In this document: positions 1-64,000 of the stretch, piece after piece | Position numbering within the stretch: position 1 is the first letter of the stretch | Layout of the letters: the number at the start of each line of letters is the position of its first letter | DNA from: Tumidithrix helvetica PCC 7403 | Lineage (GTDB): Bacteria; Cyanobacteriota; Cyanobacteriia; Pseudanabaenales; Pseudanabaenaceae | DNA: 64,000 bases | Direction of reading: 5' to 3' | NCBI RefSeq assembly: GCF_965232925.1 | Contig: NZ_CBDDRA010000001.1 | Location: 64,001-128,000, forward strand | Made by a program: the position numbers and the translations under genes | The notes under the pieces: model-generated | Told to the model about the DNA's origin: nothing | Seen by the model: only the letters and a program-made list of their open reading frames with translations | Database searches by the model: none

Positions 1-411
1 CTTGGGAATTACCATGTGCATAATCATGAGTAATTGATCGTCATATTCTTCGACTTTAGGACGTTGTGGAATATTGACCACATCTTCCAAAGCCAATGGA
101 TGTAGTTGAAATACCTGCCCTAACCTGACGAGCACATCCTCAGAGCCTAGTCCCTGCACATCTACCCACGAAACAGAGGTAGTATCTAAATAGGGAATGC
201 AATCTTCGGGAGTGGAAAGTTGTACCCCCACTGCCGTATCCGCAGCATAATCAATCAGAAAGATATTTGGAACCGTAGCATCTTCATCAATGATGAGCGT
301 TCCGGGAGGGCTGCCAGGTTCGTGGAAGGCATAGGACTCAAAGTTATCATCCTCCTCTTCCTCTCGATCTTCTGGGGGTTCGGGATTTATCTTTGAAAGA
401 TTTTGCAGCAT
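1..411 (-). CDS. corA: Magnesium/cobalt transporter CorA, N-terminal part (gene runs off the window start)
   Basis: My own reverse-complement translation from the ATG at 409-411 gives MLQNLSKINPEPPEDREEEEDD...VDVQGLGSEDVLVRLGQVFQLHPLALEDVVNIPQRPKVEEYDDQLLMI, the typical CorA cytoplasmic N-domain. The ORF track omits it because it is partial. Confidence 0.75.
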   Translation of the reverse strand, partial: MLQNLSKINPEPPEDREEEEDDNFESYAFHEPGSPPGTLIIDEDATVPNIFLIDYAADTAVGVQLSTPEDCIPYLDTTSVSWVDVQGLGSEDVLVRLGQVFQLHPLALEDVVNIPQRPKVEEYDDQLLMIMHMVIPK

Positions 412-579
412 GGTACTTGCGTTCAACCTTGGTGATTTTGGTTTAGTGCTTTTGGCTTAGTGATTTCGGCTTTTGTAACTAGGGCGTAGATTCGTAACAC
501 CCATCGTCAAGTTTGACACATTCTAAGCTATGCTTGCGTCTTTATTGCTGTACGACAGGCAGGAGTAAAGAGCAAAAGA

Positions 580-2193
580 ATGCAACAATTTGTAAATCGC
601 CCCATCCATCAAGGCATCAATTATCAACGCATAAATCGCCAAAATGGCATAAAAGTAGCCAATCTTCTCTTCCTAGCTTGCAGTTCCTTTCTTTTTCTAA
701 GCCAGATCTCAAACCGACCCCAAAATGCCCTTGCTGGAGCTTTACCTGAGACAACGCTCTGGGGCAAACCGACCTGTGATGTCAACAAAGCCGAGATCGC
801 GCAAAAAAACGAGTTACGTAAAGCTGCATTCACCACCAATCCAAAACCCAAGTCTAAGCAGGAATATGGGGCAATTTTAGCGAAGCATAAGATCCAATTA
901 GAGCAGTGCCGCGATCGCACTTGGCCGAAAACCGAAGCCGTCTGGATTAGGCTATATCCCAATGATGCCAAACCTGGTGTGCTAGAGGACGTGCTCGATC
1001 GCGTTGTCAATCGCGGCTATAACCAGATTTTTGTCGAAGTCCTATACGATGGGCGGGTGCTGTTACCTGTGGCTGACAATCCTACGCCTTGGCGATCGGT
1101 GCTAGAGGAAGCGGTAAAAGGGGGGGAAGTAAAGCCAGACTACGACCTATGGGCAGAAACCGTTCGCCTCGGCAAGGAACGGGGCTTAAAAGTCTATGGT
1201 TGGTCATTTGCCATGAATTTTGGCTATGGCTATGGGGAAAACCGAGATCGCACCGCTGTGTTTGCTTTAAATGGAAAAGGTGAGAATAGCATTGCCAGAA
1301 CCCAATTCGATCCCATGCAATTTGCCAAGGGTCGTGCTTTTTATGAAGATGCCTACGAGCGCGATCATCTGTTTGTCGATCCTTACAATGCCCAAGCCAG
1401 AACCGATCTAACGACTGCGATTGAAGCCTTAAATAAAAGGCAACCCGATGGCATGGTTTTCGACTACGTTCGCTATCCCGCCAACTTTGCTGGTACTTCT
1501 CTGGTCAACAATGTCAAGCAACTATGGATTTATGGCGAGGCTTCGCGGAAAGCCTTGCTCAGCCGCATTCCAAACCCTGCGATTCGGAAATTGATGGCGC
1601 TATTTTTAGAGACTGGCACTGTCACTGCGAACGATATCATCAATATTGAAAACGGCGACAAAAATTCAGCCCAGTCCTTGCGAGATAAAACTTCAGACCC
1701 CGTGAGAGCCGCAGAACTTGCCCAAAGAATGCTGTGGCAGCTAGCCACCAACCATGCCTACAACGGTGTCATCGATTTTGTGGCTTCTGTCGCTTTGCCC
1801 CTCAGCCAAAATCGCGTTCCCGTGGGAACTGTGTTTTTCCCCAATGGAAATCGCGCGGAGGCAGGAGGACTTGATATGCGCATGCAAGCTTGGGATCGTT
1901 TCCCCATTTATATGGAACGACATCCTATGACCTATGCTATCTGTGCCGATGGAACCTGCGTAGCCGATCAAGTATCGCAAGTCCTACGTCAATCGTCCCC
2001 ACAAACCTTAGTCTGTCCGATCTTAGCGGGTGCTTGGGGACAAAGCTTTAGAGAACATCCTAGCTTTGAAGTCCAAATGCAAGCGATCCGACAAAAGGAA
2101 GCAAAAATCAACTGTGTCAGTCACTTTGTTTATGCTTGGATGGAGCCTGAGTCCGATCGCCTACGCAAAGCAGGGCTGGCAACGGGGCAATAG
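580..2193 (+). CDS. Secreted TIM-barrel glycoside-hydrolase-like protein (GHL10/DUF187-like); function uncertain
   Basis: 537-aa ORF with a hydrophobic N-terminal segment (ANLLFLACSSFLFLS). The FVEVLYDGRVLLP...FDYVRYP region resembles the hypothetical lipoprotein family annotated as glycoside hydrolase family 10-like. AGGAG lies 15 nt upstream of the ATG at 580. Confidence 0.6.
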   Translation: MQQFVNRPIHQGINYQRINRQNGIKVANLLFLACSSFLFLSQISNRPQNALAGALPETTLWGKPTCDVNKAEIAQKNELRKAAFTTNPKPKSKQEYGAILAKHKIQLEQCRDRTWPKTEAVWIRLYPNDAKPGVLEDVLDRVVNRGYNQIFVEVLYDGRVLLPVADNPTPWRSVLEEAVKGGEVKPDYDLWAETVRLGKERGLKVYGWSFAMNFGYGYGENRDRTAVFALNGKGENSIARTQFDPMQFAKGRAFYEDAYERDHLFVDPYNAQARTDLTTAIEALNKRQPDGMVFDYVRYPANFAGTSLVNNVKQLWIYGEASRKALLSRIPNPAIRKLMALFLETGTVTANDIINIENGDKNSAQSLRDKTSDPVRAAELAQRMLWQLATNHAYNGVIDFVASVALPLSQNRVPVGTVFFPNGNRAEAGGLDMRMQAWDRFPIYMERHPMTYAICADGTCVADQVSQVLRQSSPQTLVCPILAGAWGQSFREHPSFEVQMQAIRQKEAKINCVSHFVYAWMEPESDRLRKAGLATGQ

Positions 2194-2267
2194 CACTATC
2201 TCCGATGAGAGCAAAACCTTCGCAATGGATTCTCTGGTTCCAAGGAATCGTTCGATCGTCCTTGCTA

Positions 2268-2741
2268 TCAGCTCGATCGCTTGGGGCTAGCACTGCGCAA
2301 CACAGCAATCATCAGACAAACCAAACCGACATTAATACTGATATCCGCAATATTAAATACGGGAAAGCGAATCAAGCGAAAATCTAAAAAGTCAACTACA
2401 TAGCCACTGACAAAGCGATCGATCCCATTCCCCATTGCCCCTGCCAAAATGCAGCCATAGCCGACCTGCTCCCAGCGATCGAGCCCATTATGCCAAAGTC
2501 CTAGCCCAATCAGAACGACACTAACCAGAAAAGAAACCCATTTTAGCCCATCAGTGTGACCGCTAAAGAGGCTGAATGCCGCGCCAGTATTGACTGCATA
2601 GGTTAAGTGAAACACCCCTTCCCAGAGAGGGTGTGTGCTAACTCCTTTAAGATGTTGTACGGCAAAATATTTTGTGGCTTGATCGAGGAGTAACCAGGTC
2701 GAAGCTGCAATCCAGAAAAAAAGGTTCTTGATCATGCCCAA
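2268..2741 (-). CDS. lspA: Lipoprotein signal peptidase (signal peptidase II)
   Basis: 157 aa, four TM segments, conserved FNIAD and NTGAAF motifs. Confidence 0.9.
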   Translation of the reverse strand: MGMIKNLFFWIAASTWLLLDQATKYFAVQHLKGVSTHPLWEGVFHLTYAVNTGAAFSLFSGHTDGLKWVSFLVSVVLIGLGLWHNGLDRWEQVGYGCILAGAMGNGIDRFVSGYVVDFLDFRLIRFPVFNIADISINVGLVCLMIAVLRSASPKRSS

Positions 2742-2786
2742 GCTAAATTGTTCAATCTAGTTTCGTTAAGTCTTTGTCCATGCGAA

Positions 2787-2827
2787 ATAATCACTTACGC
2801 ATTAACATTGCATCAGCGTTAATGCGT
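2787..2827 (-). terminator. Stem-loop downstream of the hli gene
   Basis: CTTACGCATTAAC ... GTTAATGCGTAAG inverted repeat (13-bp arms), about 10 nt 3' of the hli stop on the minus strand. No strong U-tract follows. Confidence 0.35.
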
Positions 2828-2837
2828 AAAGCCCTGA

Positions 2838-3011
2838 TTAAGCAACATTAATCAAGCCTAGCCATGCCAGCACGCCTTGTCCTGTGACAAATTCAATCAC
2901 AACCGCTAACAAAAAGCCGATCATCGCAGCTCGCCCATTTAGACGCTCAGCATAGGTATTAAACCCAAACTTTGGATCGGTTGCTTGGGGAGTTTGTGTA
3001 GGTTCAGTCAC
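2838..3011 (-). CDS. hli: High-light-inducible protein (Hli/Scp, one-helix CAB-like protein)
   Basis: Not in the ORF track (57 aa). My translation of the minus strand: VTEPTQTPQATDPKFGFNTYAERLNGRAAMIGFLLAVVIEFVTGQGVLAWLGLINVA. It has the ERLNGRAAMIGF chlorophyll-binding motif. GTG start with GGAG 9 nt upstream. Confidence 0.7.
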   Translation of the reverse strand: MTEPTQTPQATDPKFGFNTYAERLNGRAAMIGFLLAVVIEFVTGQGVLAWLGLINVA

Positions 3012-3245
3012 GATCGATATGCTCCTATGCTTGTCGAGTTAAGATTTGTTATTCTAGGCTACTATTTTAACGCGAGTTCGGGATCGGAAAACCTGAAACC
3101 CTATATATCTGCTGGTAGTTTTCACCAGTTTTGCTGACAGTGAGTGAGCATTAAGAGCGATCGCGTACCGCTAGTAGGTGAAAGCCCAGTACAAAGCCAA
3201 AGAATAGTCAAATAAACAACGGGAACTGTATTCAGTTTTTCTTCC

Positions 3246-4301
3246 TTATAGTGGCTCGATTAAACCACCGCCCAACAACAAGTCACCTGAATAGAACACC
3301 GCCGCTTGTCCGGGCGTAATACTAAACTGCGGTTCGTCAAACACAATGCGAGCGCGATTGGTTTCACAGGGAACAATTGTGGCTGGCGCAGGGGGGGTAC
3401 GATAGCGAATTTGCACCTCTGCCCGAATTGGACTCGTTGCAGGAGCGAGAGATACCCAGTTGATCTGATTAATCGTACATTCCTGTGCTTGAGTTTCCGA
3501 GCGATCGCCCACAATTACCTCATTTCTACCTGCATCAATTGCCACGACATACAGAGGATTTGCTGCTGCTACGCCCAAACCTTTACGCTGACCGATCGTG
3601 TAATGATGCGAACCGTCATGTTCGCCCAAAATATTGCCTTGCGTATCGACAATATTACCTTTGCGCTGATAAATGTATCGATCGAGAAATTCTCGCATTG
3701 AACCATGGGCTTCAATCAAGCATAAATCTTGGCTTTCTGGTTTTTCGGCAGTCGTCAGTCCAAACTGTGTAGCAATCTGACGAGTTTCGGCTTTGGTGAG
3801 TTCGCCTAATGGAAACACGCAATGACCGAGATCGGTTTGCGGCACTTCATATAAAAAGTAAGACTGATCCTTGGTGCGATCGACAGCACGATACAACTGA
3901 TAACGTCCAGAATCAGGATCGAAATTTATGCGGGCATAGTGTCCCGTAGCGATCGTCTTAATGCCTAGCTGTTCCCTTGCATATTGCAACATGGGGGTAA
4001 ATTTTACGGCTTTGTTACAGCGCGAGCAGGGCAGAGGGGTATTGCCTGCCGCATAGCCTGTCACTAGATAGTTAATAATGTTTTGCTCAAACACATCGCG
4101 GCTATCGACAATCTCATGGGGAATGTTTAACTGTTCGCAAATTTTAGCGGCATCGACCATACCATCCGAACAGCATTGCCCCTTACCTCGCATTAACCAT
4201 AGGGTTAAGCCAGTCACGTCATACCCCTGCTGATGCAATAATGCTGCTGCAACAGAGCTATCTACACCGCCTGACAAGCCAACAACTACTTTTTCCACCA
4301 T
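3246..4301 (-). CDS. mnmA: tRNA-specific 2-thiouridylase MnmA
   Basis: 351 aa; N-terminal PP-loop [15 protein letters not shown] and the conserved Cys residues. Confidence 0.9.
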
Positions 4302-4443
4302 AACTTTAAGTTCAGAGATTGTGACACTACTTTGAGTGCGAACCCTATTGTAACTACTCTAGCAATAGAATTGGTTTATTCGGTCAGAATTACTACCTTG
4401 TGCAAATTAACAAGTCACTATACCTAACTACATAGGGGAGCTA

Positions 4444-5280
4444 ATGAAAATCTCTGAGTGCTACAACTGTGGATCGAGGCAACATACCTTCTATGCTGAA
4501 GAGAACGGCTTCTCATTAGTGAAGTGCGACCAATGCGGGCTCTTGTTTGTTGAGAATCGTCCAGACGATCGTGAAATCTCTCAAGCGCACAAACAAGGGA
4601 AGCATGTTGGCGTCAAGGAATTTGATGTGACGGGTAGGTTCAGACCGAGCAAAATCCCCCAATATCTTAAGGTGCTGGAGAATCTATTCAAAGGAGATTT
4701 AGGCAGTAAAAAAACATGGCTGGATATTGGTTGCGGACATGGAGAATTTATGACAGCCGTTCAAAAATATAGTTCTGGGAAAGTTACCGTAAAAGGAACG
4801 GAGCCGAACGTCCACAAACAAGAATCGGCAATAAGCCGAGGTTTAAATGTCAGCTATTTCGACATAGAGTCGCACGAAGAAAGATACGATGTCATCTCCA
4901 TGTTAAACGTATATTCCCACCTTCCCGATCCACCTACGTTTCTAAGGTCGGTGAAAAAATTATTAAACCCAGGAGGAGAACTCATTTTAGAGACAGGAGA
5001 TGCGGCAGGTTTCTCAGCAAACGATCAACCTCGTCCCTTCTGCCTACCCGATCATTTGAGTTTCGCATCTGAAGATATCTTGATAGGAATTTTGGCGCGA
5101 CTGGACTTTGAGATTCTTAGAATCAATAAGTACTCTTTTATGCAATTTGATTTAAACAGTATGGCTAGAGAACTTGTCAAAGCTATTTTGCCCCAATATA
5201 AATCCAGAATAGGATACTACTTGAAGTGGAAAATGTACGCTCAGACAGATATGTTCATTAGAGCAAGAATAAAAAGCTGA
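4444..5280 (+). CDS. Class I SAM-dependent methyltransferase with N-terminal Zn-ribbon
   Basis: CxxC...CxxC in CYNCG...CDQCG; SAM motif I LDIGCGHG; motif post-I and ILETGD. Confidence 0.8.
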   Translation: MKISECYNCGSRQHTFYAEENGFSLVKCDQCGLLFVENRPDDREISQAHKQGKHVGVKEFDVTGRFRPSKIPQYLKVLENLFKGDLGSKKTWLDIGCGHGEFMTAVQKYSSGKVTVKGTEPNVHKQESAISRGLNVSYFDIESHEERYDVISMLNVYSHLPDPPTFLRSVKKLLNPGGELILETGDAAGFSANDQPRPFCLPDHLSFASEDILIGILARLDFEILRINKYSFMQFDLNSMARELVKAILPQYKSRIGYYLKWKMYAQTDMFIRARIKS

Positions 5281-5403
5281 AATTGGTATAAATCATCTTG
5301 TATGCGCGATAGCCTTTCTCTCGCTACAAAGCAACTTCCCATAGGGTAGGGAAGCACTCCACAAATAGATGGGCTTGGTCTTTTTATGCCGAACTCAGGG
5401 TAG

Positions 5404-7572
5404 TTAATTTTTCCCAGAGACATTTAGCCTAGAAGACTGCAACTGACCGATCTGTTGCTGTACTTGAGGTGCATAGATGCGCAAGTAATTCCAATAGTTG
5501 CTAAATACCCGTTCCACATACCCTCTGGTTTCCTCATAGGGAATGTTATTGACGAACTCATCAGGATCGCCTAGTCCCCGACTTTCTACCCATCGCCCGA
5601 TCGCCCCAGGTCCCGCATTATAACTAGCTACCGCCAGCATGGAATTATTGCCGTTGCGCTGGTGGGTATAGTCCAAATACCAAGTACCAAAATTGATATT
5701 GTCTTCAGGGTTGCTGAGCGAATAGCCCTTTACACCCTTCTTACTAGCAATCCATTCACCCGTATCAGGCATAATCTGCATCAAGCCTACTGCCCCCGAT
5801 CGCGAAAGAATCTGTGCTTCAAACCGCGATTCTTGCCGCATTAGACCCAATACTAACGCAGGAGGAAGTCTTCGTTCCTGCGACCAATTTGCGACTTGAT
5901 TCCAATAGGGGAAAGGATAGAGGCTCTGCCAATAGATCGGCTGTTGCTGCAAAATTTTAATTTCGGCGCGTTCGGCAGCACTGACATCGATCGTATCAAG
6001 GCTCTCTAACTTACGAATACCCTGAAGGTTGTCATTCACCCCAACCCGAATTACACCATCCGTAAAGATTTCCCTTGGGGTCAAGCTGCGTTTGCCTCTC
6101 GTCTCAAACTGCCAGCGATCGCTGGCATCCTGATTCATCCCCAAGATATATAGTTCTTGGAACTGCGCTGAGCCTGCGGGTAAGCCCGTGCGAATGCTAG
6201 GGAGGCTGAGTGGAAGATTGATATTTCGAGCCGTGGTAAAGTCTCCCACTTGCCAGCCTAAATAACTTGCCGATCGCCAAGCGAAATAAGAATCTGGGTG
6301 CTTGCGAATGGCAAATTCAAACAACTGTCGCGAAGCGTTGCGATCGCTGATGCGAGTTGCCCATTTTCCACCCCAAAAACTTGCTTCTGCCGCGATCGCA
6401 CTGTCGGGAGCATTATTCGTTAAAATCTGAACGGAAGCGATCGCCTGCTTGAGATTCCCCGCATTGGCATGACCTTTGGCAATGCGCCAGTAGATCTCTC
6501 CTGCTTCGTTGGTGTTGGGAAAGCGACTTAACAAGAGATTTCTCGCCACACTCGCCGCCTGCGGACTGCCCAGTTTATCTTGCAGCAAATCGGCTTTTTC
6601 GATCAGCGCTTCTGCTGCCGTATCGGGATAGCTTGCCACAATCCGATCTGCAACAGTCACCGCTTGACTGGGGTCAGCAATTTGCATAATCCGAATTAAA
6701 GCTCTTGGTGCTTCAGGACTTTGAGCATATTGCTGGGCGACGCGATTGTAAGCTCCTAGAGCTGCATCAATTTGTTTGCCGCGATGCAAACTACGTCCAA
6801 TACGATAAGCCGTAAAAGAGTTGGGTGTGGCTCTCAGATAGGCGTTGGCTGATTTTTGAAATTCAAAATTGTCGTAATAGGCATCTGCCACCGCCCACCA
6901 CTGATCTGGAGTTAGCCTTGCCCCACTATCGACGAGGCGATTGAGCAAAGGTACGATCTGCTTATAGTCATTGAAATAGAATGCCAAGTGAACCATTAGA
7001 TCGGTACGCTGAGGATTTTGACTTAAGCCTGACAGCGCTACACTGAGCGATCGCGGGTGAGAAGGAAATTTTTGTAATAGCTGTTGTGTTTGCCCCGTCA
7101 CAAACAGGGCTTCTGCGGCTACGGGACTATTGGCATAGTTGGTAAGAATCTGATTCCAAACGGCTTTGGCAGCATTACCATCTCTGGCTTGGGTAAATGC
7201 TTGCGCCCGTTTGAGCAGGACATATTCGGCTAATAGAGGATATTCTTTTTCTAAGCCTTCGAGGGCTGCGATCGCGGCACGAGGATTTTTATTGTCTAGG
7301 TAAAGATTGGCTAGGGTCAAGCGCGATCGGCTCCGCTCTAAGCTTGCCTCATTTGCCTTGGCTTTGAGTTCTAATTGCGCAATGCGTTGGTTGTAGGGTA
7401 AAAAGGTTAACGGGTCAAAGGGTTTGACATTGCCAAAATTGGTTAAACCTGTGGCACTGGCAGAGGCGTTGGGATTTAGCTCAGAGTTTAGATTTGTGGG
7501 TAAGGGGGCACTAGATCCTGCTAGTGTGGCACTTAGAGCGATCGCAATTGACCAATTCATGAATTTTTTCAT
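5404..7572 (-). CDS. Soluble lytic murein transglycosylase (TPR-like superhelical domain plus SLT catalytic domain)
   Basis: C-terminal LMRQESRFEAQILSRSGAVGLMQIMPDTG...SYNAGPG motifs. The likely start is MKKFMNWSIAIALSATLAGS at 7572 (signal peptide); the ORF track extends to 7611. Confidence 0.85.
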   Translation of the reverse strand: MKKFMNWSIAIALSATLAGSSAPLPTNLNSELNPNASASATGLTNFGNVKPFDPLTFLPYNQRIAQLELKAKANEASLERSRSRLTLANLYLDNKNPRAAIAALEGLEKEYPLLAEYVLLKRAQAFTQARDGNAAKAVWNQILTNYANSPVAAEALFVTGQTQQLLQKFPSHPRSLSVALSGLSQNPQRTDLMVHLAFYFNDYKQIVPLLNRLVDSGARLTPDQWWAVADAYYDNFEFQKSANAYLRATPNSFTAYRIGRSLHRGKQIDAALGAYNRVAQQYAQSPEAPRALIRIMQIADPSQAVTVADRIVASYPDTAAEALIEKADLLQDKLGSPQAASVARNLLLSRFPNTNEAGEIYWRIAKGHANAGNLKQAIASVQILTNNAPDSAIAAEASFWGGKWATRISDRNASRQLFEFAIRKHPDSYFAWRSASYLGWQVGDFTTARNINLPLSLPSIRTGLPAGSAQFQELYILGMNQDASDRWQFETRGKRSLTPREIFTDGVIRVGVNDNLQGIRKLESLDTIDVSAAERAEIKILQQQPIYWQSLYPFPYWNQVANWSQERRLPPALVLGLMRQESRFEAQILSRSGAVGLMQIMPDTGEWIASKKGVKGYSLSNPEDNINFGTWYLDYTHQRNGNNSMLAVASYNAGPGAIGRWVESRGLGDPDEFVNNIPYEETRGYVERVFSNYWNYLRIYAPQVQQQIGQLQSSRLNVSGKN

Positions 7573-7813
7573 CTCAATCCGTTTGTCTCGTGGGCGATCA
7601 TAGCACCACAATCAAGCCCCTTTATGAAGACTTGACGAATTTCTATGAATTCATCTGCCCCATGTCAATTCGTAGATAAAGCTGTAATTTTTTAAATCCG
7701 AAGTCAAAAATCTCCACGCCTGTATGAAAGCCTCCAGTATTTACGGTTATGCCCTCGCAAGATTCTTAGAGCGCGATTGAGCAGTCCGTGCCCCAGCAAC
7801 TTTTTCGAAACAC

Positions 7814-8233
7814 TCAATCCAAATCAGTAATGCTGGCTCTTAAGGCTTTAATTTCGCCACGCTTGGTTTTACGATCGAGCCGTCTGCTTTGAGCGCCGCG
7901 TGAGGGCTTGGTAGGTTTACGCTTTGTTGGCAAGATCGTCACACTTTGAATCAAGAGCTGGAGGCGTTTTAAGGCATCTTCTTTATTTTGTTCTTGGGTA
8001 CGGTGCTGTTGGGCCTTAATGATAATCACGCCATCTTTTGTGATGCGGCGATCGCTTAAATTCAACAGTCGTTCCTTGTAGATCGGCGATAGGGAGGATG
8101 CGTTGATATCGAAGCGCAAATGAATTGCCGTAGCGACCTTATTCACATTTTGACCGCCTGCCCCCTGCGATCGGATGGCGCTAATACTAATTTCCTCGAT
8201 CGCGAGGGCGGTGTTTTTGGTGATTTGGAGCAT
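7814..8233 (-). CDS. arfB: Alternative ribosome-rescue factor ArfB (peptidyl-tRNA hydrolase, GGQ family)
   Basis: 139 aa; GGQ motif in SQGAGGQNVNK; basic C-terminal tail. Confidence 0.85.
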   Translation of the reverse strand: MLQITKNTALAIEEISISAIRSQGAGGQNVNKVATAIHLRFDINASSLSPIYKERLLNLSDRRITKDGVIIIKAQQHRTQEQNKEDALKRLQLLIQSVTILPTKRKPTKPSRGAQSRRLDRKTKRGEIKALRASITDLD

Positions 8234-9231
8234 TAGGGTGCGCTGTCCTTGACATGCTCTTCCCAGCGACGGGGCGGCGAACTGCGGCGAATGTCTCGCC
8301 AGATGCCCGTTGCAGCTAATGTGCCATCTGCCACGGCGATCGATATTTGATTGAGACCTTGTTTAAGATCGCCAAGGGCAAAAATTCTTGGATGAGAAGT
8401 ACGACACATCTCGTCAGTGACTAAATTCTCGCCACTGCGCTTGAGATCGATCTCTTTGAGATAGCCATTATGATAATGCGATCCCATTGCCACCAGACCC
8501 GTCTCTAATTCAAGCTCTGAGCCATCGACAAAACGCACACCTGTCATGTTGTGGTCATGTCCCAAAAATTTGGCGATCGGCTGTTCGTAGAGTGGATAGC
8601 CATGTTCGGCAAGCTTCGCACGCATTTCGGCTCCGACTTCGCAAGTGCCGTGGGTAATCACGCTGATATAGGGGGTGAACCAGTTGAGCACAAAGGCTGT
8701 ATTGATCGCAGCTTCAGAGCCAACAAATAGACCGCACCGTTTATCGCCAATTTCATAGCCATCGCAAATCATACAGACGTGAAGGTTATAGCCTGCATAG
8801 TCATAGACATTTTGCATGTCTTCTAACTGGGGCAATTTATCAATAATGCCACTCGCCGCTACAACATACTTGGTACGAAACGTAGCATATTCACTATTTT
8901 CTTTGCCAATTTTAACTTTGACGGCAAAGGTTTCACCCTCGTCAGTAACTTCTTCGACAAAGCCCCGTAAATAGTCACCGTCAAGTTCTAGAAAGCGATC
9001 TTGCCCGTCTTTTAGTAAGTCTCGCCCAGAGGTGTCATGGGACAGTCCCAAATAATTCGTCAGATTCTGCATCCAAAAAGAACGACCTTTACCTTTCTCG
9101 ATCACGAGGCAAGAAAGACGGTAACGCGCCAGATAAAGCGCTGCTGATAAGCCTCCTGCCCCACCACCAACAACGATCGCGTCATAGATGCGATCGAGCC
9201 TTTGTGACAGATTCTTTTTCGCAAGTTTCAT
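8233..9231 (-). CDS. FAD/NAD(P)-dependent oxidoreductase, thioredoxin-reductase-like fold
   Basis: N-terminal GGGAGG dinucleotide-binding motif; 332 aa. Its stop overlaps the arfB start by 1 nt, which suggests translational coupling. Confidence 0.75.
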   Translation of the reverse strand: MKLAKKNLSQRLDRIYDAIVVGGGAGGLSAALYLARYRLSCLVIEKGKGRSFWMQNLTNYLGLSHDTSGRDLLKDGQDRFLELDGDYLRGFVEEVTDEGETFAVKVKIGKENSEYATFRTKYVVAASGIIDKLPQLEDMQNVYDYAGYNLHVCMICDGYEIGDKRCGLFVGSEAAINTAFVLNWFTPYISVITHGTCEVGAEMRAKLAEHGYPLYEQPIAKFLGHDHNMTGVRFVDGSELELETGLVAMGSHYHNGYLKEIDLKRSGENLVTDEMCRTSHPRIFALGDLKQGLNQISIAVADGTLAATGIWRDIRRSSPPRRWEEHVKDSAP

Positions 9232-9375
9232 AGTAATTCTATAGCTGAGAAAAATTTTTCGTTGACAAGATATTTTCTGGGAGTTGACTGATAAGAATCT
9301 TTATAGGATCGATATTTTGCCTGACATGGAAGCAAATACGGCGATTCCACAGAATTGACAATTGATTAAGGATTG

Positions 9376-9629
9376 CTAAATAAACGTGAATTCGGGATAA
9401 GAACATCTAAAATTTCTGATCTAGTAGTCGATTTTTCTGATCTCTTCATAATTCCAAATCCGCCTAGATAAATCCTTCCTAATTTATCTAGATAATCAGG
9501 GCAGCACGCACCATCCACTGCCCCTACGAAAATTGGGTAGGGGCGATGGATGGTGTGTGCTTGCCCTGCTCCCTTATATAACCAATATTTTGTCTCAAAA
9601 TCTTTATCCCAAATTCACGTTAAATAAAG
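9376..9629. mobile_element. MITE-like non-coding element bounded by imperfect ~23-bp terminal inverted repeats, with internal palindromes
   Basis: CTAAATAAACGTGAATTCGGGAT at 9376-9398 pairs with ATCCCAAATTCACGTTAAATAAAG at 9606-9629 (about 18/23 complementary). Inside are the CTAGATAAAT...ATTTATCTAG palindrome (9464-9491) and a ~31-bp-arm hairpin (9497-9568). No ORF. Confidence 0.35.
9497..9568. repeat. Long imperfect hairpin with a CCCCTAC / GTAGGGG core
   Basis: Left arm CAGGGCAGCACGCACCATCCACTGCCCCTAC, loop GAAAATTGG, right arm GTAGGGGCGATGGATGGTGTGTGCTTGCCCTG. The arms are complementary with about 3 mismatches or indels. Confidence 0.6.
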
Positions 9630-9732
9630 GTAAAAGACTATTGAGAATTATTATGGCTTAACTCAGATTTTGCCGATATCTTTCTTAAGCTCTAAATTGC
9701 CCCCTATTACCTAGTCTACAGATAGGTCTTTT

Positions 9733-9759
9733 AATCAAAAAGCCTGCATAGGCAGGCTT
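9733..9759 (-). terminator. Rho-independent terminator of the rpsI ribosomal-protein operon
   Basis: On the minus strand: AAGCCTGC-CTAT-GCAGGCTT followed by TTTTGATTAA, 37 nt after the rpsI stop. Perfect 8-bp GC-rich stem plus a U-tract. Confidence 0.8.
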
Positions 9760-9795
9760 CTGAAGCTTTTGTGTAATTTGCTAAAGCAAACAAGA

Positions 9796-10209
9796 TTAAC
9801 GCTTTGAGTATTGAGGCGCTTTGCGGGCTTTGCGCAAACCGTATTTTTTCCGTTCTTTAGCGCGGGGATCGCGGGTAAGGTAGCCTTCTGTTTTGAGAGG
9901 CTTGCGATTCTCAGGGGCTAACTCACATAGGGCACGAGCAACACCTAACCGAATCGCATCTGCCTGTCCAGTAACCCCACCACCATGAATATTGACCAGA
10001 ATGTCATACTCATTTTCTAGACCCAAAGTTTCTAGGGGAGCTTTTACACCAGCAATATAGCTGGGGTTAAATTGCAAATAGAGATCGCCTGGTTTGTCAT
10101 TGATCGTAATGCTGCCACTACCTGGCACCAAACGAACTCTGGCAACAGCGGTCTTACGACGACCTGTGCCCCAGTAAACCGCGCGATTAGATTGATCGGT
10201 AGCTTGCAT
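9796..10209 (-). CDS. rpsI: 30S ribosomal protein S9
   Basis: 137 aa; [10 protein letters not shown] and the C-terminal [18 protein letters not shown]. Confidence 0.95.
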
Positions 10210-10212
10210 AGG

Positions 10213-10680
10213 TTATTTCTCTCCAGGAATAGTATTGATCGCGAGGGTTTCAGGTTGTTGAGCGGCATGGGGATGACTGTCGCCACTGTAAACCTTGAGC
10301 TTGGTAAATAGTTGACGACCAAGAGTGTTTTTAGGCAACATACCTTTAACAGCAACCTCTAGAGGACGTTCTGGTACGCGTTTGATTAGCTTATCAAAGG
10401 TTTCTTCTTTCATCCCGCCAGGGCGACCAGAGTGACGTCTGTAGAGCTTTTGAGAAGTTTTTTTGCCAGTCAGAGCGATTTTGTCTGCATTGATTACAAC
10501 CACAAAATCACCCATGTCAAGGTGAGGTGTGTAAGTAGGCTTGTTTTTGCCGCGTAAGATCATGGCGATCGCGCTAGCAAGACGACCTAAGCGTTGACCA
10601 GAGGCATCAACGAGATACCATTTTTGGTCTGGTTTCTTAGGTAAAAAGGTTCTGTTTTCGTTAAAAGAGTTATCTGTCAT
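10213..10680 (-). CDS. rplM: 50S ribosomal protein L13
   Basis: 155 aa; [16 protein letters not shown]...KIALTGKK. Confidence 0.95.
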
Positions 10681-10765
10681 GGGATTTCAGTCATTAAGTA
10701 AAAATCAGGAATCAAGAACGAAAGACTTTTTAGAGTTGGGCGAGAAGTGCTTTACTTCATCTCTT

Positions 10766-11611
10766 CTAAGTAATCATCGTTAGCACCTCTCGGTTAGCAA
10801 CCTCTTGCTTGAAGAATGGACTATTATCATAACCCACTCCTAACAAGCAAAGTCCTTGAGGCGGGGCAGCATACTTCACATCATTACGTCGCTGCTGTTG
10901 CCAAATATTTGTAAACTCTGCCACGCTCAGACGCGATCGCCCCACCTCCACAAGTAGCCCCACTAACAGGCGGATCATGCCATAGAGAAAGCCACTGGCT
11001 TGCATCTCCATAAACACAAAATCCCGTTCGCGCCAGCACTTGGCTTCTTGAACCGTCAACCAAGCATGGGGACGTTTTGAACCCGCACGCTGTAATGCCG
11101 AAAGATTTTGTTCTCCTAGCATCGGCTCAAGCGCTGAGTGCATGAGTTCCTGATCGAGGGTGTGGAGATAGTAGTGCCAACTGTAATCTCGCACAAACAG
11201 ATTGGGAATTGCCGCCGTAAAGATGGTGTAGCGGTAACGCCGCCAGACAGCAGAAAATCGGGCGTGCCAGTTGCTAGGAACCCCCACAGATTGCCGAATC
11301 AGAATGTCTCGTGGCAAGTAACTATTGAGTATTTTTGACCAACGGTCTGGTGGCACAGGACTATGGGTGTCAAAGTGCGCGACTTGAGCCAAGGCATGTA
11401 CGCCTGTATCCGTCCGTCCCGCCCCATGTAGCACCACAGTGTGTCTGCAGATTTGTGTCAAGGTATCCTCAATCGTTTGCTGTACGCTCTGATGATTTGC
11501 CTGTCTTTGCCAACCATAAAAATGCGTGCCCAAGTATTGAATGACAAGGGCAACTCTCCGAGTAGGGAGAGAGGGCATGGGTAGAGGGTCAACGTGAATC
11601 ATAGTAGTCAA
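10766..11611 (-). CDS. truA: tRNA pseudouridine(38-40) synthase TruA
   Basis: 281 aa; YLGTHFYGWQRQ...GAGRTDTGVHA catalytic-Asp motif. Confidence 0.9.
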   Translation of the reverse strand: MTTMIHVDPLPMPSLPTRRVALVIQYLGTHFYGWQRQANHQSVQQTIEDTLTQICRHTVVLHGAGRTDTGVHALAQVAHFDTHSPVPPDRWSKILNSYLPRDILIRQSVGVPSNWHARFSAVWRRYRYTIFTAAIPNLFVRDYSWHYYLHTLDQELMHSALEPMLGEQNLSALQRAGSKRPHAWLTVQEAKCWRERDFVFMEMQASGFLYGMIRLLVGLLVEVGRSRLSVAEFTNIWQQQRRNDVKYAAPPQGLCLLGVGYDNSPFFKQEVANREVLTMIT

Positions 11612-11680
11612 CAGACAAAAGACAGAACCTTCTGCCTTGAGCGCGATCGCTTCGGGTGTTTCTAGAGGATGGTTTGTAAT

Positions 11681-12112
11681 TTAAACGAGCTGGATGATTG
11701 CCATTTCAGCATTGTCACCACGGCGAGGCACTGTGCGCAGAATGCGGGTATAACCCCCTTCGCGATCGCCATAACGGGTAGGAGCTTGCTCAAACAACAA
11801 ATCGACGAGGCGCTTCACCTGCTCATCGTCTGGAAGTAGCTTGGTTTTGGCAGTACGCATTTGGGGCTTAACAGGTTCCCCTTGCTTGACGGACTTGTTA
11901 TAGAGATAGGCCAGCACTTGACGACGCGCGTGAAGTGAGCCGTTTTTGGCAAGGGTAATGATGCGATCGGTTGTAGCACGAATCGCATCGGCTCTAGCTC
12001 TGGTTGTTTTGATTTCACCTCTGAGGATCAGATCGGTGGTAAGCGTGCGAAGCAGGGCTTTACGCTGATCGGCTGGTTTGTTGAGTTGGGGAGTTTTACA
12101 ACGGTGACGCAT
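11681..12112 (-). CDS. rplQ: 50S ribosomal protein L17
   Basis: Begins [24 protein letters not shown]...; position after rpoA. Confidence 0.9.
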
Positions 12113-12184
12113 GATTTTCTTAGGGTCTAGACTAAAGTTTCAAAGATTTTTGGTGAGTACCAAAGATTTTTATACGGACTTGCT

Positions 12185-13138
12185 TTATACGGGCTTGGGG
12201 GTCTTAGATTCGGGCAGGGTTAAACCGAGATGGCGCTTTAGAGCCTCAATCACCTCTTCAGCTGACTTTTGACCAAAGTTTTTGATCTCTAGCAAATCGT
12301 CCTGGGTGTACTCTAAAAGATCGGCCACGGTATTGATCTGAGCGCGTTTGAGACAGTTATAAGCTCTGACCGAAAGCTGCAACTCTTCAATATGAATTTG
12401 TTTGGTTTCATCTTGATCGTCTGATGGCTCAGGACGAGAGGGAACCAAGGTGATTTCTTGTAAAGGCGAGAACAAACCTACCAAAACGCTTGCAGCTTGG
12501 CTTAGTGCTTCTTGAGGCGTAATACTGCCATTTGTCCAGATCTCAATACTGAGGCTCTCTTTGTCAACACCCTCACCAATTCGAGCATCTCTGACATCGT
12601 ATTTCACCTTATTCACAGGCATAAATACCGCATCAATCTTGAGCGAATCAATTGGGGAATTGTGATCCTCTTTAGAACGGTCAACAGAGCGATAGCCTTT
12701 GCCTTTCTCAATGGTTAGCTCCATCTCAAGGGTTGCCCCTTCGCAAAGGGTAGCAACGTACTGATCGGGATTGACTACTTCTATATCAGAAGGCAAAGGG
12801 TGAAAATCTCCTGCTGTAACGGTTGCAGGACCTCTTGCCATCAAGCGCACAATTTGAGGTGCAGAACTGTAAGACTTAAGTACTAATTCTTTTAAATTTA
12901 AAAGGAGATCCAGTACATCTTCACGCACGCCTGGAATGGTAGCAAACTCGTGGTTTACTCCAGCAATACGAACGACAGTAACAGCCGCACCTTCCAGATT
13001 AGAGAGTAGTACTCGCCTCAGGGCATTACCGACTGTAATTCCTTGCCCTCTTTCCAAGGGTTCCAGTACAAATCGGCTGTACTGGCTGTTGGTCTTATCC
13101 GTATAAGATTCAATACACTCAACCTGAAATTGTGCCAT
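12185..13138 (-). CDS. rpoA: DNA-directed RNA polymerase subunit alpha
   Basis: 317 aa; N-terminal dimerisation domain GNALRRVLLS, C-terminal domain present. Confidence 0.95.
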   Translation of the reverse strand: MAQFQVECIESYTDKTNSQYSRFVLEPLERGQGITVGNALRRVLLSNLEGAAVTVVRIAGVNHEFATIPGVREDVLDLLLNLKELVLKSYSSAPQIVRLMARGPATVTAGDFHPLPSDIEVVNPDQYVATLCEGATLEMELTIEKGKGYRSVDRSKEDHNSPIDSLKIDAVFMPVNKVKYDVRDARIGEGVDKESLSIEIWTNGSITPQEALSQAASVLVGLFSPLQEITLVPSRPEPSDDQDETKQIHIEELQLSVRAYNCLKRAQINTVADLLEYTQDDLLEIKNFGQKSAEEVIEALKRHLGLTLPESKTPKPV

Positions 13139-13267
13139 TTTTTCACCGATATAGTCTGAACAAGTAAAAATAGAAGCCAGAAATCAAGAAAAAAGCACCA
13201 ATGCCTTTCTTGTTTCTTTGTCTGGTTAGATACTCTACCTATCTAAATACCACTGACAGTCCAAGGA

Positions 13268-13663
13268 TTAAACGCGACGACGCTTGGGTGGACGGCAGCC
13301 GTTGTGAGGAATGGGTGTAATGTCGCGGATCAAAGTAATCTCTAATCCAGCGGCTTGCAATGCTCTAACAGCTGTTTCCCGCCCAGAACCTGGACCTGTC
13401 ACCATCACTTCTACTTGGCGCATCCCTTGTTCCATCGCTCGTCTAGCTGCGGATTCGGCGGCAGTTTGCGCGGCAAAAGGAGTGCCTTTCTTGGCACCTT
13501 TAAAACCACTGGCACCAGCAGAAGACCAAGAAATCACATCTCCGCCCGTATCAGCAATTGTAATAATGGTGTTATTGAAAGTGGACTGCACGTAGGCAAT
13601 CCCATTGGGTACGTTGCGCTTTTGCTTGCGCACTCCAGTCCGACGCGTTGGTTGGCGAGCCAT
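13268..13663 (-). CDS. rpsK: 30S ribosomal protein S11
   Basis: 131 aa; [16 protein letters not shown]...[13 protein letters not shown]. Confidence 0.95.
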
Positions 13664-13871
13664 AGTTTAGTTCTGAGCCTCAGTAGTTATTTCAGTAGGT
13701 TTTATGGGGATGTTTTAACAGATGATTACCCAACGTTCGATCGAGCAGTTAAGGGTAGGTCATCAGTTATTAAGCCAGAAACTATGTATGTCACAAGTTG
13801 CTGACCTAGTTGAGATTTGAGTTGAGATTTGAAATAGGCAGAGATTGTCAATGACAATGTAAATCCAAACT

Positions 13872-14255
13872 CTATTTCTTAGCAGGAGCTTTCTTCTTAC
13901 CTGCAACCGTACGACGACCACCACGTCGAGTCCGAGCATTGGTTCTTGTACGTTGACCGCGTACAGGCAACCCTAATCGATGTCTTCTACCTCTAAAGGT
14001 ACCAATATCGACTAAACGCTTAATATTCAAGCCCTCTAGGCGGCGCAGATCTCCCTCAACTTGATAGTTGGTTTCAACCTCGAAACGTAAGGCAGTTACC
14101 TCAGCGTCATCAAGATCTTTAACTCTAGTGTCAGGGTTAACTTTTGTAGTTGCCAGAATCTTCTGAGCACTAGAGAGCCCTATGCCAAATATATACGTCA
14201 ACCCGATTTCGACGCGCTTTTCACGAGGAAGGTCTACCCCAGCAATGCGAGCCAC
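13872..14255 (-). CDS. rpsM: 30S ribosomal protein S13
   Basis: 127 aa; [26 protein letters not shown]. Confidence 0.95.
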
Positions 14256-14344
14256 TATGTCATCTCCCTAAAATTATGTTGAATCTATTTTTTGCCGACG
14301 CATGTTGACGTTTCCGTGGAAACGCAGTTTACGGCGAACTCTAT

Positions 14345-14373
14345 AATATATTAACTACGGTCGTTTGTGTCAA
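14345..14373 (-). promoter_or_regulatory. Candidate sigma70-type promoter for the rpsM-rpsK-rpoA-rplQ transcript
   Basis: Minus strand reads TTGACA-17 nt-TATATT, about 90 nt upstream of the rpsM ATG. Confidence 0.3.
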
Positions 14374-14734
14374 CCTTATGCATTTAATGATGCTAATTTC
14401 TGAATTTAATCGCAACAGACTAAATTTTTAAGCGCTGATTAAAGCTCGTGCAGATTAGGCTTTAAACGCCACAAGACAACAAAGAACCTTAAGCCAAATA
14501 TAACAGTACTCAGACTATTTTTAGACTGGACTAATTATATCAGGAGCCTAAGTTGTTGATTTGGGCGATAAAACCTAGAGAATCGATCGCGTAAGCTCCA
14601 GTCAACCCCAATGCCTAACAAATATAAAAATCCTTACAAAAATTACTTGAATGCCACATATCCTAAAATCTACCTAAATGGGTAGTTCGAGATAGGAATC
14701 ACGCGAAGGTTTTTGTAAGGATCTTAAGTTTTGC

Positions 14735-15340
14735 TTAAATATCATTCTCAAGCGTTGCTACCCCTGAAATTGGGCGATAGGTATAACCGCTATTGTGAGG
14801 TCTTGACACTTTCATAATGTCTTCTTTGATTGCCTCTAAGTCAATGTAGCGATCGGCTACGTTGATCAGATGGTCGCTCGTCATAGAACGCAGGCTAACA
14901 ACTTCTACCCGCACGCCTCGATAGCTAGTTGCGTCTACAGCATAGGCAAGATCGCCATCCCCACTAACGAGAATCGCCGTATCATACGAGCCGACCAAAG
15001 CCATCATGTCTACGGCTATTTCTACATCAAGGTTAGCTTTTTTAGAACCGTCGGGTAGTTGGACTAATTCTTTTGAGATCACACGGTAGCCATTCCGACG
15101 CATCCAGAGTAAGAAGCCCTGTTGTTTTTCATTGGTGCGATCGACCCCTGTATAGAAAAATGCCCTTAGAAGTCTTGAGCCTTCAGTCAAGCGCCATAAG
15201 AGTTTGGTGTAGTCAATCTCGATCCCCAGTTGTAATGCCGCATAAAACAGGTTGGAGCCGTCAATGAATATGGCGATCCTCCCCCGATTTTCCATCACTT
15301 GCTCTGGTGTAAATGCAGAGTCATTTTCAAAATTTAACAT
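14735..15340 (-). CDS. NYN-domain protein (LabA-like, DUF88)
   Basis: RIAIFIDGSNLFYA and LVSGDGDLAY motifs, characteristic of LabA/NYN proteins. Confidence 0.8.
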   Translation of the reverse strand: MLNFENDSAFTPEQVMENRGRIAIFIDGSNLFYAALQLGIEIDYTKLLWRLTEGSRLLRAFFYTGVDRTNEKQQGFLLWMRRNGYRVISKELVQLPDGSKKANLDVEIAVDMMALVGSYDTAILVSGDGDLAYAVDATSYRGVRVEVVSLRSMTSDHLINVADRYIDLEAIKEDIMKVSRPHNSGYTYRPISGVATLENDI

Positions 15341-15703
15341 TGGTTTGCCTATAAAAGTTTTGTTAATAAAAGTTTGATATTAAAGCTAATGACTTCTAAA
15401 TATGTAGATCGATCGTTGATACTTTCGATCGCGCGTTTGTAATCGCTCAAAAGTTGTTTGTGATTGGGGTACGTATGGAGTATTGGCGATCTATATATGG
15501 GAAACAGACGACAAATCCAGAAAATAAAGTATCAATTCCTAGACTGAGACTATATTTAATACTTTGTTAAAACCAAATATTCACTAATATTTTTAATTAA
15601 TTGATGGGTTAATCAATCGATCGCAGGTTCAAACTAAGTAACTAAGTAGAGTATATCATGTAAGTAAATATGCCTAGGTGCGTATAAAATACTAGATTGC
15701 CCC

Positions 15704-17287
15704 TTAAACTTTTTGAGAATTGGTGGCTGCTTGAGTCTCAATCCGCTGAAAAATTGGCGTTGGTGAGTGTAAAGATGCCCCTTCGGTTAGTATTCCCCAC
15801 TTGCAATGAATCCAATCAGGTGGTAAAGCTTCTTGAAAATCTAATCCAAGTTGACGATAAATCTCCGAACTTAGTTTCGGGGTGACTGGCGATAAAAGGT
15901 AGGCAGCAATGCGGACGGACTCTAAGATCGTATATAAGACCTCATTGACTTCTGCCTGCTGTCCTGCCTTAAAGAGTTTCCAAGGAGCCGCATCATCAAT
16001 TAATTTGTTGCATTTCCAGATCAAATCTAAAATATTGTTGCAGGCAGATTGAAAATCAAGATTGCTGTAGTTGTCGGCGACGCGATCTCCCAACGAACTA
16101 GCAGTCTCAATCACCGATACTACCAATTCACGCAATTCACTCGCTGTAGAAACGGGTACAACCCCATGACAATATTTGCCGACCATGCCAAGGCTGCGGT
16201 TGAGCAAATTACCTAGGCTATTGGCTAAATCGGCATTGACGATCGCGATAAACCGTTCTTCATTGAAATCTCCGTCGCGACCAAATTCGATTTCCTTAAG
16301 GAAATAATAACGAACGGCATCCGCCCCAAAGCGTTTGACCAGATCGTAAGGATCGATCGTATTGCCCAGGGTTTTGCCCATCTTGAGCCCATCTTTAGTC
16401 AGTAAGCCGTGACCAAAAACACGTTCGGGGATAGCTAACTCTGCAGACATCAACATAGCTGGCCAATAAATCGCATGAAAGCGCAGAATGTCTTTGCCAA
16501 TAATATGCACCTTGAAGGGGAACCAAGTTTTGAGGGCGTTCTCTAGGGTAGGTTCATCTTCAGGGTCGAGTAAAGCAGTGATGTAGCCCAGCAGGGCATC
16601 GAACCAAACATAGATGGTATGGCTGGGATCGGTGGGCATTGGGAAGCCCCAATCTAGGTTGACGCGAGAAATGGAAAAATCGGTTAAACCCTGTTTGACA
16701 AAACCTAGAACCTCATTGCGACGAGCCTCAGGTTGAATGAAATCGGGGCGATCGCGGTAGAGCTGTTCTAATCTGTCTTGATATTTGGACAGCCGAAAGA
16801 AATAGTTGGCTTCATCGCGCCACTCACAGACAACGTTGGTATGAATCGGACAGCGATGCTCGTCGAGCAGTTCTCTTTCTTCTTTAAATTCTTCACAGGC
16901 AACACAGTACCAGCCCTGTTGTTGGCTCAGGTAAATATCGCCTGCCGCATAGACCCGCTGAAAAAATTCATTGACGATCGCTTGATGTCGCGGTGCTGTG
17001 GTTCGAGAAAAGCGATCGTAGCGAATATTTAATTGCTGCCAAAGGGCTTCAAATTCACTGACGACGAGATCGCAATGCTCTTGAGGGGTGCGATTGAGTT
17101 TTTCGGCAGAGCGTTGAATTTTTTGCCCGTGCTCGTCCGTACCTGTAATGAATCGGGTTGGATGCCCCTTGAGTCGATAAAAACGTGCCAAAGCATCCGC
17201 CGCAATCGTGGGATAAGCACTACCGATGTGAGGGAGAGCGTTTGCATAAAACAGGGGAGTGGTCAGTGCGACGGGTTCAAGGGACAT
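15704..17287 (-). CDS. metG: Methionine--tRNA ligase (short form)
   Basis: 527 aa; class I HIGH region (FYANALPHIGSAY); KMSKS-like KMGKTLGN; anticodon-binding C-terminus. Confidence 0.9.
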   Translation of the reverse strand: MSLEPVALTTPLFYANALPHIGSAYPTIAADALARFYRLKGHPTRFITGTDEHGQKIQRSAEKLNRTPQEHCDLVVSEFEALWQQLNIRYDRFSRTTAPRHQAIVNEFFQRVYAAGDIYLSQQQGWYCVACEEFKEERELLDEHRCPIHTNVVCEWRDEANYFFRLSKYQDRLEQLYRDRPDFIQPEARRNEVLGFVKQGLTDFSISRVNLDWGFPMPTDPSHTIYVWFDALLGYITALLDPEDEPTLENALKTWFPFKVHIIGKDILRFHAIYWPAMLMSAELAIPERVFGHGLLTKDGLKMGKTLGNTIDPYDLVKRFGADAVRYYFLKEIEFGRDGDFNEERFIAIVNADLANSLGNLLNRSLGMVGKYCHGVVPVSTASELRELVVSVIETASSLGDRVADNYSNLDFQSACNNILDLIWKCNKLIDDAAPWKLFKAGQQAEVNEVLYTILESVRIAAYLLSPVTPKLSSEIYRQLGLDFQEALPPDWIHCKWGILTEGASLHSPTPIFQRIETQAATNSQKV

Positions 17288-17395
17288 AAGGAAGTACGTA
17301 AAGTTGAGAAAAAACTTAAAAGCAAAAACTGGAATATAAACTATCTCTAAGATTTTAGGCGCGATCGCACTGCCTTAGCGGGTTTTATCTGATTT

Positions 17396-18331
17396 TTATC
17401 GTTCGACAAACTGTACTCGTCGATTTAAGAGGTTCATGCCACTTGAGATGAAGAGGCTTATACCCAAGTAGATGCCCATCAACAATAGAACAACGTTTAC
17501 GGGTCTGCCTGTTTGGTTGAGCGTCGTGGAGGCGATCGCATAGACATCCTCAAAACCAATCGCGATCGCGAGGCTAGAGTTTTTGGCAATATTCAAATAC
17601 TGGCTGGTCAGCGGCGGAATAATCACGCGCAAAGCTTGCGGCAACACGATCAAACGCATCACCAGTCCAGATTTTAAGCCTAGGGCTTTGGCAGCTTCTG
17701 TTTGACCTTTGGGAATAGCTTGGATGCCGCCCCGCACAATTTCAGCAATAAACGCACTGGAAAAGGTGGTTAACCCAAACACCAAAGCAGAAAACTCTGA
17801 GGAGAAGGTCGTTTGGAACCAAGGTAGCTTTACACCTTCGATCGATAATGATATCGCCCCTAAATTAATCGGTTCGCCAGTCTTGGGGAGAGATAGAAAA
17901 ACTGCTGAATACCAAAAAAAGAGTTGCAGGAGTAGTGGCACATTCCGAAACAGTTCGACGTAAACAAGCGCGATTTGACGCAGAAGCCAATTTTTAGACA
18001 ACCTAGATACGCCAGCCGTAATCCCAAAAACGGTAGCTGCTACTACCGCCACCACGGAGACCTTGAGCGAATTGAGCAGACCAATTACTAGAGCGCGACT
18101 ATAGCTGTCAGAGGGTTGATAGGCGATCGGGGTTTCGCGCAGATTAAAAGAAGCTTGAGAATTGAGAAAATCAAAACTCAACTCAAAGCCCAAATTTCGT
18201 AGATTTCGCCTCAGGTTTAGCCAAGCAGCCGTAGCGATCGCGATCGCCAAAATCGCAAACACAATTTGCAAAGCAGTGCGCCAATTCCAAAGATGTTTAA
18301 AGTGATTAATGCTGTTAGAGCGACTGACCAT
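17396..18331 (-). CDS. Amino-acid ABC transporter permease (polar amino-acid/His-Glu-Gln-Arg family)
   Basis: EAA-like loop AKALGLKSGLVMRLIVLPQALRVIIPPL; multiple TM segments. Confidence 0.8.
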   Translation of the reverse strand: MVSRSNSINHFKHLWNWRTALQIVFAILAIAIATAAWLNLRRNLRNLGFELSFDFLNSQASFNLRETPIAYQPSDSYSRALVIGLLNSLKVSVVAVVAATVFGITAGVSRLSKNWLLRQIALVYVELFRNVPLLLQLFFWYSAVFLSLPKTGEPINLGAISLSIEGVKLPWFQTTFSSEFSALVFGLTTFSSAFIAEIVRGGIQAIPKGQTEAAKALGLKSGLVMRLIVLPQALRVIIPPLTSQYLNIAKNSSLAIAIGFEDVYAIASTTLNQTGRPVNVVLLLMGIYLGISLFISSGMNLLNRRVQFVER

Positions 18332-18603
18332 GCTTGACTCACTGTTTAAAAAACTAGAGCGATCGGGTTTCGTTTGATTATTTTTACATACAACTAAATG
18401 TTATTTGGCAAGCCTAAATTCAGCGATGAAATATCACTCGAGAGGAGCAGGTTCACTACTCGGCATGGTTTTCACAAAATAGGAAGCCTAACTGTCCTTT
18501 CGGCGTTTTTGGCAATGCGTACTTTGAGCAAAAGGTTTAAACAATCTGTAGCTTAGCTTGATTAATCTAAAATAGAAATAAAACAACAAAAAGGAGAATT
18601 ACT

Positions 18604-18846
18604 ATGGATACCGTCAAAATCGAAATTTTGGGTACGGGCTGTAAAAAGTGCCAACAGTTAGAGAAAAATGCTAAACAAGCAGTGGCGAATCTGAATCTCG
18701 CTGCCGAGGTTCTGCATATTACCGATCCTGTGGAAATTGCCATGCGTGGCGTAATGTCTACCCCCGCAATGACCATCAATGGCAAGGTTGTCAGCAAAGG
18801 GCAAGTAATTAGTGCAGAGCAAATTCAACCGCTATTGCAACGTTAA
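18604..18846 (+). CDS. Thioredoxin-family small redox protein (redox-active disulfide protein 2-like)
   Basis: 80 aa; CKKC redox pair; AAGGAG SD. Commonly paired with DUF318 permeases. Confidence 0.75.
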   Translation: MDTVKIEILGTGCKKCQQLEKNAKQAVANLNLAAEVLHITDPVEIAMRGVMSTPAMTINGKVVSKGQVISAEQIQPLLQR

Positions 18847-18858
18847 AGGGATAAAACC

Positions 18859-19857
18859 ATGTTCGATCCGTTTTATCCCTTTGATTGGTTAGCAACTCAG
18901 ATTGTCACAAAGCTTTTGGGGCTAGAAATCGCCTCACATTTAGGCTCAAGCCTACATTTCTTCCTTTACGATGTGCCAAAAGTTTTAACTTTGCTGATTG
19001 TGATTAGCTTTATTGTTGGAACATTTCAGAGTTTTTTAGAACCAGAGCGAGTACGTTCTTTGTTAGAAGGAAAGCGCACTTTTGCTGGGAATGTTTTGGC
19101 AGCGCTCGTGGGAATTGTCACTCCATTCTGTTCTTGTTCGGCAGTTCCTTTATTTATTGGATTTTTAGAAGCAGGTGTTCCTTTAGGCGTAACTTTTTCC
19201 TATCTGATGGCAGCACCAATGGTGAATGAAGTCGCTGTAATCCTATTGTGGGGATTATTTGGACTTAAAGTAACGCTGATTTATATCGGTTTTGGTGTTG
19301 GCTTAGCGATCGCTTCTGGATATATCATCGGACTTCTTAAACTAGAAAAATGGGTCGAACCATTTGTTTGGGAACTGCAAAGATCTCGTCAAGGTATGGT
19401 TCCCGATGATGAAGACAATCTGGAACCCGTTGCGCTGACTTGGAATCAAAGATTTGAGCAAGGCAGATTTCAATCTAGCGAAATTGTGCGATCGGTGTGG
19501 CTTTATGTGGTTGGAGGGATTGCGATCGGCGCAGGGATTCATGGTTATGTGCCGACCGACTTTATTGTCAAATATGCGGGTGTTCATAACCCTTTAGCAG
19601 TGCCACTTGCCGTAGTTTTGGGCGTGCCACTCTATGCGAACATCGCGGGCGTGATGCCAATTACCGAAGCTTTAGTCAATAAAGGAATGCCTATGGGTAC
19701 AGTTTTAGCTTTTACAATGGCAGTAACAGCACTATCTCTTCCTGAAATCGTGATCCTTAAAAAGGTACTGCGTCCTCAACTGTTAGCCGTATTTGTTGGT
19801 CTAATGACAGTTGGTATTATCAGCATTGGCTACATATTTAATGCTCTACTTCTGTAA
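18859..19857 (+). CDS. DUF318 (ArsP-like) permease
   Basis: 332 aa; the conserved CSCSAVPL motif and two 4-TM repeats. Confidence 0.75.
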   Translation: MFDPFYPFDWLATQIVTKLLGLEIASHLGSSLHFFLYDVPKVLTLLIVISFIVGTFQSFLEPERVRSLLEGKRTFAGNVLAALVGIVTPFCSCSAVPLFIGFLEAGVPLGVTFSYLMAAPMVNEVAVILLWGLFGLKVTLIYIGFGVGLAIASGYIIGLLKLEKWVEPFVWELQRSRQGMVPDDEDNLEPVALTWNQRFEQGRFQSSEIVRSVWLYVVGGIAIGAGIHGYVPTDFIVKYAGVHNPLAVPLAVVLGVPLYANIAGVMPITEALVNKGMPMGTVLAFTMAVTALSLPEIVILKKVLRPQLLAVFVGLMTVGIISIGYIFNALLL

Positions 19858-20026
19858 CTCAATGTGAGTTCTATAAATGCGCTTTACGCCGCACAAAGCA
19901 AAGACACAAAGCCAACCAGCTCCTGTCATAAAATAGGAGTAGATGATCATGGCATCAATTACACCAGCCACTATGGTTTACGGATCAGCTGACATTTTCC
20001 CCAATTCGCTTGTAGAAAATCTACTG

Positions 20027-21598
20027 CTACTTTGACTTGTCAATTTTTGATAATTGCATGACGCGATTTACTGCTTCTTGAATAAAAGATTTGATGAACT
20101 CATCGCGGCGGTTGAGTTGAAACTGACGTTGTACGACCTCGGCAATACCACCATCGCCCCAATCTTGATTGCGGCTGAAATATTCAATAAAACTTTTCCC
20201 TGCAATGCGCGTGAGATAGGCAGCCGTTACACCTTGCACGGTGGCTTTGAGTAGCAATCCCACAATTGTTAAAGAAATTGCAGTCGAGACAATCTGCACG
20301 ACGCCTTTAACAATCCCCAGACTAACTAAAGTGCGTGTTAGCGAAGAGGCTAATTCCTTGCCGCGTTCTAAATTAATATCAGCGCCATAGACCTTGCCCA
20401 GTTCCACCACCATTTGCGCGTTAATCGCGGCGGTTGCCAGCAAGTCCACCACAGGCAAAGGCGTAGCAAACACTACCCCAGCTACCAACCATTGAAATTT
20501 CTCAACAACTTTTTCCGCTTCTGCTTGCCGTTGGGTATTGATAATCCGACGTGCCTCTGCTCCTAAACGTTGAGATTGCAAAAGTACGTTATCTGCAATC
20601 AACTCGTCGGCTTCGTAATTAAGAATATCCACCAACTGGGTCAAAAGCGGTTTAAGTTTCGGTGATGGCGTAACGATTTCTCCCGAATCTAAAGTAAGCG
20701 TGGCTGGACGTGCGGCGATCGCCACCACATCTCCAGGAGCAATAAACGAAACCACGCGCTGGCGTAGCTGGGCAAGAATGGACTCGCGATCGCTTTTGGT
20801 AAAGCGGTCAACTTTGTTAAACACCAATAGGGTGCGCTTACCGATCGCGGTGAGAGCTTTGAGCGCTTCATATTCTGATTGGCGCAGGTCGTCATCCACG
20901 ACAAACAATAATAAATCTGCCTCTGTTGCCAATAGTCTTGCTTCTTGCTCGCGATCGCTACCGATCGCACCTGCCTCCAAGATCCCAGGGCAGTCAGTAA
21001 TAATCACGGGGAATTCTAGATTTTTAAACCTGACGGGGGCATAGGTTTCGCCAATCGTCGTGGTTCCCATCACCGCACCGACCTCACCTTTGGGAATCGC
21101 CTCAGCAGAATTTTTATCTACAGCTTTATCTACAGCCTGTGCCTCAGCCAGTAGCGCGTTCACCAGTGAAGTTTTGCCTGCGGAGCCAACGCCAAACACA
21201 ACCACTTTTAACTCTAACCGCGTAAAACTATCACGCAAATCTTCGGAGCGTTCGAGCAGAGATCGCTTGGTAATCTCATCTTGAATTTGCTCTAACTGCT
21301 GCTGAAGCGCTGCAATACTTTCTTCGGCAGCTTCAACTTTATCGGTAGAAACCTCTGGCTCGGGACGTTTTTTCTCTGGTTCAGTCCCAAAGATACGCAA
21401 ATACCGCCAAATGGCTATAAATAGCCCAAAAAGCAGGGCAATCAAGAGCAATACGCACAACCCTGCCAAAATTGGCGAAGCCGTAGCAATGAGATTGTAA
21501 ATTTGTAAGATGCGATCGAGCAAAGCCACGGCAAAGGAAACAATTAGCCCAATACCGATAAATAACAATAGCGATCGCAACCAAGGAAATCTTGCCAT
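20027..21598 (-). CDS. Membrane-anchored GTP-binding protein (GTPase domain plus C-terminal DUF697-like membrane domain)
   Basis: N-terminal TM helices; G1 GVGSAGKTS, G3 DCPG, G4 NKVD; hydrophobic C-terminal region. Confidence 0.75.
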   Translation of the reverse strand: MARFPWLRSLLLFIGIGLIVSFAVALLDRILQIYNLIATASPILAGLCVLLLIALLFGLFIAIWRYLRIFGTEPEKKRPEPEVSTDKVEAAEESIAALQQQLEQIQDEITKRSLLERSEDLRDSFTRLELKVVVFGVGSAGKTSLVNALLAEAQAVDKAVDKNSAEAIPKGEVGAVMGTTTIGETYAPVRFKNLEFPVIITDCPGILEAGAIGSDREQEARLLATEADLLLFVVDDDLRQSEYEALKALTAIGKRTLLVFNKVDRFTKSDRESILAQLRQRVVSFIAPGDVVAIAARPATLTLDSGEIVTPSPKLKPLLTQLVDILNYEADELIADNVLLQSQRLGAEARRIINTQRQAEAEKVVEKFQWLVAGVVFATPLPVVDLLATAAINAQMVVELGKVYGADINLERGKELASSLTRTLVSLGIVKGVVQIVSTAISLTIVGLLLKATVQGVTAAYLTRIAGKSFIEYFSRNQDWGDGGIAEVVQRQFQLNRRDEFIKSFIQEAVNRVMQLSKIDKSK

Positions 21599-21727
21599 TG
21601 CCCTATCCTACATGGAGAATTTTGCGAATTGCTTCACTTAGATTATCTCTAGCACATTTTTTGCTGCCGAGCATTGTCCAGACTATAGCGCTCCTATTTG
21701 ATACATGAGAAATTCTTTCCTCTGCAT

Positions 21728-21763
21728 TGAGCGTAGGGGCAATTCATGAATTGCCCCTACGCT
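21728..21763. repeat. Perfect 36-bp palindrome GAGCGTAGGGGCAATTCATGAATTGCCCCTACGCTC (short interspersed palindromic repeat family)
   Basis: Seen in the sequence. A near-identical copy lies at 60064-60091 and a related CCCCTAC/GTAGGGG hairpin at 9497-9568. Confidence 0.8.
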
Positions 21764-21786
21764 CATCATGATTAAATCGGAGCGTG

Positions 21787-22581
21787 TCAAAGCCAAAGAT
21801 GCATTAAGTCACGTTGTCCCCATAGTAGCCAAAAACCACTGACTACCATTGAGGTTAAAACTAACTGGCGAAACTGTTGGGCATTCATATAATTCTCTAG
21901 AATATATTTACCCAAAAAATTAGCTGGAATTGCTACCAGCCCAATTACCAAACCCGCTCCAATATTATCCGCTGACAATACCCCAAAGATTCCATAGGTA
22001 ATAATTTTAACCAAGTGGATAATGACCATGTGAATAGCTTTAGTGGCAATCAACTGCTCTTTGACCAGGCCATAGCCTAGGTAAAATGGGTTTAAGACGG
22101 GACCAGTTGTACCAACGAGTCCAGAGACAAAAGCTTTTAGGAATCCAGCGGGTAAGATATACCAAGCTTTTAGTTTTGTTTGTGGGGCGGGAATCTCGTT
22201 TTTAGCTTTTAGGTCTAGTTCGGGTTTCTTGTCCGATTTCTTTTCGATCGCAAAGCCAAAAACACTGATTATCAGAAAAACACCAATCAGGAGTTGCAGC
22301 CAATCGAGATGAATTTGGGTAAAGGTATAAGCCCCAAGGATTGCACCTGCGATCGCTCCAGGTGCGTACCAAAATGTCAATTTCCAATCAATATGTCGCC
22401 AAAATAGTGAAATGCGATGGGCATTCCCTAAAAACATGCCAATCGTAATCACAGGGGGTACGGCGGCAGCTCCCAACATGACATTCACCAAAGGGATGAG
22501 TATAAACGGGCTACCACCGCCAGCGAGGGTACTAACCACCCATGCAAAGAAACTGATTATGGCTAGAGAAATTATTGACAT
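21787..22581 (-). CDS. Sulfite exporter TauE/SafE family membrane protein (DUF81)
   Basis: 264 aa; two 4-TM halves; the GGGSPFILIPL-type motif. Confidence 0.8.
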   Translation of the reverse strand: MSIISLAIISFFAWVVSTLAGGGSPFILIPLVNVMLGAAAVPPVITIGMFLGNAHRISLFWRHIDWKLTFWYAPGAIAGAILGAYTFTQIHLDWLQLLIGVFLIISVFGFAIEKKSDKKPELDLKAKNEIPAPQTKLKAWYILPAGFLKAFVSGLVGTTGPVLNPFYLGYGLVKEQLIATKAIHMVIIHLVKIITYGIFGVLSADNIGAGLVIGLVAIPANFLGKYILENYMNAQQFRQLVLTSMVVSGFWLLWGQRDLMHLWL

Positions 22582-22670
22582 GAAGTGACAGTCGATTTGA
22601 AGTCTGATTTAGCTTCATTTTAGTTAATTTTGCTGAAACTGGGGGTATAAACCGTAGCCGATTATGGATA

Positions 22671-22708
22671 AGAGATAAAAATGCCCCCTAGTTAAGTAGG
22701 AGGCATTT
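22671..22708 (-). terminator. Rho-independent terminator after ftsH
   Basis: Minus strand: AAATGCCTCCTA-CTTAAC-TAGGGGGCATTT followed by TTATCTCT, about 45 nt after the ftsH stop. Confidence 0.65.
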
Positions 22709-22754
22709 AGAAAAGGGTTTAAGAAATCTCTGATGAAAATTGCGGGCAAGTGGT

Positions 22755-24620
22755 CTAGAACGTAGCAGCTAATCTGAGTTCGCTTGTGTCTAAGATTTCC
22801 TGTAGCTCATCAGAGTCAACGGTTTCACGCTCGATTAATGCTTCTGCAATCTTGTCAAGCACATGGCGGTTGTCTAGCAAGAGTTGCTTCGCCAACCTGT
22901 AGGCGCGATCGACCAATTGACCGACTTCATCATCGATCATAGCTGCGGTTTCTTCGGAAAAGTCGCGTTCGGCAGCAATCTCACGACCGAGGAACATATT
23001 GCCGCTAGAACGCCCCAAAGCCACAGGCCCCAATTTTTCGCTCATGCCGAAACGCATGACCATCTGACGCGCGATCGCTGCCACCTGTTGCAGATCGCTA
23101 GAGGCTCCAGTTGTAACTTCTTCTTCACCAAACACAATTTCTTCGGCTAGTCTGCCACCCAAAGCCACTGCCATTTGATTTTGCAAGTAGATGCGGCTTT
23201 GCATCCGATCTTCGGTAGGTAAGAACCAAGTCAAACCACCCGCACGTCCGCGTGGAATAATCGTGACTTTTTGAACGGCATCGTAATCAGGCAGTAAAGC
23301 ACCAACCAAGGCATGGCCTGATTCATGGTAGGCAACCAACTTTTTGCGCTTGTCGCTCATCACCCGATCTTTCTTTTCGGGCCCAGCCAAGACGCGATCG
23401 ACGGCATCATTGATTTCGTCCATCGAGATCTCAGTCAAGTTGCGACGAGCCGCCAAAATCGCAGCTTCGTTCAGCAAGTTAGAGAGGTCAGCACCTGTAA
23501 ACCCGGGGGTACGACGGGCAATCTTTTCGAGGTCAACATCTTGTCCTAAGGTCTTGCCACGGGCATGAACGCCCAGAATTTCTAAACGGCCAGCAAAATC
23601 GGGGCGATCGACCACAACTTGGCGATCGAATCGACCTGGGCGCAGCAAGGCGGCATCAAGGACATCAGGACGGTTGGTTGCTGCGATGATGATGATACCC
23701 GTGTTGCCCTCAAACCCATCCATTTCGGTGAGCAGTTGGTTGAGGGTTTGCTCGCGCTCGTCATTACCACCACCGAGTCCAGCACCACGTTGGCGACCGA
23801 CAGCATCGATTTCATCAATAAATACAATACAAGGTGCGTTTGATTTGGCTTGCTCGAACAGATCGCGCACTCTAGAAGCACCAACCCCTACAAACATTTC
23901 GACAAACTCTGAGCCAGATATGCTAAAGAAAGGCACGCCAGCTTCACCAGCGACGGCACGCGCAAGCAGGGTTTTACCAGTTCCGGGAGGCCCAACTAAC
24001 AGGACGCCTTTAGGAATCTTGGCTCCGACTGCGGTAAAGCGATCGCTATTTTTGAGGAAGTCTACAACTTCAGTTAACTCTAGTTTGGCTTGTTCGATGC
24101 CTGCAACGTCGCTAAAGGTAACTTGGGTTTGTGGCTCCATTTGCACTCTGGCTTTGGACTTGCCAAAATTCATCGCTTGGCTACCAGGACCGACTTGGGC
24201 GCGACGCAGTAAAAAGAATAGTCCCACCAAAAGTAAAATCGGCAAGATCAAACTACTGAGGGTTTGAAAGAGTGCGCCATCATTACGGCGGGGTGCAACA
24301 TCAAATTCGATATTGTTGGTGCTGAGCGTTTCGCTAAATGTGGGGTCGTTGGGCAAGTTTACCCGCACCTTTTTACCGCCACTATTAGGTACAGTGACTT
24401 CTGCCCAAGAGCGATCGGTGCTAAACGTGACTCTAGATACACCCGGGGGCGTCTTTTTCACTTCCGCAATAAGCTTACTGTAGCGCCATTCACCTTGAGG
24501 CTGGGGCTGACTATCGAGTAAAGCTGCACCGAGCGTAATCACCACGATCAATAACAGTGCGTATAAACCAAAACTCTTCCACTTTTTATTATCTTTGTTA
24601 TTATTTCCGTTATTTTTCAC
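22755..24620 (-). CDS. ftsH: ATP-dependent zinc metalloprotease FtsH
   Basis: 621 aa; Walker A GPPGTGKT; second region of homology; HEXXH (HESGHAL) protease motif. Confidence 0.95.
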
Positions 24621-24987
24621 TGCTACAACTCCATCAGAGGGCTATTCTTTAATTTTAAAGAATTTAATTATTAACTAATATTAACCTAATGAAATCCAAT
24701 GTGCCTGAACATCAGTCTTAGGGACTATCTGCGCTAAATTTCAAGAATTTTGACAATGGTCGTTATACCAATTTCTCTTGAAATTGCGACAGATCGGGTT
24801 TTGTGTTCCGCGCGGAGCGCGGTCTTTTCAAAAAGATGCGTTGCATCACTTTTTGAAAATGGTATTACTTAAAATTTTAAGTGCGATCGCAAAATTGAGC
24901 GAGATGAACCATTCGAGCGCCAAAATCAGATTACGCTTGGGTTGATTTTTTTCAAACCCTTGAACGCGATTTAATTGCGAGGATATT

Positions 24988-25428
24988 ATGTCGATTCCAG
25001 TCTTGACCCAAAAACTTTTAGCAGCAAAGAAAGCAAAGGGATTAAGCTTTGCAGATTTAGAGAAGGTCTTAGGACGCGATGAAGTTTGGATTGCCGCTTT
25101 GTTTTACGGTCAGGCAACTGCATCTAAGGATGAAGCGAGTAAACTTGCGAGTCTCTTAGAGCTTGAGCCAGATGCAGTTGCCGAACTCGTGAGTTATCCC
25201 TTAAAAGGTCTAGACCCAGTTGTTGCTGTCGATCCTTTGCTGTATCGTTTCTATGAAATTTTGCAGGTTTACGGAATGCCCATGAAGGAAGTTATTCAGG
25301 AAAAGTTTGGAGATGGGATTATGAGTGCGATCGACTTTACGCTGGATATTGAAAAGATTGATGATCCTAAGGGCGATCGCGTTCAGGTGACGATGAATGG
25401 CAAGTTCTTACCCTACAAGAAGTGGTAA
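24988..25428 (+). CDS. cynS: Cyanate hydratase (cyanase)
   Basis: 146 aa, conserved over the whole length ([20 protein letters not shown]...; C-terminal catalytic domain). Confidence 0.9.
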
Positions 25429-25445
25429 CGGATTTAATTTCAATG

Positions 25446-25489
25446 GATTTGGATGATGCGTAACGCATCGCTAACCCATCATCCAAATC
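25446..25489 (+). terminator. Stem-loop after cynS
   Basis: GATTTGGATGATG (25446-58) pairs perfectly with CATCATCCAAATC (25477-89), 13 bp, with an 18-nt loop. No U-tract follows. Confidence 0.4.
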
Positions 25490-25587
25490 GCCAATTCACA
25501 ACTGAAGTGCCACAACTACTTCTAAGGAACTTGTTACCCTCAAAAACGTCCGAAGGGATCGAGAAAAATTTCAGACCTTGATACTTT

Positions 25588-26304
25588 ATGCCATTTTTTT
25601 CAGTTCTTATTGCATTACTTAGCGATCGCGATCGATTTATTGAAGAAATCTATGACGGCATCAAAATCAATACTAAAATAGTGGGATTGTTAGTATGTAG
25701 CTCCATATTTTTAGCAATTTATGGCGGCTTGATTGGTGCAGTTAGTTCTTGGATGCAGGTTTTATCTTCAGCGGCAAAATTGCCATTTTTATTCCTCATC
25801 ACTTTAGCAATCTGCTTACCAGCGCTTTATTTCTTTAATGTCTACTTCGGCGCGAAAACCCGTTTAGACCAATATGCTGCAATTTTGCTTTGCGCTGTGA
25901 CCATTACAAGCACATTACTATTTGGTTTTTCTCCCGTTACATTATTTTTCTTGATTACGACAGACAACTATTCTTTTTTCCTTTTATTAAATGTAGCAAT
26001 ATTCACATTGACTGGACTGATTGGAGTTTACTTTCTTTATCAAGTTTTGCTGCCAAAGGTTGAACCTCTTACCTTAGATCAGGCTTTAGCGAGAGCAGAT
26101 ACTTTAGTTGATAAAAATCGCAAGGTTCGCATATCTATTTTAAAGTTCTGGCTTGGGCTTTATGCATTTGTTGGCAGTCAGATGGCTTGGACGCTCAGAC
26201 CGTTTTTTGGTTCTTTTGGCTCTAAATTCGATCTTTTTCGTCCCCGTGAAGGAAATTTCTATCTGGCAGTCTGGAATTCCATTAGGCAAATGTTTTTCCA
26301 ATAA
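25588..26304 (+). CDS. Hypothetical polytopic membrane protein (5-6 TM)
   Basis: 238-aa ORF with several hydrophobic helices. No motif I can assign. Confidence 0.55.
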   Translation: MPFFSVLIALLSDRDRFIEEIYDGIKINTKIVGLLVCSSIFLAIYGGLIGAVSSWMQVLSSAAKLPFLFLITLAICLPALYFFNVYFGAKTRLDQYAAILLCAVTITSTLLFGFSPVTLFFLITTDNYSFFLLLNVAIFTLTGLIGVYFLYQVLLPKVEPLTLDQALARADTLVDKNRKVRISILKFWLGLYAFVGSQMAWTLRPFFGSFGSKFDLFRPREGNFYLAVWNSIRQMFFQ

Positions 26305-26325
26305 ATCTGAGCTTATCCAACAAGT

Positions 26326-27051
26326 ATGCAAGCTGATATCAAGCACTTACAGATTACCGAGCAAGATTTAGAAAGGGTAACAGGAAAAGAAATTAGCCTC
26401 TTACTTATGGGAAGCGCGTACAAGATTTTTATCCTAAAAAAGCCTAAACTTTGGGTTCCTTTTTTGCTGAGTGAGGCAATTACTTTATTCTTGATTTCGA
26501 TTTTTAGTTTGCCAATTAGCATCATGATCTTTCAGGCTTTCCATAGTTCCATCGAGAATCATCAAGATCGGATTGGATTTGCTATTTTTGTATTCTCTCT
26601 AGTGCTAATTTTATTTCTGAGTTGGAATTTTTTTGCTTGGAATAGAGCTAAAAAAATGACTTGTTTATATCACCTCCTTGATGAAGTTGATAAGTATAAT
26701 CAGGTGATTTTTGCTGTAGATATTTGCGATCGCCTCAAGTCTGTTGGCAATCAATCCTCAAAGCTCGATCGTCGAGAGGATATCCTGCAAGCACTTGAGC
26801 TAACAAGAGATAGTTTGATTTGTGGTTTGACAACTGAAAGAATCTTACGAGAGCATCGTCATTTCTTAAGCGATCGCCATACACTCTTTAGCAATATCGA
26901 GCAAAATTCGATCGCTTTGGAGTCATTAGAGGTTCAAAATCAAGCCGATCGGTATAGTTCCCTGCTGAGTGATGCTTTAGTGATTGGGATGAACGTCCAG
27001 AACGAAATGCTGAAGTTACAAAACTACGAAAGCGCCACACTAAAGCCATGA
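26326..27051 (+). CDS. Hypothetical membrane protein (two TM hairpins plus a C-terminal soluble region)
   Basis: 241-aa ORF 21 nt after the previous one. Its 3' end overlaps the coaE 3' end by 28 nt (convergent). Confidence 0.5.
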   Translation: MQADIKHLQITEQDLERVTGKEISLLLMGSAYKIFILKKPKLWVPFLLSEAITLFLISIFSLPISIMIFQAFHSSIENHQDRIGFAIFVFSLVLILFLSWNFFAWNRAKKMTCLYHLLDEVDKYNQVIFAVDICDRLKSVGNQSSKLDRREDILQALELTRDSLICGLTTERILREHRHFLSDRHTLFSNIEQNSIALESLEVQNQADRYSSLLSDALVIGMNVQNEMLKLQNYESATLKP

Positions 27052-27656
27052 ATTGAGTTAAATAGGGCGTTATCCACTTGCTCGAATAGTTCAGCCGATG
27101 TCCCATTGTTTTCTAACACGACATCGGCTAGCAAAACTTTTTCGGATAGAGGCATCTGACTTTGAATGCGCAGTTTTGCTTCCTCGGCTGACAATCGATT
27201 GCGTTGCATCAGTCGCTCTAATTCCAAATTTAAATCGCAAGCAACCACCCAGATCTCTGTAACTAAATTTTGCAACTTTGCCTCAAACAATAAGGGAATC
27301 ACCATCACCAGGGTATTGGGCTGATATTGTTTGACAGTAGTGTGGAAGCGATCTCGTACATAGGGATGAATTAAGCTCTCTAACCATTTGCGCTCTGTCG
27401 CATCTTGAAAAATAATCGCGCCTAATTTTTGGCGATTCAGGCTAGGGGGCTGGTTGGATTCTATCGTTTGACTATTATCCAAAATCTCAGTTCCATAACG
27501 CTGGATAATTTGATTGAGGATTTCTCCTTGCACGGCTTCTCGCGCGTAAACATCCGCATCGAGAATAGGTAATCCATAGGTTTGATGCAGATAGTCTGAA
27601 ACCATGGTTTTGCCTGTGGCGATTCCACCTGTAATGCCAATAATGCGCTGACTCAT
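27024..27656 (-). CDS. coaE: Dephospho-CoA kinase
   Basis: Begins IIGITGGIATGKTMV (P-loop). Confidence 0.9.
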   Translation of the reverse strand: MSQRIIGITGGIATGKTMVSDYLHQTYGLPILDADVYAREAVQGEILNQIIQRYGTEILDNSQTIESNQPPSLNRQKLGAIIFQDATERKWLESLIHPYVRDRFHTTVKQYQPNTLVMVIPLLFEAKLQNLVTEIWVVACDLNLELERLMQRNRLSAEEAKLRIQSQMPLSEKVLLADVVLENNGTSAELFEQVDNALFNSIHGFSVALS

Positions 27657-27662
27657 CTGTTT

Positions 27663-28169
27663 TTAGGATGAACTATTAGCTAGATCGAGTTCCATTGGTT
27701 GAAAGCGTAATGACAAAGCGATCGCTACTTCCGCAGGCACAAGATGATCGACGGGCCCGCCACATCTGGCAATTTCCTTCACGACACTGCTACTTAAGAA
27801 GCTGTATTCATTCGATGTCGAGAGAAATACCGTTTCAATTTCCTCGGCGAGGGTCTTGTTGGTATGTGCCATTTGCAGTTCCATCTCAAAGTCTGAAACC
27901 GCTCTTAAGCCCCGAATCAGAACCTGCGCTTGTTTGAGCCTTGCAAAAGTAACGGTTAGTCCAGAAAATGTATCGACATCGATATTCTCTAGATGCCTTG
28001 TCGCTATTTTGATTTGCTCGATCCGTTCTTGAATTGTAAACAAAGGGGATTTATTCGGATTTCGCAGTACTGCCACGATCGTCCGCTCAAACAGTTGACT
28101 GCTGCGCTTGATGATATCTAAATGTCCAAACGTAATTGGGTCAAAGCTGCCGGGGTAAATGGCAATCAC
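27663..28169 (-). CDS. coaD: Phosphopantetheine adenylyltransferase
   Basis: Begins [20 protein letters not shown] (T/HxGH motif). Confidence 0.9.
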
Positions 28170-28258
28170 GTGATTTAATCTCTTAACGCATCAATTGGGA
28201 TTATCTTAATCGATCGCATGCCTCCGCCGCCACAAACCGCAAGTTGTCTGTCAAGCGA

Positions 28259-29182
28259 TCAATAGGCTGTGACGATCTCTAAAAGCTCGGCGGTGATCGC
28301 AGTTTGACGCTCTTGTTGATAGGCAATCGTAAATTCTGCAATGCGTTCCTCAATATTCTTCTCAGCAATTTGCATGGAGGCGAGGCGGCTGGCATTTTCG
28401 CTGGCGAGGGACTCGACAAAGGCGCGATAGAGAGAGATAAAGAAATATTGTCGCAATAGCGAAGCGAATAGCCGATCGCTGGACATGGTAAACGTGGGCA
28501 GCGATCGCGATTGCCATGTCTGTTGTGCGATCGTTTGCAACCATTGCCGATCGAGGGGCAAGAGTTGTAGTTTGCTGGGTTCGCTAAAGGTACTGGCATG
28601 GAGGCGGTTGTAAAACAGCAGGATGCGATCGATCCGATCGCGATCGCGCCAAGTTTCGATTTGAATCAACATTTCCTGTACCATCGGCGTAATCCCTACG
28701 AGGGAACTGGGCATCTCGAAGGTTTGGGCGATCGCAAAACCCGCAGTTTCTAAGGGAGGAATAATCCTTGTGCCTACGGTAAATATGGACAGGCGATCGG
28801 CTGCGATCTCTGTATGTTGAATTTCCGCGATCGCATAACGGGCAATCTGTTCGTTAAATTGTCCGCACATTCCCTGTTCCGAACCAAAGACAATCGCACC
28901 GCAGCGTTTGCTAGAAACTTGAGTCAGGGCGAAAGGCGTACTTTTAAGAGGTTCGCCGTTATTGCCATGCATGCCATTCGCTTGGATAAATCCCTGGGGA
29001 TGCATGGTTTTGAGAACGACATACAATCCCTTTTCGATGGTTTGGGTATATTCGCTCAGGGATGCCACCGCTTGCTCGTATTGATGGATATTGACTGCTG
29101 CCAGCACCTTCATCATTTTGACGACCGATCGCAGGTCGGTAGCCGTATGAATTTGGCGTTGCAGCGATTGAATGGAGGTCAT
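28259..29182 (-). CDS. atpG: N-ATPase (F-type) subunit gamma
   Basis: 307 aa; N-terminal [29 protein letters not shown] and a C-terminal coiled-coil helix. Last gene of the operon; its start overlaps atpA by 4 nt. Confidence 0.85.
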
Positions 29183-30723
29183 GGAGTTCCTCCTGTTTCT
29201 GAATTATGATTTGAATTACTGAGGCGATCGCGGACAACCCGCAACAGAGATGCGCGATCGCTTGCACTCAGAGCTTCACCCCGTTCGATCCGATCGCAGA
29301 GATCGGGTAATTGGGCTGCGACTGCTTGGGCGATCGCAGTTTCACACGCGCTAATTTGACCGATCGGAATGGCATCGAGCAACCCTTCGGTAACGGCAAG
29401 CAGAATAGCGATTTGGGTGGCGACGGGCATAGGCTTGTACTGCGGTTGTTTGAGTACTTCGCGCACGCGCCGCCCCCGTTCTAAGGCAAGGCGGGTCGAT
29501 TCTTCTAGGCGCGTACCAAAGCGCGAGAAAGCTTCGAGTTCTTCAAATTGCGAATAGGAGAGCCGTAATGCCCCTGCAACCGAACGATAGGCGGGTAGCT
29601 GGGTTTTACCACCGACACGGGAAACGGATTTGCCCACATCGATCGCGGGCAATACGCCTTTTTGAAATAGCCCAGGCGATAGGTAAATCTGTCCGTCCGT
29701 AATCGAAATCAGGTTGGTGGGAATATAGGCAGCCATGTTTTGGGCTTCGGTTTCCAAGATTGGCAGTGCAGTGAGCGAACCACCACCGAGATTGGGATGG
29801 AGATGGGTGGAGCGTTCTAGCAGGCGGGAGTGAATGTAGAAAATATCCCCAGGAAAGGCTTCGCGACCGGGGGGACGGCGCAACAGCAGCGAGAGTTCGC
29901 GATAGGCACGGGCATGGGTGGTGAGGTCGTCGTAAATAATCAGAACATCGCGCCCCTGTTCCATAAAGTATTCTGCCATGGTCGTTGCGGCATAGGGCGC
30001 GACGAACTGCAATCCGGGCGGTTCTTCACCCGCAGCCATGACAACGGTGGTATAGTCCATCGCGCCGTATTCTTCCAAATCCGCAATTAGTTTAGCAACG
30101 GCGGTGCTGCGCTGTCCGATCGCGCAATACATGCAGAGAACATTTTTGTCTTTTTGATTGACGATCGTATCGATCGCAAGGGCACTTTTTCCTGTTTGGC
30201 GATCGCCCAAAATCAATTCCCGCTGTCCGCGCCCGATCGGAATGAGGGCATCGATCGCCTTGATTCCCGTTTGCAGAGGCACATTCACAGGAGCGCGATC
30301 CATAATTGCAGGGGCATTGCGTTCGGCAGGACGACGCTGGGAAGTACGGATCGCGCCTTTGCCATCGAGGGGACGACCGAGGGGATCGATCACCCGTCCG
30401 AGAATCGTATCGCCCACGGGAACTTCTAAAACCTTGCCCGTGCGCCGTACCTCGAAGCCTGCCCTGAGGCGATCGCTGGCATCGAGCAGAATAATGCCGA
30501 CTTCATCGGGGTCGAGGTTAAACACCATGCCCAGAGTGCCACCTGCAAAGCGAACGATTTCTTCTGATTCCACATGGGGCAATCCCGTCACTTTGGCAAT
30601 GCCCTGTCCGATCGACTGCACGATGCCGATTTCCTGCGATCGCAGGTCGGGGGGATGGGCGTTGAGTACGCGATCGTAAAGGGAGAGTGTCTCGTTGAAA
30701 ATGGTTTGCAAGAGATTATCCAT
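29179..30723 (-). CDS. atpA: N-ATPase subunit alpha
   Basis: 514 aa; Walker A GDRQTGKS; alpha signature regions. Confidence 0.9.
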
Positions 30724-31627
30724 GCGCTGGCTCTACTCCTTCTGCATTAATTCCCTCGCTAATTTCTTCGCCTATTTCTTCACTGATTTCTTCGCCTATT
30801 TCTTCAACCAGAACAGAAGCTAAATTCTCTGCGATCGCATCGAGATAGGCTTCAATACTCCAAGTCAGTTTGTAGCCCCTGCCGCGCAGTTCGATACCAC
30901 AAATTAAATCGGGTTGGGTTTCGCAGTCCAAATCTAGATCGCCTAAATTCGCTGCATTCAAGTAATTCTGTAAGACCTGCGCGATCGCAGTGCGAATTGA
31001 TTCGGGCAATTCAAAGGCACTCACTAGGGTAAGGGCAATACTGCTCTGTTGCTCGGTTTGGGTTAAGGCAGTCACTAAGCCAATGCGATCGCGATCGGCA
31101 AGATTTTGCAAGCGTTGTAGGAATACCTTGGCGACCTGTGCCTCTAGGGTGACTTCTGCCAGATCCTTAAGCACCAACTGTACGGTTGCCTGTAACTGCT
31201 GCATCGTGCGATGGCGCACCTCCTGCAAAAACGCTTCTTTCTGTCGGCGCAGGCTTGCCTGCCACTGCGATCGCTCTACTGCCGCCGCATCGCGCACTTC
31301 CTGTAACAGCCTTTGGCGGGTTTGCTCGACCTCTGCCTGTGCTTGGGTGAGTAATTCCGCTTGTCTTGCCGCTAAGTCTGCTTGCATCTGTTGGTAATGG
31401 GCGACCTCCTGCTGTGCCTCCTGCTGCTTCTGCTCGGCGGAGTTTAAGCGATCGCGAATTGTTTGTTCGCGGCGTTCCATCGCTTTGACGATCGGCTTGT
31501 AAAGTAAGCGTTGCAGCACAAATACCAAAACAAAAAAGTTAACAATTTGCGCCGTAAAGGTAACCCAGTTAATTTCCACGCTTGTTACCCCCCTACTTTC
31601 GTAACGGCAGAAATCACGTAATTCCAA
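30716..31627 (-). CDS. atpF: N-ATPase subunit b, unusually long (303 aa), with a C-terminal extension and an EEIGEEIS tandem repeat
   Basis: Single N-terminal TM ([18 protein letters not shown]), a long coiled coil, then a roughly 120-aa C-terminal region. A GTG at 31579 preceded by AGGGGGG is an alternative start that would remove the 43-nt overlap with atpE. Confidence 0.75.
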
Positions 31628-31902
31628 AAGGGATTTGCAAAAATCAGGATCAGCGAGATCACAAAACAGTAAATCGCCACCGATTCGATAAAGGCAAGCC
31701 CCACAAACAGCGTGCGCGTAATCGTGTTGGCTTCGTCGGGTTGTTGGGCGATTGCGTTCAGGGCTTGGGCGATCGCTTTTCCTTCACCGAGGGCGGGTGC
31801 GATCGAGCCAATGGCAATGGTCAACCCCGCCGTTAAAATCGAAATCGTTCCCACAATCCAAACAGCCATAAAAATGGGATTGTTACTATCAAGATGCGTC
31901 AT
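31585..31902 (-). CDS. atpE: N-ATPase c subunit (proteolipid)
   Basis: Two-helix hairpin ...GEGKAIAQALNAIAQQPDEA...[28 protein letters not shown]. The start may be the internal ATG at 31869 (MAVWIVG...). Confidence 0.8.
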   Translation of the reverse strand: MTHLDSNNPIFMAVWIVGTISILTAGLTIAIGSIAPALGEGKAIAQALNAIAQQPDEANTITRTLFVGLAFIESVAIYCFVISLILIFANPFWNYVISAVTKVGG

Positions 31903-31993
31903 AATGCCCTTCCTTATTTGAGTCTAACCGTTTTAGATTTTGGATGCAGTAGAAAAAGAAGTAATTCCTTACAGTCTCCCCTCTGTCTGGGAA

Positions 31994-32659
31994 TCAATCC
32001 CCATGACTTGCCGAGCCGATGTATACCAATGCCAAAATCGCAAAGATATAGGCTTGAATGATCCCAGTGATTAAGCCCAGAAGCTGCATGATCGCAGGAA
32101 AGAAAAAAGGTGCGATCGCCAGTAATAGGGCGGCAATCATGCTTTCGCTCATGACGTTCCCGAATAGGCGAACGGCTAGGGCTAGGGTGCGAGAGAGTTC
32201 GCTAATAATGTGAAAAGGCAGCATAATCGGACTGGGTTTCAGGTATTGGCGCAGGTAATTCCCCAGCCCCTGTTGGCGAATCCCGAAAACAGGGACGGCA
32301 AAAAACACGCAAATAGCAAGAGCAGCCGTGGTGGAAAGCGATCCCGTGGGTGGGTGATAGAAAGGTACGATCGCCAGTAAATTCGACGTGGCAATGAAAA
32401 TAAACAGGGTTCCAATAAAGGGAAGATAGCGATCGGGTTCTTTGCCGCTGGTTTGACGAATTTGTTCTCGAACCGTACTCACCAAAACTTCTAAAAAATT
32501 TTGCCAGTGGCCGATTTCGACATCGCTAGAAAGCTTGCGCGTAATCGACCAAGAGCAGATTCCCAAAAGCAAAATAATTGCCCAAGTGAAGACCAACGTC
32601 GCATTGAGCGCGACATTCCCCCATTGCCAAAACACAATTGAATCGGGACTAATGTGCAT
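31994..32659 (-). CDS. atpB: N-ATPase a subunit
   Basis: 221 aa, 5-6 TM; the essential Arg in LSRTLALAVRLFGNVMS. Confidence 0.85.
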   Translation of the reverse strand: MHISPDSIVFWQWGNVALNATLVFTWAIILLLGICSWSITRKLSSDVEIGHWQNFLEVLVSTVREQIRQTSGKEPDRYLPFIGTLFIFIATSNLLAIVPFYHPPTGSLSTTAALAICVFFAVPVFGIRQQGLGNYLRQYLKPSPIMLPFHIISELSRTLALAVRLFGNVMSESMIAALLLAIAPFFFPAIMQLLGLITGIIQAYIFAILALVYIGSASHGD

Positions 32660-32959
32660 TTATCCTCCTCGTTTTGGTGCGATCGGTTGGAGTCGCTCGA
32701 TCGTACGATTGCGAATCCAAAAAAACATGCCCAAACAAGCGATTAAATGCAGGGGCGCATAGTCTTTGACGCAGAAAAGCAACAGAGAAAATCCCGCCAA
32801 CACAATCCCTAACCTTCCGAAAAAACTGCCTAGAGCTAAGAGGACGGGGGCGCGGGCTTTGGGCAATTTTCGCACCGTCACCCACAATCCACCAAAATAG
32901 ACCGTGCCTAGCACAGCACCTAAAATTAGCGTCAAGGGTAGAAAGAACAAACTAATCAT
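32660..32959 (-). CDS. atpR: N-ATPase accessory membrane subunit AtpR
   Basis: 99 aa, three TM helices with a conserved membrane Arg (WVTVRKLP). It sits between atpQ and atpB, as in N-atp operons. Confidence 0.65.
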   Translation of the reverse strand: MISLFFLPLTLILGAVLGTVYFGGLWVTVRKLPKARAPVLLALGSFFGRLGIVLAGFSLLLFCVKDYAPLHLIACLGMFFWIRNRTIERLQPIAPKRGG

Positions 32960-33362
32960 GTTTGACCTCCGTTTCAGAATTAGATTCGGGCTCGGAATCG
33001 GGCTCGGGCTCGGTTAATCGGTCTAGGGGAGCTTGCGATCGCACCATGCGCTCTTGCTCTTGGGCAACCCACTGCCAAGCCACCAAGCAACCCAGCGTCA
33101 AGCCGCCCAACATCAGTGCCAAAGTCCAAGACATCTGACTGGGAAACTGGCGATCGATCCACATGCCCAGCGCCATGCCTAAGAGCGTGGGCGCGACTAC
33201 CGACCAACCGACCAAACCTGCAAAACCCAGACCAAACCAAACGCCCCCAAAGGGTTGGGTTTGACGGGCGTGTAATTTGCGCTGTTCCTTGGTGGCGATC
33301 GCTTCCGTAAAGACATGGGCAGGCGATCGGGCTTTGCGCCGCGAAGATTGAGGGGATTTCAT
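32952..33362 (-). CDS. atpQ: N-ATPase accessory subunit AtpQ (AtpZ/AtpI-like, ATPase gene-1 family)
   Basis: 136 aa; the FGGVWFGLGFAGLVGWSVVAPTLLGMALGMWIDRQFP...WTLALMLGGLTLGCLVAWQWV two-TM core typical of the AtpZ/AtpI family. I chose this frame over the overlapping 32980..33372 ORF. Confidence 0.65.
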   Translation of the reverse strand: MKSPQSSRRKARSPAHVFTEAIATKEQRKLHARQTQPFGGVWFGLGFAGLVGWSVVAPTLLGMALGMWIDRQFPSQMSWTLALMLGGLTLGCLVAWQWVAQEQERMVRSQAPLDRLTEPEPDSEPESNSETEVKHD

Positions 33363-33748
33363 AAAAATTCACCTAACTCGATAAAACGTCGAATCGTGCT
33401 GATTTCGAGTTTTGCCAATACCGATCGCGCTGTTTTTTCGCGATCGCTGAAAGCCCGAAATTGTTGGGCGATCGTTTGTCGCAACATTCCTAGATCCTCC
33501 CCCTTAGCCGCGTGTTGGGTCGAAATTGTAACGGTATCTTCTTGTTTAATTAAAATTCCTTCATCAACTGCCCAAAACTGTTCTTTTCCTTCCTCGGGAA
33601 TAAACGAAAGCAAACTCGGTACCAGTATCGCTACAAAGTCCACATGGCGCGGCAGCAGACAAAACGAACCATTCTCGGCTTCGGCAACGACTTTGCTGAC
33701 TTCCGTTTCCAGCAAAATCTTGGTAGGTAAGATAATTTTGAGCAGCAT
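33359..33748 (-). CDS. atpC: N-ATPase subunit epsilon
   Basis: 129 aa; N-terminal beta-sandwich (LKIILPTKILLETEVSKV) and a C-terminal helical hairpin. Confidence 0.8.
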   Translation of the reverse strand: MLLKIILPTKILLETEVSKVVAEAENGSFCLLPRHVDFVAILVPSLLSFIPEEGKEQFWAVDEGILIKQEDTVTISTQHAAKGEDLGMLRQTIAQQFRAFSDREKTARSVLAKLEISTIRRFIELGEFL

Positions 33749-33759
33749 GACACACCACT

Positions 33760-35166
<1,407 letters not shown>

Positions 35167-35474
35167 TTAGTAGCTCAGTACTCCTAGAGAATCGTAGCGA
35201 AGTTGTCGTTAGGAAACAGAGAGATTGAACTGATTATACAAGCCTTCTCAAATATTTACTGGAATAAAAAACCAGCAAAGAGAAGGGGAACGATTAAAAC
35301 CATTACGGCAATAAAAAGAATCGTGCCAGCACTCACTTCTTCCGTTTCCTTAGCTTTGTTTTGCGGTTTTCTCATAATGCACCTGCACAGCTAATCGATA
35401 CCTTGATTTTACCTTAATCTCAGCCTCACCTCTCCTTAAAGTTCCTTCGCATTGAGAATTGTAAACTTGGCTGT

Positions 35475-36137
35475 TCATAACACGATTAGTTTGCGCCGCA
35501 CGGCTTCCATGCAGAGGGCAACGCGGGTACTGGTATTGTTTTCATCGAGATAATCGATTCCCAGTTTTGCCTTTAGCCGTTGAATGGAATTTTGAGCGGT
35601 TTTTAAGGAAATGTTCATGCGTTGAGCGATCGCTTTGTCTGTGAGCGCTTCCCGCCCCAATAGGTTTAGAACTTCTGTCTCGCGTTCGTCTAGATCGATA
35701 TCGTGGCGCAGTTCTCTGGGAATCTCTAGTTTGCCCTCTAGGGCATGTTTGACCCCCTCTAAATAGGCTTTGCGACGTTCGAGTTTGCTGACCACAACAA
35801 ATCCGCCTTTGTGGCGACCGAGCAATTTACTCAGCGGTTTTAAATATCTGTACTCGCTGGTATAAATCAGAACATTCAACATCGGGTAGCCCTGAAAAAT
35901 CTGGCGCAACAGTTCTAAACAGGGTTGCGCCGATTGTTCGCCCGTCGATGTCCCAAATAGCAAATCGACAATAATTAGGTCGGGGATCTCTAGCTTGAGT
36001 CGTTCTAGAGCCTCAGCAGGCGCGTGAGCTATCTCACATATCGCTTCTGGATGAAGTTTTTGTAAAAATAGGCAGTTGTTTTGAGCGACTTCGGGATGAT
36101 CTTCGAGAATTAAAAATAGAGGTGGTCGAGAATCCAT
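35475..36137 (-). CDS. Response regulator, NarL/FixJ family (REC plus LuxR-type HTH)
   Basis: 220 aa; receiver Asp in DLIIVDLLFG; C-terminal LuxR HTH ETEVLNLLGREALTDKAIAQRMNISLKTAQNSIQRLKAKLG. Confidence 0.85.
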   Translation of the reverse strand: MDSRPPLFLILEDHPEVAQNNCLFLQKLHPEAICEIAHAPAEALERLKLEIPDLIIVDLLFGTSTGEQSAQPCLELLRQIFQGYPMLNVLIYTSEYRYLKPLSKLLGRHKGGFVVVSKLERRKAYLEGVKHALEGKLEIPRELRHDIDLDERETEVLNLLGREALTDKAIAQRMNISLKTAQNSIQRLKAKLGIDYLDENNTSTRVALCMEAVRRKLIVL

Positions 36138-36251
36138 AACCTCCCAGCCAAATTGGAATTAGGTATTTATCATAATCCTAAAAGATATCTAAAGAGAAGC
36201 TTGTTTTTGCATAAATTTACAGTTACATAGTTCAAAACGACTAAATTTCGA

Positions 36252-38168
36252 TTAATTAAAGGCAATTTCCCAAGAAAGCTGCACTCTTAAGCCCCCCTCT
36301 TGTAAGGCGACGCATTCAAATAAGCCATCGGGTAGCTCTGTCGCGATCGTTGCCATAAATTTCATCCCATAGCCTCCCTGCATTCTCAAATTTGTCGGGC
36401 TCTCAAAGGTTGCGGGATCAAGTTGTGAACCATCATTCTCGATCGCCAGCGAACAATACCTATCTTGCTGACTCAGAATCACCTTAACCTGCGTAGCCTT
36501 GCCATGGGGTGGTTGAGCGTGGATCGTGACATTGGTAATCGCCTCAATAAAAAAACGATAAATATCCTCGCGGGCTGCTAGCCAGAGGCTATTGAGTTCG
36601 GGTTCGTCGAGGGGTTGGATGTCTTGAATGACGCTGAGGGTGAGTTCTCTAGAATTGATGAGTTGGTACAGTTTCGCTTCTATGCCAGCAGCCAATCCTG
36701 CTTTCAATTTGGGCGTGAGTTGCAGCGCGATCGCACGAGTTTGATTTAACTGCTGGCGCAGGTGCTGCCCCATGCTTGCCAAGCGATCTAGAATGGGGTC
36801 GAGTTTGGATGCCGTTCCGTTTACTTGCAACATTTCTAGGCGATCCATCACGAGTTTTAGTTCTTGGAGCGGCCCTTGGTGAATATTGGCGGCGAGGCGA
36901 TGCAGCGTTTTTTGGGCTTGTGCGAGAATTGCTGCTTGTTCGATATTGTGTAGGCGATCGATTTCGCACTGTTGCTGGTAGATCAGATCTTTTTGGATGC
37001 CCAAGCGTAAGGAAATAAATACAGATATTGCGGTTGCACCCCAAACGCAGAGGGGAAAGGGTACGGGTAGAATCCAGCCTTGACTAAATAGCAGCAGCCC
37101 GAGTAGACCAAACCCACCCAGCCCAAAGATTGGACTGAGCCAATAGCGGTATCGTCTTCTCAAATTCCTGCTCAGTTTTCCATAGATAATCCATGCAGCG
37201 ATCGCGACGCCACCCCAAACAATGAGAGCATTTTGAATCCATAATGGCACGATGCGATAAAAAGAGTTGGTCAGCAAACTTGCCAGCAGATTGGCTTGCA
37301 GCTCGACCGCAGGCATGAGTTCGCCAAACGGCGATCGAATTGCAAAGGCATCGGGGTTAGAAGTATCTGTAAAGCCGATCGAGACAATTTTATTGCGAAC
37401 CTGTGCCAGCAATGGACTATTGCTTAAAATCGATTCCGCCTTGAGTCTAGGGAAGGTTCCCGTCGCTCCCCAGAAACGGATCTGAATGGGGGATGGGGAA
37501 GGAAACTGCTCTCGAACTTGGGGATTGAATTTCTTGAGGCTGAGTAGAGCGGCGGAGTCGAGTGTTTCTGGGCGATCTAGATTATGGGAGAGCGTGAATT
37601 CTCCTGACAAATTTGCCTGACGCGCTGTGCTTTTAGAACCAAAGGGATGTTTGGCTTCTGGCTCGAATTCGGAAAATCCTACAATCGATCTGGGCGAAAA
37701 TAGAGGGTTCCCTCGATCGGTTGAGGGAAGAAAGTATTCGTAACTTCGCCATTCTATGGGATTTGACTGACTGGCACTGGAAGTGGGAATGACAACGACG
37801 ATCCGAGAGGTATTTTCTTGAACTAAGGTTTTGATGGGATGATTAGCATGATCTGAGGTCTGCACCCAGTTGGGCATTAGGTTAAGAACGACGACCGATG
37901 CATCTGCGTCGAGAATCCGCTTGACTAATGAGGTATAAACTATCGGCTCTTTGTCTAGTCCCCAACTTCTCAAGTCAGAATCGGTAATGGGGACGAGCAA
38001 AATCTCTGGGGGAGGCGTGCTGGGATGGCTCAGATAGATAAGGCGATCCTGTAGAGACAGGTCGAGTTGTTGAATGACAGGAAGATCGAAGAGAATTAGA
38101 CTCCACAAAAGGCTCCAGCCTATTCCCAGCCAGAGGGCAGTGCGTTGCCATGCTTTACGGAGTGTCAT
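36252..38168 (-). CDS. CHASE2-domain sensor histidine kinase (HisKA_3/HATPase_c)
   Basis: 638 aa; N-terminal TM plus a CHASE2-like extracytoplasmic domain, three further TM helices, an H-box ANIHQGPLQELK (NarX/LiaS type) and a C-terminal HATPase_c. Confidence 0.8.
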   Translation of the reverse strand: MTLRKAWQRTALWLGIGWSLLWSLILFDLPVIQQLDLSLQDRLIYLSHPSTPPPEILLVPITDSDLRSWGLDKEPIVYTSLVKRILDADASVVVLNLMPNWVQTSDHANHPIKTLVQENTSRIVVVIPTSSASQSNPIEWRSYEYFLPSTDRGNPLFSPRSIVGFSEFEPEAKHPFGSKSTARQANLSGEFTLSHNLDRPETLDSAALLSLKKFNPQVREQFPSPSPIQIRFWGATGTFPRLKAESILSNSPLLAQVRNKIVSIGFTDTSNPDAFAIRSPFGELMPAVELQANLLASLLTNSFYRIVPLWIQNALIVWGGVAIAAWIIYGKLSRNLRRRYRYWLSPIFGLGGFGLLGLLLFSQGWILPVPFPLCVWGATAISVFISLRLGIQKDLIYQQQCEIDRLHNIEQAAILAQAQKTLHRLAANIHQGPLQELKLVMDRLEMLQVNGTASKLDPILDRLASMGQHLRQQLNQTRAIALQLTPKLKAGLAAGIEAKLYQLINSRELTLSVIQDIQPLDEPELNSLWLAAREDIYRFFIEAITNVTIHAQPPHGKATQVKVILSQQDRYCSLAIENDGSQLDPATFESPTNLRMQGGYGMKFMATIATELPDGLFECVALQEGGLRVQLSWEIAFN

Positions 38169-38237
38169 TTGGGTTACATGAAATAGTCTATTGAAATTTT
38201 TACAAGCAATATAGGCTTAAGTAGCCGATAAAGTCTA

Positions 38238-40703
38238 CTACGGCTTCTCAAAGATTACTCCCCATCCTGTACCTTTTCCATCAACTTCCCATCGAGGTCC
38301 CCAATTTTTCTTGCTGTAAAGCATATAGCGTCCATCTTCGTTAGATGTATAGCCACCATTGACTAAATCTGCTTCACCATAGGGATCCATGAAATAATAT
38401 GCGTTTCTATCTGCTTTGCACCCAACAACTAGGCACCAGTGACCACCCGTAGGACTATCAACAGAACCATGATGATTCCATCCAACTGCTATGGGGAACC
38501 CTTGTGCAAGTTGCTCATCTAGATCTTTAAAACTCAGGTCTTGTCTATAATGGGCAGTAATTCCATAGCTTTTTAGGGCTTCAACTTGTGCAGTAGGTTC
38601 AGTTGTATCCCCATATTTGAGAACAGTTGCTAGGTATGTATCATCAGCATTTTCCCCACTTAATGCTTCGGGTCGTAAATACTTTAATGCCATAGCACAG
38701 GTACTTGAAAAGCACATGCGCTGGGCATTGGGAGTTGTAGAATCTAATTGGCTATAGTACTGTACATTTAGTTTGATTTCCCGATTAAGATCAGCATTAT
38801 CTCTAGCATTTTCTTGTAGAGGCTTCGGGGATGTGCCTTCTAATTTACTTAGACCTTGCTGCCAAAGATCGCCTTCTGCACTTCGCCTCCTCCTCAAGCC
38901 TTCTTCTACATTAGAGCCAGGATTAACATACAGCATGAGTGCTTTGGGTACATAATGCCATCGCTTATCTCTTAGACAAGCTGTAATTGTATGGAAGCCA
39001 TCATCGCCATAAAAATACGCTCCTAGATTATAGGCAAAACTGCACAAAGCAGAACGCATATCATCATGCATCTCATTCCAGTAGGGGATCTTTTTTTGGA
39101 GGATATCCCAAAAGTTTTTCTCAAGATTAATGGCAAGGTATTCATCTGCTTCCACTTGAGAAATACAATCGTTCTTTCCAACTTTTTTCCCATCAGGATA
39201 GACTGTAGTCCCCCAACCAATTGTCCAAGGTTCGCCGTTAGTTTTAGGATCTGGATAAGCAGATAGTTCGCAACCTTCAAATTCTTTAATGAGCTTAACT
39301 GCTTGCAAGGGCACACCGCTTACCCTTTTAGTAGCTTCGGCTGAGACTTGAGGCAACTTGGGCGTTACTTCCTTAAGATTTTCAGTAGTTGGTATAGTCA
39401 GAGTAAGAACACTGGTTATCGCGGCATCTGACTGCTGAGATGAGTTGGTGATTGAGGATTGCTGTGCAGAAGGAGTTAGTTGTATCAACGGACTTGGGAA
39501 TATACTATTGAGTAAGGCTAAAGCCTTACTTTGCTGTCTAAGCCAGTCCTGATTTTGGGTGAGCCAATCTTTTATAGGAATCTCTACCCCATCGCTCTCA
39601 TACTCTCTAAGAGTCTTTTCTAGTCCTTTATTGTGGTCAACAGCAACTAAGTCCCGCAAAATTTCTTCCCTTCCTTGAGAAGCCCTATTTGTGTTCTCTC
39701 CTGCTTGTTTGGCAAGTTTGATTCTAGCGATCGCTCTGTAAAGTTCGTATTTCCAAGAATCTTCTCTGATCGATGAACCTCGAAGTTCAATTGCGCGATC
39801 GAGGTTGGAGATAGCATCTGCTAAAAGGGGAGGTTCTGACTCAATATAGGCATAAACTAGCTGAGCCAGATAATCAGGTTGATTGTCATCACTCTCTACA
39901 AGAGCTTTAAAAATAGGAATAGTCCTCTGACTCCGAAGTCTAAATGCAGAAGCTTTAGAGCGCTGAGCCGCTCGACGAGCATCGCTGGCACGGTAAAAAA
40001 TAAGTTCTTTGTCTTCAAGATCGGCTTTTTGAATTTTCTTTTGGAGATCTGATAACTCAGGCTCAGTCAGTCCGTTTTGAATTTGGCGATTGACAAGCAC
40101 AAGTAGATCCTTTCCTTCGGCTATTTGCTCTTTCTCTGCGTTAGCTTGCTTAGCATCTCTTTGGGCTAAATCAGCTCGCTCAATCAGTTCAAGTTGCTTT
40201 TTGAGTAACGCATTTAGGATGAGTTGACCACCGTAGCCGCCAACCAGTCCGGTCACAAAGACTTTAATTCCGCTGTTAATGCCACTTAGGTATTCAGTTG
40301 GTACAAAAACATAGGCAATAAATGCACCGCTTATGCCAATGAAGATTTCTCCCAAAAATCCAGGCTTAAGACCAGTGTCATCTTCACTCCAAGAAGGTAA
40401 ATCTAACTGACCATGTATCAAGATAGTGTGAAGAATTGCTCCCAGTGTTCCTGCTAGTGTGAGACTTAGATAGAGAGGATTTGCCTTGTTTAGCCATCCT
40501 AATAAATATGGCATACCTGAAACAGCATCTTCCGATGGATTTGTATGGCTGATAAGCTTGGCGAAGCCCAAAGCCATGAAAATCCCCAAACTAAACATCA
40601 AAATAAAATACAAAAATCTTAAGAGTCTTGGGAAAAATCTACGTCTCGTTCCGTTCATAAATTTAGGTTCCACTAGTTGGAAAGTTAGTGTGTTCGCAGA
40701 CAC
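38238..40703 (-). CDS. Multidomain membrane-anchored cell-wall hydrolase: four N-terminal TM helices, a long coiled-coil/helical linker, a GH24 phage-type lysozyme domain and a C-terminal C39-like cysteine peptidase domain
   Basis: 821 aa. TM helices at roughly residues 25-175. Lysozyme motif LIKEFEGCELSAYPDPKTNGEPWTIGWGTTVYP. C-terminal Cys/His pair in MCFSSTCAMALKYL ... GGHWCLVVGC. Confidence 0.7.
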   Translation of the reverse strand: MSANTLTFQLVEPKFMNGTRRRFFPRLLRFLYFILMFSLGIFMALGFAKLISHTNPSEDAVSGMPYLLGWLNKANPLYLSLTLAGTLGAILHTILIHGQLDLPSWSEDDTGLKPGFLGEIFIGISGAFIAYVFVPTEYLSGINSGIKVFVTGLVGGYGGQLILNALLKKQLELIERADLAQRDAKQANAEKEQIAEGKDLLVLVNRQIQNGLTEPELSDLQKKIQKADLEDKELIFYRASDARRAAQRSKASAFRLRSQRTIPIFKALVESDDNQPDYLAQLVYAYIESEPPLLADAISNLDRAIELRGSSIREDSWKYELYRAIARIKLAKQAGENTNRASQGREEILRDLVAVDHNKGLEKTLREYESDGVEIPIKDWLTQNQDWLRQQSKALALLNSIFPSPLIQLTPSAQQSSITNSSQQSDAAITSVLTLTIPTTENLKEVTPKLPQVSAEATKRVSGVPLQAVKLIKEFEGCELSAYPDPKTNGEPWTIGWGTTVYPDGKKVGKNDCISQVEADEYLAINLEKNFWDILQKKIPYWNEMHDDMRSALCSFAYNLGAYFYGDDGFHTITACLRDKRWHYVPKALMLYVNPGSNVEEGLRRRRSAEGDLWQQGLSKLEGTSPKPLQENARDNADLNREIKLNVQYYSQLDSTTPNAQRMCFSSTCAMALKYLRPEALSGENADDTYLATVLKYGDTTEPTAQVEALKSYGITAHYRQDLSFKDLDEQLAQGFPIAVGWNHHGSVDSPTGGHWCLVVGCKADRNAYYFMDPYGEADLVNGGYTSNEDGRYMLYSKKNWGPRWEVDGKGTGWGVIFEKP

Positions 40704-40967
40704 TGGATATAGCTTTACTCCTCGTGGACTCTAGCAAGATTCCTATCTACTCTTCAATACAGATAACAGTGATTTTATTTGCGGTTTAACGCAATTTTAT
40801 TTCCCTTAACGGTTATGTTGTTTAGACCTTATTTAGGTTAGGGTCATAATCAAGTTCGCGATCGAGAGATTTGGTTTCCTCCATTTTAGAATTGAAATCC
40901 TTATGTTCTCCTAGCTAGCTTTTAATACAAAGAAACAGAAAACACGCTCGTTTTGAGGATTAATCAT

Positions 40968-41267
40968 ATGAATCCACTGGATATAGTTTTTCGGATACTA
41001 GGTGACACAGATGAATTTATAAGTAAAGTGAATCAGGCTTGTGCCGATAAGGGGCTACCTCCAGCATTGCCGGGGAATACAGATTATCGCTTTGAAGGGT
41101 TTGGTGTTGCTTTTATAGGGTTTAAGCCTTATCTAACATTTTGGCTGCATTACAAGCCAGATAGTCCGCAACATATAGCGTTCGATAGGTTTGAAATTCC
41201 TATTAGTTACGCTCAATCATTGCATTTAGTTGCAGATTTGGGACATCCCGCAAATGCAACTGGATGA
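40968..41267 (+). CDS. Hypothetical protein
   Basis: The ORF track begins at a TTG (40953). The first ATG (MNPLDIV...) is at 40968, with GAGGA 8 nt upstream. No recognisable motif. Confidence 0.45.
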   Translation: MNPLDIVFRILGDTDEFISKVNQACADKGLPPALPGNTDYRFEGFGVAFIGFKPYLTFWLHYKPDSPQHIAFDRFEIPISYAQSLHLVADLGHPANATG

Positions 41268-41314
41268 TTGGAACTGTTGGAATTGAGTCCTTATCTTGTG
41301 GCTCTAGACACCTG

Positions 41315-41363
41315 TTGACATGCTGGCTAATGATTTCAAGCTTTTGTCCAGCCAGCATGTCAT
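41315..41363 (+). terminator. Stem-loop between the hypothetical gene and the alpha/beta-hydrolase gene
   Basis: GACATGCTGGCT (41317-28) pairs perfectly with AGCCAGCATGTC (41350-61); 21-nt loop. Confidence 0.4.
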
Positions 41364-41458
41364 AGTTTAAATTCAATTTCAGGGTAGTGAATCTTAAGAG
41401 AGGAGAGTCCAATAGCGTTACAGATAATTAATTTACTTTGATATGAGGAGTTAGTCTT

Positions 41459-42382
41459 ATGGCTAGCGTACAAACTTGGAAAGAATATTATCAGCAGCAT
41501 CTCAAAATCAATCCTAATTTGGTTCGAGATGGTTGCGAACCGCGTATCATGCTTCATGAAGAGTCACAAGAACATACTATTGTTTTGTTGCATGGACTAA
41601 CTGACTCTCCCTACTTTATGGAAGCAATTGGCAAGCAATTTTATGATATGGGATTTAACGTCTTGATTCCTTTGTTAACTGGGCACGGACTCAGAAATCC
41701 ACAGGGAATGAAGGGGGTGACTCTAGAACAGTGGATTGATAACGTTGATTTTGCTGTCAAGAAAGCTAGAGGTATGAGCCCAAAAGTCTCTATTGGTGGA
41801 CTGTCTACTGGAGGCGCACTCAGTGTCTATAAAGCAGTAACTGCTCCCAAAGAGATTACTGGAGGAGTCTTTCTGTTCTCTGCTGCTTTAGAACTAGCGT
41901 CGGGAGAAATTACCGAGACATTACTCAGAACGAAAGTTATCTTACCGTTACTTGCTTTTGTAGAGGACTTGAAAGACAAATCTCTAGTCGGTGACAATCC
42001 CTATCGCTATGACAGAATGGATAAACATGGAGCTGCGAAATTATCCGAATTGATTGAGAAGACAGATCGTCTTATTAAAGGGGAACAACACAAAGGTTTA
42101 ACTCAACCCCTCTTTATCGCTCATTCAGAGGATGACACAGCCGCTAAAATTGAGGGGGTCGAAGACTTATATGCAAAAGAACCTCCAGATAAGCGCGAAT
42201 TTTTCAGGATACCAAAACAACGTCAAGTTTCACATGCTAGCGTTGTTTTAGAAGCAGATATTAAAGCCAGCGATGGTCGTGTTTTAGAGCAAAAGAATCC
42301 CTTGTTTAGCGAGATGATGGATCGAGTTTGTGAATTCTCCAGAACGCATCTTGTTATAGAACCAATAAGTCTTATTGCCTGA
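41459..42382 (+). CDS. Alpha/beta-fold hydrolase (esterase/lysophospholipase-like)
   Basis: 307 aa; HGLTDSP oxyanion region; nucleophile elbow GLSTGG; no signal peptide. Confidence 0.75.
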   Translation: MASVQTWKEYYQQHLKINPNLVRDGCEPRIMLHEESQEHTIVLLHGLTDSPYFMEAIGKQFYDMGFNVLIPLLTGHGLRNPQGMKGVTLEQWIDNVDFAVKKARGMSPKVSIGGLSTGGALSVYKAVTAPKEITGGVFLFSAALELASGEITETLLRTKVILPLLAFVEDLKDKSLVGDNPYRYDRMDKHGAAKLSELIEKTDRLIKGEQHKGLTQPLFIAHSEDDTAAKIEGVEDLYAKEPPDKREFFRIPKQRQVSHASVVLEADIKASDGRVLEQKNPLFSEMMDRVCEFSRTHLVIEPISLIA

Positions 42383-42480
42383 AACATGGCATCTTTTTAC
42401 AATTTGTTAACCTTTACAAGCGAATTCATCAGAAATCTAGAACACAATTGAATCTTGAAAAAATAGTTAAAGAGGTATTT

Positions 42481-43734
42481 ATGAGTTGGCAAGATTTTAT
42501 AAAAGCAGTGGCAGAAGCTGACTTTGAGTTTGAGTGGCAGCGTCCATTAATCATTGCTCAATCTATTTTGGAAAGTGGCAGAGGGACAACAGATCTAAGC
42601 CGTTATAAAAACATGAACGGCATGAAATATCGAAAATCAATAGCGATTTCTGGTGCTGAAAAATTCTGGTATAAAACTGACAGTGAACCAGATCCACCAG
42701 GTGGCGATTGGTTTTTCGCATTTGACACCTATAGAACAGGAATAGATACTTGGAAAAAATTCTACTTCCGTAAAGATGGCGATTGGATTCCTTATCCCAA
42801 AGTCTATGAACGCGATCCTAAAATCTTAGAAGACGCTCGTTCTTTTCTAGACTACATTGGAAAGATTTATTGTCCTCATTTTGAGGATTCTCATGACGTT
42901 AGCTATGCAGACTACATCATGAATCGATGCTATCCAGAAGCACAAAAACTTTTGCGAGAGATTGCTGGAGAAGAATTTATGTTATTGCAAGTAGGTAGTC
43001 AAGGTTCACAAGTTGGACAATTACAAGCTAAACTCAATGAACTTGGCTTTAATTGCGGTAAGGTTGACGAGATTTTTGGCTCCAAAACCAAACAGGCTGT
43101 TGAAAATTTCCAAAGGGAGCATTTGGGGCAAGCTGAAGTAACTGGAATAGTTGATGAACGAACTTGGAATCAAATTATAAATCATCCTTCTGTTCGCCTA
43201 GCTTCTGTTTTAATCGATCCAGGGCATTCTCCTATTCATTCGGGTACTGATGCAAAAGACGGAACTCCTGAGTATGATATGAATCTTTTGCAAGCTAAAA
43301 TTGTGAAAGCAGAACTGGATAAGGCAAATATTTCAGCCGAGATTTTCGATCCAGCAAGCGATCCACTTAGTCTTATTGGGCAAAAGGCGACAGGTCGTTC
43401 CATGTTTCTCAGTTTGCATCACAATGCTACAGACAGAAAACCTCACTACACCTGTGTAATGGTTCACCCAACAAAAGCCAAAGCACGATCAATCGCTTTT
43501 GCTAAAAAACTTTCAACTGCGGTGGCTAATGCGATCGGACAAGAGGATTTCGGTGTAATGAAACGTGGTGTAACCGTTCTCTCTGAGTCTGAAAACACAA
43601 ATTGTCCGATTTGCGTTCTATGTGAGAGCTATTTTTTAGATGCAATTGATACGCGAGAAGAAGCTGAAAAACTATCTACTAAAGCGGCTTATGCGATCGC
43701 ATCAACGGTTATTGCTGAGCTACAAACCGCATAA
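42481..43734 (+). CDS. Bifunctional peptidoglycan hydrolase: GH73 glucosaminidase, PG-binding domain and Amidase_3 (N-acetylmuramoyl-L-alanine amidase)
   Basis: GH73 motif IIAQSILESGRGTT...NMNGMKY; PG_binding_1-like LQVGSQGSQVGQLQAKLNELGF...VDERTW; amidase motifs LIDPGHS and LSLHHNA. Real start is the ATG at 42481 (AGAGG SD); the track's 42448 is a TTG. No signal peptide. Confidence 0.8.
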   Translation: MSWQDFIKAVAEADFEFEWQRPLIIAQSILESGRGTTDLSRYKNMNGMKYRKSIAISGAEKFWYKTDSEPDPPGGDWFFAFDTYRTGIDTWKKFYFRKDGDWIPYPKVYERDPKILEDARSFLDYIGKIYCPHFEDSHDVSYADYIMNRCYPEAQKLLREIAGEEFMLLQVGSQGSQVGQLQAKLNELGFNCGKVDEIFGSKTKQAVENFQREHLGQAEVTGIVDERTWNQIINHPSVRLASVLIDPGHSPIHSGTDAKDGTPEYDMNLLQAKIVKAELDKANISAEIFDPASDPLSLIGQKATGRSMFLSLHHNATDRKPHYTCVMVHPTKAKARSIAFAKKLSTAVANAIGQEDFGVMKRGVTVLSESENTNCPICVLCESYFLDAIDTREEAEKLSTKAAYAIASTVIAELQTA

Positions 43735-43823
43735 TCAATATCCCTAATCAAATAGCCTGAACTATTTATATTTATGTAAAATGTAAACCTAATATGAGAG
43801 TTAGTTTTAAGGAGTTTACTTCA

Positions 43824-44588
43824 ATGAGAATTAAACCACTTTCTTTCCTTTGCTCCTTTACTGTTCTAATCATTGCTAGCTCCACGATTCTTGCAGCTTC
43901 TGGGAAAGACTCTGTTGCGCAACTTGTACCGCCAGAAGCACTGAGAGATGCAGCAGAACCTTTACCCAATGAAGTATTAGATAACTTGACTGTAATCAAT
44001 GAATCTAATCCAAACATAAAATGGGATGGCCAACGTGGCAAGAGTCGAGTTTTGGTTGCTACCTTCACAAGAGCAAATGGTCATGCTTCAGGTAAAACCG
44101 CTTCTGTAATCTGGGTTACAGTTGCCCCAGAATTAAAAGACTTCTGTAAAAAATATAAGGATACGGAAGCTACGACAGAAGAACTTAATCGAAGGCTAAA
44201 TCAACTTTTGGGTCTTAGACCTAATGAAGGATTTACACATATTGCCGAAATCTGGGTAGATCCACAGTATCTTAGAAGACCTACTCTAAATCCTGACATT
44301 AGAAGATACCCAACCAAATCAGAACCTCTTCCAATTCAATTGCCCTTGCAATTTCCACAAGGTGTCGATATCGCTTATCAAAAGTGGTTTACAAAACAAG
44401 TTGAGGATCGAGCAAAAAGTTCTTATCCTTGGACTGGATTGGGATATACCTATGATTGGAGTCCTAAAACCAATCTGCAAAATCATGCAGGATTAAGTGA
44501 ATTTATCATTTTCCCTACTCCTGAGACACCTATCCCTATTGAAGTCAAGCAAATTTTACCCACTGAAAAATATTGTGGAATGGAGTAA
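43824..44588 (+). CDS. Secreted hypothetical protein
   Basis: Signal peptide MRIKPLSFLCSFTVLIIASSTILAASG after an AAGGAG SD. The track's ORF starts 30 nt earlier at 43794. Confidence 0.6.
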   Translation: MRIKPLSFLCSFTVLIIASSTILAASGKDSVAQLVPPEALRDAAEPLPNEVLDNLTVINESNPNIKWDGQRGKSRVLVATFTRANGHASGKTASVIWVTVAPELKDFCKKYKDTEATTEELNRRLNQLLGLRPNEGFTHIAEIWVDPQYLRRPTLNPDIRRYPTKSEPLPIQLPLQFPQGVDIAYQKWFTKQVEDRAKSSYPWTGLGYTYDWSPKTNLQNHAGLSEFIIFPTPETPIPIEVKQILPTEKYCGME

Positions 44589-44594
44589 GTAAGT

Positions 44595-45008
44595 ATGAAA
44601 AGCCACATTCAATCTCCTTCTCTATTTGTAGATTATCAAGGCTGGACTGATGAGATAACAATCAAGAACAAACATATCAAACATGTCCACACAGAATATG
44701 AGTATGATAGCCCTGTCAGTGGAAATCCTTCGGGGAGTAAACAATCAGTACTGATTGATAAAAACTTGACAGAGAAGCAGTGGAAAGATCTGAAAACGTA
44801 CATCAAAAATAGTGGATTTGAAAAGCTCGAAGATGCTTATGGGGCTCCAGAGGGACACAGATATTACCCTTGCACCATAACTATCGGTTGGGGATCAGAA
44901 AAAAAAGAAGTTAAGTATCGAAGCAATCCAAGTTATAGCGAAGCGCCCCCAACTTTTAAAAATATAGAGAAATACCTTTTTACTCTGTCTGAGCAGGTGA
45001 GAAAATGA
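44595..45008 (+). CDS. Hypothetical protein
   Basis: 137-aa ORF with GGAG SD, 6 nt after the previous gene (operon-like). Confidence 0.5.
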   Translation: MKSHIQSPSLFVDYQGWTDEITIKNKHIKHVHTEYEYDSPVSGNPSGSKQSVLIDKNLTEKQWKDLKTYIKNSGFEKLEDAYGAPEGHRYYPCTITIGWGSEKKEVKYRSNPSYSEAPPTFKNIEKYLFTLSEQVRK

Positions 45009-45661
45009 CTTGAATAAACAGAGGAGTGTCACTACTGATTTTATTGTAATTCTTCTCTCCATAATACAATCGCGAACTCTTCATGCTATGTCATAAAAAC
45101 TGCGAACCGACTACGGAGAAAATTTAAGGCGATCGCAAAGAATAGAAATTGAGAACTTACAACAATCCTTTAAGTCAATTTAACACTGGGGTATCTATCT
45201 TCCCTTCTCTTTCTATCTCCACTGACTGAGTAGTTGTCTTAATATTTCTCGACGTAGATGGTGGTGATTTTATTTGCAGGTTAACACAAGATTATTTTCA
45301 CAAATCGTTATATTATTCAGGGTATATTCAGGTTAGTATCGTAGCAAGTTCTTGATTGATGCATTGTTTTCCCTAACTTAGAAGCTTAAATATTTCTCTA
45401 AGGCGATCGCTTCTACGTTGATTTCTGGCTCAATGACACGAAAACTGTATCGAGGAGGTAAGAGATTGAAGTGCATGGACTTGAAAATTCCTAGTAGATG
45501 AATCAAGTGGCATAGCGGCATTAACTAATTCAGTCAAATGAGAGCGATGAGAATGCCATTGTCAAGGAATCAGAACATATTTTTGTAATGTGAGGACTTT
45601 ATATCCCTAGGTATTAAATAAAAATTTTGACTTTTTTAAGTACACTTTGGAGGAATTTGTA

Positions 45662-46822
45662 ATGACTGAGATTTCGCAAATTGACTCTTTGAAACTTGAG
45701 CGATTGATAGAACGCATCGAACTACTCGAGTCTAAGCTTGGAATTGACAATCGTTCAGGTAGTACGGGACATGGCAGTAGCGAAGTACAAAGATGTTGTG
45801 CGTTACCACAGGTGCGATCGCGTACATTCGATCCAAGCGTATCGTCCGATCGCATGCGTCTAATTCAGTTAATCGGCAAAAAGTGGGTTAATGGGACAAA
45901 ATTACGCTATTACTTCTTTGAGAGTGGGCCCAACTCAGCTGGCAACGAACAGAAAGATTTTGTCCGACAAGGGTTTGAAGTGTGGAAGAATCTAGGGATT
46001 GGCATTAAGTTTGAGGAGATTCAAAACATCAGCGAAGCAGAGGTACGAATTGGCTTCCTGCAAGGAGATGGAGCTTGGTCTTATGTTGGTCGCGATGTTA
46101 TCGATATTCCTAGACAGGGCGAGCGAACTATGAACTTCGGCTGGGATCTCCGAACCGATCCCCGTGGGGTGGATGTCCCAGTTCACGAGATCGGACATAC
46201 CCTAGGGTTCCCTCACGAGCATCAAAACCCATTTGCAGGAATTGTATGGAACGAAGAAGCCGTTTATAGATATTTCGGAGGTCCCCCTAATAATTGGGAT
46301 CGAGCCACAACGAATTATAATATCCTTGAAAAGCTTGCAACAGGAGAAGTACAAGGTTCTCAATGGGATCCCAACTCGATCATGCATTACGCATTTGCAG
46401 CGGGACTCATCGACCGCCCCGAACAGTATCGTAACGGATTAAGACCTGCTGGCGGAATTTCTGCGTTGGATCGGCAACAAGCCCTCTTCTTTTATCCAAA
46501 GCTTGAAGAATCGAGTTATACAGAACTCAAACCCTTCCACTCGGAGATTTTGGCTCTTGCCCCTGCCGAGCAGAAAAACTTTGCAATTAATCCCACGGCT
46601 ACCCGAAGTTATACCATTCAGACCTTTGGAAAATTGGATACAGTCATAGTTCTTTTCGAAGATCAGAATGGTGACTTGAAGTATGTTGACGGTGACGATG
46701 ACAGCGGCACGGACTTTAACGCACAAATCAACGTGCGGCTTTATCAAGGTCGGCGGTATGTGCTACGGATCCGCTTATATTCTAGTTTTGCTACGGGTGA
46801 AGCCTCGGTCATGCTTTCGTGA
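45662..46822 (+). CDS. Astacin-family (M12A) zinc metalloprotease with N-terminal coiled coil and a C-terminal beta-rich domain
   Basis: Zinc signature HEIGHTLGFPHEHQNP (HExxHxxGxxHE) and Met-turn SIMHY. The track's start at 45647 is a TTG; ATG at 45662 with GGAGGAA SD. No signal peptide. Confidence 0.8.
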   Translation: MTEISQIDSLKLERLIERIELLESKLGIDNRSGSTGHGSSEVQRCCALPQVRSRTFDPSVSSDRMRLIQLIGKKWVNGTKLRYYFFESGPNSAGNEQKDFVRQGFEVWKNLGIGIKFEEIQNISEAEVRIGFLQGDGAWSYVGRDVIDIPRQGERTMNFGWDLRTDPRGVDVPVHEIGHTLGFPHEHQNPFAGIVWNEEAVYRYFGGPPNNWDRATTNYNILEKLATGEVQGSQWDPNSIMHYAFAAGLIDRPEQYRNGLRPAGGISALDRQQALFFYPKLEESSYTELKPFHSEILALAPAEQKNFAINPTATRSYTIQTFGKLDTVIVLFEDQNGDLKYVDGDDDSGTDFNAQINVRLYQGRRYVLRIRLYSSFATGEASVMLS

Positions 46823-46908
46823 GAAGAGATTAAACGCGTAAGCAAAAAAAGTAGCAGAAACAGTTACTCGCCAACGTAAATTCACTTTTATGCAGAAAGG
46901 AGAACTAT

Positions 46909-48213
46909 ATGAATCTTTACAGTGAAAACAGAGCGACTTCTGACATTATGTTGCAGACATTCTATTGGGATGTCACGGTCAGAGGTGAAAGAGGTAAATG
47001 GTATACCCATTTACAATCGCAACTTGCTGATTTTGCGAACGCAGGAATTACTGTACTTTGGCTACCACCACCCAGCAAATCGAGATACCAGCACTATATG
47101 GGATATACGCCCATGGATTATTACGATCTAGGTGAATATAAACAGTGGATTCAAGAGTGGCCCATGACAGGGGCTGACTATTGGGAAGAAAGCAAGGGGG
47201 CTGAAACTCGGTTCGGTACAAAAGCTGAACTCGTTCGACTTAACGATGAAGCTCACAAAGTTGGGTTGAAAGTTATCGCTGACCTCGTACTGAACCACAG
47301 AGAGGCGCAACAGAGAAATATCGCTGGCGAGAAAATCTGCTGGAAAAGCGATCTACATGAGATCGCAAGCAAAAAAATGGCTTGGGGCTACAATCAGAGC
47401 GATCCAATTGAGATTGTAACGGATAGTGGTGGTAGTGGTCGCGATGATGGCGAGTCTGGATTCGCGCCTAATCTTGCTCATACGGAGCCAAAGGTACGCT
47501 TGGAAATTAAAGAGTGGTTAACATGGCTAAAAAATGATATCCACTTCGACGGCTGGCGCTACGATATGGTGAAAGGCTACGCTCCCGAACATGTGGCTGA
47601 GTACAACTACCATACAAAGCCCTATCTAACAGTTGGTGAATATTGGGACGGTACGCAGAAAATCTACGATTGGATCGATCGCTCAGACTCATTTGATGTA
47701 AATAAAAAGTCGATGGCTTTTGATTTTCCGCTTCAAAGTCATTTGCGAAATATTTTTTGGGGAGATAAACCTTTTGAACAACTGGGATTGTGGAAATATA
47801 GCGATGTGAGCGTTACAGGAGGTTGGCCAGCTAAATCAGTGACTTTTCTAGATAATCATGACACGATTCGACAAGCCTACGGCGACTTTCCCCGCGATGC
47901 CAAACGACTTATCCAAGGATATGTTTTCCTCCTTACTCATCCAGGAATTCCCTGTATCTATTGGGAACATATGTATTCCATTGGCTCTAAAGTATTTGAC
48001 AATATCAGTAATCTCGGAAAGCTTCGAGGACAGCAAAATATTACAAATCTGTCACAGGTACAGGTCTTACAGGCAGACAGGAACTGCTATGCTGCAAAAA
48101 TTGACCATAGAACGATTGTTAAGATTGGCGATAGTTTCTGGAATCCTAGTGGTCAGTCAGGCAGTTGGGATTTAAAGATATCTGGCGACGGTTGGGCGAT
48201 CTGGGCAAGCTAG
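46909..48213 (+). CDS. Alpha-amylase (GH13)
   Basis: 434 aa; MLQTFYWD N-terminus; GITVLWLPPPSK; DLVLNHR; GWRYDMVKGY; LDNHDT conserved regions I-IV. No signal peptide. Confidence 0.85.
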   Translation: MNLYSENRATSDIMLQTFYWDVTVRGERGKWYTHLQSQLADFANAGITVLWLPPPSKSRYQHYMGYTPMDYYDLGEYKQWIQEWPMTGADYWEESKGAETRFGTKAELVRLNDEAHKVGLKVIADLVLNHREAQQRNIAGEKICWKSDLHEIASKKMAWGYNQSDPIEIVTDSGGSGRDDGESGFAPNLAHTEPKVRLEIKEWLTWLKNDIHFDGWRYDMVKGYAPEHVAEYNYHTKPYLTVGEYWDGTQKIYDWIDRSDSFDVNKKSMAFDFPLQSHLRNIFWGDKPFEQLGLWKYSDVSVTGGWPAKSVTFLDNHDTIRQAYGDFPRDAKRLIQGYVFLLTHPGIPCIYWEHMYSIGSKVFDNISNLGKLRGQQNITNLSQVQVLQADRNCYAAKIDHRTIVKIGDSFWNPSGQSGSWDLKISGDGWAIWAS

Positions 48214-48259
48214 ATTTAGGATCGATCGTTGACCGCTCCTTCTAACAAATGCTCATGCT

Positions 48260-48291
48260 GGCGATCAGAAAGCGCTCGCTTTCTGATCGCC
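48260..48291 (+). terminator. Perfect 15-bp-stem hairpin after the amylase gene
   Basis: GGCGATCAGAAAGCG-CT-CGCTTTCTGATCGCC: every stem base pairs, with a 2-nt apex. 47 nt after the stop. No U-tract follows. Confidence 0.5.
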
Positions 48292-48455
48292 CTGTTGAAA
48301 AATATCTGCGATCGCAGGGGTTTGGGATACCAATTGTTAAAGAAATCTTTGTTAATAATACTCACTATATAACTATATGGTTATAATTAGGTATTAAAGA
48401 GCTTTTAGGTAAAAACGCAAAGTAATCAACATTCTTTATTCAAGAGGTACTCAAG

Positions 48456-49214
48456 ATGAGTCAGAGTCTAGCCAGTCAATTGCGGGAGGGGACAAAACAA
48501 TCCCACACAGCCGCAGAAAACACAGCATTTATGAAATGCTTTCTCAAGGGTATTGTCGAGCGCGAGCCGTTTCGCAAGCTGTTGGCAAACTTGTATTTAG
48601 TCTATAGCACGCTAGAAGAAGAGCTGCAACGCCATCAAAATCATCCCATTGTGGGGCCAATGTATTTCCCCGAGCTGAACCGCAAGGCAAATCTGGAGAA
48701 AGATCTGGCTTATTACTATGGTGACAATTGGCAAGACCAGATCGTGCCCTTAGAAGCAGGCGTCGTTTACGTCAATCGCATCCGCGAAGTAGCCAATACC
48801 GATCCAGCGCGACTGGTTGCCCATGCTTATACTCGTTATATGGGAGATTTATCGGGTGGTCAGAGCTTAAAAAATATCATTCGTTCTGCTTTGGAATTAC
48901 CTCCAGACCAAGGAACAGGGCTACATGACTTCGAGCAAATCGCTACGGTTGAAGCGAGAAAAGCCTTTAAAGAAAAGTATCGCCATGCTTTAGATGCTCT
49001 ACCCGTTGACGAAGCCACGATTCAGAGCATTGTCGATGAAGCCAACTATGCTTTTCAACTAAATCGGGATGTCGTTCACGAATTGGAAGATGATGTCAAA
49101 GCTGCCATTGGCGAGCATGTCTTCGATCTGATTACGCGGCAAGACAAACCCGGTAGTACCGAACGGGCTCCGGGAAATACTTCGGTCGAACTCGTAGCCA
49201 CAGAGCGATCGTAA
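48456..49214 (+). CDS. ho1: Heme oxygenase 1
   Basis: Begins LREGTKQSHTAAENTAFMKCFLKG (proximal His) and has the conserved YTRYMGDLSGGQ. Confidence 0.9.
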   Translation: MSQSLASQLREGTKQSHTAAENTAFMKCFLKGIVEREPFRKLLANLYLVYSTLEEELQRHQNHPIVGPMYFPELNRKANLEKDLAYYYGDNWQDQIVPLEAGVVYVNRIREVANTDPARLVAHAYTRYMGDLSGGQSLKNIIRSALELPPDQGTGLHDFEQIATVEARKAFKEKYRHALDALPVDEATIQSIVDEANYAFQLNRDVVHELEDDVKAAIGEHVFDLITRQDKPGSTERAPGNTSVELVATERS

Positions 49215-49316
49215 TTCATTGCGTTATTCTCACCCATTTGCTCCTCTCCAAGGTTCTTTTTACTTTTCTGATGGAGACCTTCAAGGGGAGCCAGATCTTT
49301 TCGCTTTCTAAAAATC

Positions 49317-50447
49317 ATGAAATCATTACCATCCTTGCAAATTGGCAAGCACACTGCCCGTTATCCCATCATTCAAGGTGGTATGGGAATTCGGATCTCG
49401 GGAGCCAATCTCGCTGCTGCTGTGGCGAATTCTGGTGGCATTGGCATTGTGTCTGCCGTAGCTTTAGGGTTAAACTCTCCTTATTTTGACATTCACCAAT
49501 CAAATGTTGGCAAAAGAAAGGAGCAATATTTTGAAGCCAATCGCTTAGCATTAATTGACGAACTAAAAAAAGCCCGCACCCTGAGTCCCACTGGGATTTT
49601 GGGAATTAACGCTATGGTCGTAGCACGGGATTATGAAACGCTGGTTCGTACTGCCGTGGAGCAGGGCGTTAACTTAATTATCTCTGGAGCGGGTCTGCCC
49701 CTCCAACTACCAGAATATACAAAGAATTACCCCGATGTAGCGCTAGTGCCGATTATTTCCAGTGCCCGTGCGGCGCGCATTCTGTGTCGCAAGTGGGAAC
49801 GCCAATATGGGCGTCTGCCAGATGCATTGGTGGTAGAAAATCCCAATACGGCTGGGGGACATCTAGGCGCAAAATCTGAGGAAGTGGGCGATCCATCCTT
49901 TGACCTAGAAACAGTGATTCCCGAACTGGTTCGCTATCTACAAGAAGAAGTCGGACAATCGATTCCAGTAATTGCGGCAGGGGGCGTCTGGGATCGGGCA
50001 GATATAGACCGCATGTTGGCATTGGGTGCGAGTGGCGTGCAGTTGGGTACGCGCTTTATTACAACCGATGAATGCGATGCCGATATTCGCTATAAAGAAT
50101 TTCATCTCCACGCACGACCCGAGGATGTCGTCATTATTTCCAGTCCTGTGGGATTACCCGGGCGAGCCTTACGAAATACCTTTGTAGACAAAGCGATCGC
50201 GGGTTCTCCCGATCTAGAAAAGCGATGTCTGGCAAGCTGTCTCCATGCCTGTAAATGCCGCGACGAGCAGAAGTATTACTGTATCGTTCAAGCACTGGAC
50301 AAAGCGGCACGCGGCGATATTGAGAATGGACTGATCTTTTCAGGTAGTAACGCTGGGCGCGCCCAACGCATCGTTCCTGTTGCGGAACTCATGGCAGAAC
50401 TAGTCGCTGTTCCTGTCGCACAACTCATGGCGGAATTAGTCGCTTGA
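49317..50447 (+). CDS. FMN-dependent nitronate monooxygenase / NPD-family oxidoreductase
   Basis: 376 aa; IIQGGMG and AAGG motifs. A 36-bp tandem duplication at the 3' end encodes VPVAELMAELVA twice. Confidence 0.75.
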   Translation: MKSLPSLQIGKHTARYPIIQGGMGIRISGANLAAAVANSGGIGIVSAVALGLNSPYFDIHQSNVGKRKEQYFEANRLALIDELKKARTLSPTGILGINAMVVARDYETLVRTAVEQGVNLIISGAGLPLQLPEYTKNYPDVALVPIISSARAARILCRKWERQYGRLPDALVVENPNTAGGHLGAKSEEVGDPSFDLETVIPELVRYLQEEVGQSIPVIAAGGVWDRADIDRMLALGASGVQLGTRFITTDECDADIRYKEFHLHARPEDVVIISSPVGLPGRALRNTFVDKAIAGSPDLEKRCLASCLHACKCRDEQKYYCIVQALDKAARGDIENGLIFSGSNAGRAQRIVPVAELMAELVAVPVAQLMAELVA

Positions 50448-50494
50448 TTCCACTTCCCTAGTTGTCAGTCTGTCTGCCATCAATATTTAGGGCA

Positions 50495-50524
50495 AATATA
50501 ATAATATAGCTATATTATTATATA
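50495..50524. promoter_or_regulatory. AT-only 30-bp near-perfect palindrome
   Basis: AATATAATAATATAG / CTATATTATTATATA, 14 of 15 positions symmetric. It lies between the NPD gene and the DUF2892 gene. Confidence 0.4.
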
Positions 50525-50598
50525 ATGATATATGTAATACACTAATAAATGCCATGCGCTTGACACAGCATAGAAAAATTAAAAAGGAGAGTAAGGCT

Positions 50599-50811
50599 AT
50601 GAAAATGAATCTTGGTGTGACCGACCGTCTGATCCGCTTGCTGTTATCCTCAATCTTGTTGTATCTGGGGCTTGTTCCTTTCAACAACTCAACGCTGGGA
50701 ATTGGATTCTTAATTGTCGGAGGAATTGCCTTTTTAACAGGTATGGTTGGTTTCTGTGGTCTTTATCAACTTTTGGGAATTCACACCGATCGTCCCCAAA
50801 AGCAGTTCTAG
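50599..50811 (+). CDS. DUF2892 (YgaP-like) small membrane protein
   Basis: MKMNLGVTDRLIRLLL...GFCGLYQLLG; AAGGAG 8 nt upstream. The track's ORF starts earlier at 50554. Confidence 0.7.
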   Translation: MKMNLGVTDRLIRLLLSSILLYLGLVPFNNSTLGIGFLIVGGIAFLTGMVGFCGLYQLLGIHTDRPQKQF

Positions 50812-50897
50812 GTAAATTCATTCGTATAGTAAGAGAAGCTACGATCGGCGATCGCTTCAAATTCTCAAATTCGCAACTCAAATCCAGGAAAACCCCT

Positions 50898-51170
50898 ATG
50901 GATAATAGCTTCCCTTTGGAAAGTCCGTCCCTATCGCGTCGGCAGTTACTGAACTTTCTCACAGGAGCTACCGTTGCAGCTACAGCAGGTACTTTACTCT
51001 ACCCAGTCAGTCAGTTCTTTGTTCCTCCGTTAGAACAGGGAGAGGGTGGCGCAATTCTGGCTAAAGATATTTTAGGTAACCCAATTCCAGTGACACAAGT
51101 TTTGACAGAACCAGTCGGTACGCGTGCCTTAGTTGCTGGGTTAAATAGTTCGGGTTACAGTCCTTGGTAA
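50898..51170 (+). pseudogene. PetC (cytochrome b6f Rieske protein) N-terminal fragment: Tat signal and TM anchor only, no [2Fe-2S] domain
   Basis: The 90-aa ORF SRRQLLNFLTGATVAATAGTLLYPVSQFFVPP...AKDILGNPIPVTQVLTE matches the PetC N-terminus. It stops before the CxH/CxxH cluster boxes, which appear in no downstream frame. Confidence 0.55.
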
Positions 51171-51371
51171 TGGCATCTCGATCGCACCTTGGACAGAACT
51201 AGATCCGCGTACTGGCATGAAGCCTTGGTGGGTATAGCACCTATTCCTACCATTCATACAGATCCCTAAAAACAGTTTACTGCAAAGAACTTGTACAGAC
51301 TCTTTTTAAAGACTTGACAGATCCATATATAATTATATAATAGATTAATAAAATAAATTTAAGAGATCGTG

Positions 51372-51590
51372 ATGTTGAAACGAATCAATCGCAAACAGCG
51401 GTGGACACAGCATCATTGGATACGTCTTGTAGCAGGCAGCATGATACTCCTTAGCTTGTTATTGGCTTTAACCAACCAAAATTGGCTGTTCCTCACAGCA
51501 TTTGTGGGGCTGAATCTGCTGCAATCAGCGTTCACGAACTGGTGTCCGCTGATTGTGCTGTTGCAAAAACTGCGAGTGCCAGAGCAATAA
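51372..51590 (+). CDS. DUF2892 (YgaP-like) small membrane protein
   Basis: Conserved NWCPL motif and two TM helices. The ATG at 51372 follows a GTG at 51369. Confidence 0.7.
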   Translation: MLKRINRKQRWTQHHWIRLVAGSMILLSLLLALTNQNWLFLTAFVGLNLLQSAFTNWCPLIVLLQKLRVPEQ

Positions 51591-51653
51591 GAGGTATAAG
51601 GATCTCGATTTTTAAAACACCATTTAAAAAACTATTTTTAGGAGTCACGATCT

Positions 51654-52952
51654 ATGGCTCGTATCGTTGTCATTGGAGCTGGACTGGGTGGGCTTCCCAC
51701 TGCTTACGAACTGAGGCATGCCTTGCCGCGCGAACATCAGATTACGCTCATTTCCAATCAACCGAAGTTTACGTTTGTGCCTTCGTTGCCTTGGATCGGC
51801 CTAGGGTTAAAATCCCTCGACCAAATTCAATTGGATTTAGCTGCAATCGTTCCTCGACATGGCATTGAGTTGATTCAAGATGCTGTCACTGCGATCGATC
51901 CAAGGTTGCAACGCATTAGACTCACGGATCGGACATTGGACTACGACTATGCTGTGATTGCCACGGGACCCGAACTGGTGATGGATGCCTTACCAGGATT
52001 AGGCCCAGAGGGTGGCTATACCCAGTCCGTTTGCAATCCCCACCATGCTGTGATGGCAGGTAAAGCTTGGGAGAAGTTCTTAGAGAATCCTGGACCGATT
52101 GTCGTGGGTGCAGCACCAGGAGCCAGTTGTTTTGGACCTGCCTATGAGTTTGCTTTCCTAATCCATCATGTTTTGAAGCAGAAGGGATTGCGATCGCAAG
52201 TTCCAATCACCTTTGTGACCTCCGAGCCCTACGCTGGACATTTGGGCATTGGGGGAATGGCGGACTCCCGTTGGATGATGCGCAAATTTATGGCAGCTCG
52301 GGAAATTGAGCTGATGGAAAACACGGCGATTTCGCATTTTGAGGCTGATGCTGTTCATTTGGCTGACGGGCGAAGGCTTCCAGCGAAGTACGTGATGGTC
52401 TTGCCACCTTTTCGCGGTCCGCGTTTCCTCCGCGAAGCACCAGGTTTAACCGATGCCAAGGGATTTATACCCGTATTGCCCACCTATCGCCATCCAAATT
52501 TTGAGTCGATTTACGCTGTGGGTGTGATCACGCAACTCAAACCTGTAGAGCAAACTCCCATTCCCACAGGGGCTCCCAAGGTTGGTCTGATGACCGAAGA
52601 AATGGCGCTTGCTGTGGCGCATAATATTGCTCTAGAGTTAGGAGTCATTTCTGGCTCTCCGTATAAACCAACCCTACAGGCAGTCTGCTTCGCGGATTTT
52701 GGCGATACTGGAGCGCTATTTTTGGCAGATCCATTGTTACCCGATGCGTCAGGGCATCGCCATCGTGCGCTAACCTATCAAGGTATTTGGGTGTCTTGGA
52801 TAAAGCTAGGGTTTGAGAAATACTTTCTCACGAAAATGCGCCTAGGTTGGACGATTCCTTGGTTTGAGCGTTGGGGCTTTCGGGCAATTGGATTACCTCT
52901 GGTGGAACCAGTTGCTGTAAAAGCGAGGGAACTGCTTGAGATGAAAGGATGA
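51654..52952 (+). CDS. sqr: Sulfide:quinone oxidoreductase
   Basis: 432 aa; FAD-binding VVIGAGLGG; redox Cys residues; cyanobacterial SQR-like over the whole length. TAGGAG SD. Confidence 0.9.
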   Translation: MARIVVIGAGLGGLPTAYELRHALPREHQITLISNQPKFTFVPSLPWIGLGLKSLDQIQLDLAAIVPRHGIELIQDAVTAIDPRLQRIRLTDRTLDYDYAVIATGPELVMDALPGLGPEGGYTQSVCNPHHAVMAGKAWEKFLENPGPIVVGAAPGASCFGPAYEFAFLIHHVLKQKGLRSQVPITFVTSEPYAGHLGIGGMADSRWMMRKFMAAREIELMENTAISHFEADAVHLADGRRLPAKYVMVLPPFRGPRFLREAPGLTDAKGFIPVLPTYRHPNFESIYAVGVITQLKPVEQTPIPTGAPKVGLMTEEMALAVAHNIALELGVISGSPYKPTLQAVCFADFGDTGALFLADPLLPDASGHRHRALTYQGIWVSWIKLGFEKYFLTKMRLGWTIPWFERWGFRAIGLPLVEPVAVKARELLEMKG

Positions 52953-52978
52953 TTTTCGATTTAAAGTAGTTGGAGGAA

Positions 52979-53293
52979 ATGGCGCTCATGGAAGTTATGG
53001 AAATTGCGATCGATTTGGACGAACTACAGGCAATGGCAGATCGTTTCAAGATCTTGGCAGATCCGACAAGGTTGCAAATTTTAAGAGAAATCTGCAATCA
53101 AGAGCGCAGCGTTCAAGAGATTTGCGATCGCACGGGGCTAAACCAAGGCAATGTTTCCAGACATCTCCGCTTGATGAAAGATGCAGGGGTAGTCGCATGT
53201 CGTCGAGATAGCGTTTGGCGCTATTACCGAGTCATCGATGCCGATCTGATCTCTTTATGCCTCCATATCCGCAAATCCCTGAAAAATCGGTAG
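52979..53293 (+). CDS. ArsR/SmtB-family transcriptional regulator
   Basis: HTH LADPTRLQILREICNQERSVQEICDRTGLNQGNVSRHLRLMKDAGVV. Start is the ATG at 52979 or at 52988; the track's start is a TTG. Confidence 0.8.
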   Translation: MALMEVMEIAIDLDELQAMADRFKILADPTRLQILREICNQERSVQEICDRTGLNQGNVSRHLRLMKDAGVVACRRDSVWRYYRVIDADLISLCLHIRKSLKNR

Positions 53294-53375
53294 GCAGAAA
53301 CCCAATCATCTGGCGATCGCTAGTCCCGATCGCCACAATTACAAGCAATTCTTCTCCCCCCCTTCACAGGCTACG

Positions 53376-53428
53376 GTGTACACACAAGTCGTCAAATGAA
53401 ACGAAGACAAATTTACTTGTGTGTACGA
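53376..53428. promoter_or_regulatory. Dyad-symmetric element (13-bp arms) between the arsR-like gene and the SCP2/rhodanese genes
   Basis: GTGTACACACAAGT ... ACTTGTGTGTACGA, with a 25-nt AT-rich spacer. Confidence 0.35.
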
Positions 53429-53520
53429 GGCAGCTTTGCAAAGGGCTGGTGGAATGCAAGCTTTCTTACCCCGAATTTACGTTATTCAATATTCAATTAA
53501 GTTATCAGGAGATGATTTTT

Positions 53521-53940
53521 ATGTCAGACTTGTTTTCGCAGGAATGGATGCAGACCTATGGTGAGAAGTGGAACGCAGACCCTGAGTTGTCAGATGCACT
53601 TGCCAAAATTCATTTTAATTCAACCATTGGCTATGGCTTTGAGAACGAACCAGAACCTAGGGGAATTCTTGAAATCGAGAATGGGAAAGTAATCCATGCA
53701 GGAGCTTATAAGGGACAAGCCCTTAGTTGGGATTTACGGGCAGAACGCGATCGCTGGCAGGAGTGGCTGAAAAAAGGGTTGAATCTGGTTGGCTTGAGCA
53801 TGGCATATATGTCCCGCAAACTACAATTTCGCGTGGGTGACTATGCTGCCATGATCAAGGATCCGCGCATGGCAGGTCCTTTTATCAAATCGTTTACAGT
53901 GATGGCAAAGGTTAGCCCAGAGATGTCCTATGAAATCTAA
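53521..53940 (+). CDS. SCP2 (sterol-carrier-protein-like) domain protein
   Basis: MSDLFSQEWMQTYGEKWNADPEL...; the C-terminal MAKV... is typical of the SCP2 fold. AGGAG SD. The longer 53215 start in the track is rejected. Confidence 0.55.
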   Translation: MSDLFSQEWMQTYGEKWNADPELSDALAKIHFNSTIGYGFENEPEPRGILEIENGKVIHAGAYKGQALSWDLRAERDRWQEWLKKGLNLVGLSMAYMSRKLQFRVGDYAAMIKDPRMAGPFIKSFTVMAKVSPEMSYEI

Positions 53941-54298
53941 GCAAGAATCCAATCTGAAATCCAATCTGAAATCAAAATCGAAGGTGGCAAAGCTCGTGTT
54001 ACTGACACCATCTCAATTAAAGTCGCGCCAAGATCGGCTATTGGTGGTTGACGTACGCGGTTGTTTGGAATATTGGATGGGACATATTCCGCAAGCACAA
54101 TGTCTCAGCCGCGATCGCATCCTTAAAGAAATTCCAAAGGATCGAGAAATTGCGGTGACTTGTCTGTCAGGACATCGCAGTACTGCTGCTGCTCAATGGC
54201 TCGTTGCCCAAGGCTATCAGCAGGTCTATAACCTACAGGGTGGTCTTTTGGCATGGAAAAGCGCAGGCTATCCCGTGATGTATGGAACTCAATCCTAA
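53930..54298 (+). CDS. Rhodanese-domain sulfurtransferase
   Basis: Active-site loop VTCLSGHRS; overlaps the previous gene by 11 nt. Confidence 0.85.
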   Translation: MKSKQESNLKSNLKSKSKVAKLVLLTPSQLKSRQDRLLVVDVRGCLEYWMGHIPQAQCLSRDRILKEIPKDREIAVTCLSGHRSTAAAQWLVAQGYQQVYNLQGGLLAWKSAGYPVMYGTQS

Positions 54299-54336
54299 GG
54301 CGTCAATGATAGAATAGGCTCAGGAGGTCAAAACCA

Positions 54337-55677
54337 ATGGCTCAAGAAACCTCAACCGAATCGGCAACTGAATCGACTGCCGCATCAGTAACAAAATTAA
54401 CCACCGCATCGGCAACCGAATTTCCCCAAAAAGAGCATTCTTCCTTAGTATCGCTTGCGCGTAAGCATTGGGGGCTTTTGGCGATCGCTGGCTCGGTTCT
54501 CGTGGGAGGAACTTTGATTGTTCTGCAATTGACGCGCCCGTCTCATTCTCCACAGGTAACAGAAGCCCATGCGATCGCGGTCGATACCGTAATTGTTCGG
54601 ACTCAAACGATTCCTGACACCTTGGAACTCTCTGGTACGATTCACCCAGTAGAACAGGCAGTACTCTCTACGCGAGTCATGGGAAGAATTACGCAGATAT
54701 CCTTGGAGGCAGGCGATCGCTTCCATAAAGGCGATATTCTGGCGCAAATTGACGTGGTGGATATGGCTGCTCAGACCAACCAAGCACAGTTTGGCGTTGC
54801 CCAAGCAGAAGCAGATCTGTCACGCTCGCGGGCAACGCTCAGCCAACTGGAAGCGCAACGATTAGAAATGCAGGCAACGCTGCGATTGGCACAGGTAAAC
54901 CAGCGCCGCATGGCACAACTACAAAAGGAAGGTGCGATTTCACAATCGCAATTGGATGAGGTCAATACACGTGCAGAGGAAACCAGTGCGAGGTTAGCGC
55001 AGTCAGAATCAGGCATTCAGCAGGCACAGGCAGCGATCGCTCAATCTCAAGCTGCGGTGAATCGATCGGAATCGGGTGTGGCTGCGGCAGCCGCCAGCGA
55101 AAGCTATGGCACGGTGATTGCGCCTTTTGATGGTGCGGTCGTCCAAAAGCTTGCCTATGAAGGCGAAATGGCAGCGCCCGGCACAGCTTTGCTCAAGGTC
55201 GAGAATCCGAATCGATTGCAGTTAGAAATCTCTGTGCCCGAGGAGAATTTGCGATTCGTGCGCATCGGGCAATCCGTACAGGTGCGCGTTGATGCGATCG
55301 GTGCGAGTTTTACCGCAACAATTCAACAAATCGTGCCGACCTCTGACGCAACTTCTCGCAGTTTTCTGGTCAAAGTTCCCATTCCCACTGCTGTGAATAG
55401 AGGTATTATTTCTGGCATGTTTGGACGCATTGAACTGCCTCGCGGTACGCGCAAAAGCATCTTCATTCCTAGCAACGCTCTCCTCCGACGGGGACAACTG
55501 GAGGGCGTTTATGTGACGCAACCCAAGTCACCTACGGCACTTTTGCGTTGGGTGAAAACGGGTAAGGAGCGAGATGGACAGGTAGAAATCGTTTCGGGCT
55601 TGGTAGAGGGCGATCGCGTGATTATCAGTAACCTCTCGCAACTGAGCGACGGACAGGCGCTCTCTCTCCGAAATTGA
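54337..55677 (+). CDS. RND efflux periplasmic adaptor (membrane fusion protein)
   Basis: 446 aa; N-terminal TM, biotinyl/lipoyl-like halves, a long coiled-coil hairpin and a beta-barrel domain. Confidence 0.85.
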   Translation: MAQETSTESATESTAASVTKLTTASATEFPQKEHSSLVSLARKHWGLLAIAGSVLVGGTLIVLQLTRPSHSPQVTEAHAIAVDTVIVRTQTIPDTLELSGTIHPVEQAVLSTRVMGRITQISLEAGDRFHKGDILAQIDVVDMAAQTNQAQFGVAQAEADLSRSRATLSQLEAQRLEMQATLRLAQVNQRRMAQLQKEGAISQSQLDEVNTRAEETSARLAQSESGIQQAQAAIAQSQAAVNRSESGVAAAAASESYGTVIAPFDGAVVQKLAYEGEMAAPGTALLKVENPNRLQLEISVPEENLRFVRIGQSVQVRVDAIGASFTATIQQIVPTSDATSRSFLVKVPIPTAVNRGIISGMFGRIELPRGTRKSIFIPSNALLRRGQLEGVYVTQPKSPTALLRWVKTGKERDGQVEIVSGLVEGDRVIISNLSQLSDGQALSLRN

Positions 55678-55707
55678 TGGAAATGGGAAATAAGGAGGTA
55701 ATGGGAT

Positions 55708-56229
55708 ATGTACCGAAAATTCTTGTTCCTAATCGCAGCATTCTTTATTGCTCTAGCACTCATCCTGATTGTATCTGGATCGCCTACCCATCAGTTGATT
55801 GCCCAGATGATGGGTAGGCGGAATATGGGAAGCGATATGCGGATAATTCATCAACTATTTGCCGATCGCGACCTCGTTCATCGCACAGTCGAACAGATCC
55901 CTAACGGTATTCGAGCAGTTACTGAATCAGACGATCCAGAAATTGCTGCAAGGATTCAAACCCATGTTGCCAAGATGTACCGTCATTTGGATGAGAAAAG
56001 CGCCTTTCCAGGGATCGGAATGGCACCAACTTTACCCGAGCTGTTTCGTAATGTCGATCGGTATCAGCGACAAATGCAGATGACACCCAAAGGTGTAATT
56101 GTAAGCGAAACTTCTAGTGACGCCGATATGGTTCTTCTCATTCGCGAGCATGCCCGCGAGGTCGATCGCTTTATCTCAGAGGGAATGCCCATAATGATGC
56201 ATGGGATGAACGATCGCATGAGACAGTAA
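55708..56229 (+). CDS. Met/His-rich membrane-anchored small protein
   Basis: 173 aa; N-terminal TM; Met-rich patches MMGRRNMGSDM and MPIMMHGMNDRM. Sits between the MFP and RND genes. Confidence 0.55.
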   Translation: MYRKFLFLIAAFFIALALILIVSGSPTHQLIAQMMGRRNMGSDMRIIHQLFADRDLVHRTVEQIPNGIRAVTESDDPEIAARIQTHVAKMYRHLDEKSAFPGIGMAPTLPELFRNVDRYQRQMQMTPKGVIVSETSSDADMVLLIREHAREVDRFISEGMPIMMHGMNDRMRQ

Positions 56230-56265
56230 GGGAAACGACATAATACTTTAATCAGCACAAATCCT

Positions 56266-59200
56266 ATGGACAGCGATCGGCAACAGCCTCACAAAAGAAT
56301 TCGTTTAGGGTTTGCTGGCAAACTCGCCAAGCAATTTATCGACTCTAAACTCACGCCATTAATTATCTTGGTGGCACTACTGTTGGGTCTCGGTGCGACG
56401 CTGCTCCTGCCACGCGAAGAAGAACCGCAAATTACCGTGCCGATGGCGGATGTCTTCGTACAAATGCCAGGAGCTTCAGCGAAGGATATCGAACAGCGCG
56501 TAACTTCGCCGATGGAGAAACTGATTAAGGAACTACCAGGCGTAGAATACGTGTATTCCACTTCCCGTGCGGGTTCATCCTTAGCAATCGTGCGCTTCTA
56601 TGTGGGACAAAAGACCGAGGATGCGATCGTGCAGCTTTATAACAAGCTCTATGCCAATTTCGATAAGATCCCTGCGGGGGCATCGCAGCCTCTGATTAAA
56701 TCTCGGGCGATCGATGACGTTCCGATTCTGACCCTGACGCTTTGGGGCGAACAGACTACAGGGGCGGAATTGCGACAGGTTGCCGCCCAACTAGACGAAC
56801 AAATCAAACAAGTCCCCGATGTTTCGGAAACTACGATTATTGGCGGACAAAAACGCCAGTTACGCGTGGAACTCGATCCCACCCGCCTGAATGCTTTTGG
56901 CTTATCTCCCTTAGAAATTTCGCGATCGCTGGAAACCCAAAACACTGAACTCGCCAGCGGTGCGCTCAGTCAAAACAATCAATCGTTCCTCGTCCGCACG
57001 CAGAGCTTTATCCGTTCCGTAGAGGATGCGAAAAAACTGGTGGTTGCCGTTGCCAACAACCAACCTGTCTATTTACGCGATGTGGCAACGGTTACGGATA
57101 CCGCCGAGGAACCCGCCAGTTACGTGTTTTTCGGACAGGGAATCGGCAATAAAGAGCAGGGAGAATCGAAAAGCAAAGGCGAAACCGATGCAGTGACGAT
57201 CGCGATCGCCAAACGTCGCGGCTCCAATGCCATTCAAATTTCCCATCGCGTCTTACACAAGCTAGAGCAAATTAAGCGCAACTACATTCCCCAGAATCTT
57301 CACCTCACGGTTACGCGAGACTATGGTGAAACTGCCGCCGAACGTTCCAACGAGTTGCTATTCCACATGCTGATTGCCGTGGCTTCAGTCACAATTCTCA
57401 TGTGGTTTGTCTTGGGCAAAAAAGAAGCTTGGGTGGTAGCGGTTTCGATTCCCGTTACCCTTGCTCTGACGCTAGCGAGCTTTGTATTTTACGGATTTAC
57501 GCTCAATCGCGTTACCTTCTTTGCTCTGATTTTCTCGATTGGCATTTTGGTGGATGATGCGATCGTGGTCGTAGAAAATGTGGGGCGACATCTGCAACTG
57601 CCTGCCAACAAAACTCGCTTGCAATATTCGCCCAACCGTTCCCAGACACTCAAACAGATTGTTCTAGAAGCCGTTGATGAAGTCGGAAATCCCACCATTT
57701 TAGCCACCCTAGCTGTAATTGCGGCGATTTTGCCGATGGCATTTGTGGGCGGTTTGATGGGGCCTTACATGCGACCGATTCCCCTAGGGGCATCGGCAGC
57801 GATGATCTTCTCTGCGTTAGTGGCATTTATCGTCGTACCTTGGACGACCGTGCGCGTGTTTGCCAATTATCGCGGTCACACTAGTAGCCATGCAGATGGG
57901 CAGGAGCATAGCCATGAAAAGGAAGATGCCCTTAGTCGCCTCTACCGTCACTTTATGCGACCCCTGATCCACTATCCCAAGCGCGGCAATCTGTTTATTC
58001 TCAGCACTGTCGTTGCATTAGTAGTGATTATTTTGGGATTGGCAGGATTCCGTTTGGTGATTCTCAAGATGCTGCCCTATGACAATAAAAGTGAATTGCA
58101 AGTGGTGGTGAATATGCCCGAAGGAACCACCCTAGAGCAAACGGCTAGAGCGACAAGGGAAATGGGACAATATCTGGCAACGATTCCCGAAGTGATTCAC
58201 TATCAGAGCTATGTCGGTACGGCTTCGCCCTACAACTTTAACGGATTGGTGCGGCATTACTTTTTGCGATTGGGTACAAATGTCGCCGATATTCAAGTCA
58301 ATTTTTTAGGCAAAGGCGATCGCAGCCGTCAAAGTCACGATCTGGCTAAAGCAATTCGTCCGCAGTTAAAGGAAATCGGCGATCGCTACAATGCCCGCAT
58401 TCAAGTTGCTGAAATTCCACCTGGCCCACCCGTCCTGCAAACCCTCGTCACAGAAATCTATGGGCCCAATTACAACGGTCAAATCGAACTCGCTAAACAA
58501 ATTCGCCAAATCTACCAACAAACCGATGGCGTTGTCGATGTGGATTGGTATGTGGAAGCCCCGCAAACTGATTATCACCTAATTGTCGATCGCGAAAAAG
58601 CCGCGCTCAATGGTATTACCCCTGCCCAAATCTCGGAAGTTCTCCAAATCGCCCTCTCTGGGCGCGACGTCGGACTCCTGCACGATGAGAATGCCCGCGA
58701 AGATATTGGCATTCACCTGCGCTTCAATCAATCCAGTCGGGCGCAATTAGAAGATTTACAATCCCTCAAGCTCAAAGGAACCAATGGCAATCTCGTTCCC
58801 CTCAGCACCCTAGTCAAAACGGAAACGGCTATTGCTGACTACAGCATCTATCACAAAAACTTGCAGCCTGTCGTGTACGTAATGGGCGATGTTTCTGGCA
58901 GGGTAGAAAGTGCTGTCTATGCCATGCTCAACCTGCAACCCCAGATCGATAAGCTCTCGCCCCCCTCAGGAGCAAAGGTGGAAACCTACCTCACCGAACA
59001 ACCCACAGCAACAGAAACCTATGCAATCAAATGGGATGGAGAATGGCAAGTTACCTATGAAGTATTTCGCGATCTGAGCATTGCCTTTGCCGTCGTATTG
59101 GTGCTGATCTATGCCCTCGTTGTCGGCTGGTTCCAATCTTTTACCACGCCTTTGGTAATCATGGCGGCAATTCCCTTTTCCTTGGTGGGAATTATGCCTG

Positions 59201-59616
59201 CTCACTGGCTGATGGGTTCGTTTTTTACGGCAACTTCCATGATTGGCTTTATCGCTGGTGCTGGCATCGTCGTGCGCAACTCAATCATTCTCGTAGATTT
59301 CATCGAGTTACGCCTCAAGGAAGGAATGCCTCTAGAAGAAGCCGTAATCGATGCGGGAGCCGTACGCTTTCGCCCCATGCTGTTAACGGCAGCAGCGGTG
59401 ATCGTCGGTTCGGCAATTATTCTATCCGACCCCATCTTTCAGGGTTTAGCAATTTCACTCATGGCAGGTGAAGTGGCTTCTCTCTTGCTCTCACGCTCGG
59501 CTGTGCCGATTCTCTATTACAAACTACATCATCGCAAAGAGAAATTAAATCCCAGCCCTGCTGTCAGTCAGGCTGGTAGTGAAAAGGAGCGCCACATAGC
59601 CGAGATCGTAGAGTAG
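56266..59616 (+). CDS. RND efflux transporter permease (AcrB/CusA/CzcA superfamily)
   Basis: 1116 aa, 12 TM with two large periplasmic loops. Confidence 0.9.
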
Positions 59617-59741
59617 TGAATCGACCGACTAGAACAACAGATCGGACATCGCAAACAACTCGCCGAAGACCTCATGCAAACCGTCCTCCGTGAAGCCTTT
59701 GAATAGATTTTTTATACCGCCTGAAGTGTTTGAGGAGCAGG

Positions 59742-59909
59742 TCATGGCTTATCATATGTCTTCGCATCATCGCCATCTTTCCCAGCGATCGTAAGCGGAA
59801 ACTCTGGCAAAAGAGGATGAATCCATCTTTGATGACTTCCCCTAGTTCTAATGACCTGAAATTCTGCTTTTGAGAGAACAGCCCTTAACTCCCTAATTTT
59901 CTTAGGCAT
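59742..59909 (-). CDS. hicA: HicA-like (YcfA family) toxin of a type II toxin-antitoxin system; no hicB partner found
   Basis: I re-translated the minus strand from the internal ATG: MPKKIRELRAVLSKAEFQVIRTRGSHQRWIHPLLPEFPLTIAGKDGDDAKTYDKP (55 aa). The TRGSHQRW/HP...G core is HicA-like. The track extends the ORF upstream to 60062. Confidence 0.55.
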   Translation of the reverse strand: MPKKIRELRAVLSKAEFQVIRTRGSHQRWIHPLLPEFPLTIAGKDGDDAKTYDKP

Positions 59910-60063
59910 GAACTTGATTGTAAACTCAAGATTAGACTTTGTGTTGACGATGACTAAGCCTAGCAAATAAACCTTTGAAACGTTTGCCAAATAAAGAGCC
60001 GAAGGCATCATGAAAAACGTCCTCCGCGAAACCTTTGAATAGTTTTTGGCATTTATATTCAAT

Positions 60064-60091
60064 GTAGGGGCAATTCATGAATTACCCCTAC
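60064..60091. repeat. Second copy of the GTAGGGGCAATTCATGAATT(G/A)CCCCTAC palindromic repeat
   Basis: One mismatch relative to the copy at 21728-21763. Confidence 0.8.
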
Positions 60092-60280
60092 GATTCTATT
60101 TCAGGTATTCGTTTGGAATTACGGGTAAAATTCTCATTTTTTTTATGACAAAGCATTCGCATTAGTAGTTTTTTTATAAAAATTAGTTTTTATACGAATG
60201 CTTTGCCCTGATTAGATGTCGAGATCGATTTTTTCTTGTATTGTGAACTTGTGGGGAATGAAATTCTGTTTATGAATCTG

Positions 60281-60511
60281 TTAGTGAATCTGGAGGCTGA
60301 AATTAATCAGTGCCGAAATCACGACAAAAACGATCGCTCCCACACCAAGTACAGACATGAGACTGGTCACCTGCTCAGAAAACTGCATTACCTCGGCGGC
60401 AATCACCTCTGGGGTTTTATAACGGTCTGCCCAAAACAGGTAGCTCATCACAAAAGCGATCGCTAATAACAGCAGCACAGTAAGTACAAAACCAATCAGT
60501 GGTGTAAACAT
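60281..60511 (-). CDS. Small two-TM membrane protein
   Basis: 76 aa; strong SD (AGGAGG) 8 nt upstream. Confidence 0.55.
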   Translation of the reverse strand: MFTPLIGFVLTVLLLLAIAFVMSYLFWADRYKTPEVIAAEVMQFSEQVTSLMSVLGVGAIVFVVISALINFSLQIH

Positions 60512-60646
60512 AACAATTCCTCCTAACTATCGCTATGTGAATCTATTATGATCCACGGGTCTAATTTCGCAAACTCCTAGGTTACAAAAAGTGTAGAACT
60601 AGACAATTGCACCCAAAAAATTGTTTAGATTAATTACAAACGTTTT

Positions 60647-61351
60647 ATGTCTAATTCTCTGATTCACCCCATAACCGCTCAAAGCTTTGCCACGATCGAC
60701 CGAGAAATAGGCGGTCATGCTTTCAATCCCTTTGAATATGCGATCGTGCAACGGGTGATTCACAGCACTGCCGACTTTGAGTTTAAACATCTTGTGAAAT
60801 TTAGCCAAGGTGCGATCGCGGCGGGAATTAAAGCCATTCAACAGGGCAAAGCGATCGTTACAGATGTAGGCATGGTTAAGCAGGGAATTGTGGGTATGGC
60901 CGCTCAAACCTTTAAAAATCAAATCATTAGTGCCTTAGATTTTGCGGCGCCGATTTCAAATCCAGATGCTTCGGCAAAAAATCAGCTAACGCGCTCTGAA
61001 ATCGGAATGTGTCACTGTATGACAGAGTTTCCTGATGCAATTTTTGTGGTTGGTAATGCACCTACGGCTTTATTAGCTTTGTGCGAGTCAAGCAGTAAAC
61101 CCAATTTCGCTCCAAATCTACCGAATTCAACAGATATAGCGAGTTTTGAAGCTAAGAATTTCCAACCTAGTCTCATTGTTGGTGCTCCCGTAGGTTTTGT
61201 GGCGGTTTTAGAGTCAAAAGCTGCGTTAGAAAAGTCAGGCTTTCCCCAAATTCGTGTAGAAGGTCGTAAGGGTGGCTCTCCAGTTGCAGCTGCGATCGCG
61301 AATGCACTTTTACTATTGGCATGGACTGAGGTTCAAGAGGATAATGGTTAA
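60647..61351 (+). CDS. cobH: Precorrin-8X methylmutase
   Basis: 234 aa, conserved CbiC/CobH fold. Confidence 0.85.
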   Translation: MSNSLIHPITAQSFATIDREIGGHAFNPFEYAIVQRVIHSTADFEFKHLVKFSQGAIAAGIKAIQQGKAIVTDVGMVKQGIVGMAAQTFKNQIISALDFAAPISNPDASAKNQLTRSEIGMCHCMTEFPDAIFVVGNAPTALLALCESSSKPNFAPNLPNSTDIASFEAKNFQPSLIVGAPVGFVAVLESKAALEKSGFPQIRVEGRKGGSPVAAAIANALLLLAWTEVQEDNG

Positions 61352-61404
61352 ATCAGTAAAGTTTTTGCTTTTCAACACCTTAGAAACCCGAACTAGATAA
61401 AGAA

Positions 61405-64000
61405 ATGTACGATCGGCAGCAATCAGAAGGGGAGCTACAAGAAAGCGAATCACACTTTCGCGCTGTTTTTGAACAGGCAGCTGCGGGAATTTCTTATACG
61501 AATATTGACGGCAGATTTCTGCGGGTCAATCAGATGTTTAGCAACATCGTTGGGTATACGCAGGAAGAATTGCTCTCTTTACGATTTCAAGATATTACTT
61601 ACCCTGAAGATCTAGAACTTCATTTCGTGAAATTGCGCCAACTCAGAGAGGACAAGATTTCCAGCTTCTCACTCGAAAAACGATATATGCACAAGCAAGG
61701 ATTTCTTGTTTGGGTTAGCATCAATGTATCTACTTTAAAGGGTTCCGATTGTGTGGTGGCTGTAATTCAAGATATCAGCGATCGCAAGCTTCTAGAAGTT
61801 TCGCTGAAAGAAAACCAGAGATTTTTTGAGCAGGTAATTAATTCCATTCCCGATCCAGTATTTGTAAAAGATCGAGATCACCGTTGGATTATTCTTAATG
61901 ATGCTTTTTGCCAATTTATCGGACATCCGCGATCGCAACTGTTAGGTAAATCCGATCGTGACTTCTTTCCAAAAGCAGAAGCAGATGTGTTTTGGGAGAT
62001 GGACAATGCTGTATTTGACTCAAGCGTTGAATGTGAAAATGAAGAGCATTTTACAGATGCAAAGGGAAATCCACATTTTATATCCACTAAAAAATCAGTT
62101 CTGATTGATGGTTCTGGTAATAAGGTTCTAATTGGTATTATTCGAGATATTACCAATCGTAAACTGCTAGAGCAAAAGCTCCAAGAGAACGCACAAAAAT
62201 TTCGAGGTATTTTTGAAGATAGCCCCATCGGAATTTTTACTACAGACTTGCAACGAAATTTCCTAGAAGTAAATTCTAAATTTCGTCAAATTGGAGGATA
62301 CACAGAGGAAGAACTTTTATGGTTAAATTTCTTCGATCTCACCCATCCAGATGACATCCAAAATGGATTAGAGCAATTACAAAAATGCCTTCAGCAAGAT
62401 CTTAATACGCAAAAAATTGAGCAACGATTCATTTGTAAAAATGGTGCGATCGTCTGGGTTAGCGTTACTGCGATGGTTGTGCGTGGCAGCGATGGCACCC
62501 CCCTTTATATCATTGGAATGGTGGAAGACATTACAGAATACCGACGGGCAGAAGTTGCTCTTAGAGACGGACAGAATTTTTTAGAACAAGTAATCAACTC
62601 CATTGCTGACCCAATTATTGTTAAAGACACTCAGCATCGCTGGATCATGCTCAATGATGCCTTTTGTCAATTTACTGGGTATCAACGTGTGGAATTGTTG
62701 AATAAAACCGTTTATGATATTTTCCCCAAGGCAGAGGCGGATGTATTTTGGACGCAAGATAATTTAGTTTTTGCCACGGGTGAAGGAAACGAAAATGAAG
62801 AAGTGATGACGATCGCGGATGGTAGCAGTCACATTATTTCTACAAAAAAAACGATGCTCACGGATACCTCAGGCAATAAGGTGCTCGCGGGGGTAATTCG
62901 AGATATTACCGAACGCAAGCGATCGGAAGAGACCTTGCGTCAAAGCGAAGAACGTTTTCGCAGTCTGGTTGAGACCTCCAATGATTGGATTTGGGAGGTA
63001 GATCGAAACAATATATATATTTATTCCAGCCCCAAGATTAAAGACATATTGGGATACACACCAGAAGAAATTATTGGCAAACATCCATTAGAGATGATGC
63101 CAGCAGGTGAGAAAGAAAGAGTTGCTCAAATACTAGCTCCTTTAAATGCAGAGCATTTGCCATTTCAAAATTTAGAGAACACAAGGCTGCACAAAAATGG
63201 CGAGTTAGTGATCTTAGAAACAAGTGCTACGCCGCGCTTTGATGCGACAGGTCAATTTTGCGGTTATCGTGGTATCTCTCGTAATATTACCGATCGCAAA
63301 CGCAACGAAGCTGCCATCAAACAGCAAGCCGAACATCAAAGGCTGATCAATCACATTACGCAACAGATCCGCCAAACCCTTGACCTTAATGAAATTCTCA
63401 AAACTGCGGTAGTTGAGATTCGTAACTCTCTTCAGTTAGACAGGGTTTTTATCTATCGCACTCAGTCAGATGGAAGTAACGTTATAGTAGCCGAGTCCCA
63501 TGCCATAGGCATCAGCTCTATATTAGAAAGTGGGATGGGATGTTGCTTTTATGACGATTTCAAACAGGATTATCTTCAGGGAATGGTCAATATTGTCGGG
63601 GATACCCAAACCGCAGTTCTATCGGAACAAATGCGCGATATGCTGCAAGAAATGCAAGTCAAGTCTCGCATGGGGATTCCACTTTTGTACCTCGATCGGC
63701 TAATGGGAGTTTTAGTTTTACACCATTGCAATCGCAGCTATGGCTGGCAACAATTAGAAATCGATCTACTCTTGCAGATCTCTGGTCAACTTGCGATCGC
63801 GATCCATCAAGCAGAACTTCACCAACAGTTAACTATTCAAAATCTAGCCCTAGAGCAGGCGAAACTTGAAGCAGATGCGGCAAACCTTGCCAAGAGTGAT
63901 TTCTTGGCGATGATGAGCCACGAGATTCGCACACCCATGAATGGCGTAATTGGAATGACTAGCTTGTTATTAAATACCGCCTTAAATGATGAGCAAAAAG
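61405..64000 (+). CDS. Multi-sensor signal-transduction histidine kinase (four or more PAS domains, GAF, HisKA); 3' end beyond the window
   Basis: Repeated PAS cores (e.g. [17 protein letters not shown]..., [17 protein letters not shown]...). A GAF-like region. H-box [15 protein letters not shown] at the window end. Confidence 0.8.

Follow-up and report, generated by a model that had tools for sequence, protein, structure and literature searches.

Two-component systems that pair a HisKA_3 histidine kinase with a NarL/FixJ-type response regulator include NarX-NarL, DesK-DesR, VraS-VraR, DevS-DevR and MctS-MctR, and work on NarX identified the H-DxxxQ motif beside the phosphorylated histidine of such kinases as a phosphatase motif. 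The CHASE2 domain (PF05226) is found on kinases, cyclases, GGDEF proteins and Ser/Thr kinases, and we know of no ligand for any CHASE2 domain. N-ATPase (N-atp) operons are highly mobile and have been inserted into varied neighbourhoods (Dibrova et al. 2010, PMC2881411). Cyanobacterial examples lie on pAQ7 of Picosynechococcus PCC 7002, where N-atp transcripts did not rise at high salinity (PMC3468840), and on pREB4 of Acaryochloris marina. We searched the literature for any account of a regulator acting on N-ATPase operons and found nothing relevant.

In the 64,000-nucleotide stretch of Tumidithrix helvetica PCC 7403 DNA that was analysed here (the window), a CHASE2 kinase, a NarL/FixJ-type regulator and an N-ATPase operon follow one another on the minus strand: a 638-aa sensor histidine kinase (36252-38168), delimited from the list of open reading frames (ORFs) and recognised by its CHASE2 match, H-box and HATPase_c core; a 114-nt intergenic region (36138-36251); a 220-aa response regulator (35475-36137); a 323-nt gap (35152-35474); and a complete atpDCQRBEFAG operon (28259-35151). 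A first, sequence-only reading of this DNA had given the same coordinates, shared strand and gap lengths, and it had also proposed, from the position of the two genes, that they control the N-ATPase operon, possibly as a new dedicated regulator.

Compared with the described HisKA_3/NarL-FixJ systems, the kinase of the window shares the phosphorylated histidine and the xxxQ part of H-DxxxQ as well as an N-box of the E-A-x-x-N-V-x-x-H-A type, the regulator likewise consists of a receiver and a LuxR/GerE helix-turn-helix, and the two genes are adjacent; the best structural-sequence matches of the pair are VraS, DesK, DevR and VraR, and in NCBIfam it is closest to MctS/MctR and MadR. However, both proteins are very divergent and stay below threshold for Pfam HisKA_3 and Response_reg, the Asp of H-DxxxQ is replaced by Gln in the kinase, and the receiver has an extended beta3-alpha3 loop with the signature EDHPEVAQNN ... 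HxGGFVVVSK. The sensor part also differs, as it is a CHASE2 domain with 1+3 transmembrane (TM) segments, whereas NarX has a P-box and HAMP, DesK is a five-TM thermosensor and VraS is an intramembrane sensor. With other CHASE2 sensors, the kinase shares its overall layout: one TM segment at the N-terminus, ~270 aa of extracytoplasmic domain, three further TM segments and a cytoplasmic output domain.

The N-ATPase operon and the genomic contexts of the pair

The canonical gene order of the operon, together with matches of AtpR to PF12966 (E 1.5e-16) and of AtpQ to PF09527 (E 7e-13) and with NCBIfam 'alternate F1F0' models that score above their cutoffs for the beta, epsilon, a and c subunits (TIGR03305, TIGR03166, TIGR03306 and TIGR03322), confirmed its predicted identity as an N-ATPase. 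It has the atpDCQRBEFAG order, AtpR and AtpQ in common with the operons of pAQ7 and pREB4, to whose AtpD proteins its own is 75% and 69-70% identical, respectively. Unlike those two operons, it is apparently not plasmid-borne, since the housekeeping genes coaD and coaE are found downstream of it. The full Na+-ligand set of an N-ATPase c subunit comprises a Glu in helix 1 and ESTxxY in helix 2 (PMC2881411); the c subunit of the window has the Glu of helix 1 (GEG) but reads ESVAIY in helix 2, so that a Val replaces the Thr of the typical motif (ESVxxY).

The operons of pAQ7 and pREB4 are preceded by phosphonate-transport genes and ppsA, with no two-component system upstream, whereas the operon of the window has one. 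We surveyed the gene neighbourhoods of related loci, as the sequence-only reading had proposed, and found the pair next to no other N-atp operon. Around the regulator orthologue, no ATP synthase gene was detected to a distance of 10 kb in any of 80 genome loci, even at E<0.01 (73 of these loci had at least 1.5 kb of downstream sequence), and neither a kinase nor a regulator orthologue was detected at any of the 80 closest metagenomic N-atp loci (52 of them with at least 2.5 kb of upstream sequence). In the closest relative, Tumidithrix elongata, the pair is 90.7% identical at the nucleotide level over window positions 38169-35459 only: the limits of the homology lie no more than 1 nt from the kinase start codon and 16 nt from the regulator stop codon, and the pair stands in an unrelated context with a GNAT gene downstream. 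Since both flanks of the kinase-regulator module differ between the two genomes, this comparison could not be used to locate the insertion site of the N-atp operon. The regulator stands alone in Gloeothece PCC 7424, and in Tolypothrix PCC 7101 the kinase gene is divergently oriented; in neither genome are N-atp genes nearby. Conserved synteny was discarded as a candidate after a tblastn comparison of every window ORF of 100 aa or more with 165 regulator or N-atp loci, as only the kinase and the regulator, or only the atp genes, were common.

Among the loci surveyed, the pair thus stands beside an N-atp operon in this genome only. It is not conserved beside N-atp operons in related genomes, which is the result that the sequence-only reading had itself named as evidence against its proposal, and the step from gene position to control of the N-ATPase operon is not supported. 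The operon adjoins the kinase-regulator system, but nothing in the evidence assigns it to that system. The finding therefore matters little as it was first framed, the pair being indicated not to be a dedicated N-ATPase regulator, and an annotation as 'N-ATPase regulator' should not be propagated.

Kinase and regulator are themselves often linked: of 80 cyanobacterial genome loci with the regulator orthologue, 49 also have a kinase orthologue no more than 10 kb away, directly upstream on the same strand in 26 cases (median gap of 111 nt), convergent in 12 and divergent in 10. Both genes are under purifying selection, with dN/dS values against T. elongata of 0.15 for the kinase and 0.04 for the regulator, at dS of 0.29-0.40. 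This linkage and this selection support the assignment of the two genes as a putative cognate HisKA_3-like/NarL-type pair, the part of the initial proposal that stood. What follows the regulator varies: a methyltransferase gene in Pseudanabaena PCC 6802, a K+ channel gene in Stanieria NIES-3757 and a gene for a GGDEF protein in Oscillatoriaceae Prado104. The 27 co-directional downstream genes are spread over 38 unrelated Pfam families, and an attempt to define a regulon through guilt by association was abandoned because the downstream genes of 27 loci are unrelated to one another. Only the kinase recurs as a neighbour of the regulator, joined in distant branches of the family by a co-transcribed secreted protein of ~120 aa, which the clade of the window lacks. 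A search for plasmid-borne copies of the regulator found none, the best plasmid match being 31% identical.

Altogether, we consider with a probability of about 75% that the pair is a functional, cognate two-component system that acts in trans and that adjoins a laterally mobile N-atp operon by chance. The compact two-gene module and the mobile operon each occur in many contexts and, among the loci surveyed, are adjacent only here; the position upstream of the N-ATPase operon would be a genome-specific juxtaposition. Two observations run counter to chance adjacency: kinase, regulator and N-atp operon all lie on the same strand, and ion-transport genes are neighbours twice in the handful of loci that were detailed (the K+ channel of Stanieria and the N-ATPase of the window).

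The gap upstream of atpD

The 323-nt gap had been described as non-coding. It does hold a 39-aa ORF on the minus strand (35256-35375; MRKPQNKAKETEEVSAGTILFIAVMVLIVPLLFAGFLFQ), which is also called by an independent gene caller and includes one hydrophobic segment; no homologue of it could be detected beside the other N-atp or regulator loci, and its status as a real gene is uncertain. It was rejected as a conserved small N-ATPase subunit, since no homologue was found upstream of atpD in 80 loci, and its weak match in one locus falls within the TM region of a Ser/Thr kinase.

No intrinsic terminator was predicted between the regulator and atpD, and neither repeats nor stable hairpins or other RNA structure were found in the gap beyond chance. 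The search for LuxR-type inverted repeats in 35152-35474 suggested by the sequence-only reading likewise gave nothing above chance (one short-spaced palindrome, against 5.7 +/- 3.4 in shuffled sequences), although such a search is weak as negative evidence. Promoter analysis of the gap gave nothing above chance. An extended -10-like element, TGTATAAT, is present at 35240-35233, ~80 nt upstream of the atpD start, and suggests that transcription of the N-atp operon probably starts from a separate promoter in the gap.

A different element was found between kinase and regulator: TTTTAGGATTATGATAAAT (~36183-36165) is conserved upstream of the regulator in the closest clade, defined by regulator identities of 77-96%, as seen from an intergenic alignment of nine loci and from the upstream regions of all loci. 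It probably corresponds to the -10 region of the regulator's own promoter. In the window region, the regulator-upstream element TTTTAGGAYTANGAT occurs once, in the kinase-regulator gap only, and no copy of the conserved element was found between regulator and atpD. A binding motif for the regulator was also sought by footprinting of upstream regions, and this candidate was rejected: the only shared element was restricted to the closest clade (at least 77%), was -10-like and was absent upstream of atpD.

These data bear on the alternative that survives best, namely a lineage-specific capture in which the CHASE2 system gained control of the N-atp operon once the latter had inserted downstream of the regulator gene, either through read-through from the kinase-regulator transcript or through a regulator site that newly arose in the gap. 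Two-component operons that are autoregulated increase their own transcription, and read-through from the regulator into the N-atp genes is conceivable since no terminator is predicted between them. The common strand, the lack of a predicted stable hairpin in the gap, the occurrence of the arrangement in two assemblies of the same sequence and the GC3 of the N-atp genes (0.44-0.61), which lies nearer to the values for the kinase and the regulator (0.47-0.50) than to the 0.33 of the lysozyme-like gene upstream, are all consistent with a capture, and a recently evolved regulatory link may be compatible with the lack of conservation. However, the arrangement is found in no other surveyed genome or metagenome locus, the gap has neither a palindrome or repeat above chance nor the conserved regulator-upstream element, TGTATAAT points to an independent promoter, and 323 nt is long for an operon junction. 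We therefore regard a capture as unlikely, if worth keeping in mind, and find it slightly more doubtful still that the acquired N-ATPase operon would now be expressed in this lineage in response to the extracytoplasmic signal of the CHASE2 system, through read-through or a new site. If true, such a capture would represent a recent regulatory rewiring and would give cyanobacterial N-ATPases their first regulator amenable to experiment.

The kinase and regulator family

The CHASE2 domain of the kinase was matched by Pfam over residues 23-329 (E 3e-20; 73.3 bits for a cutoff of 26.3). Hydropathy indicated TM-like segments at residues ~11-32 (TM1), ~306-332, 343-362 and 366-391, leaving an extracytoplasmic stretch of ~aa 33-305, so that the solid Pfam match and its location between TM segments bear out the extracytoplasmic CHASE2 domain that had been proposed. 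The last TM segment is followed by a cytoplasmic, HisKA_3-like region for dimerisation and phosphotransfer. The proposed HisKA_3 H-box fared less evenly: the sequence HQGPLQELK is present and its His430 (codon 36879-36881) is invariant in 19 orthologues, but Pfam HisKA_3 (PF07730) remained under threshold (E 0.23; 12.5 bits for a cutoff of 24). The tentative assignment to HisKA_3 is based instead on the family consensus IHDGPLQELK, which includes H-DxxxQ, on the similarity of residues 404-605 to the NCBIfam model MctS (E 3e-8) and on matches of the kinase profile to VraS (E 3.6e-6, at its ATP-binding domain) and, weakly, to the H-box of DesK/YocF. Within H-DxxxQ, Gln435 is invariant among the orthologues and most family members have the Asp, whose position is occupied by Gln in the window and T. 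elongata, by Ala in Microseira and by Glu in two others. The kinase also has a HATPase_c catalytic core (HATPase_c_2, E 1e-5; HATPase_c, E 0.007) with an N-box (EAITNVTIHAQ), a G1 box (IENDG) and a G2 box (GGYGMKFM), in which N546, H550, A551, N578, G599/Y600 and G601 are conserved in the orthologue alignment.

The architecture proposed for the regulator, a receiver with a LuxR-type helix-turn-helix, was borne out by its conserved receiver residues, by a full-length match of its family profile to DevR/DosR (E 1e-8) and by a GerE score above cutoff (24.0 bits for 23.5; helix-turn-helix at ~aa 148-195). The profile also matched VraR, EvgA and NarL, and the DNA-binding domains of VraR, DevR, GerE and NarL. 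The receiver is divergent, with a long beta3-alpha3 loop (FGTSTGEQSAQ) and a Response_reg score of 23.5 bits, under the cutoff of 30.2; E12/D13, the phospho-acceptor D58 (codon 35964-35966), T93/S94 and K118 are invariant or nearly so in 18 sequences.

One could argue from the sub-threshold HisKA_3 and Response_reg scores, from the modest HATPase_c E-value and from the Asp-to-Gln change beside the phospho-His (HQGPLQ in the window, HDGPLQ in the family consensus) that the pair is a remnant that has degenerated or does not signal, without a regulatory role. We find this very improbable: selection on both genes is strongly purifying, and His430, the N, G1 and G2 boxes, D13, D58, S94 and K118 are invariant across orthologues of 35-96% identity. 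Since the low Pfam scores are common to a whole, widely conserved family, they reflect divergence rather than decay.

In the preferred reading of a functional system acting in trans, and by analogy with HisKA_3/NarL chemistry, the extracytoplasmic CHASE2 domain would sense an envelope or periplasmic cue, the kinase would autophosphorylate on His430, the phosphate would pass from His430 to Asp58 of the regulator, and the helix-turn-helix of the regulator would then bind promoters elsewhere in the genome. This subfamily is uncharacterised and, among the hits recovered, confined to cyanobacteria; a literature search on the CHASE2 kinase family of the window returned nothing relevant, the CHASE2 papers dealing with surveys or c-di-GMP enzymes. 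It is a well-conserved, cyanobacteria-wide family without a known signal or regulon, whose members are easily mis-annotated because they score below Pfam thresholds.

GC content is higher over 28-38 kb than in the immediate flanks, which could suggest that kinase, regulator and N-atp operon arrived jointly on one laterally transferred island with built-in regulation, but GC is uneven along the entire window (0.385-0.515) and was discarded as evidence for such an island, and this origin is hardly credible since the nearest relatives of the pair (T. elongata, 91-96% at the amino acid level; Pseudanabaena and Microseira, 80%) lack N-atp genes and the pair is missing from those of the N-atp operon (AtpD identities of no more than 80%; 75% for Picosynechococcus), so that the two modules have separate histories.

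Another two-component system upstream of N-ATPase operons

The survey of metagenomic loci also revealed, in another lineage, a different two-component system located directly upstream of N-atp genes on the same strand (loci L096, L097, L101, L109, L115 and L118). This cluster encodes a hybrid HisKA kinase with PAS domains, an NtrC-type AAA+ activator and one or two extra genes. In position and strand it resembles the arrangement of the window, and it is of the kind that the sequence-only reading had envisaged, but its proteins are unrelated to the pair of the window, which has none of the cluster and no such sigma-54 promoter. In the library that was searched, no literature linking N-ATPases with sigma-54 or with a response regulator was found. 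The linkage of this cluster to N-atp genes is conserved, with a consensus sigma-54 promoter in 10 of 11 loci, and the PAS kinase/NtrC/sigma-54 system is a better starting point than the pair of the window for studying N-ATPase regulation.

Gene layout around the N-ATPase operon

The ORF coordinates place a 638-aa sensor kinase (36252-38168), a 220-aa response regulator (35475-36137) and a complete operon of nine N-ATPase genes, atpD-C-Q-R-B-E-F-A-G (28259-35151; assigned with Pfam and NCBIfam), all on the minus strand, and they confirm the gaps of 114 nt between kinase and regulator genes and of 323 nt between the regulator gene and atpD that had been read from the sequence alone. Gene calling done independently on a public contig of identical sequence returned the same genes. 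AtpR (PF12966) and AtpQ (PF09527) were both found in the operon, and the NCBIfam 'alternate F1F0' models for its beta, epsilon, a and c subunits scored over their curated cutoffs. The c subunit (atpE, 31585-31902, minus strand) has the helix-1 Glu (GEG), and its helix 2 reads ESVAIY versus the typical Na+-binding ESTxxY; because of this ESVxxY motif, the Na+ or H+ specificity of the enzyme is uncertain. In minus-strand order, coaD-like and coaE genes follow beyond the operon, also on the minus strand (window region 28-41 kb). At the other end, a minus-strand gene for an 821-aa protein (38238-40703) with Phage_lysozyme (aa 473-610) and Peptidase_C39_2 / C70-like cysteine protease (aa 645-775) domains stops 69 nt short of the kinase gene; GC3 is 0.33 in this gene and 0.50 in the kinase gene, and a homologue was found in none of the surveyed regulator loci.

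A divergent CHASE2 kinase and its regulator

The sequence-only reading had described a HisKA_3 kinase with an extracytoplasmic CHASE2 domain. The CHASE2 match in Pfam is solid (E 3e-20, residues 23-329) and, since hydropathy places one TM segment N-terminal and three C-terminal of it, the domain is predicted to be extracytoplasmic, as had been claimed. The kinase core is divergent in Pfam (HisKA_3 at just E 0.23, HATPase_c_2 at 1e-5). Across 19 aligned orthologues (35-91% identity), His430 is invariant within the family consensus IHDGPLQELKLVMD, which is a HisKA_3-type H-DxxxQ box, and the N-box (EAIxNVxxHAQ), G1 (ENDG) and G2 (GGYGxK) are kept. The best solved relatives of the kinase profile are VraS (E 3.6e-6) and then, weakly, DesK/YocF, and the NCBIfam model MctS matches residues 404-605. 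We thus accept the kinase as "HisKA_3-like" on its H-box and its MctS and VraS matches, whereas formal membership of the Pfam family does not stand at that E value. The residue that follows the phospho-His is Gln in the window and in Tumidithrix elongata, Ala or Glu in near relatives and Asp in the family consensus. In NarX, the Asp of H-DxxxQ contributes to phosphatase activity, and we infer from its replacement that phosphatase behaviour may be altered in the window's clade.

Single-sequence Pfam matches of the regulator are marginal (Response_reg 23.5 bits, cutoff 30.2; GerE 24.0, cutoff 23.5). Its family is sharply conserved, with at least 120 matches at E <=1e-73 and, among the matches listed, identities of 56-96% and named relatives that are nearly all cyanobacteria. 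An alignment of 18 members shows conservation of E12/D13 (the acidic pair), D58 (the phospho-acceptor), T93/S94 and K118, and the family is marked by the signatures EDHPEVAQNN and HxGGFVVVSK and by a long loop past D58. A full-length alignment links the regulator profile to DevR/DosR (E 1e-8), and further matches are VraR, EvgA, DesR and NarL. The conserved receiver residues, the DevR alignment and the GerE score bear out the earlier assignment of a receiver with a LuxR HTH; judged by sequence, the protein is of NarL/FixJ type, with a predicted receiver that is divergent yet chemically complete. The pair would work like the NarX-NarL, DesK-DesR and VraS-VraR systems, from which its CHASE2 input sets it apart, and is a new, divergent relative of known two-component systems. 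Our literature search found no paper that deals with this kinase family or with a regulator of any N-ATPase operon.

Using the regulator alignment against one genome per species (GTDB), we kept 80 loci with flanks of up to 10 kb. A kinase orthologue was found within 10 kb of the regulator in 49 of them: directly upstream on the same strand in 26 loci (median gap 111 nt), convergent in 12 (median gap 49 nt) and divergent in 10 (2-6 kb apart). In another 23 loci, whose flanks reach 3 kb or more on both sides, it was absent; most of these are from hot-spring Synechococcus/Thermostichus and relatives. Since linkage was kept through three different arrangements, there is good evidence for a partnership, which supports the claim of a cognate two-component system.

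Mobile DNA has been inserted between the two genes in some relatives: an IS element / DDE transposase gene separates them in Stanieria NIES-3757 (locus L169, 6547-7902), as does a repeat-rich 250-350-nt insertion in Microseira / Phormidiaceae (L009, ~7720-8010; L080, ~9560-9960), which in these two genomes comes between the ribosome-binding region and the conserved element upstream of the regulator gene. The ORF upstream of the regulator is just 310-350 aa long in some genomes of Pseudanabaena and Thermosynechococcaceae (L015 8994-9956, L016 8980-9918, L019 8920-9972, L022 59-1036), where it matches only the C-terminal kinase half (57-61% identity) and apparently has no CHASE2 domain. In distant family branches (regulator identity <=58%), the gene directly upstream of the CHASE2 kinase encodes a ~120-aa secreted protein with a signal peptide, the motifs W-x-G-x-G-R-I and FLSGP and no Pfam match (23 loci, including L003 8443-8808 on the minus strand, L023 4474-4833, L024 7441-7788, L072 1497-1859, L074, L078 and L081). 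Neither the window nor its close clade has this protein, a possible co-sensor in the periplasm.

The pair and the N-ATPase operon as neighbours

From its position, the pair had been proposed to be a dedicated regulator of the N-ATPase operon. An ATP-synthase subunit gene was found in the flanks of 0 of the 80 regulator loci, even at E<0.01, the sequence 3' of the regulator gene reaching 1.5 kb or more in 73 loci and 5 kb or more in 58. In the reverse survey, we took the 80 metagenomic loci with AtpD closest to that of the window (67-80% identity), all of them true N-ATPase operons with atpC/Q/R/B downstream and 52 with upstream sequence of 2.5 kb or more; none of the 80 contained an orthologue of the regulator or the kinase. 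Phosphonate-transport genes lie upstream of the operon on pAQ7 of Picosynechococcus PCC 7002 (AtpD 75%), and ppsA upstream of that on pREB4 of Acaryochloris marina (AtpD 69%). When all window ORFs of at least 100 aa were compared with all loci by tblastn, the regulator loci shared nothing with the window beyond kinase and regulator, and the N-ATPase loci nothing beyond the atp genes; the arrangement recurs only in a public read-set assembly, on one contig with an identical sequence.

In T. elongata, whose orthologues are 96% (regulator) and 91% (kinase) identical in amino acids, nucleotide similarity to the window is 90.7% across 38169-35459, from the base that precedes the kinase start codon to 16 bases past the regulator stop, and a convergent GNAT acetyltransferase gene followed by Germane, GH3, NUDIX and LRR genes lies 3' of the module. 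The regulator has no kinase beside it in Gloeothece PCC 7424, and the kinase is divergent in Tolypothrix PCC 7101. Downstream of the regulator are genes for a methyltransferase in Pseudanabaena PCC 6802, a K+ channel in Stanieria NIES-3757 and a dCache-GGDEF protein in Oscillatoriaceae Prado104, and the co-directional genes at this position in 27 loci belong to 38 unrelated Pfam families, none in more than 3 loci. With no conserved adjacency in either survey and an unrelated context in T. elongata, the regulatory link as a conserved system is refuted on the very point, conservation in related genomes, to which the sequence-only reading had tied it; this agrees with the published picture of N-ATPase operons as laterally mobile cassettes in varied neighbourhoods, sometimes plasmid-borne (PMC2881411).

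Similarity of the window's regulator is nearly the same (76-80%) for its orthologues in Pseudanabaena PCC 6802, Microseira, Pleurocapsa, Stanieria and Oscillatoriaceae, and falls to just 52-58% for those of Nostocales and Thermostichus. Such similarity across orders, together with T. elongata homology that stops at the gene ends, suggests transfer of the two-gene module itself from one cyanobacterial order to another. Our preferred reading, at odds of about three in four, is that the pair is a functional trans-acting two-component system standing by chance beside a mobile N-ATPase operon. The finding is then an ordinary one: the observation and the pairing stand, and the N-ATPase link is unsupported.

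It is unlikely, but less so than the other alternatives, that transcription in the window's lineage now reads through from the pair into the operon, or that the pair controls the operon. Pair and operon share a strand, no intrinsic terminator was predicted in the gap (35152-35474) and the Stanieria K+ channel gene is one other ion-transport neighbour; against this, the gap is long, contains a candidate promoter and shows no regulator site. The LuxR-type inverted repeats envisaged there did not emerge: repeat finding gave just short, widely spaced arms, and 7-nt-arm palindromes (<=1 mismatch, spacing 0-10 nt) numbered one, fewer than in shuffles (5.7 +/- 3.4). Loci of the close clade have a single conserved element ahead of the regulator gene, TTTTAGGAyTAnGATAAAT, probably a -10 region; the only copy found here lies at ~36183, between the kinase and regulator genes, and the atpD upstream region has none. 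No sigma-70-type promoter with both hexamers was predicted in the 323-nt gap, whose RNA fold is not better than that of shuffles (z = 0.24); an extended -10-like TGTATAAT at 35240-35233, spotted by eye, is a plausible candidate for an independent promoter of the operon. The gap also holds a 39-aa ORF, MRKPQNKAKETEEVSAGTILFIAVMVLIVPLLFAGFLFQ (35256-35375, minus strand), with one hydrophobic helix, which an independent gene caller returned as well; it has no Shine-Dalgarno-like sequence and a homologue near no other N-ATPase or regulator locus, and is unconfirmed as a gene. The assumed Na+ cue is itself uncertain, since N-ATPase transcripts of PCC 7002 did not rise at high salinity (PMC3468840).

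That the pair is a degenerate remnant is contradicted and very improbable, because both genes are under purifying selection (dN/dS versus T. elongata: kinase 0.15, regulator 0.04; dS 0.29-0.40). Just as improbable is a single transferred island of kinase, regulator and N-ATPase operon, which is likewise contradicted.

A sigma-54 arrangement upstream of atpD in another lineage

Clustering of the ORFs upstream of atpD in metagenomic loci revealed, in another lineage, a conserved order of hybrid PAS histidine kinase, NtrC-type sigma-54 activator, ~150-aa protein and atpD; a ~280-aa protein related to the ~150-aa protein often accompanies it upstream of atpD. Six loci have the full set (L096 4511-10001, L097, L101, L109, L115 and L118), and the 150-aa gene is found in eleven, namely these six and L099, L106, L107, L110 and L163. 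Our literature search found no paper linking N-ATPase with sigma-54. Just 5' of the 150-aa gene, the consensus sigma-54 promoter TGGCAY-N5-TTGCT occurs in 10 of these 11 loci (a contig end cuts the remaining one); over 1.76 Mb the motif has a background rate of 0.015 per kb. This conserved arrangement makes it probable that dedicated two-component control of N-ATPase operons exists in another lineage, through proteins unrelated to the CHASE2 kinase and NarL-type regulator of the window.

Follow-up and report, generated by a model that had tools for sequence, protein, structure and literature searches.

A conserved two-component system and promoter accompany a variable, AT-rich array of predicted lytic and degradative enzymes in Tumidithrix helvetica PCC 7403 and other filamentous cyanobacteria

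The region at 38238-48213 of the 64,000-nucleotide stretch analysed here (the window) is, on comparison with loci of other lineages, the predicted cargo of a conserved platform, a NarL-type two-component system plus a 51-nt promoter, present in several filamentous cyanobacteria. Downstream of this promoter, the lineages differ in their AT-rich, HIP1-poor, and laterally exchanged sets of genes for mostly signal-less, predicted degradative enzymes. A cyanophage-type two-domain endolysin, encoded between the platform and the first cargo unit, is joined by a disordered linker to a module of four membrane helices, a stalk, and a TPR domain; the fusion is called TM-lysin here.

35475-36137, minus: response regulator, receiver and GerE/LuxR helix-turn-helix, NarL family (Pfam GerE, Response_reg)
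36252-38168, minus: sensor histidine kinase with periplasmic CHASE2, TM helices, HisKA_3-type H-box, and HATPase (Pfam CHASE2 3e-20, HATPase_c_2)
38238-40703, minus: TM-lysin, 821 aa (annotated 779 aa, TUMEXPCC7403_00470), co-directional with the kinase-regulator pair after a 69-nt gap
40206-40637, minus: TM-lysin residues 23-166, four predicted membrane helices (AF2 and hydropathy)
39501-40205, minus: TM-lysin residues 167-401, long helical stalk and TPR-like helical domain (AF2 pLDDT about 90, residues 210-400)
39324-39491, minus: TM-lysin residues 405-460, disordered linker (pLDDT below 30)
38874-39287, minus: TM-lysin residues 473-610, GH24 phage-type lysozyme domain (Pfam 9.9e-20)
38379-38771, minus: TM-lysin residues 645-775, C39-like cysteine peptidase domain (Pfam 5.7e-10)
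40771-40821, plus: predicted cargo promoter copy 1, palindromic box TTGCGGTTTAACGCAA at 40779-40794, then -10-like TATGTT 19 nt later
40953-41267, plus: 104-aa protein, function unassigned, no TM helix or signal peptide
41459-42382, plus: alpha/beta hydrolase, 307 aa (Hydrolase_4, Pfam 5e-13), GLSTG nucleophile elbow, no signal peptide
42448-43734, plus: endolysin-like fusion, 428 aa, Glucosaminidase (weak), PG_binding_1, and Amidase_3 (Pfam), no signal peptide
43794-44588, plus: secreted 264-aa protein, TUMEXPCC7403_00490; Pfam has no model for its family
44595-45008, plus: 137-aa cytoplasmic protein, 7 nt 3' of the 264-aa gene (weak DUF6438, E 1.5e-4, below cut-off)
45266-45316, plus: predicted cargo promoter copy 2, degenerate box TTGCAGGTTAACACAA at 45274-45289, then TATATT at the same 19-nt spacing
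45647-46822, plus: zincin-fold protein, 391 aa, HEIGHTLGFPH motif (Pfam Astacin/M10, Astacin 8e-10), no signal peptide
46909-48213, plus: GH13 alpha-amylase, 434 aa, PRK09441 type, no signal peptide
48260-48291, plus: perfect 15-bp hairpin, an inverted repeat 3' of the amylase stop codon

Composition and gene content of the block

Windowed GC and HIP1 density bear out the first-pass annotation of the block as an AT-rich, HIP1-poor island of about 10 kb: GC is 0.412 against 0.465 elsewhere in the window, HIP1 (GCGATCGC) occurs five times (0.50/kb) against 1.59/kb outside (Poisson P(X<=5 | 15.9) = 0.0015), and the block is the lowest 10-kb window of the 64 kb for both measures. The count of a single HIP1 in the 2.5-kb gene at 38238-40703 was exact, with the site at 39727. 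Codon usage agrees in part, since a strong shift is limited to six genes at 38238-45008 (GC3 0.26-0.36 vs 0.467 +/- 0.06 for the rest; Mann-Whitney p = 6e-5), while the zincin (0.43) and amylase (0.42) genes fall inside the core range and are not compositionally foreign. HIP1 poverty alone is no marker of foreign DNA here, because a HIP1-free 5-kb stretch at 11770-16747 contains rpoA, rpsM, and metG. In every lineage examined, cargo GC3 is 0.24-0.41 vs 0.44-0.55 for anchors and flanks, with HIP1 sparse; AT-richness is thus a standing property of cargo arrays in all of these lineages and does not signal one recent event. A search around the block for tRNA, integrase, and flanking repeats as island marks found none.

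All of the earlier domain calls were confirmed by Pfam, as were the flanking CHASE2 kinase and heme oxygenase genes. Among the island products, hydropathy finds a signal-like N-terminal segment in the 264-aa product only, in keeping with the single signal peptide claimed before, and TM helices in the 821-aa product only; six of the eight products have no export signal. The annotated astacin metalloprotease does belong to the Astacin/M10 zincins, but it is closest to the SCO6992/AbsR1 family (NCBIfam AbsR1 2e-120, 402 bits, below the cut-off of 650), whose characterised member SCO6992 has beta-glucuronidase activity and no protease activity (PMC9705864). The alpha/beta hydrolase matches phrog_789 esterase/lipase and is 74-76% identical in loci L007 and L016, and a homologue adjoins an amidase fusion in GCA_041443025, a related contig that also has a 137-aa gene. 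No PDB match was found for the 137-aa protein, which is possibly an immunity or partner protein. The family of the 264-aa product has the invariant motifs YPWTGLGYTYDW and GLSEF, and its fold may be ADP-ribosyltransferase/NADase-like. The 104-aa protein, for which a family match was sought and none found, can be ruled out as a domain-specific immunity protein because it remains 71-74% identical in L007 and L016 whatever C-terminal enzymes the adjoining TM-lysin has. The hairpin at 48260-48291 probably marks the end of the last cargo unit, ahead of ho1 (48456); it received no score in a simple terminator scan because it lacks a T-run.

Shared promoter and kinase-linked arrays in other lineages

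By their positions, the two predicted promoter copies group seven of the eight genes as two units. Copy 1, oriented towards the 104-aa operon and away from the TM-lysin gene, would serve unit 1 (104-aa protein, esterase, glucosaminidase-PGBD-amidase, secreted 264-aa protein, and 137-aa protein), and copy 2, which lies within a repeat of about 110 nt of copy 1, would serve unit 2 (AbsR1-like zincin and amylase). The zincin and amylase genes thus carry the cargo promoter despite their non-foreign composition. The 51-nt element consists of a 16-bp palindrome TTGCG-N6-CGCAA (7-2-7) located 19 nt upstream of a -10-like hexamer, and copy 1 is the sole exact box in the 64 kb (0.05 expected). The promoter is conserved in seven lineages, and its alignment has 83% column identity, with a TAnnnT/C hexamer at fixed +20, across lineages whose kinases are just 59-69% identical. 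An exact box is present in each kinase-linked cargo locus having cargo-side DNA (about 2e-4 expected per 300 nt), always in a kinase-adjacent or inter-cargo intergenic position. Model R1, built from this alignment, scores copy 1 at 54.6 bits (E 3e-15) and copy 2 at 45.5 bits (E 2e-12), and detects extra copies inside the arrays of L021 (3966, E 3e-8) and L006 (9121); with filters off it gives no third copy between window positions 30000 and 55000, and it detects none elsewhere in the window or in kinase-less loci.

The kinase-regulator pair (35475-38168) is, by orthologue comparison, the conserved anchor of the system and has the common promoter; the block is therefore no discrete insertion separating ho1 from a kinase unconnected with it. 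In the regulator translation the acidic pocket, D58 (within 'LIIVDL'), and both the T/S and the K residue are visible; its orthologues, 72-96% identical, adjoin cargo arrays in L002, L003, L005, and L025, and it is the candidate activator of the cargo promoters. The kinase has orthologues of 59-91% identity in L002-L006 and L022, with CHASE2 present in several lineages besides this one, and H430 with its surroundings is invariant in an alignment of seven orthologues; the versions in L007 and L025 are 312 aa long and CHASE2-less.

Searches started from the kinase, the TM-lysin, the amidase fusion, and the 264-aa protein all reached cyanobacterial loci in which a hydrolase array adjoins orthologues of the kinase and regulator. 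The kinase led to Microseira L003 and L005 (M14 carboxypeptidase, PLC-like, amylase, S8 subtilase, DUF3616), the TM-lysin to L007 and L016, the amidase fusion to L021/L022 (Amidase_2, GH75, VanY, PGBD-DUF4127, Amidase_3-glucosaminidase) and a similar P0094 contig, and the 264-aa protein to L025. Three cargo families (Amidase_3, the 264-aa family, and amylase) recur next to the orthologous kinase, the amylase as a 33%-identical protein in the kinase-linked array of Microseira wollei. The Amidase_3 module of the 428-aa fusion is 86% identical at the amino acid and 83% at the nucleotide level to an L021 protein with a different domain order, whereas nucleotide identity to L021 is just 65% for the kinase gene that anchors the array, which is direct evidence that modules are exchanged laterally. 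Block content is not kept across relatives in the synteny comparison: in Tumidithrix elongata nothing but the kinase and regulator genes is common to both (91% nucleotide identity), the two flanks being different, and metagenomic relatives retain the membrane lysin, 104-aa gene, and esterase before CHAT/nSTAND genes replace the remainder. Horizontal acquisition, as first suggested, holds for the variable content and the exchanged Amidase_3 module and not for a discrete 10-kb insertion, and the description as a lytic or degradative module rather than housekeeping fits genes that are accessory, mostly without signal peptides, and variable among relatives.

The membrane-anchored endolysin and its family

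Pfam divides the TM-lysin into a TM region (weak DUF4257), Phage_lysozyme (473-610), and Peptidase_C39_2 (645-775). AF2 places the membrane helices at 23-52, 76-97, 116-133, and 144-166; the fourth is only moderately hydrophobic, and the last three resemble DUF4257 and the YeaQ/YmgE family. DUF4257 matches, weak and below cut-off, occur in the TM-lysin and four relatives, and JGI annotates homologues as 'YeaQ/YmgE', a family listed in TCDB as putative holins (1.E.43) with function termed poorly understood (PMC7593918). By the positive-inside rule alone, a cytoplasmic location is predicted for the catalytic half. The stalk/TPR domain has only weak TPR matches in PDB, and together with the TM region it forms the conserved part of a polymorphic family with members in 569 clusters at 50% identity.

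Compared with Synechococcus myophage endolysins, the endolysin half shows 43-50% identity and has intact catalytic motifs, the GH24 domain with a visible E/D/T motif ('EFEGCELSAYPDP...WTIGWGTT'). The C39 domain matches phrog_10051 'endolysin' (239 bits), the lysozyme and C39 pairing is annotated as endolysin in cyanophage DSL-LC02/03, and the domain is probably a peptidoglycan endopeptidase. Nucleotide homology to L007 (85%) ends at window 39423, about residue 427, past which L007 codes for SLT and Peptidase_M15_3; the linker thus holds the recombination breakpoint for C-terminal enzyme swaps. In 41 long family members the C-termini are M15_3 (12), SLT (9), GH24 (8), MACPF (6), C39 (6), and GH19 (6), all of them predicted to be envelope-breaching as wall hydrolases or MACPF pore-formers, the latter coming with lectins in place of hydrolases. 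Unicellular Microcystis has the family in abundance; there, in Stenomitos, and in further genomes it is accompanied by a conserved Band_7/SPFH partner amid restriction-modification, toxin-antitoxin, KAP NTPase, transposase, and plasmid genes, and no such partner is beside the Tumidithrix copy.

Release of the enzymes and competing explanations

The earlier suggestion of unconventional, lysis-linked export is reasonable, given the fusion of a holin-like membrane module with an endolysin. It is tentatively proposed, as the analogy we favour, that folded hydrolases undergo sensor-triggered, lysis-coupled release resembling type 10 secretion or colicin release. The kinase would sense an envelope or external cue and phosphorylate the regulator, which would bind the box at about -40 in the manner of a class II activator and switch on enzymes that would fold in the cytoplasm; the putative holin module (YeaQ/YmgE-like) would then open the membrane, the anchored endolysin would reach the wall, and lysis of the expressing cells would free the enzyme cocktail. 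In Yersinia entomophaga, a regulator-activated holin/endolysin cassette frees cytoplasmically folded toxins and chitinases through lysis of a subpopulation (PMC10101115; PMC10847048), which is a precedent for the present proposal. Several observations speak against this reading: co-regulation of the TM-lysin rests on adjacency only, because the promoter reads in the other direction; the holin assignment is weak, given the sub-threshold DUF4257 matches; a spanin-like gene was not seen; the kinase-linked arrays of L021, L025, and Microseira have no TM-lysin and would therefore require another exit route; the kinase loci L004 and L006/L023 have little or no hydrolase cargo; and a cytoplasmic amylase and zincin are compatible with ordinary metabolism.

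The enzymes could instead act on the producer, in a regulated self-destruction for its own benefit in which chosen cells are dismantled from inside (wall, protein, lipid, glycogen) for filament breakage (necridia), nutrient recycling, or matrix, with no action on other organisms. Signal-less enzymes would encounter polymers of the cell that makes them, with glycogen as a possible substrate of the amylase; the hosts grow as filaments; the TM-lysin gene is not followed by an immunity gene, and the 104-aa partner stays the same when the TM-lysin enzymes change; and caspase-like CHAT, Peptidase_C14, and nSTAND NTPase genes in equivalent arrays of some relatives point to self-directed death rather than weaponry. 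This account is nevertheless judged unlikely, as an unchanging target predicts a conserved kit and the cargo differs among close relatives and is laterally exchanged, the secreted proteins, possible ART-like toxin, GH75 chitosanase, and PLC-like enzyme have no obvious self target, and the TM-lysin family is plentiful in unicellular Microcystis.

Improbable, too, is a non-lytic regulon for wall remodelling and peptidoglycan turnover, with the TM-lysin tethered facing the periplasm (like a SAR endolysin or housekeeping autolysin) and the signal-less amidases and glycosidases as cytoplasmic muropeptide-recycling enzymes that envelope stress would induce. The sensor domain CHASE2 is extracytoplasmic, the Amidase_2 and VanY/M15_4 types of the L021 array are used in recycling, and a three-helix topology, given the moderately hydrophobic fourth helix, would place the enzymes in the periplasm. 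Signal-less enzymes with PG_binding_1 and SH3 wall-binding modules, however, have phage endolysin and not recycling architecture, six of the 41 family members carry pore-formers, esterase, zincin, amylase, subtilase, and PLC cargo has no wall connection, and housekeeping functions are neither hypervariable nor AT-rich.

More doubtful still is abortive infection, with the membrane-anchored lysin as an infection-triggered death effector and the remaining genes as unrelated accessories. The Band_7/SPFH neighbourhoods and the CHAT/nSTAND neighbours in relatives would fit, and the polymorphic, envelope-breaching C-termini recall defence effectors; yet PADLOC has no match for the TM-lysin, its Band_7 partners, or any island protein, the Tumidithrix copy is without that partner, a transcriptional two-component response is slow for this purpose, and the common promoter tying seven other genes to a periplasmic-domain kinase is left unexplained. 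Very improbable is the absence of any functional unit, that is, a recombination hotspot or prophage remnant where unrelated accessory genes gathered by a two-component system: variable content, low GC, two endolysin-like proteins, and kinase loci without hydrolase cargo would fit, but other phage genes and island marks are absent, two viral-contig scans gave no close relatives, the N-terminal half of the TM-lysin was not found among 50,697 phage records, the arrays contain repeated copies of the conserved promoter, which is confined to them, and hydrolases recur in independent lineages, three cargo families by the orthologous kinase.

On these comparisons, the Tumidithrix helvetica block is a local variant of an exchangeable lytic toolkit of several filamentous cyanobacteria; under lysis-coupled release its role would be antagonism, or the breakdown of cells and polymers nearby, through a release like type 10 secretion or the kamikaze release of colicins.

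The kinase-regulator pair, its loci and its promoter

The eight hydrolase-rich genes at 38238-48213 lie beside the genes of a sensor kinase and a response regulator, and the genes arrayed next to this pair are referred to here as cargo. The elements concerned, in window coordinates, are as follows.

35475-36137 (-), LuxR/GerE-type response regulator
36252-38168 (-), CHASE2 sensor kinase
38238-40703 (-), 821-aa membrane-anchored endolysin (TM-lysin)
40771-40821, first copy of the predicted promoter
40953-45008, first cargo unit
45266-45316, second copy of the predicted promoter
45647-48213, second cargo unit
48260-48291, perfect hairpin at which the second unit ends

The kinase has an invariant H-box (NIHQGPLQELK) and a HATPase domain (HisKA_3-type), and the regulator combines a GerE domain with a receiver domain bearing D58. 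The pair is kept in at least seven loci, and searches from four different proteins (kinase, TM-lysin, amidase fusion, and 264-aa protein) reached the same layout in other genomes and metagenomes, whose loci, contigs, or proteins carry the handles L002 to L025, P0094, and P0251. The kinase led to L003 of Microseira wollei (kinase 69% and regulator 80% identical to those of the window), where the array divergent from the pair encodes, among others, DUF3616, an M14 carboxypeptidase, and a PLC-like protein, as well as an amylase sharing 33% identity with that of the window. It also led to L005 of Microseira sp., with DUF5648, an S8 subtilase, and DUF3616. From TM-lysin, L007 and L016 were found, in which a kinase-like gene is followed by TM-lysin and the divergent side holds a 103-aa gene, an esterase, a 307-aa gene, CHAT, nSTAND1, and a GDSL-motif protein. 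The amidase fusion led to L021/L022, where a CHASE2 kinase 59% identical to that of the window is divergent from 13 genes, among them Amidase_2, GH75, VanY, PGBD-DUF4127, Amidase_3-glucosaminidase, and two paralogues of the 264-aa family, the products being mostly without signal peptide. The contig of P0094 reads regulator, kinase, 348-aa gene, amidase fusion, 308-aa gene, GH75, and 535-aa gene, and L025, found in a 4.9-Mb genome from the 264-aa protein, has a regulator 72% identical and a kinase followed by a 337-aa gene, a 130-aa gene, Amidase_3, an SH3 protein, and a member of the 264-aa family. The kinase orthologue of L004 has no hydrolase cargo, that of L006/L023 has two small secreted proteins only, and a metagenome scan with the kinase alignment added just two further loci, one of them a duplicate.

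Two observations concern the pair and its surroundings. A 312-aa kinase without CHASE2 and TM region occurs at L007 12703-13641 and L025 5048-5986, with 56-59% identity to the window kinase over the latter's C-terminal half, and in these lineages the same regulator and promoter would receive a different, possibly cytoplasmic, input. Directly adjoining the regulator gene of the window, an alternative F-type ATPase operon (28259-35151, minus strand) encodes alpha, beta, and a subunits together with an ATPase_gene1 (AtpQ/R-like) gene of the kind that characterises N-ATPases; the operon has a high GC content (0.50-0.55) and dense HIP1, and is absent beside the orthologous pair of T. elongata.

A ~110-nt repeat (about 72% identity) at 40769-40880 and 45264-45375 has as its core the palindrome TTGCGGTTTAACGCAA, and the exact box TTGCG-N6-CGCAA occurs once in the 64-kb window against 0.05 expected. 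With two mismatches allowed, the box is about as frequent in the window as expected (39 vs 37); only the exact box and copies supported by context were counted. At least one exact box is present in each of L003, L005, L006/L023, L007/L008, L016-L018, L021/L022, and L025, always in kinase-adjacent or inter-cargo intergenic DNA except at L005 9279, and none was found in the Band_7-type loci (described below) or in L002, L004, and L024. Ten sites of seven lineages, read in the direction of the cargo, align over 51 nt with 83% column identity (consensus ATTTTATTTGCGGTTTAACGCAATTTTATTTTCCTAAATCGTTATnTTAT), and in 10/10 a -10-like TAnnnT/C hexamer begins exactly 20 nt past the box. A sequence model built from this alignment and searched in 301 kb re-found all ten sites (E 1e-12 to 1e-15) and detected two new in-array sites, L021 3966-4011 (E 3e-8) and L006 9121-9142 (E 2e-4), with no other site in the 301 kb, nor in window 30000-55000 with filters off.

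By geometry, the box, a 16-bp palindrome of 7-2-7 layout, is placed at about -47 to -32, the position expected where a class II activator binds. Such a palindrome would suit a dimer of the NarL/LuxR type, and its consistent adjacency to the regulator gene makes it a candidate operator of that regulator. The two window copies head the two cargo units, so that seven region genes share the promoter, which faces away from the TM-lysin gene; the promoter copy and unit layout place the zincin and amylase genes in the second unit despite their core-like composition. Transcription is predicted to start near 40826 and 45321, and the repeat runs ~60 nt past these starts (40822-40880 and 45317-45375, conserved in L007 and L016), so that both transcripts may begin with a common leader element; the 5' leader of the second would measure about 330 nt. 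Between the 104-aa and esterase genes, a perfect 12-bp stem with a 21-nt loop (GACATGCTGGCT...AGCCAGCATGTC, 41317-41361), after which there is no T-run, could be an attenuator or processing site inside the first unit.

Cargo proteins, base composition and exchange

The domain assignments of the first-pass annotation were reproduced by Pfam, NCBIfam, and PHROGs, with one refinement: its astacin metalloprotease is a zincin, but is better called a member of the SCO6992/AbsR1 family (NCBIfam), whose studied member SCO6992 has beta-glucuronidase and no protease activity (PMC9705864). The claim that only one product has a signal peptide also holds, as a hydropathy scan gives a signal-like N-terminus to the 264-aa product alone and membrane helices to the 821-aa product alone, and six signal-less products adjoin one another. 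The 264-aa product is 100% identical to TUMEXPCC7403_00490 (hypothetical protein) and belongs to a family without Pfam model that occurs in cyanobacteria, myxobacteria, and others; Foldseek of its model gave no match, so that its reading as an ADP-ribosyltransferase/NADase-like fold stays a lead. The product of the 137-aa gene, which lies 7 nt 3' of the 264-aa gene, may be a partner protein. For the 104-aa protein, no relative of known function could be detected, and PDB sequence searches with the 264-, 137-, and 104-aa proteins were empty. Further downstream, at 54337-59616, are an HlyD-type membrane-fusion protein and an AcrB-family RND transporter, for which no tie to the present finding was seen.

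The region had been described as AT-rich and HIP1-poor, and windowed counts make it the lowest 10 kb of the window on both measures, with GC of 0.412 vs 0.465 elsewhere and five HIP1 octamers (0.50/kb) vs 1.59/kb outside (Poisson p = 0.0015). Codon usage follows in part: the codon-usage score is below average in all eight genes (z = -1.1 to -3.0) and GC3 is sharply shifted in the six genes of 38238-45008 (0.26-0.355 vs 0.467 +/- 0.06 in other genes; Mann-Whitney p = 6e-5), but the zincin and amylase genes at the end have GC3 of 0.43 and 0.42, within the core range. Two adjoining AT-rich genes of 238 and 241 aa without Pfam match at 25588-27051 (GC 0.37-0.38, GC3 0.34-0.39) are a second small compositional outlier. 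A HIP1-free stretch of 5 kb at 11770-16747 (Poisson p 4e-4) contains the core genes rpoA, rpsM, and metG and a NYN-domain protein; a lack of HIP1 is thus no peculiarity of foreign DNA in this genome, and HIP1 poverty was rejected as proof of foreignness.

In every lineage examined, the cargo has AT-rich third positions and sparse HIP1 relative to anchor and flanks. The 13 cargo genes of L021 have GC3 of 0.24-0.40 vs 0.44-0.52 in the flanks, those of L003 and L005 0.24-0.41 vs 0.49-0.55 (the one exception being the M14 carboxypeptidase of L003, 0.49), and those of L025 0.26-0.38, with one HIP1 in 5.7 kb vs 2.6/kb around. Anchor and promoter are constant and the cargo beside them is variable. 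The Amidase_3 module is 83% nt identical between the window and L021, more than the kinase genes (65%), and the amidase fusion is 94% identical in GCA_041443025, beside an esterase, a 137-aa gene, and Peptidase_C14. Close relatives differ at the same site, with other cargo in L007, L016, and GCA_041443025: at L007 273-7647 and L016 1-4436 the positions of the amidase fusion, 264-aa, and 137-aa genes are taken by a 307-aa unknown, a CHAT caspase-like protease, an nSTAND1 NTPase, and the GDSL-motif protein, and in GCA_041443025 Peptidase_C14 comes after the amidase fusion. These are genes of the cell-death or conflict type in the same array.

Because the cargo is AT-rich in every lineage and its modules are exchanged, the compositional signal is that of a standing pool of exchangeable cargo and not of one insertion. 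A horizontally acquired module, as first proposed, agrees with the deviant composition and the exchanged cargo, but a single insertion does not stand and marks of mobility are absent: no integrase, transposase, or other mobility domain occurs among the products, a tRNA scan and an Rfam scan of the window were empty, and a repeat search found no direct repeats flanking the region, its one real match being the later promoter lead. Synteny is likewise divided, as T. elongata differs on both flanks but shares the kinase-regulator pair, and the pair alone (91% nt, 35459-38169). A prophage or phage lysis cassette was dropped, since the PHROG matches in the region were endolysin-type domains and an esterase with no other phage genes, neither the amidase fusion nor the 264-aa protein had relatives in scans of viral contigs, and the flanks are the ATPase operon and ho1.

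The membrane-anchored lysin and its family

TM-lysin, which is 100% identical to TUMEXPCC7403_00470 (hypothetical protein) of the filamentous Tumidithrix helvetica PCC 7403, joins a membrane module to an endolysin in one polypeptide, and its gene is co-directional with those of the kinase and the regulator and lies 69 nt 5' of the kinase gene. Residues 452-819, a GH24 lysozyme plus C39-like peptidase with the catalytic motifs intact and the catalytic E and C lying in EFEG and STCAM, are 43-50% identical to two-domain endolysins of Synechococcus myophages, and residues 1-451 had zero matches among 50,697 phage records. An AlphaFold model of residues 1-460 (pLDDT 71.6) gave the following layout.

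Residues 23-52, 76-97, and 116-133, helices
Residues 144 to 209, fourth helix running on as a stalk
Residues 214-401, TPR-like domain, confidently modelled
Residues 405-460, disordered linker

Foldseek of this model against the PDB gave weak TPR matches only. Helices 2-4 have sub-threshold matches to DUF4257 (E 7e-4) in TM-lysin and relatives, homologues are named YeaQ/YmgE by JGI, and TCDB 1.E.43 lists the YeaQ/YmgE family as putative "transglycosylase-associated holins" of uncertain role (PMC7593918). No separate holin gene is present in the region. Six K/R precede helix 1 and KK..R..R follows helix 4, and by the positive-inside rule both termini would face the cytoplasm. No spanin-like lipoprotein or coiled-coil ORF was found among the genes of 38238-48213, the sole signal-bearing product having no lipobox. 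No cognate immunity gene lies directly 3' of TM-lysin, where the kinase gene comes after 69 nt, and the 104-aa protein was rejected for that role because it does not co-vary with the TM-lysin enzymes, its divergent gene keeping 71-74% identity with GH24+C39 as well as with SLT+M15 at the TM-lysin C-terminus.

At 50% identity, proteins with the N-terminal module fall into 569 clusters, and many family members, 320-430 aa long, have the membrane-stalk-TPR module and nothing else. A conserved N-terminal module with interchangeable C-terminal effectors is the architecture of the family across relatives: the L007 gene, from a close relative, is 85% nt identical up to window 39423, within the linker, and past this breakpoint encodes SLT + M15_3.

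C-terminal domains in the 41 long family members scanned
Peptidase_M15_3: 12
SLT: 9
GH24: 8
MACPF: 6
C39_2: 6
GH19: 6
Jacalin: 4
PG_binding_1: 3
M23: 1

In P0251 and five other representatives, MACPF/perforin, often with a Jacalin lectin, replaces the wall hydrolases on the same module. The family is plentiful in bloom-forming Microcystis. In Microcystis, Stenomitos, Spirulina, and two metagenomic lineages, a Band_7/SPFH orthologue lies directly 5' of every family gene (L010/L011 6253-7890; L012 6278-7888; L014 6117-7958; L020 7558-9237; L009 36-1118), the partner being of 500-613 aa with one N-terminal TM helix. Such pairs are frequently found among restriction, toxin-antitoxin, transposase, or plasmid genes, and that of Stenomitos sits amid resolvase, ParA, and TraG-like genes. 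No Band_7 gene occurs in the window. PADLOC had no match for the Band_7 partners or the CHAT/nSTAND neighbours and none relevant for the eight region proteins.

Precedents, proposed mechanism and significance

By analogy, the locus resembles systems of known kinds, namely type 10 or colicin-like release, regulons such as DegSU, and effectors of the polymorphic type. In Yersinia entomophaga, RoeA activates a holin/endolysin cassette together with cytoplasmically folded toxins and chitinases, which are released via lysis of specialised cells, a subpopulation (PMC10101115, PMC10847048). The nearest precedent is this type 10 secretion (Yersinia entomophaga YeRER/YenLC, Serratia ChiWXYZ; PMC10101115, PMC10847048, PMC10109510), in which, as here, a phage-derived wall hydrolase and a membrane-lesion component lie beside genes for signal-less folded hydrolases or toxins, with a response-regulator-type activator, here the predicted controller. 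Unlike type 10, the putative holin-like module and endolysin here form one polypeptide with stalk and TPR domain between, the region genes include no recognised spanin, and the cargo is hypervariable and mainly peptidoglycan hydrolases, in a cyanobacterial host and known from sequence alone. The regulator is of NarL/LuxR type with its own kinase, whereas that of Yersinia is an orphan and PhoB-like.

In Bacillus subtilis, the HisKA_3-type kinase DegS and the LuxR/GerE-type regulator DegU control proteases, amylase, and other degradative enzymes; DegS is cytoplasmic, and the DegU targets are Sec-secreted and scattered over the chromosome. The present locus is similar in its kinase and regulator types and its battery of degradative enzymes, but its cargo is clustered by the regulators, mostly signal-less, swappable between lineages, and headed by a near-identical portable promoter. 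Polymorphic toxins, as Zhang and co-workers reportedly set out in 2012, have a conserved N-terminal trafficking module and a variable C-terminal toxin. The TM-lysin family likewise keeps its N-terminus and exchanges its C-terminal effectors (GH24, GH19, SLT, M15, C39, M23, MACPF-Jacalin) at a point within a disordered linker, but TM-lysin has no downstream cognate immunity gene, its N-terminus is an integral membrane anchor and not a known secretion handle, and the effectors are envelope-breaching only.

The C-terminal half of TM-lysin resembles cyanomyophage lysozyme-C39 endolysins (43-50% identity), and SAR endolysins offer a precedent for membrane tethering. Unlike these and phage lysis cassettes, TM-lysin has no phage context, a predicted cytoplasmic and not periplasmic orientation, and a roughly 400-residue anchor of four helices, stalk, and TPR that is absent from phage records. 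Colicins and pyocins are released by induced lysis of a producing subpopulation under SOS control, and pesticin is a T4-lysozyme-like bacteriocin. Signal-less antibacterial enzymes would here exit in the same way; unlike colicins and pyocins, control is predicted to be two-component and not SOS, and no receptor-binding or translocation domains or immunity genes were recognised.

The first observation was thus confirmed and its interpretation supported in part, and the locus appears better described as a two-component-controlled, hypervariable lytic-enzyme regulon with a new polymorphic membrane-anchored lysin family. As a mechanism, the regulator would activate the cargo promoters, the catalytic half of TM-lysin would lie in the cytoplasm, the YeaQ/YmgE-like module would open the membrane, and expressing cells would lyse and release the enzyme set. 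Differences from type 10 secretion and weak points are the fusion of membrane module and endolysin, the lack of a spanin among the region genes, several arrays without a lysin, and the caspase-like genes in some arrays, which keep alive a reading as self-directed cell death. The fullest form of the proposal is doubtful: a portable weapons rack in filamentous cyanobacteria, in which sensor kinase, regulator, and a near-identical 51-nt activator-dependent promoter would capture and drive interchangeable AT-rich genes of signal-less lytic enzymes and toxins, delivery would occur by altruistic lysis of a few cells through previously undescribed membrane-anchored polymorphic lysins or pore-formers, and an SPFH/Band_7 partner would restrain that family in other cyanobacteria. 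Literature searches gave no prior account of the regulon, promoter, or lysin family and, for cyanobacteria, none of lysis-linked CHASE2 kinases, the genetics of necridia, SPFH with a wall hydrolase, or NarL-type lysis regulons.

The locus offers a concrete testable system, with sensor, regulator, a defined predicted operator and promoter, candidate lysis executor, and cargo enzymes, and the 51-nt promoter is a search handle for the full regulon in any genome. It touches on how cyanobacteria export folded signal-less enzymes, encode regulated lysis or sacrificial cells, and fight neighbours. Cell lysis controls toxin release in Microcystis, where the lysin/MACPF family is abundant, often with the SPFH partner, and the promoter-regulator pair with a self-contained lysin could serve as an inducible lysis tool in cyanobacterial biotechnology. 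If the weapons-rack reading were true, cyanobacteria would have their own version of type 10 secretion, carried on a single polypeptide, and sacrificial cells would have a basis in the genome.

Follow-up and report, generated by a model that had tools for sequence, protein, structure and literature searches.

A cyanophage-type double lysin carried by a four-helix membrane module in Tumidithrix helvetica, with a possible role in built-in lysis

The gene at 38238..40703 on the minus strand of the window (the whole stretch of DNA analyzed here, 64,000 nucleotides from Tumidithrix helvetica PCC 7403) encodes an 821-aa protein in which two lytic domains resembling cyanophage endolysins are joined to a conserved membrane module. 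Our leading interpretation, tentative and with a probability of about 40%, is that the gene is an accessory, self-contained, membrane-anchored lysis effector operating by a holin-endolysin logic; we prefer a built-in lysis device to a housekeeping wall enzyme because a phage-type lysin is here placed on a module with interchangeable lytic heads. Even on a conservative reading, the analysis shows that a host membrane protein has domesticated an endolysin cassette of cyanophage type, and it corrects a truncated public gene model.

The gene and its two catalytic heads

The reality of the open reading frame was confirmed, and its features, all on the minus strand and in window coordinates, are as follows.

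38238..40703, minus strand: full ORF, 821 aa from a GTG start, with an alternative ATG at 40656-40658 (codon 16)
40554..40625, minus strand: TM1, predicted signal-anchor, aa 27-50 (hydropathy; family alignment; basic N-terminus ahead)
40203..40475, minus strand: putative glycine-zipper 3-TM domain, DUF4257-/YeaQ/YmgE-like, aa 77-167 (sub-cut-off Pfam match; invariant Gly columns)
40077..40202, minus strand: predicted stalk helix, aa 168-209 (AF2; continuous with TM4)
39501..40064, minus strand: predicted TPR-like all-helical domain, aa 214-401 (AF2 pLDDT about 90; conservation)
39318..39500, minus strand: low-complexity Ser/Thr/Gln/Pro linker, aa 402-462 (pLDDT below 50; holds the head-cassette junction)
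38874..39287, minus strand: GH24 phage-type muramidase head (predicted), aa 473-610 (Pfam Phage_lysozyme; catalytic alignment)
39276-39278, 39249-39251, and 39222-39224, minus strand: GH24 catalytic codons E476, D485, and T494 (T4 lysozyme alignment)
38241..38786, minus strand: C39-like papain-fold cysteine peptidase head (predicted), aa 640-821 (Pfam match at 645-775)
38712-38714, 38439-38441, and 38385-38387, minus strand: C39-like catalytic codons C664, H755, and D773 (family and phage alignment)

Translation likely starts at GTG-1 or ATG-16 because the residues 'MNESRRKF' ahead of TM1 are conserved in homologues; the GenBank gene model of 779 aa begins at M43, which cuts TM1 in half. Scans for promoters and terminators at the gene gave counts not above those of shuffled controls (9 promoter-like sites vs. 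7.1, and 2 terminator-like sites vs. 2.8) and are therefore uninformative.

A previous sequence-only reading of this DNA had proposed that the 821-aa product contains a GH24 lysozyme and a C39-like peptidase, and in a profile scan both domains scored above their Pfam cut-offs. Phage_lysozyme (PF00959) matched aa 473-610 at E 1e-19 and 71.6 bits against a cut-off of 22.3, with the whole profile covered, and PDB lysozymes matched the same head at E 2e-12. E476, D485, and T494 align to E11, D20, and T26 of T4 lysozyme, with a 3-residue insertion ahead of the catalytic Thr that phage homologues also have. The second head matched Peptidase_C39_2 (PF13529) over aa 645-775 (E 6e-10, 40.4 bits vs. a cut-off of 24, profile positions 1-143 of 143), as well as the Peptidase_C70 profile (27 bits vs. 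19) and, weakly, PDB entries 9jdd and 9jg8 ('Peptidase C39-like domain-containing protein'), for which a literature search found no describing paper. C664, the first Cys of 'CFSSTC', H755 within 'GGHWC', and D773 are invariant in the family and in cyanophage endolysins, except for D/N at 773; conservation does not extend to the second Cys of 'CFSSTC'. None of the six catalytic residues of the lysozyme and the peptidase, whose possible substitution had been raised as a concern, is replaced.

Both heads have the fold expected of their class, lysozyme for GH24 and papain-like for the C39-like domain; the AF2 model of the C-terminal part, with a moderate pLDDT of 61, carries statements at the level of fold only. 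The GH24 head is a predicted muramidase that would cut the glycan strand, and the C39-like head may act on the peptide stem, judged solely from the fact that phage lysis genes with an endolysin annotation combine it with GH24. The head cassette is 43-50% identical to the endolysins of T4-like Synechococcus phages over 90-99% of its length and matches PHROG endolysin families at E 3e-70 and 5e-83; on these alignments, the GH24+C39 cassette is of cyanophage origin.

The membrane module, its topology, and its family

The N-terminal 425 aa constitute a conserved module, 40-50% identical between genera over aa 16-430, in which TM1 is followed by a glycine-zipper domain of three TM helices that resembles DUF4257, then by a stalk helix, and finally by a TPR-like domain. 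Hydropathy located four hydrophobic segments (aa 27-50, 77-98, 113-135, and 146-167), in agreement with the four N-terminal TM helices that had been read from the sequence alone, although the fourth is weak: TM4 is Gly-rich, only weakly hydrophobic (mean KD about 1.3), and the least hydrophobic of the set. The end of TM1 carries a conserved 'ALGFA', a candidate signal-peptidase site, and the 3-TM domain is marked by a conserved 'LxLPSW' loop and a near-invariant 'GLVGGYGG' in TM4. The DUF4257 profile (PF14074) matched the query at E 2.5e-4 to 7e-4 and 20.2-21.7 bits, below the cut-off of 27, over positions 8-79 of 81; this match recurs in relatives at 17-28 bits, one of them (P0137) at the cut-off, and one stand-alone module protein is named 'DUF4257 domain-containing protein' by NCBI.

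AF2 predicted a single helix of ~65 residues (model residues 129-194, corresponding to aa 144-209), the stalk part of which probably forms a coiled coil, followed by the TPR-like domain, the part of the module with the widest conservation. The ~300 aa behind the TM helices had been described as a helical or coiled-coil linker; the helical character held, whereas the term linker did not, since the region is made up of the stalk and a conserved TPR-like domain, and only aa ~402-462 are of low complexity. The sequence-only reading had missed both that the family has its conserved core in this 'linker' and that the cassette resembles cyanophage endolysins. A search of solved structures in the PDB for relatives of the N-terminal module returned only generic, weak TPR matches with E above 0.02.

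Over the family as a whole, K+R averages 3.5 and D+E 0.4 at the N-terminus, Cys pairs occur in loop 1 only (20 of 82 members), loop 2 is basic, and loop 3 is nearly uncharged. This pattern of charge and Cys residues points to an in/out/in/out/in arrangement and therefore to a cytoplasmic stalk, TPR-like domain, and heads. The C-in placement of the heads is a prediction from the positive-inside rule that needs TM4 to span the membrane; if TM4 does not, the heads would be periplasmic. The stalk after TM4 is not itself clearly cytoplasmic because its charge is balanced (K+R 6.4, D+E 6.7).

The module family contained 1,291 cluster representatives at E<=1e-3, most of them headless proteins of ~350 aa from many phyla, while fusions with heads were found in about 40 cyanobacterial cluster representatives (50% identity) from at least six cyanobacterial lineages. 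No PHROG matched the module, and no relative was present among the 2.9 million viral contigs scanned; by this distribution, the N-terminal module is cellular rather than viral. A genome scan for stand-alone module loci, made with a 9-sequence alignment, recovered no conserved operon partner, the best candidate occurring in 5 of 34 loci. The primary function of the module need not be lysis because headless versions are both widespread and solitary. The literature searched on cyanobacterial lysins, flotillin/SPFH, YeaQ/YmgE, DUF4257, MACPF/STAND/CHAT, and polymorphic toxins contained no description of the family.

Head exchange, genomic setting, and competing readings

A search for homologues of the same architecture, which the sequence-only reading had suggested, returned GH24 and C39 among the heads borne by the same module in relatives. 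Among 37 non-redundant fusion representatives, we counted M15 heads in 12, SLT in 11, GH24 in 8, MACPF and C39 in 6 each, GH19 in 5, and M23 in 1; every head is of a lytic type, and at least seven types occur on the one module. DNA identity to a related locus (L006) stops at nt 39423, about codon 427 and within the linker, and the break in identity as a whole falls at codon ~407-427. Where alleles were compared at this junction, the modules were about 85-90% identical in DNA and the heads cleanly replaced, and different Microcystis strains have different heads at the same locus; judged from these comparisons, heads are exchanged as cassettes at a fixed junction. The suggestion that the architecture resembles polymorphic effectors more than a housekeeping autolysin was borne out by this exchange and by the range of heads. 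Stenomitos has the same GH24+C39 cassette behind another multi-TM N-terminus, which matches phage family phrog_1544. Other heads come with accessory modules, namely SH3-like repeats, PG_binding_1, and Jacalin lectin. SH3-like repeats, PG_binding_1, Jacalin, and MACPF are typical of extracytoplasmic proteins.

Around the gene in the window lie an N-ATPase operon, a two-component system, and hydrolases; no phage structural genes were found nearby, and another multi-domain PG hydrolase is 1.7 kb away. It sits in a stretch with GC lower than its flanks and is missing at the syntenic locus of a close relative (L054); by this comparison, it is an accessory presence/absence element. Family genes of Microcystis, Spirulina, and Crocosphaera follow a flotillin-sized SPFH gene in the same orientation, with a gap of 80-110 bp. 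Searching the 64-kb window by tblastn with four partner sequences revealed no SPFH partner, and the pairing was absent from four further lineages and from the surroundings of the 34 stand-alone loci. The defence models of PADLOC-DB 2.0 matched none of the lysin, the SPFH partner, the 99-aa ORF, or the alpha/beta-hydrolase. Genes of the conflict and cell-death type, namely CHAT, nSTAND, caspase-like C14, NACHT, R-M, and TA genes, occur no more than a few kb from family genes in three lineages; proximity to STAND and CHAT genes may be due to chance because such genes are very common in filamentous cyanobacteria.

The divergent 99-aa gene next to the lysin (40968-41267) had been put forward as a cognate modulator or immunity gene. 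Its product lacks a signal peptide and keeps 95% identity from one locus to another where the heads are unrelated, and at L054 the ORF still stands beside the alpha/beta-hydrolase, with the lysin gene absent. We rejected it as a head-specific immunity or modulator gene, given that it does not co-vary with the head and persists without the lysin. Tandem paralogues of the family are 7-90 bp apart, which leaves no room for immunity genes between them, and the small ORFs downstream of the Microcystis members are unrelated to each other (13% identity) and, from their translations, probably not genes. The absence of an immunity gene fits protection by compartmentation, by analogy with endolysins. 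A homologue 36% identical to the 99-aa protein adjoins a distant family pair, a weak residual link.

If the gene is a lysis effector, the membrane module would tether the endolysin to the membrane on its cytoplasmic side, out of reach of peptidoglycan, and the stalk helix may oligomerize the module. With the TPR-like domain as sensor or relay, some trigger would cause the membrane module to permeabilize or reorganize the membrane in a holin-like manner, a step that the flotillin-like SPFH partner of other genera may restrain, and the heads could then reach the wall and bring about lysis as regulated autolysis, altruistic death, or abortive infection. We infer the permeabilization by the module, the trigger, and the self-lysis outcome, as we do the C-in topology.

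Were TM4 not to span the membrane, or the topology inverted or dynamic, the protein could instead be an extracytoplasmic tethered hydrolase that acts as a periplasmic autolysin or wall remodeler on the sacculus of its own cell or of a neighbor in contact with it. TM4 is the least hydrophobic helix and is Gly-rich like SAR-type anchors, which together with the balanced charge of the stalk, the wall- or glycan-binding modules of relatives (SH3-like repeats, PG_binding_1, and Jacalin), of a kind usual in exported proteins, and the second multi-domain PG hydrolase 1.7 kb off would suit such a protein. However, the 3-TM domain aligns with DUF4257 end to end, TM4 included; the stand-alone members, with their clearer charge patterns, give in/out/in/out/in; and an unrelated 4-TM anchor that precedes the same helical domain in another protein (P0212) also predicts a cytoplasmic C-terminus. 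For a cell with no inhibitor gene, it would be hazardous to have an unregulated double lysin or MACPF protein in its own periplasm, MACPF heads are at odds with wall remodeling, and the gene is dispensable in a close relative; on balance, we find this account doubtful. The related idea of a septal or nanopore PG-remodeling enzyme, also raised by the sequence-only reading, sits badly with the predicted cytoplasmic heads, the MACPF heads in 6 of 37 representatives, and the accessory status of the gene.

The exchange of lytic heads behind a constant N-terminus at one locus is a hallmark of polymorphic toxins, and the gene might encode an antibacterial one (a bacteriolysin or bacteriocin), in which case the module would serve trafficking or release and the heads would kill competing cyanobacteria after lysis of the producer, after cleavage of the linker, or by an as yet unrecognized export route; the linker at the junction, rich in Ser, Thr, and Pro, could be where the protein is processed. 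Such a toxin is unlikely in view of the lack of an adjacent immunity gene co-varying with the head, the lack in Pfam of a recognized secretion-associated N-terminal domain, the four TM helices, which speak against a diffusible toxin, and the headless state of most module-bearing proteins; nor is the architecture among those listed in the comprehensive polymorphic-toxin survey of Zhang et al. 2012 (Biol Direct 7:18, PMC3482391). Least probable by far is an inert remnant, in which a cyanophage endolysin gene was fused by chance to a host membrane-protein gene with no selected function: the cassette is clearly of cyanophage type, the GC is lower than that of the flanks, and the gene is missing in a relative, but all six catalytic residues are intact, the fusion is conserved in at least six cyanobacterial lineages and about 40 representatives at 50% identity, the heads have been repeatedly renewed at the same junction, and phage structural genes were not found nearby.

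If the module does gate a built-in lysin, regulated lysis in cyanobacteria would have a genetic basis other than phage, relevant to toxin release, phage defence, and the collapse of Microcystis blooms, and a large orphan family whose 1,291 representatives are named just 'hypothetical' or 'DUF4257' would gain a function. More broadly, and as a speculation that we hold to be rather improbable, cyanobacteria including bloom-forming Microcystis may possess previously undescribed chromosomal programmed-lysis machines, built from a glycine-zipper gate, a cytoplasmic TPR-like sensor, and exchangeable warheads (cyanophage-derived hydrolases or MACPF), caged by SPFH proteins in some lineages and serving altruistic death in abortive infection or bloom collapse, with the headless module of other phyla as an ancestral membrane-permeabilizing effector. 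The head-swapping family is also a natural catalogue of lysins for the cyanobacterial wall (GH24, GH19, SLT, M15, M23, and C39), and its pairing with SPFH genes makes it possible to test whether a flotillin controls one particular client.

Relation to known systems

The same two catalytic modules are found in the endolysins of T4-like cyanophages (the S-PM2 d153/d154 region; two 'endolysin' genes of DSL-LC03; PHROG 10051 and 3617), with the motifs 'EFEGC..AYPD', 'R.C.SS', 'GGH', and 'DPYG' in common. In those phages, the modules are soluble, often encoded by two adjacent genes or in reverse order, and accompanied by a phage-specific N-terminal segment, whereas here a 425-aa cellular membrane module stands in front, the chromosomal setting is non-phage, and no holin gene is adjacent. 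The gene is situated outside any phage or prophage lysis cassette and is in this respect not a canonical phage endolysin.

With holin-endolysin systems and SAR endolysins, the proposed effector would share the principle that membrane compartmentation holds a muralytic enzyme away from the wall, or inactive there, until a membrane event, and it shares with SAR endolysins a Gly-rich, weakly hydrophobic TM segment. Holin and lysin are, however, normally separate proteins, and a SAR endolysin has one N-terminal TM directly before a periplasmic catalytic domain. The protein described here instead has four TM helices and then a stalk, TPR-like domain, and linker (about 460 aa before the heads) that are predicted to be cytoplasmic; the ~300 structured residues and the linker between the TM helices and the heads set it apart from the SAR class. 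To our knowledge, holins have no defining sequence criterion.

Polymorphic toxins resemble the family in their constant N-terminus, in a C-terminal effector exchanged by recombination at a fixed junction, and in strain-level variation at one locus. They differ in having a cognate immunity gene, and no recognized secretion or trafficking N-terminal domain (T5SS, T6SS, T7SS, or others) was detected here in Pfam or NCBIfam even at E<=10; the heads, moreover, are wall- or membrane-lytic rather than nucleases or deaminases. A likeness to SPFH/flotillin operons of the NfeD-SPFH and HflKC-FtsH type is confined to the SPFH-paired lineages, in which the partner from the lysin family is not an NfeD protein.

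The membrane part resembles DUF4257 and GlsB-YeaQ-YmgE proteins ('transglycosylase-associated', COG2261): aa 84-163 match DUF4257 nearly end to end, at a score under the Pfam cut-off, and the Microcystis homologues are annotated COG2261 by JGI. Those proteins are stand-alone small 3-TM stress proteins of about 80-90 aa, to which the lysin family adds TM1, the stalk, and the TPR-like domain. The literature searched held no report of holin activity for the DUF4257 family; in TCDB, DUF4257/YeaQ-type proteins are classed as putative holins (family 1.E.43).

Gene model, catalytic heads and membrane module

The lysin gene was confirmed as an 821-aa open reading frame (ORF) on the minus strand with a GTG start, and the N-terminal helices described by the sequence-only reading were recovered as hydrophobic segments, the fourth (TM4) being weak and Gly-rich.

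38238-40703, minus strand: lysin ORF, 821 codons, GTG start
aa 27-50, 77-98, 113-135 and 146-167: the lysin's four hydrophobic segments

The public record of the exact product is a hypothetical protein of Tumidithrix helvetica PCC 7403 with a shorter, 779-aa model. This GenBank model (TUMEXPCC7403_00470; start M43) begins inside TM1 and thus truncates it (window 40575-40703); since the sequence ahead of TM1 is conserved in homologues, the start is placed at GTG-1 or ATG-16, at least 27 residues before M43.

Both lytic domains proposed from the sequence, a lysozyme and a papain-like peptidase, exceeded their Pfam cut-offs: Phage_lysozyme/GH24 at aa 473-610 (71.6 bits; cut-off 22.3) and Peptidase_C39_2 at aa 645-775 (40.4 bits; cut-off 24), the latter overlapped by a weaker Peptidase_C70 match. 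All catalytic residues were intact in comparison with T4 lysozyme, the family and phage homologues: E476, D485 and T494 align with E11, D20 and T26 of T4 lysozyme, and every family and phage homologue keeps C664 (first Cys of CFSSTC), H755 (GGH) and D773 (DPYG) of the second head, with Asp or Asn at the last position. Both heads are unremarkable as GH24 and C39-like papain-clan members.

The intervening region had been described as a helical or coiled-coil linker of about 300 aa; it is mostly conserved and structured, and the N-terminal half is more than a passive tether with a linker. Residues ~16-430 share 40-50% identity among Tumidithrix, Microcystis, Crocosphaera and Spirulina proteins with unrelated C-termini. 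In an AF2 model of the N-terminal half (pLDDT 77 overall, about 90 in the helical domain), TM1 precedes a three-helix membrane domain, and TM4 is part of one unbroken helix of ~65 residues that leads to a compact TPR-like domain; the model shows disorder at residues 402-462. Foldseek searches of this module against the PDB returned generic TPR matches and no others. The three-helix part aligns nearly end to end with DUF4257 at a score below cut-off; this match recurs among relatives, and Microcystis members are labelled COG2261, YeaQ/YmgE by JGI. The module had no PHROG match and no relative among 2.9 million viral contigs.

Cyanophage-type cassette and exchange of heads

By sequence, the GH24+C39 cassette is assigned as a cyanophage-type endolysin, and its closest relatives are cyanophage endolysins. 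It matches PHROG endolysin families (E 3e-70 and 5e-83) and, across 90-99% of its length, shares 43-50% identity with proteins of T4-like Synechococcus phages including S-PM2, S-SRM01, ACG-2014f and DSL-LC02/03, in which the two activities are encoded by adjacent genes or in reverse order. The lysin genes of DSL-LC03 (L013, 1336-2777) and S-PM2 (L012, 1327-2022) share an unannotated, phage-specific start segment of ~50 aa (DLHNFFK.YDE.NP.H..AV..LE..L), which is followed by a C39 domain in one case or a GH24 domain in the other and has no counterpart in the host fusion proteins. The same cassette also occurs in a Stenomitos rutilans MAG protein (P0054) behind a different multi-TM N-terminus (aa 1-190) that has hydrophobic segments and a GYYFGSS motif and matches a phage family (phrog_1544, E 9e-18); this is an independent, parallel fusion of a membrane module with this cassette.

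An exhaustive profile search for the module recovered 1,291 cluster representatives (853 at E<=1e-10), most of them headless proteins of ~320-430 aa consisting of the TM and helical domains. These are complete ORFs from Chloroflexota, Bacteroidota, Cyanobacteria, Proteobacteria, Acidobacteriota, Planctomycetota, Spirochaetota and archaeal MAGs, named solely "hypothetical" or "DUF4257 domain-containing" in public records, and no recurrent neighbour was found at stand-alone loci. Long fusions account for ~40 representatives, and every one traced to its source was cyanobacterial. Among 37 fusions, the heads comprised Peptidase_M15 (12), SLT (11), GH24 (8), MACPF (6), C39_2 (6), GH19 (5) and M23 (1), some alongside PG_binding and Jacalin modules; all are predicted to be of wall-lytic or pore-forming types.

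Between the start codon and codon ~427 (window 40710-39423), the window is 85% identical in DNA to L006, a relative with SLT+M15 heads; the head regions have nothing in common, and similarity returns downstream. The break between L006 and L008 falls at this same point. A single Microcystis chromosomal locus carries either C39-headed or GH19+M15-headed alleles. In four longer Microcystis homologues (P0007, P0016, P0036 and P0067), a ~70-aa repeat present in one, two or three copies separates the module from the heads, at about aa 430-650 (APPNT.IKAT..TYLKKQPIDSS.L...EKKEVP.G..YK.LK.S...DGH.LVELDYG.G.WY.WSDHW.LPW); it has no Pfam match, is absent from the window protein and is probably an SH3-like wall-binding domain.

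Locus and neighbours

The lysin gene is accessory: L054 is syntenic with the window on both sides, yet it has no lysin gene, and its kinase is without the CHASE2 half.

28259-35151, minus strand: alternative F-type ATPase operon (complete), immediately downstream of the kinase-regulator pair
35475-36137, minus strand: LuxR/GerE response regulator, pairing with the CHASE2 kinase
36252-38168, minus strand: CHASE2 histidine kinase, 70 bp downstream of the lysin gene, same strand
40968-41267, plus strand: 99-aa ORF (family also at L051 7874-8305, L052 1620-1937 and L054 7001-7315)
42448-43734, plus strand: second multi-domain peptidoglycan hydrolase, 428 aa, Glucosaminidase-like + PG_binding_1 + Amidase_3

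Between L054 and the window, the regulator is 70% and the C-terminal half of the kinase 56% identical (aa), and the small ORF and alpha/beta-hydrolase are 75-78% identical in DNA. The kinase of L006 likewise has no CHASE2 half, so gain or loss of this sensor domain accompanies that of the lysin region. A MACPF-headed relative (L015) also adjoins a HisKA_3 kinase and GerE regulator pair.

GC content falls to 0.36-0.43 across 38-46 kb, including the lysin gene, compared with 0.47-0.55 in the flanks, and this stretch may represent an island that is variable or was acquired by horizontal transfer. Positions 38000-46000 also hold the 99-aa ORF, the alpha/beta-hydrolase, the second hydrolase, the start of an astacin-like metallopeptidase gene, a 264-aa ORF with no Pfam match and a 137-aa ORF with a weak, below-cut-off DUF6438 match. 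The second hydrolase lies 1.7 kb from the lysin gene, looks endolysin-like in having no obvious signal peptide or TM segment, and is not conserved beside family members elsewhere. The ATPase operon encodes beta, epsilon, ATPase_gene1/AtpR-like, a, b, alpha and gamma in an N-ATPase-like order; the Crocosphaera family member (L010/L011) directly adjoins an N-ATPase-like operon (AtpR, a, c, b, alpha; 1150-5776), which may reflect coincidence or linkage. In three lineages, CHAT, nSTAND, caspase-like, NACHT, R-M and TA genes occur no more than a few kb from family genes. PADLOC models matched none of the lysin, the SPFH partner, the 99-aa ORF and the alpha/beta-hydrolase.

The 99-aa ORF, speculatively read as a modulator or immunity protein, belongs to a small orphan family (motifs KVNQxC..., D(F/Y)RFEGFG and LTFWxxYK) with no Pfam match, TM segment or signal peptide. 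It usually lies just upstream of an alpha/beta-hydrolase (Hydrolase_4 in the window, Tle1-like in L052), and a 36%-identical homologue directly follows a distant tandem pair of family genes (L051). Its 95% identity between loci with unrelated heads, its missing signal peptide and its persistence beside the hydrolase at L054, where there is no lysin, argue that it is not a cognate immunity protein. Tandem paralogues 7-90 bp apart leave no room for immunity genes.

A dedicated partner accompanies the lysin family in three cyanobacterial genera, Microcystis, Spirulina and Crocosphaera, where a gene for an SPFH/Band_7 protein of flotillin size precedes the family gene by 80-110 bp in the same orientation; it is absent from the 64-kb window and from four other lineages examined.

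L001/L002/L004/L005, about 6250-7900; L003, 1-1118; L010, 5923-7923: SPFH partner family

These proteins (500-690 aa; 36-44% identical to one another) combine an N-terminal TM segment with a long coiled coil rich in Glu and Lys, and their C-terminal part contains a conserved motif (SNIY.FP.G.GE..N.LM.STSGM). The Crocosphaera copy contains an expanded Thr/Pro/Gln repeat, which is not the same in two assemblies.

Predicted topology, proposed mode of action and known systems

Topology was assessed by charge analysis of 82 fusion members, with loops 2 and 3 read from stand-alone members. The N-terminus is basic (K+R 3.5 vs D+E 0.4), loop 1, at 10-46 residues, alone among the loops has Cys pairs (20/82), loop 2 is basic and loop 3 nearly uncharged, a pattern that indicates an inside location for the N-terminus and loop 2, an outside one for loops 1 and 3, and a cytoplasmic one for all that follows TM4. 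The C-terminal part is therefore predicted to be cytoplasmic provided that TM4 spans the membrane, for which its alignment to the third helix of DUF4257 is support and its weak hydrophobicity grounds for doubt.

The best-supported reading, at a confidence of roughly 0.4, is a one-piece lysis effector on holin-endolysin logic. A glycine-zipper membrane module, whose TPR-like domain would face the cytoplasm, would keep a phage-derived double lysin on that side; a trigger acting on the module would cause it to open or disrupt the membrane, only then would the lysin reach the wall, and self-lysis may be the outcome. This reading would explain why immunity genes are missing, why all heads, MACPF among them, are lytic, why heads turn over, and why the gene is accessory and lies in a context rich in conflict genes. 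Were TM4 not to span, the heads could instead belong to a periplasm-facing tethered autolysin or contact weapon, which we consider a somewhat unlikely alternative given the charge pattern. A polymorphic bacteriolysin-type toxin, to which the exchange of heads behind one module would be suited and the lack of immunity genes would not, is less likely again. The cassette's phage ancestry might also suggest an inert remnant; with the catalytic residues intact in both heads, this is very improbable.

Literature searches found neither the module nor its fusions described, and nothing on the SPFH pairing. Context and anatomy separate the lysin from canonical endolysins and from SAR endolysins alike. 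The family shares the constant N-terminus and variable C-terminus of polymorphic toxin systems, but it has neither an immunity gene nor a trafficking domain and was not placed among them. We rate the lysin, from its sequence features, as a putative polymorphic effector or modular lysin that has an uncharacterised membrane module as its base.

What the first reader, a model, noticed from the sequence alone, without database searches (positions are those of the whole stretch)
59662..60047. Orphan hicA-like toxin gene bracketed by ~50-bp direct repeats that each encode a 10-aa mini-ORF
R1 (59662-59712, GCCGAAGACCTCATGCAAACCGTCCTCCGTGAAGCCTTTGAATAGATTTTT) and R2 (59998-60047, GCCGAAGGCATCATGAAAAACGTCCTCCGCGAAACCTTTGAATAGTTTTT) are about 88% identical, in the same orientation, and flank the 168-nt HicA-like CDS (59742-59909, minus). 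On the plus strand they read MQTVLREAFE* and MKNVLRETFE*. A third partial copy (AAACCTTTGAAACG) sits at about 59970. R2 is immediately followed by a copy of the GTAGGGGCAATTCATGAATTACCCCTAC palindrome. The arrangement looks like an insertion that duplicated the 3' end of a small gene, or a pair of repeats that mobilise or regulate the toxin. No HicB-like antitoxin ORF is visible on either side.
Basis: seen in the sequence. Interest (0 to 1): 0.6.

Follow-up and report, generated by a model that had tools for sequence, protein, structure and literature searches.

The report
Decayed hicAB between hsdS-end relics
The two "direct repeats" are leftover 3' ends of a type I restriction-enzyme specificity gene (hsdS), and the "orphan toxin" between them is a hicA-hicB toxin-antitoxin pair gutted by an internal deletion, so this is a fossil of a defence-gene cluster and not a working or mobile toxin unit.

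Summary
R1 and R2 match at 44 of 50 bases, are the only two copies in the window, and flank a HicA-family ORF.

The interpretation needs revising. On the plus strand, R1 is an 88-nt relic of the last 28 codons plus stop of a type I R-M hsdS gene. It is 96% identical in protein to Pseudanabaena HsdS C-termini. R2 is a shorter, more decayed copy, followed by the spacer and palindrome that normally follow hsdS in relatives. The 10-aa "mini-ORFs" are only the last ten hsdS codons, starting at a conserved internal Met.

hicA is truncated. Homology ends at Tyr52, so most of the C-terminal helix is lost, and it is fused to the last 12 codons of hicB. A deletion of about 236 bp removed the rest of the operon.

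In Pseudanabaena contigs, intact TA pairs (MNT-HepT, DUF4160-DUF2442), palindromes and hairpin elements also sit between direct copies of this hsdS end. [quoted passage not shown]

Verdict: an ordinary decayed defence-island relic, with one modestly interesting recurrent pattern. Interest is low to moderate.

The parts
56266..59616 (+). RND efflux permease (acrB-like) gene. It is not part of the relic, but its stop codon (TAG, then TGA) abuts the hsdS relic in the same reading frame.
   Evidence: ORF. Pfam ACR_tran. 100% identical to Tumidithrix helvetica PCC 7403 AcrB. The C-terminal tails of orthologues are not conserved. Extension of hsdS homology into this tail is not significant.
59620..59706 (+). 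hsdS 3'-end relic A (contains R1): the last 28 codons IDRLEQQIGHRKQLAEDLMQTVLREAFE plus the TAG stop (59704-59706) of a type I R-M specificity gene. Bases 59707-59711 (ATTTT) are native hsdS 3' flank.
   Evidence: 89-96% protein identity to Pseudanabaena HsdS C-termini. tblastn with L004 HsdS residues 478-505 gives E 9e-10. blastn gives 88 nt at 91%. Differences from the closest full-length hsdS are 4 synonymous and 1 non-synonymous codon.
59712..59750 (-). hicB 3' remnant: the last 12 codons (KP*PAPQTLQAV) plus the hicB stop TAA (59712-59714). It lies tail-to-tail with the hsdS relic, 5 nt from the hsdS stop.
   Evidence: 31/39 nt identical to the L026 hicB 3' end, including the stop position, with 0 of 2000 shuffles scoring as well. 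tblastn against L001 HicB residues 55-71.
59742..59909 (-). Truncated hicA' ORF (55 aa including 3 junction-derived residues DKP, stop TGA 59742-59744). hicA homology covers codons 1-52 (59754-59909). The deletion junction is at about 59748-59753.
   Evidence: PF07927 at 36.8 bits. Relatives are 68-69 aa and continue LEKLVEAALNALKDKES after Y52. DNA homology to L001 runs from 59929 to 59748. An AF2 model of a full-length relative places helix alpha2 at residues 47-68.
59910..59932 (-). hicA upstream region shared with relatives, containing TTGAGT..TACAAT where relatives have TTGAGTCTATAAT. It is probably the native promoter with a very short leader.
   Evidence: Alignments to L001, L025 and L032 extend to 59924-59932. 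The consensus scan gives only a background-level hit.
59933..59987 (.). Unassigned spacer. It contains the 17-nt third partial copy (59969-59985, AAACCTTTGAAACGTTT) of the R2 end.
   Evidence: the repeat finder family D2, 15/17 to R2. Homology of this stretch to the 5' part of the hsdS end is not significant.
59988..60042 (+). hsdS 3'-end relic B (R2): a decayed copy of the last ~15-18 codons (K*RAEGIMKNVLRETFE) plus the TAG stop (60040-60042), with an in-frame TAA at 59992-59994.
   Evidence: blastn 60008-60042 at 91%. 5 non-synonymous and 0-1 synonymous differences from full-length hsdS ends.
60043..60091 (+). Native hsdS downstream flank: a 21-nt spacer plus the 28-nt palindrome GTAGGGGCAATTCATGAATTACCCCTAC (60064-60091).
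   Evidence: Window 59998-60109 aligns colinearly with the hsdS-end/spacer/palindrome unit of L004 and L015. The same palindrome lies 10-22 nt after the hsdS stop in L004-L011, L015, L017, L019 and L024. Hairpin energy is -13.3 kcal/mol.

Best explanation
The locus is a fossil of a type I restriction-modification and toxin-antitoxin neighbourhood in Tumidithrix helvetica PCC 7403.

What is shown:
- R1 and R2 are two relics of the stop-proximal end of an hsdS specificity gene. That end encodes the C-terminal conserved helix ...KQLAEDLMQTVLREAFE*.
- R2 still carries the spacer and palindromic hairpin that normally follow hsdS in relatives.
- Between them, on the opposite strand, lies a hicAB operon with a ~236-bp internal deletion. 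The deletion fuses hicA codon ~52-54 to the last 12 codons of hicB.
- The deletion removed 16 of the 22 residues of HicA helix alpha2 and almost the whole antitoxin.
- The 10-aa mini-ORFs and the antisense 38/48-aa ORFs are by-products of hsdS codons.

What is inferred:
1. hicAB was placed tail-to-tail about 5 nt after the stop of a working hsdS. The process left the displaced original hsdS end (R2 plus palindrome) as a direct repeat downstream. [quoted passage not shown]
2. R1 stayed under selection as the live gene end, while R2 decayed.
3. Later deletions removed the hsdS body, joining the acrB stop to hsdS codon 'IDRLEQQ', and gutted hicAB.
4. The surviving HicA' is most likely inactive. 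That would explain how loss of the antitoxin was tolerated.
For: Identity of the repeats:
- The 28-codon plus-strand reading of 59620-59703 finds only HsdS C-termini or fragments, at 89-96% identity. Two are named type I restriction enzyme S subunit by JGI and one restriction endonuclease subunit S by NCBI.
- The 24-nt repeat core occurs in 13 genome contigs (Pseudanabaena, Nostoc and one unclassified cyanobacterial MAG). In most of them it is the stop-proximal end of a long open frame of 267-527 aa that reads as hsdS; a few frames are cut short by the locus edge, and L023 has only a short fragment.
- L004 HsdS carries Pfam Methylase_S.
- The R2-spacer-palindrome unit is colinear with the hsdS downstream flank of L004 and L015.

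hicAB decay:
- Relatives are 68-69 aa, and homology stops at Y52.
- Relatives carry an overlapping 73-75-aa hicB. It matches PF15919 at E about 1e-5, which is just below the curated cut-off.
- The hicB tail matches at 31/39 nt including the stop, with 0 of 2000 shuffles as good.
- Helix alpha2 spans residues 47-68 in the AF2 model (pLDDT 87).

Selection pattern:
- R1 differs from the closest hsdS by 4 synonymous and 1 non-synonymous codon.
- R2 differs by 0-1 synonymous and 5 non-synonymous codons, and has an in-frame stop.

Recurrence of the architecture in relatives:
- L004-L011: hsdS, palindrome, then an 88-nt copy.
- L014 and L016: a hairpin element, then a 33-34-nt copy.
- L021: hsdS, DUF4160-DUF2442, then a 53-nt copy.
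- L105 and L106: a 50- or 42-nt copy, MNT-HepT, then an 87-nt copy.

Precedent: insertion with long (>30 bp) target duplication next to R-M genes, including repeats that overlap a gene's 3' end and a cyanobacterial case (PMC2853133).
Against: - No empty site or intact ancestral locus was found. The closest acrB orthologues are only ~86% identical and have a different downstream gene.
- No hsdS, hsdM or hicB exists elsewhere in the window, and the rest of the genome could not be searched. The prior presence of a whole hsdS upstream of R1 is therefore inferred only from the synonymous-biased divergence of 28 codons, which are small numbers.
- hicAB relatives elsewhere are never next to hsdS fragments, so this pairing is a single case.
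- hicA' keeps every invariant family residue, has no internal stop, and shows dN/dS of 0.10-0.13 against relatives. Residual function is not excluded.
- The mechanism that creates the duplication is not demonstrated.
Confidence: 0.8

Rival explanations
1. R1 and R2 are the ends of two different hsdS genes (two R-M loci, or tandem hsdS alleles). Deletions brought them close together, and no duplication accompanied the arrival of hicAB.
For: R1 and R2 differ at 6 of 45 positions, and R1 is much closer to Pseudanabaena hsdS (44/45) than to R2. In L004 the two tandem hsdS ends have unrelated spacers, which suggests juxtaposed alleles and not a fresh duplication. The region is clearly prone to deletion.
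Against: All R2-specific changes are non-synonymous and it has an in-frame stop. This fits decay of a displaced copy at least as well as allelic difference. In every relative with two copies, the downstream copy is the shorter or more decayed one and lies directly after a small insert.
Confidence: 0.25
2. The repeats are functional sites for hicA: recombination sites that mobilise the toxin gene, or operators that regulate it.
For: Direct repeats of 42-88 nt bracket TA cassettes in several relatives. In principle they could support RecA-mediated excision and re-integration.
Against: The repeats are hsdS coding sequence. None of the >100 hicAB-relative loci examined carries them. R1 has no secondary structure beyond shuffled controls (z = -0.5). 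R1 lies downstream of the operon, not at its promoter. The cargo here is a deletion derivative.
Confidence: 0.05
3. HicA' is still an active orphan toxin, kept in check by a HicB encoded elsewhere in the genome.
For: The ORF is intact through 52 codons, with all invariant residues including the G-S-H motif. Its native upstream region is retained, and dN/dS against relatives is 0.10-0.13.
Against: 16 of the 22 residues of the C-terminal helix of the alpha-beta-beta-beta-alpha fold are missing. The same deletion removed the antitoxin, an event expected to survive only if the toxin is disabled (inference). No hicB paralogue lies in the 64-kb window. Low dN/dS mostly reflects history before the deletion.
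Confidence: 0.1
4. The small ORFs are real genes: the plus-strand 10-aa mini-ORFs, or the minus-strand 38-aa (59629-59745, whose ATG overlaps the hicA' stop) and 48-aa (59932-60078) ORFs, for example a novel antitoxin.
For: The ATGA overlap of the 38-aa ORF with the hicA' stop looks like translational coupling. Both antisense ORFs share the motif LFKGFxED..H..FG.LF.
Against: The same antisense ORF (..LFKGFAEDGLHEVFGELF..) appears inside intact hsdS genes of L014 and L016, so it is a shadow of hsdS codons. There are no Pfam or NCBIfam hits above noise. The ATGA overlap was created by the deletion junction and the hicB tail read in another frame.
Confidence: 0.03

Closest known systems
HicAB type II toxin-antitoxin system (HicA_toxin PF07927 / HicB_lk_antitox PF15919)
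   Same: The ORF scores above the Pfam cut-off, keeps the conserved G-S-H motif and every invariant residue of its subfamily, and is 85-88% identical to cyanobacterial HicA proteins. In those relatives hicA overlaps a downstream hicB.
   Different: The C-terminal ~16 residues (most of helix alpha2) are lost. hicB is reduced to its last 12 codons by a ~236-bp internal deletion. It is a relic, not a working pair.
Type I restriction-modification specificity subunit HsdS (Methylase_S PF01420), C-terminal conserved region
   Same: R1 encodes the last 28 residues with one substitution relative to Pseudanabaena HsdS. R2 encodes the last ~15. R2 keeps the usual downstream spacer and palindrome.
   Different: There are no target-recognition domains, no hsdM or hsdR, and no start codon. 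These are fragments only.
Insertion with long target duplication at R-M-linked loci (Nobusato et al. 2000; Furuta et al. 2010, PMC2853133)
   Same: A short insert without mobility genes is flanked by direct repeats longer than 30 bp that correspond to a single-copy target, here overlapping the 3' end of a gene. The loci are defence-related, and a cyanobacterial example is on record.
   Different: The insert is a TA cassette beside an R-M gene, not the R-M system itself. No empty-site genome was available to prove target duplication. The repeats have diverged to 88% identity.
Displaced 3'-end fragments left by elements that integrate into tRNA, tmRNA or protein-gene 3' ends (own knowledge)
   Same: The target gene stays intact, and a truncated copy of its 3' end remains downstream of the insert. 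Successive events give arrays of fragments of different lengths, as in L105 and L106.
   Different: No integrase or att core was identified, and the inserts are only 0.06-0.9 kb.
TA and abortive-infection genes embedded in type I R-M operons (PIN-like toxins linked to HsdM/HsdS, PMC5499597; prrC in the EcoprrI locus, cited in PMC12707154)
   Same: Small toxin modules are physically linked to hsd genes.
   Different: Those reports concern intact co-operonic genes. Here the hsd genes are gone and the TA pair is broken.

Membership tests
HicA toxin (PF07927) | Sequence matches the family profile above the curated threshold | tested here: met
   36.8 bits against a cut-off of 27, profile positions 2-47 of 58.
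HicA toxin (PF07927) | Conserved catalytic-region residues (G-S-H motif) and subfamily-invariant residues | tested here: met
   G24, S25, H26 and all 23 invariant columns are retained.
HicA toxin (PF07927) | Complete alpha-beta-beta-beta-alpha domain, including the C-terminal helix | tested here: not met
   Homology ends at Y52. Helix alpha2 of a full-length relative spans residues 47-68 in the AF2 model (pLDDT 87), so 16 of its 22 residues are missing.
HicAB type II TA module | Adjacent, usually overlapping, hicB antitoxin gene | tested here: not met
   Only the last 12 codons plus the stop survive. Relatives have a 73-75-aa hicB.
HicAB type II TA module | Toxicity of HicA and its neutralisation by HicB | not testable with these tools
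   Requires expression experiments.
HsdS, type I R-M specificity subunit (PF01420) | C-terminal conserved helical region | tested here: met
   27 of 28 residues are identical to Pseudanabaena HsdS ends for R1. R2 matches 9 of 14.
HsdS, type I R-M specificity subunit (PF01420) | Two target-recognition domains | tested here: not met
   There is no Methylase_S-like sequence upstream of R1 or R2, and tblastn with L004 HsdS finds only the two end fragments.
HsdS, type I R-M specificity subunit (PF01420) | Linked hsdM (and hsdR) | tested here: not met
   No HsdM match in the 64-kb window.
Insertion with long target duplication (PMC2853133) | Direct repeats longer than 30 bp flanking the insert | tested here: met
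   44/50 over 50 nt, extending to 60 nt at 82%.
Insertion with long target duplication (PMC2853133) | No transposase or integrase within the insert | tested here: met
   The 276-bp insert holds only hicA' and the hicB tail.
Insertion with long target duplication (PMC2853133) | The repeat corresponds to one copy at the orthologous empty site in a related genome | tested here: inconclusive
   Single-copy hsdS ends exist in relatives (L012, L013, L015, L017, L018), but not at an orthologous locus. acrB orthologues have a different downstream gene.
Integron-type gene cassette (attC) | The cassette-associated repeat folds as an imperfect palindrome | tested here: not met
   R1 folds no better than shuffled sequence (z = -0.52).

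The most novel reading that the evidence does not exclude
In Pseudanabaenales the stop-proximal ~30-90 nt of this hsdS family may act as a preferred landing pad for small defence or TA cassettes. Each arrival would rebuild the hsdS end and push the old end downstream. This would produce arrays of the form fragment-cassette-fragment-cassette, as seen in L105, L106 and L021. The direct repeats would then allow RecA-dependent excision as circles and re-insertion at any homologous hsdS end. The recurrent 5' boundary at the HIP1-like octamer TCGATCGC (L004, L105, L106, L107; the corresponding position in the window reads ATCGACCG) would mark a favoured joining site. The window would be a dead end of such a system.
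Probability: 0.12. Interest if true: 0.6.

Novelty: new member of a known kind. Interest (0 to 1): 0.27.

Why it matters
For annotation, the ORF that NCBI labels a "type II toxin-antitoxin system HicA family toxin" in this genome is a truncated relic. It should not be counted as an orphan toxin, and the mini-ORFs should not be called.

For genome evolution, the locus is a clear dated example of decay in a defence neighbourhood. The live copy of a gene end shows synonymous-biased change and the displaced copy shows neutral change. A single deletion removed an antitoxin together with the toxin's last helix.

The wider pattern found on the way may interest people who study how defence islands are assembled. 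TA pairs, palindromes and hairpin elements repeatedly sit between direct copies of one hsdS 3' end. This rests on a handful of short metagenomic contigs.

Tried and rejected
- Pfam, NCBIfam and PDB searches with the repeat peptides and with the 38-aa and 48-aa antisense ORFs gave nothing usable. The hsdS identity came only from the large protein collection.
- I suspected that hsdS homology continues upstream of 59620 into the last ~12 codons of the acrB ORF ([12 protein letters not shown] against AEQKAIVEKVD), and that R2 extends 5' to ~59958. Both failed dinucleotide-shuffle tests (278-867 of 1000 shuffles as good), so I dropped them.
- An early alignment suggested a degenerate half-palindrome after R1 (59726-59746). 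That stretch is better explained as the hicB tail.
- I looked for hsdS fragments next to hicAB relatives in 80 metagenome loci plus 19 others and found none.
- I looked for an empty site through acrB orthologues. The best are ~86% identical, and the Pseudanabaena PCC 6802 orthologue is followed by a DsbA-like gene that is absent from the window.
- Exact-sequence look-ups of the 55-aa HicA found no record. The only contig found with the identical AcrB is identical to the window over the 14.7 kb they share.
- The plasmid collection has no match to R1. Rfam has nothing. The promoter and terminator scan is at background level. PDB searches for HicA gave only a weak 1WHZ hit.
- The single genome-contig scan did not return the source genome itself, so other copies in Tumidithrix could not be counted.

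Full report
**1. The observation**

The region was read directly.
- R1 (59662-59711) and R2 (59998-60047) align without gaps at 44 of 50 bases. A looser 60-nt match at 82% runs from 59652 and 59988.
- A 24-nt degenerate core of the repeat occurs exactly twice in the 64-kb window, with none expected in shuffles.
- A 17-nt third partial copy at 59969-59985 matches the R2 end at 15/17.
- The palindrome sits at 60064-60091, with one other copy at 21733-21760.
- The minus-strand ORF 59742-59909 is a HicA-family protein (PF07927, 36.8 bits against a cut-off of 27).

**2. Source organism**

The 55-aa protein and the upstream AcrB-like protein are 100% identical to proteins of Tumidithrix helvetica PCC 7403, a cyanobacterium. 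The only other contig found that carries this AcrB is identical to the window over the 14.7 kb they share, so no strain variation is available.

**3. What the repeats are**

Read on the plus strand, the sequence just after the acrB stop (TAG TGA) gives IDRLEQQIGHRKQLAEDLMQTVLREAFE*.
- Profile libraries and the PDB gave nothing for this peptide.
- The large protein collection returned seven hits at 89-96% identity. All are C-termini of HsdS specificity subunits or short ORFs made from them. Two are named type I restriction enzyme S subunit by JGI, and one restriction endonuclease subunit S [Pseudanabaena sp.] by NCBI.
- A scan of 185,579 species genomes for the 24-nt core found 13 contigs from Pseudanabaena, Nostoc and one unclassified cyanobacterial MAG, with one match each. 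In most the match is the stop-proximal end of a long open frame (267-527 aa) that reads as hsdS. A few frames are cut short by the locus edge, and L023 holds only a short fragment.
- The L004 gene has Pfam Methylase_S and follows an hsdM gene.
- tblastn of that HsdS against the window finds only 59620-59703 (E 9e-10) and 59998-60039. blastn gives 88 nt at 91% for R1 and 35 nt at 91% for R2.

R1 is therefore an 88-nt relic of an hsdS 3' end, and R2 is a shorter and more decayed one. The "mini-ORFs" are the last ten hsdS codons, starting at the conserved Met of ...DLMQTVLREAFE.

The antisense 38-aa and 48-aa ORFs (LFKGFxED...) are shadows. The same antisense ORF occurs inside intact hsdS genes of L014 and L016.

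**4. The palindrome belongs to the hsdS flank**

The same 28-nt palindrome lies 10-22 nt after the hsdS stop in five independent loci or locus groups: L004-L011, L015, L017, L019 and L024. Window 59998-60109 aligns colinearly with the end-spacer-palindrome unit of L004 and L015. R2 is thus an hsdS end still attached to its native downstream flank. The short ATTTT after the R1 stop is also typical of hsdS flanks.

**5. hicA is not intact**

- Close relatives are 68-69 aa. The alignment stops at Tyr52, after which they continue LEKLVEAALNALKDKES while the window reads DKP*.
- In relatives, hicA overlaps a 73-75-aa gene that matches HicB_lk_antitox at E about 1e-5, just below the curated cut-off.
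- DNA homology to the Pseudanabaena PCC 6802 hicA runs from 59929 (the upstream TTGAGT..TACAAT) to 59748.
- Immediately beyond, the same frame reads KP*PAPQTLQAV*. This is the C-terminus of HicB (L026 ...GKPLPAPQILQAV*, L001 ...GKPLPSPQTLQTA*). The match is 31/39 nt including the stop position, and none of 2000 shuffles scored as well.
- A single deletion of about 236 bp therefore fused hicA codon ~52-54 to the last 12 codons of hicB.
- An AlphaFold model of a full-length relative (pLDDT 87) has helix 3-15, strands 18-21, 26-31 and 34-42, and helix 47-68. The window protein lacks 16 of the 22 residues of the second helix.
- The hicB stop (59712-59714, minus strand) lies 5 nt from the hsdS-relic stop (59704-59706, plus strand). 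The two relics are tail to tail.

**6. Age and selection**

- R1 differs from the closest full-length hsdS end (L012) at 6 of 84 bases, giving four synonymous codon changes and one non-synonymous.
- R2 differs at 5-6 of 42 bases, giving five non-synonymous changes and at most one synonymous, plus an in-frame TAA.
- The numbers are small. The pattern is what is expected if R1 was the end of a working hsdS until recently and R2 was a displaced, unselected copy.
- hicA' keeps all invariant residues. Its dN/dS against relatives is 0.10-0.13, compared with 0.03-0.06 among most intact relatives (L026/L108, which are nearly identical, give 0.14). This is consistent with a fairly recent deletion.

**7. 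The architecture recurs in relatives, with other cargo**

A 161-nt hsdS-end probe against all fetched loci, followed by inspection, shows second copies in direct orientation:
- L004-L011: hsdS end, 22 nt, palindrome, 9 nt, 88-nt copy, palindrome.
- L014 and L016: hsdS, hairpin/MITE-like element, 33-34-nt copy. L023 has a similar element followed by a 31-nt fragment, with no full-length hsdS end in the stretch held.
- L021: hsdS, DUF4160-DUF2442 pair, 53-nt copy, palindrome-like sequence.
- L105 and L106: 50- or 42-nt copy, MNT-HepT pair, 87-nt copy, then (in L105) another DUF4160-DUF2442 pair.
- L107: a fragment of 76 nt or more after an unrelated gene.

The 87-88-nt fragments of L004, L105, L106 and the window begin at the same position (ATCGATCGCC; ATCGACCGAC in the window), although the upstream sequences are unrelated. 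In the Pseudanabaena copies this position and the L107 boundary fall on HIP1-like TCGATCGC/GCGATCGC octamers. HIP1 has been linked to homology-dependent DNA uptake and integration (abstracts listed) and, from my own recollection of Robinson et al. 1997, to excision. This link is a lead only.

By contrast, none of the hicAB relatives examined (80 metagenome loci, L001-L003, L108-L123) has an hsdS fragment nearby. They sit in other TA-rich islands.

**8. Mechanism**

Shown:
- the identities of R1, R2, the palindrome flank, hicA' and the hicB tail;
- the internal deletion;
- the absence of hsdS, hsdM and hicB elsewhere in the window;
- the recurrence of hsdS-end copies around small inserts in relatives.

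Inferred:
- hicAB was installed just after the stop of a working hsdS by a process that left the old hsdS end plus palindrome downstream.
- The closest described process is "insertion with long target duplication" at R-M-linked loci. Its repeats are longer than 30 bp, the inserts carry no mobility genes, the repeats sometimes overlap a gene's 3' end, and there is a Microcystis example (PMC2853133).
- An equivalent outcome comes from replacement by an incoming hsdS allele that already carried the cassette, with an illegitimate right-hand join inside the old end.
- Later the hsdS body was deleted, joining the acrB stop to hsdS codon IDRLEQQ, and hicAB was gutted.
- Removing the antitoxin and the toxin's last helix in one event is the kind of loss a cell can survive.

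**9. Rivals**

- R1 and R2 may be ends of two separate hsdS genes brought together by deletion. This is not excluded (0.25).
- Repeats acting as hicA-specific mobilising or regulatory sites is unlikely (0.05). They are hsdS coding sequence, are absent from other hicAB loci, and are unstructured (z = -0.5).
- An active orphan toxin neutralised in trans is possible but disfavoured by the missing helix (0.1).
- Real small ORFs are unlikely (0.03).

**10. Surroundings**

- Upstream is an efflux operon: ArsR-type regulator, rhodanese, membrane-fusion protein, a 173-aa ORF, and acrB.
- Downstream are a hairpin (60149-60205), a 76-aa hydrophobic ORF, cbiC, and a long PAS-domain gene that runs off the window.
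- In Pseudanabaena PCC 6802 the acrB orthologue is followed by a DsbA-like gene that is absent here. No clean empty site could be defined.

**11. Verdict**

This is a decayed hicAB cassette between two hsdS 3'-end relics. It is an ordinary product of turnover in a defence island, and a new example of known kinds (a HicAB relic, an HsdS relic, and long direct duplication at an R-M-linked insertion).

The only part that might deserve follow-up is the recurrent bracketing of small cassettes by copies of one hsdS end in Pseudanabaenales.

Noticed in passing
window 21733-21760: Second copy of the palindrome, here within a perfect 17-bp-stem hairpin (GCGTAGGGGCAATTCA / TGAATTGCCCCTACGC). It folds at -31.6 kcal/mol (z = -7.8) and lies between two minus-strand ORFs (20027-21598 and 21787-22581). 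The same palindrome is scattered in Pseudanabaena and Nostoc contigs, and L006 has a weak Y1-transposase-like gene next to three copies, which hints at a REP/RAYT-like family.
   Followed up: partly
window 60149-60205: Inverted repeat with 27-nt arms (CAAAGCATTCGCATTAG.../...TATACGAATGCTTTG). It folds at -17.8 kcal/mol (z = -4.25). Its outer arm resembles the ATACGGGAATGCTTTGCCC hairpin elements that lie downstream of hsdS in L004 and L014, so the hsdS-flank synteny may extend to about 60215.
   Followed up: partly
L012 467-660 and 1300-1490: The MNT-HepT cassette that follows a full hsdS end is itself flanked by ~190-nt direct repeats of its own leader region. The second copy is followed by a truncated ORF. 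This is a relic of tandem duplication plus deletion and shows how unstable these TA neighbourhoods are.
   Followed up: partly
L025 1239-1442: The hicA of this close relative (85% identical) carries an in-frame TGA at the invariant Trp29 codon. It is another independently broken hicA in the same subfamily.
   Followed up: no
L108-L117: The 87%-identical hicAB relatives sit in tight arrays of TA pairs (a 75-aa antitoxin with a YafQ-like toxin, and ParE-like pairs), sometimes next to a DDE transposase. There are no hsdS fragments.
   Followed up: partly
window 18604-19851 and 52997-56229; L124: In Pseudanabaena PCC 6802 the acrB operon includes thioredoxin-like and ArsP permease genes and ends with a DsbA-like gene. 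In the window the thioredoxin-like and ArsP homologues lie ~37 kb away (18604-19851), a rhodanese gene is present instead, and the DsbA-like gene is absent. The acrB protein is 83-86% identical across distant cyanobacterial genera (Aetokthonos, Nostoc, Leptodesmis), which suggests horizontal spread of the operon.
   Followed up: partly
window 59614-59622: The acrB ORF, its tandem stops (TAG TGA) and the hsdS relic are all in one reading frame. Read-through of both stops would append the 28-residue HsdS helix to AcrB. This is probably coincidental.
   Followed up: no
window 59910-59932; L001 3982-4003: In this hicA subfamily the -10-like box (TATAAT, or TACAAT in the window) ends only 7-9 nt before the ATG, with no obvious Shine-Dalgarno sequence. 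This suggests leaderless or near-leaderless hicA mRNAs.
   Followed up: no
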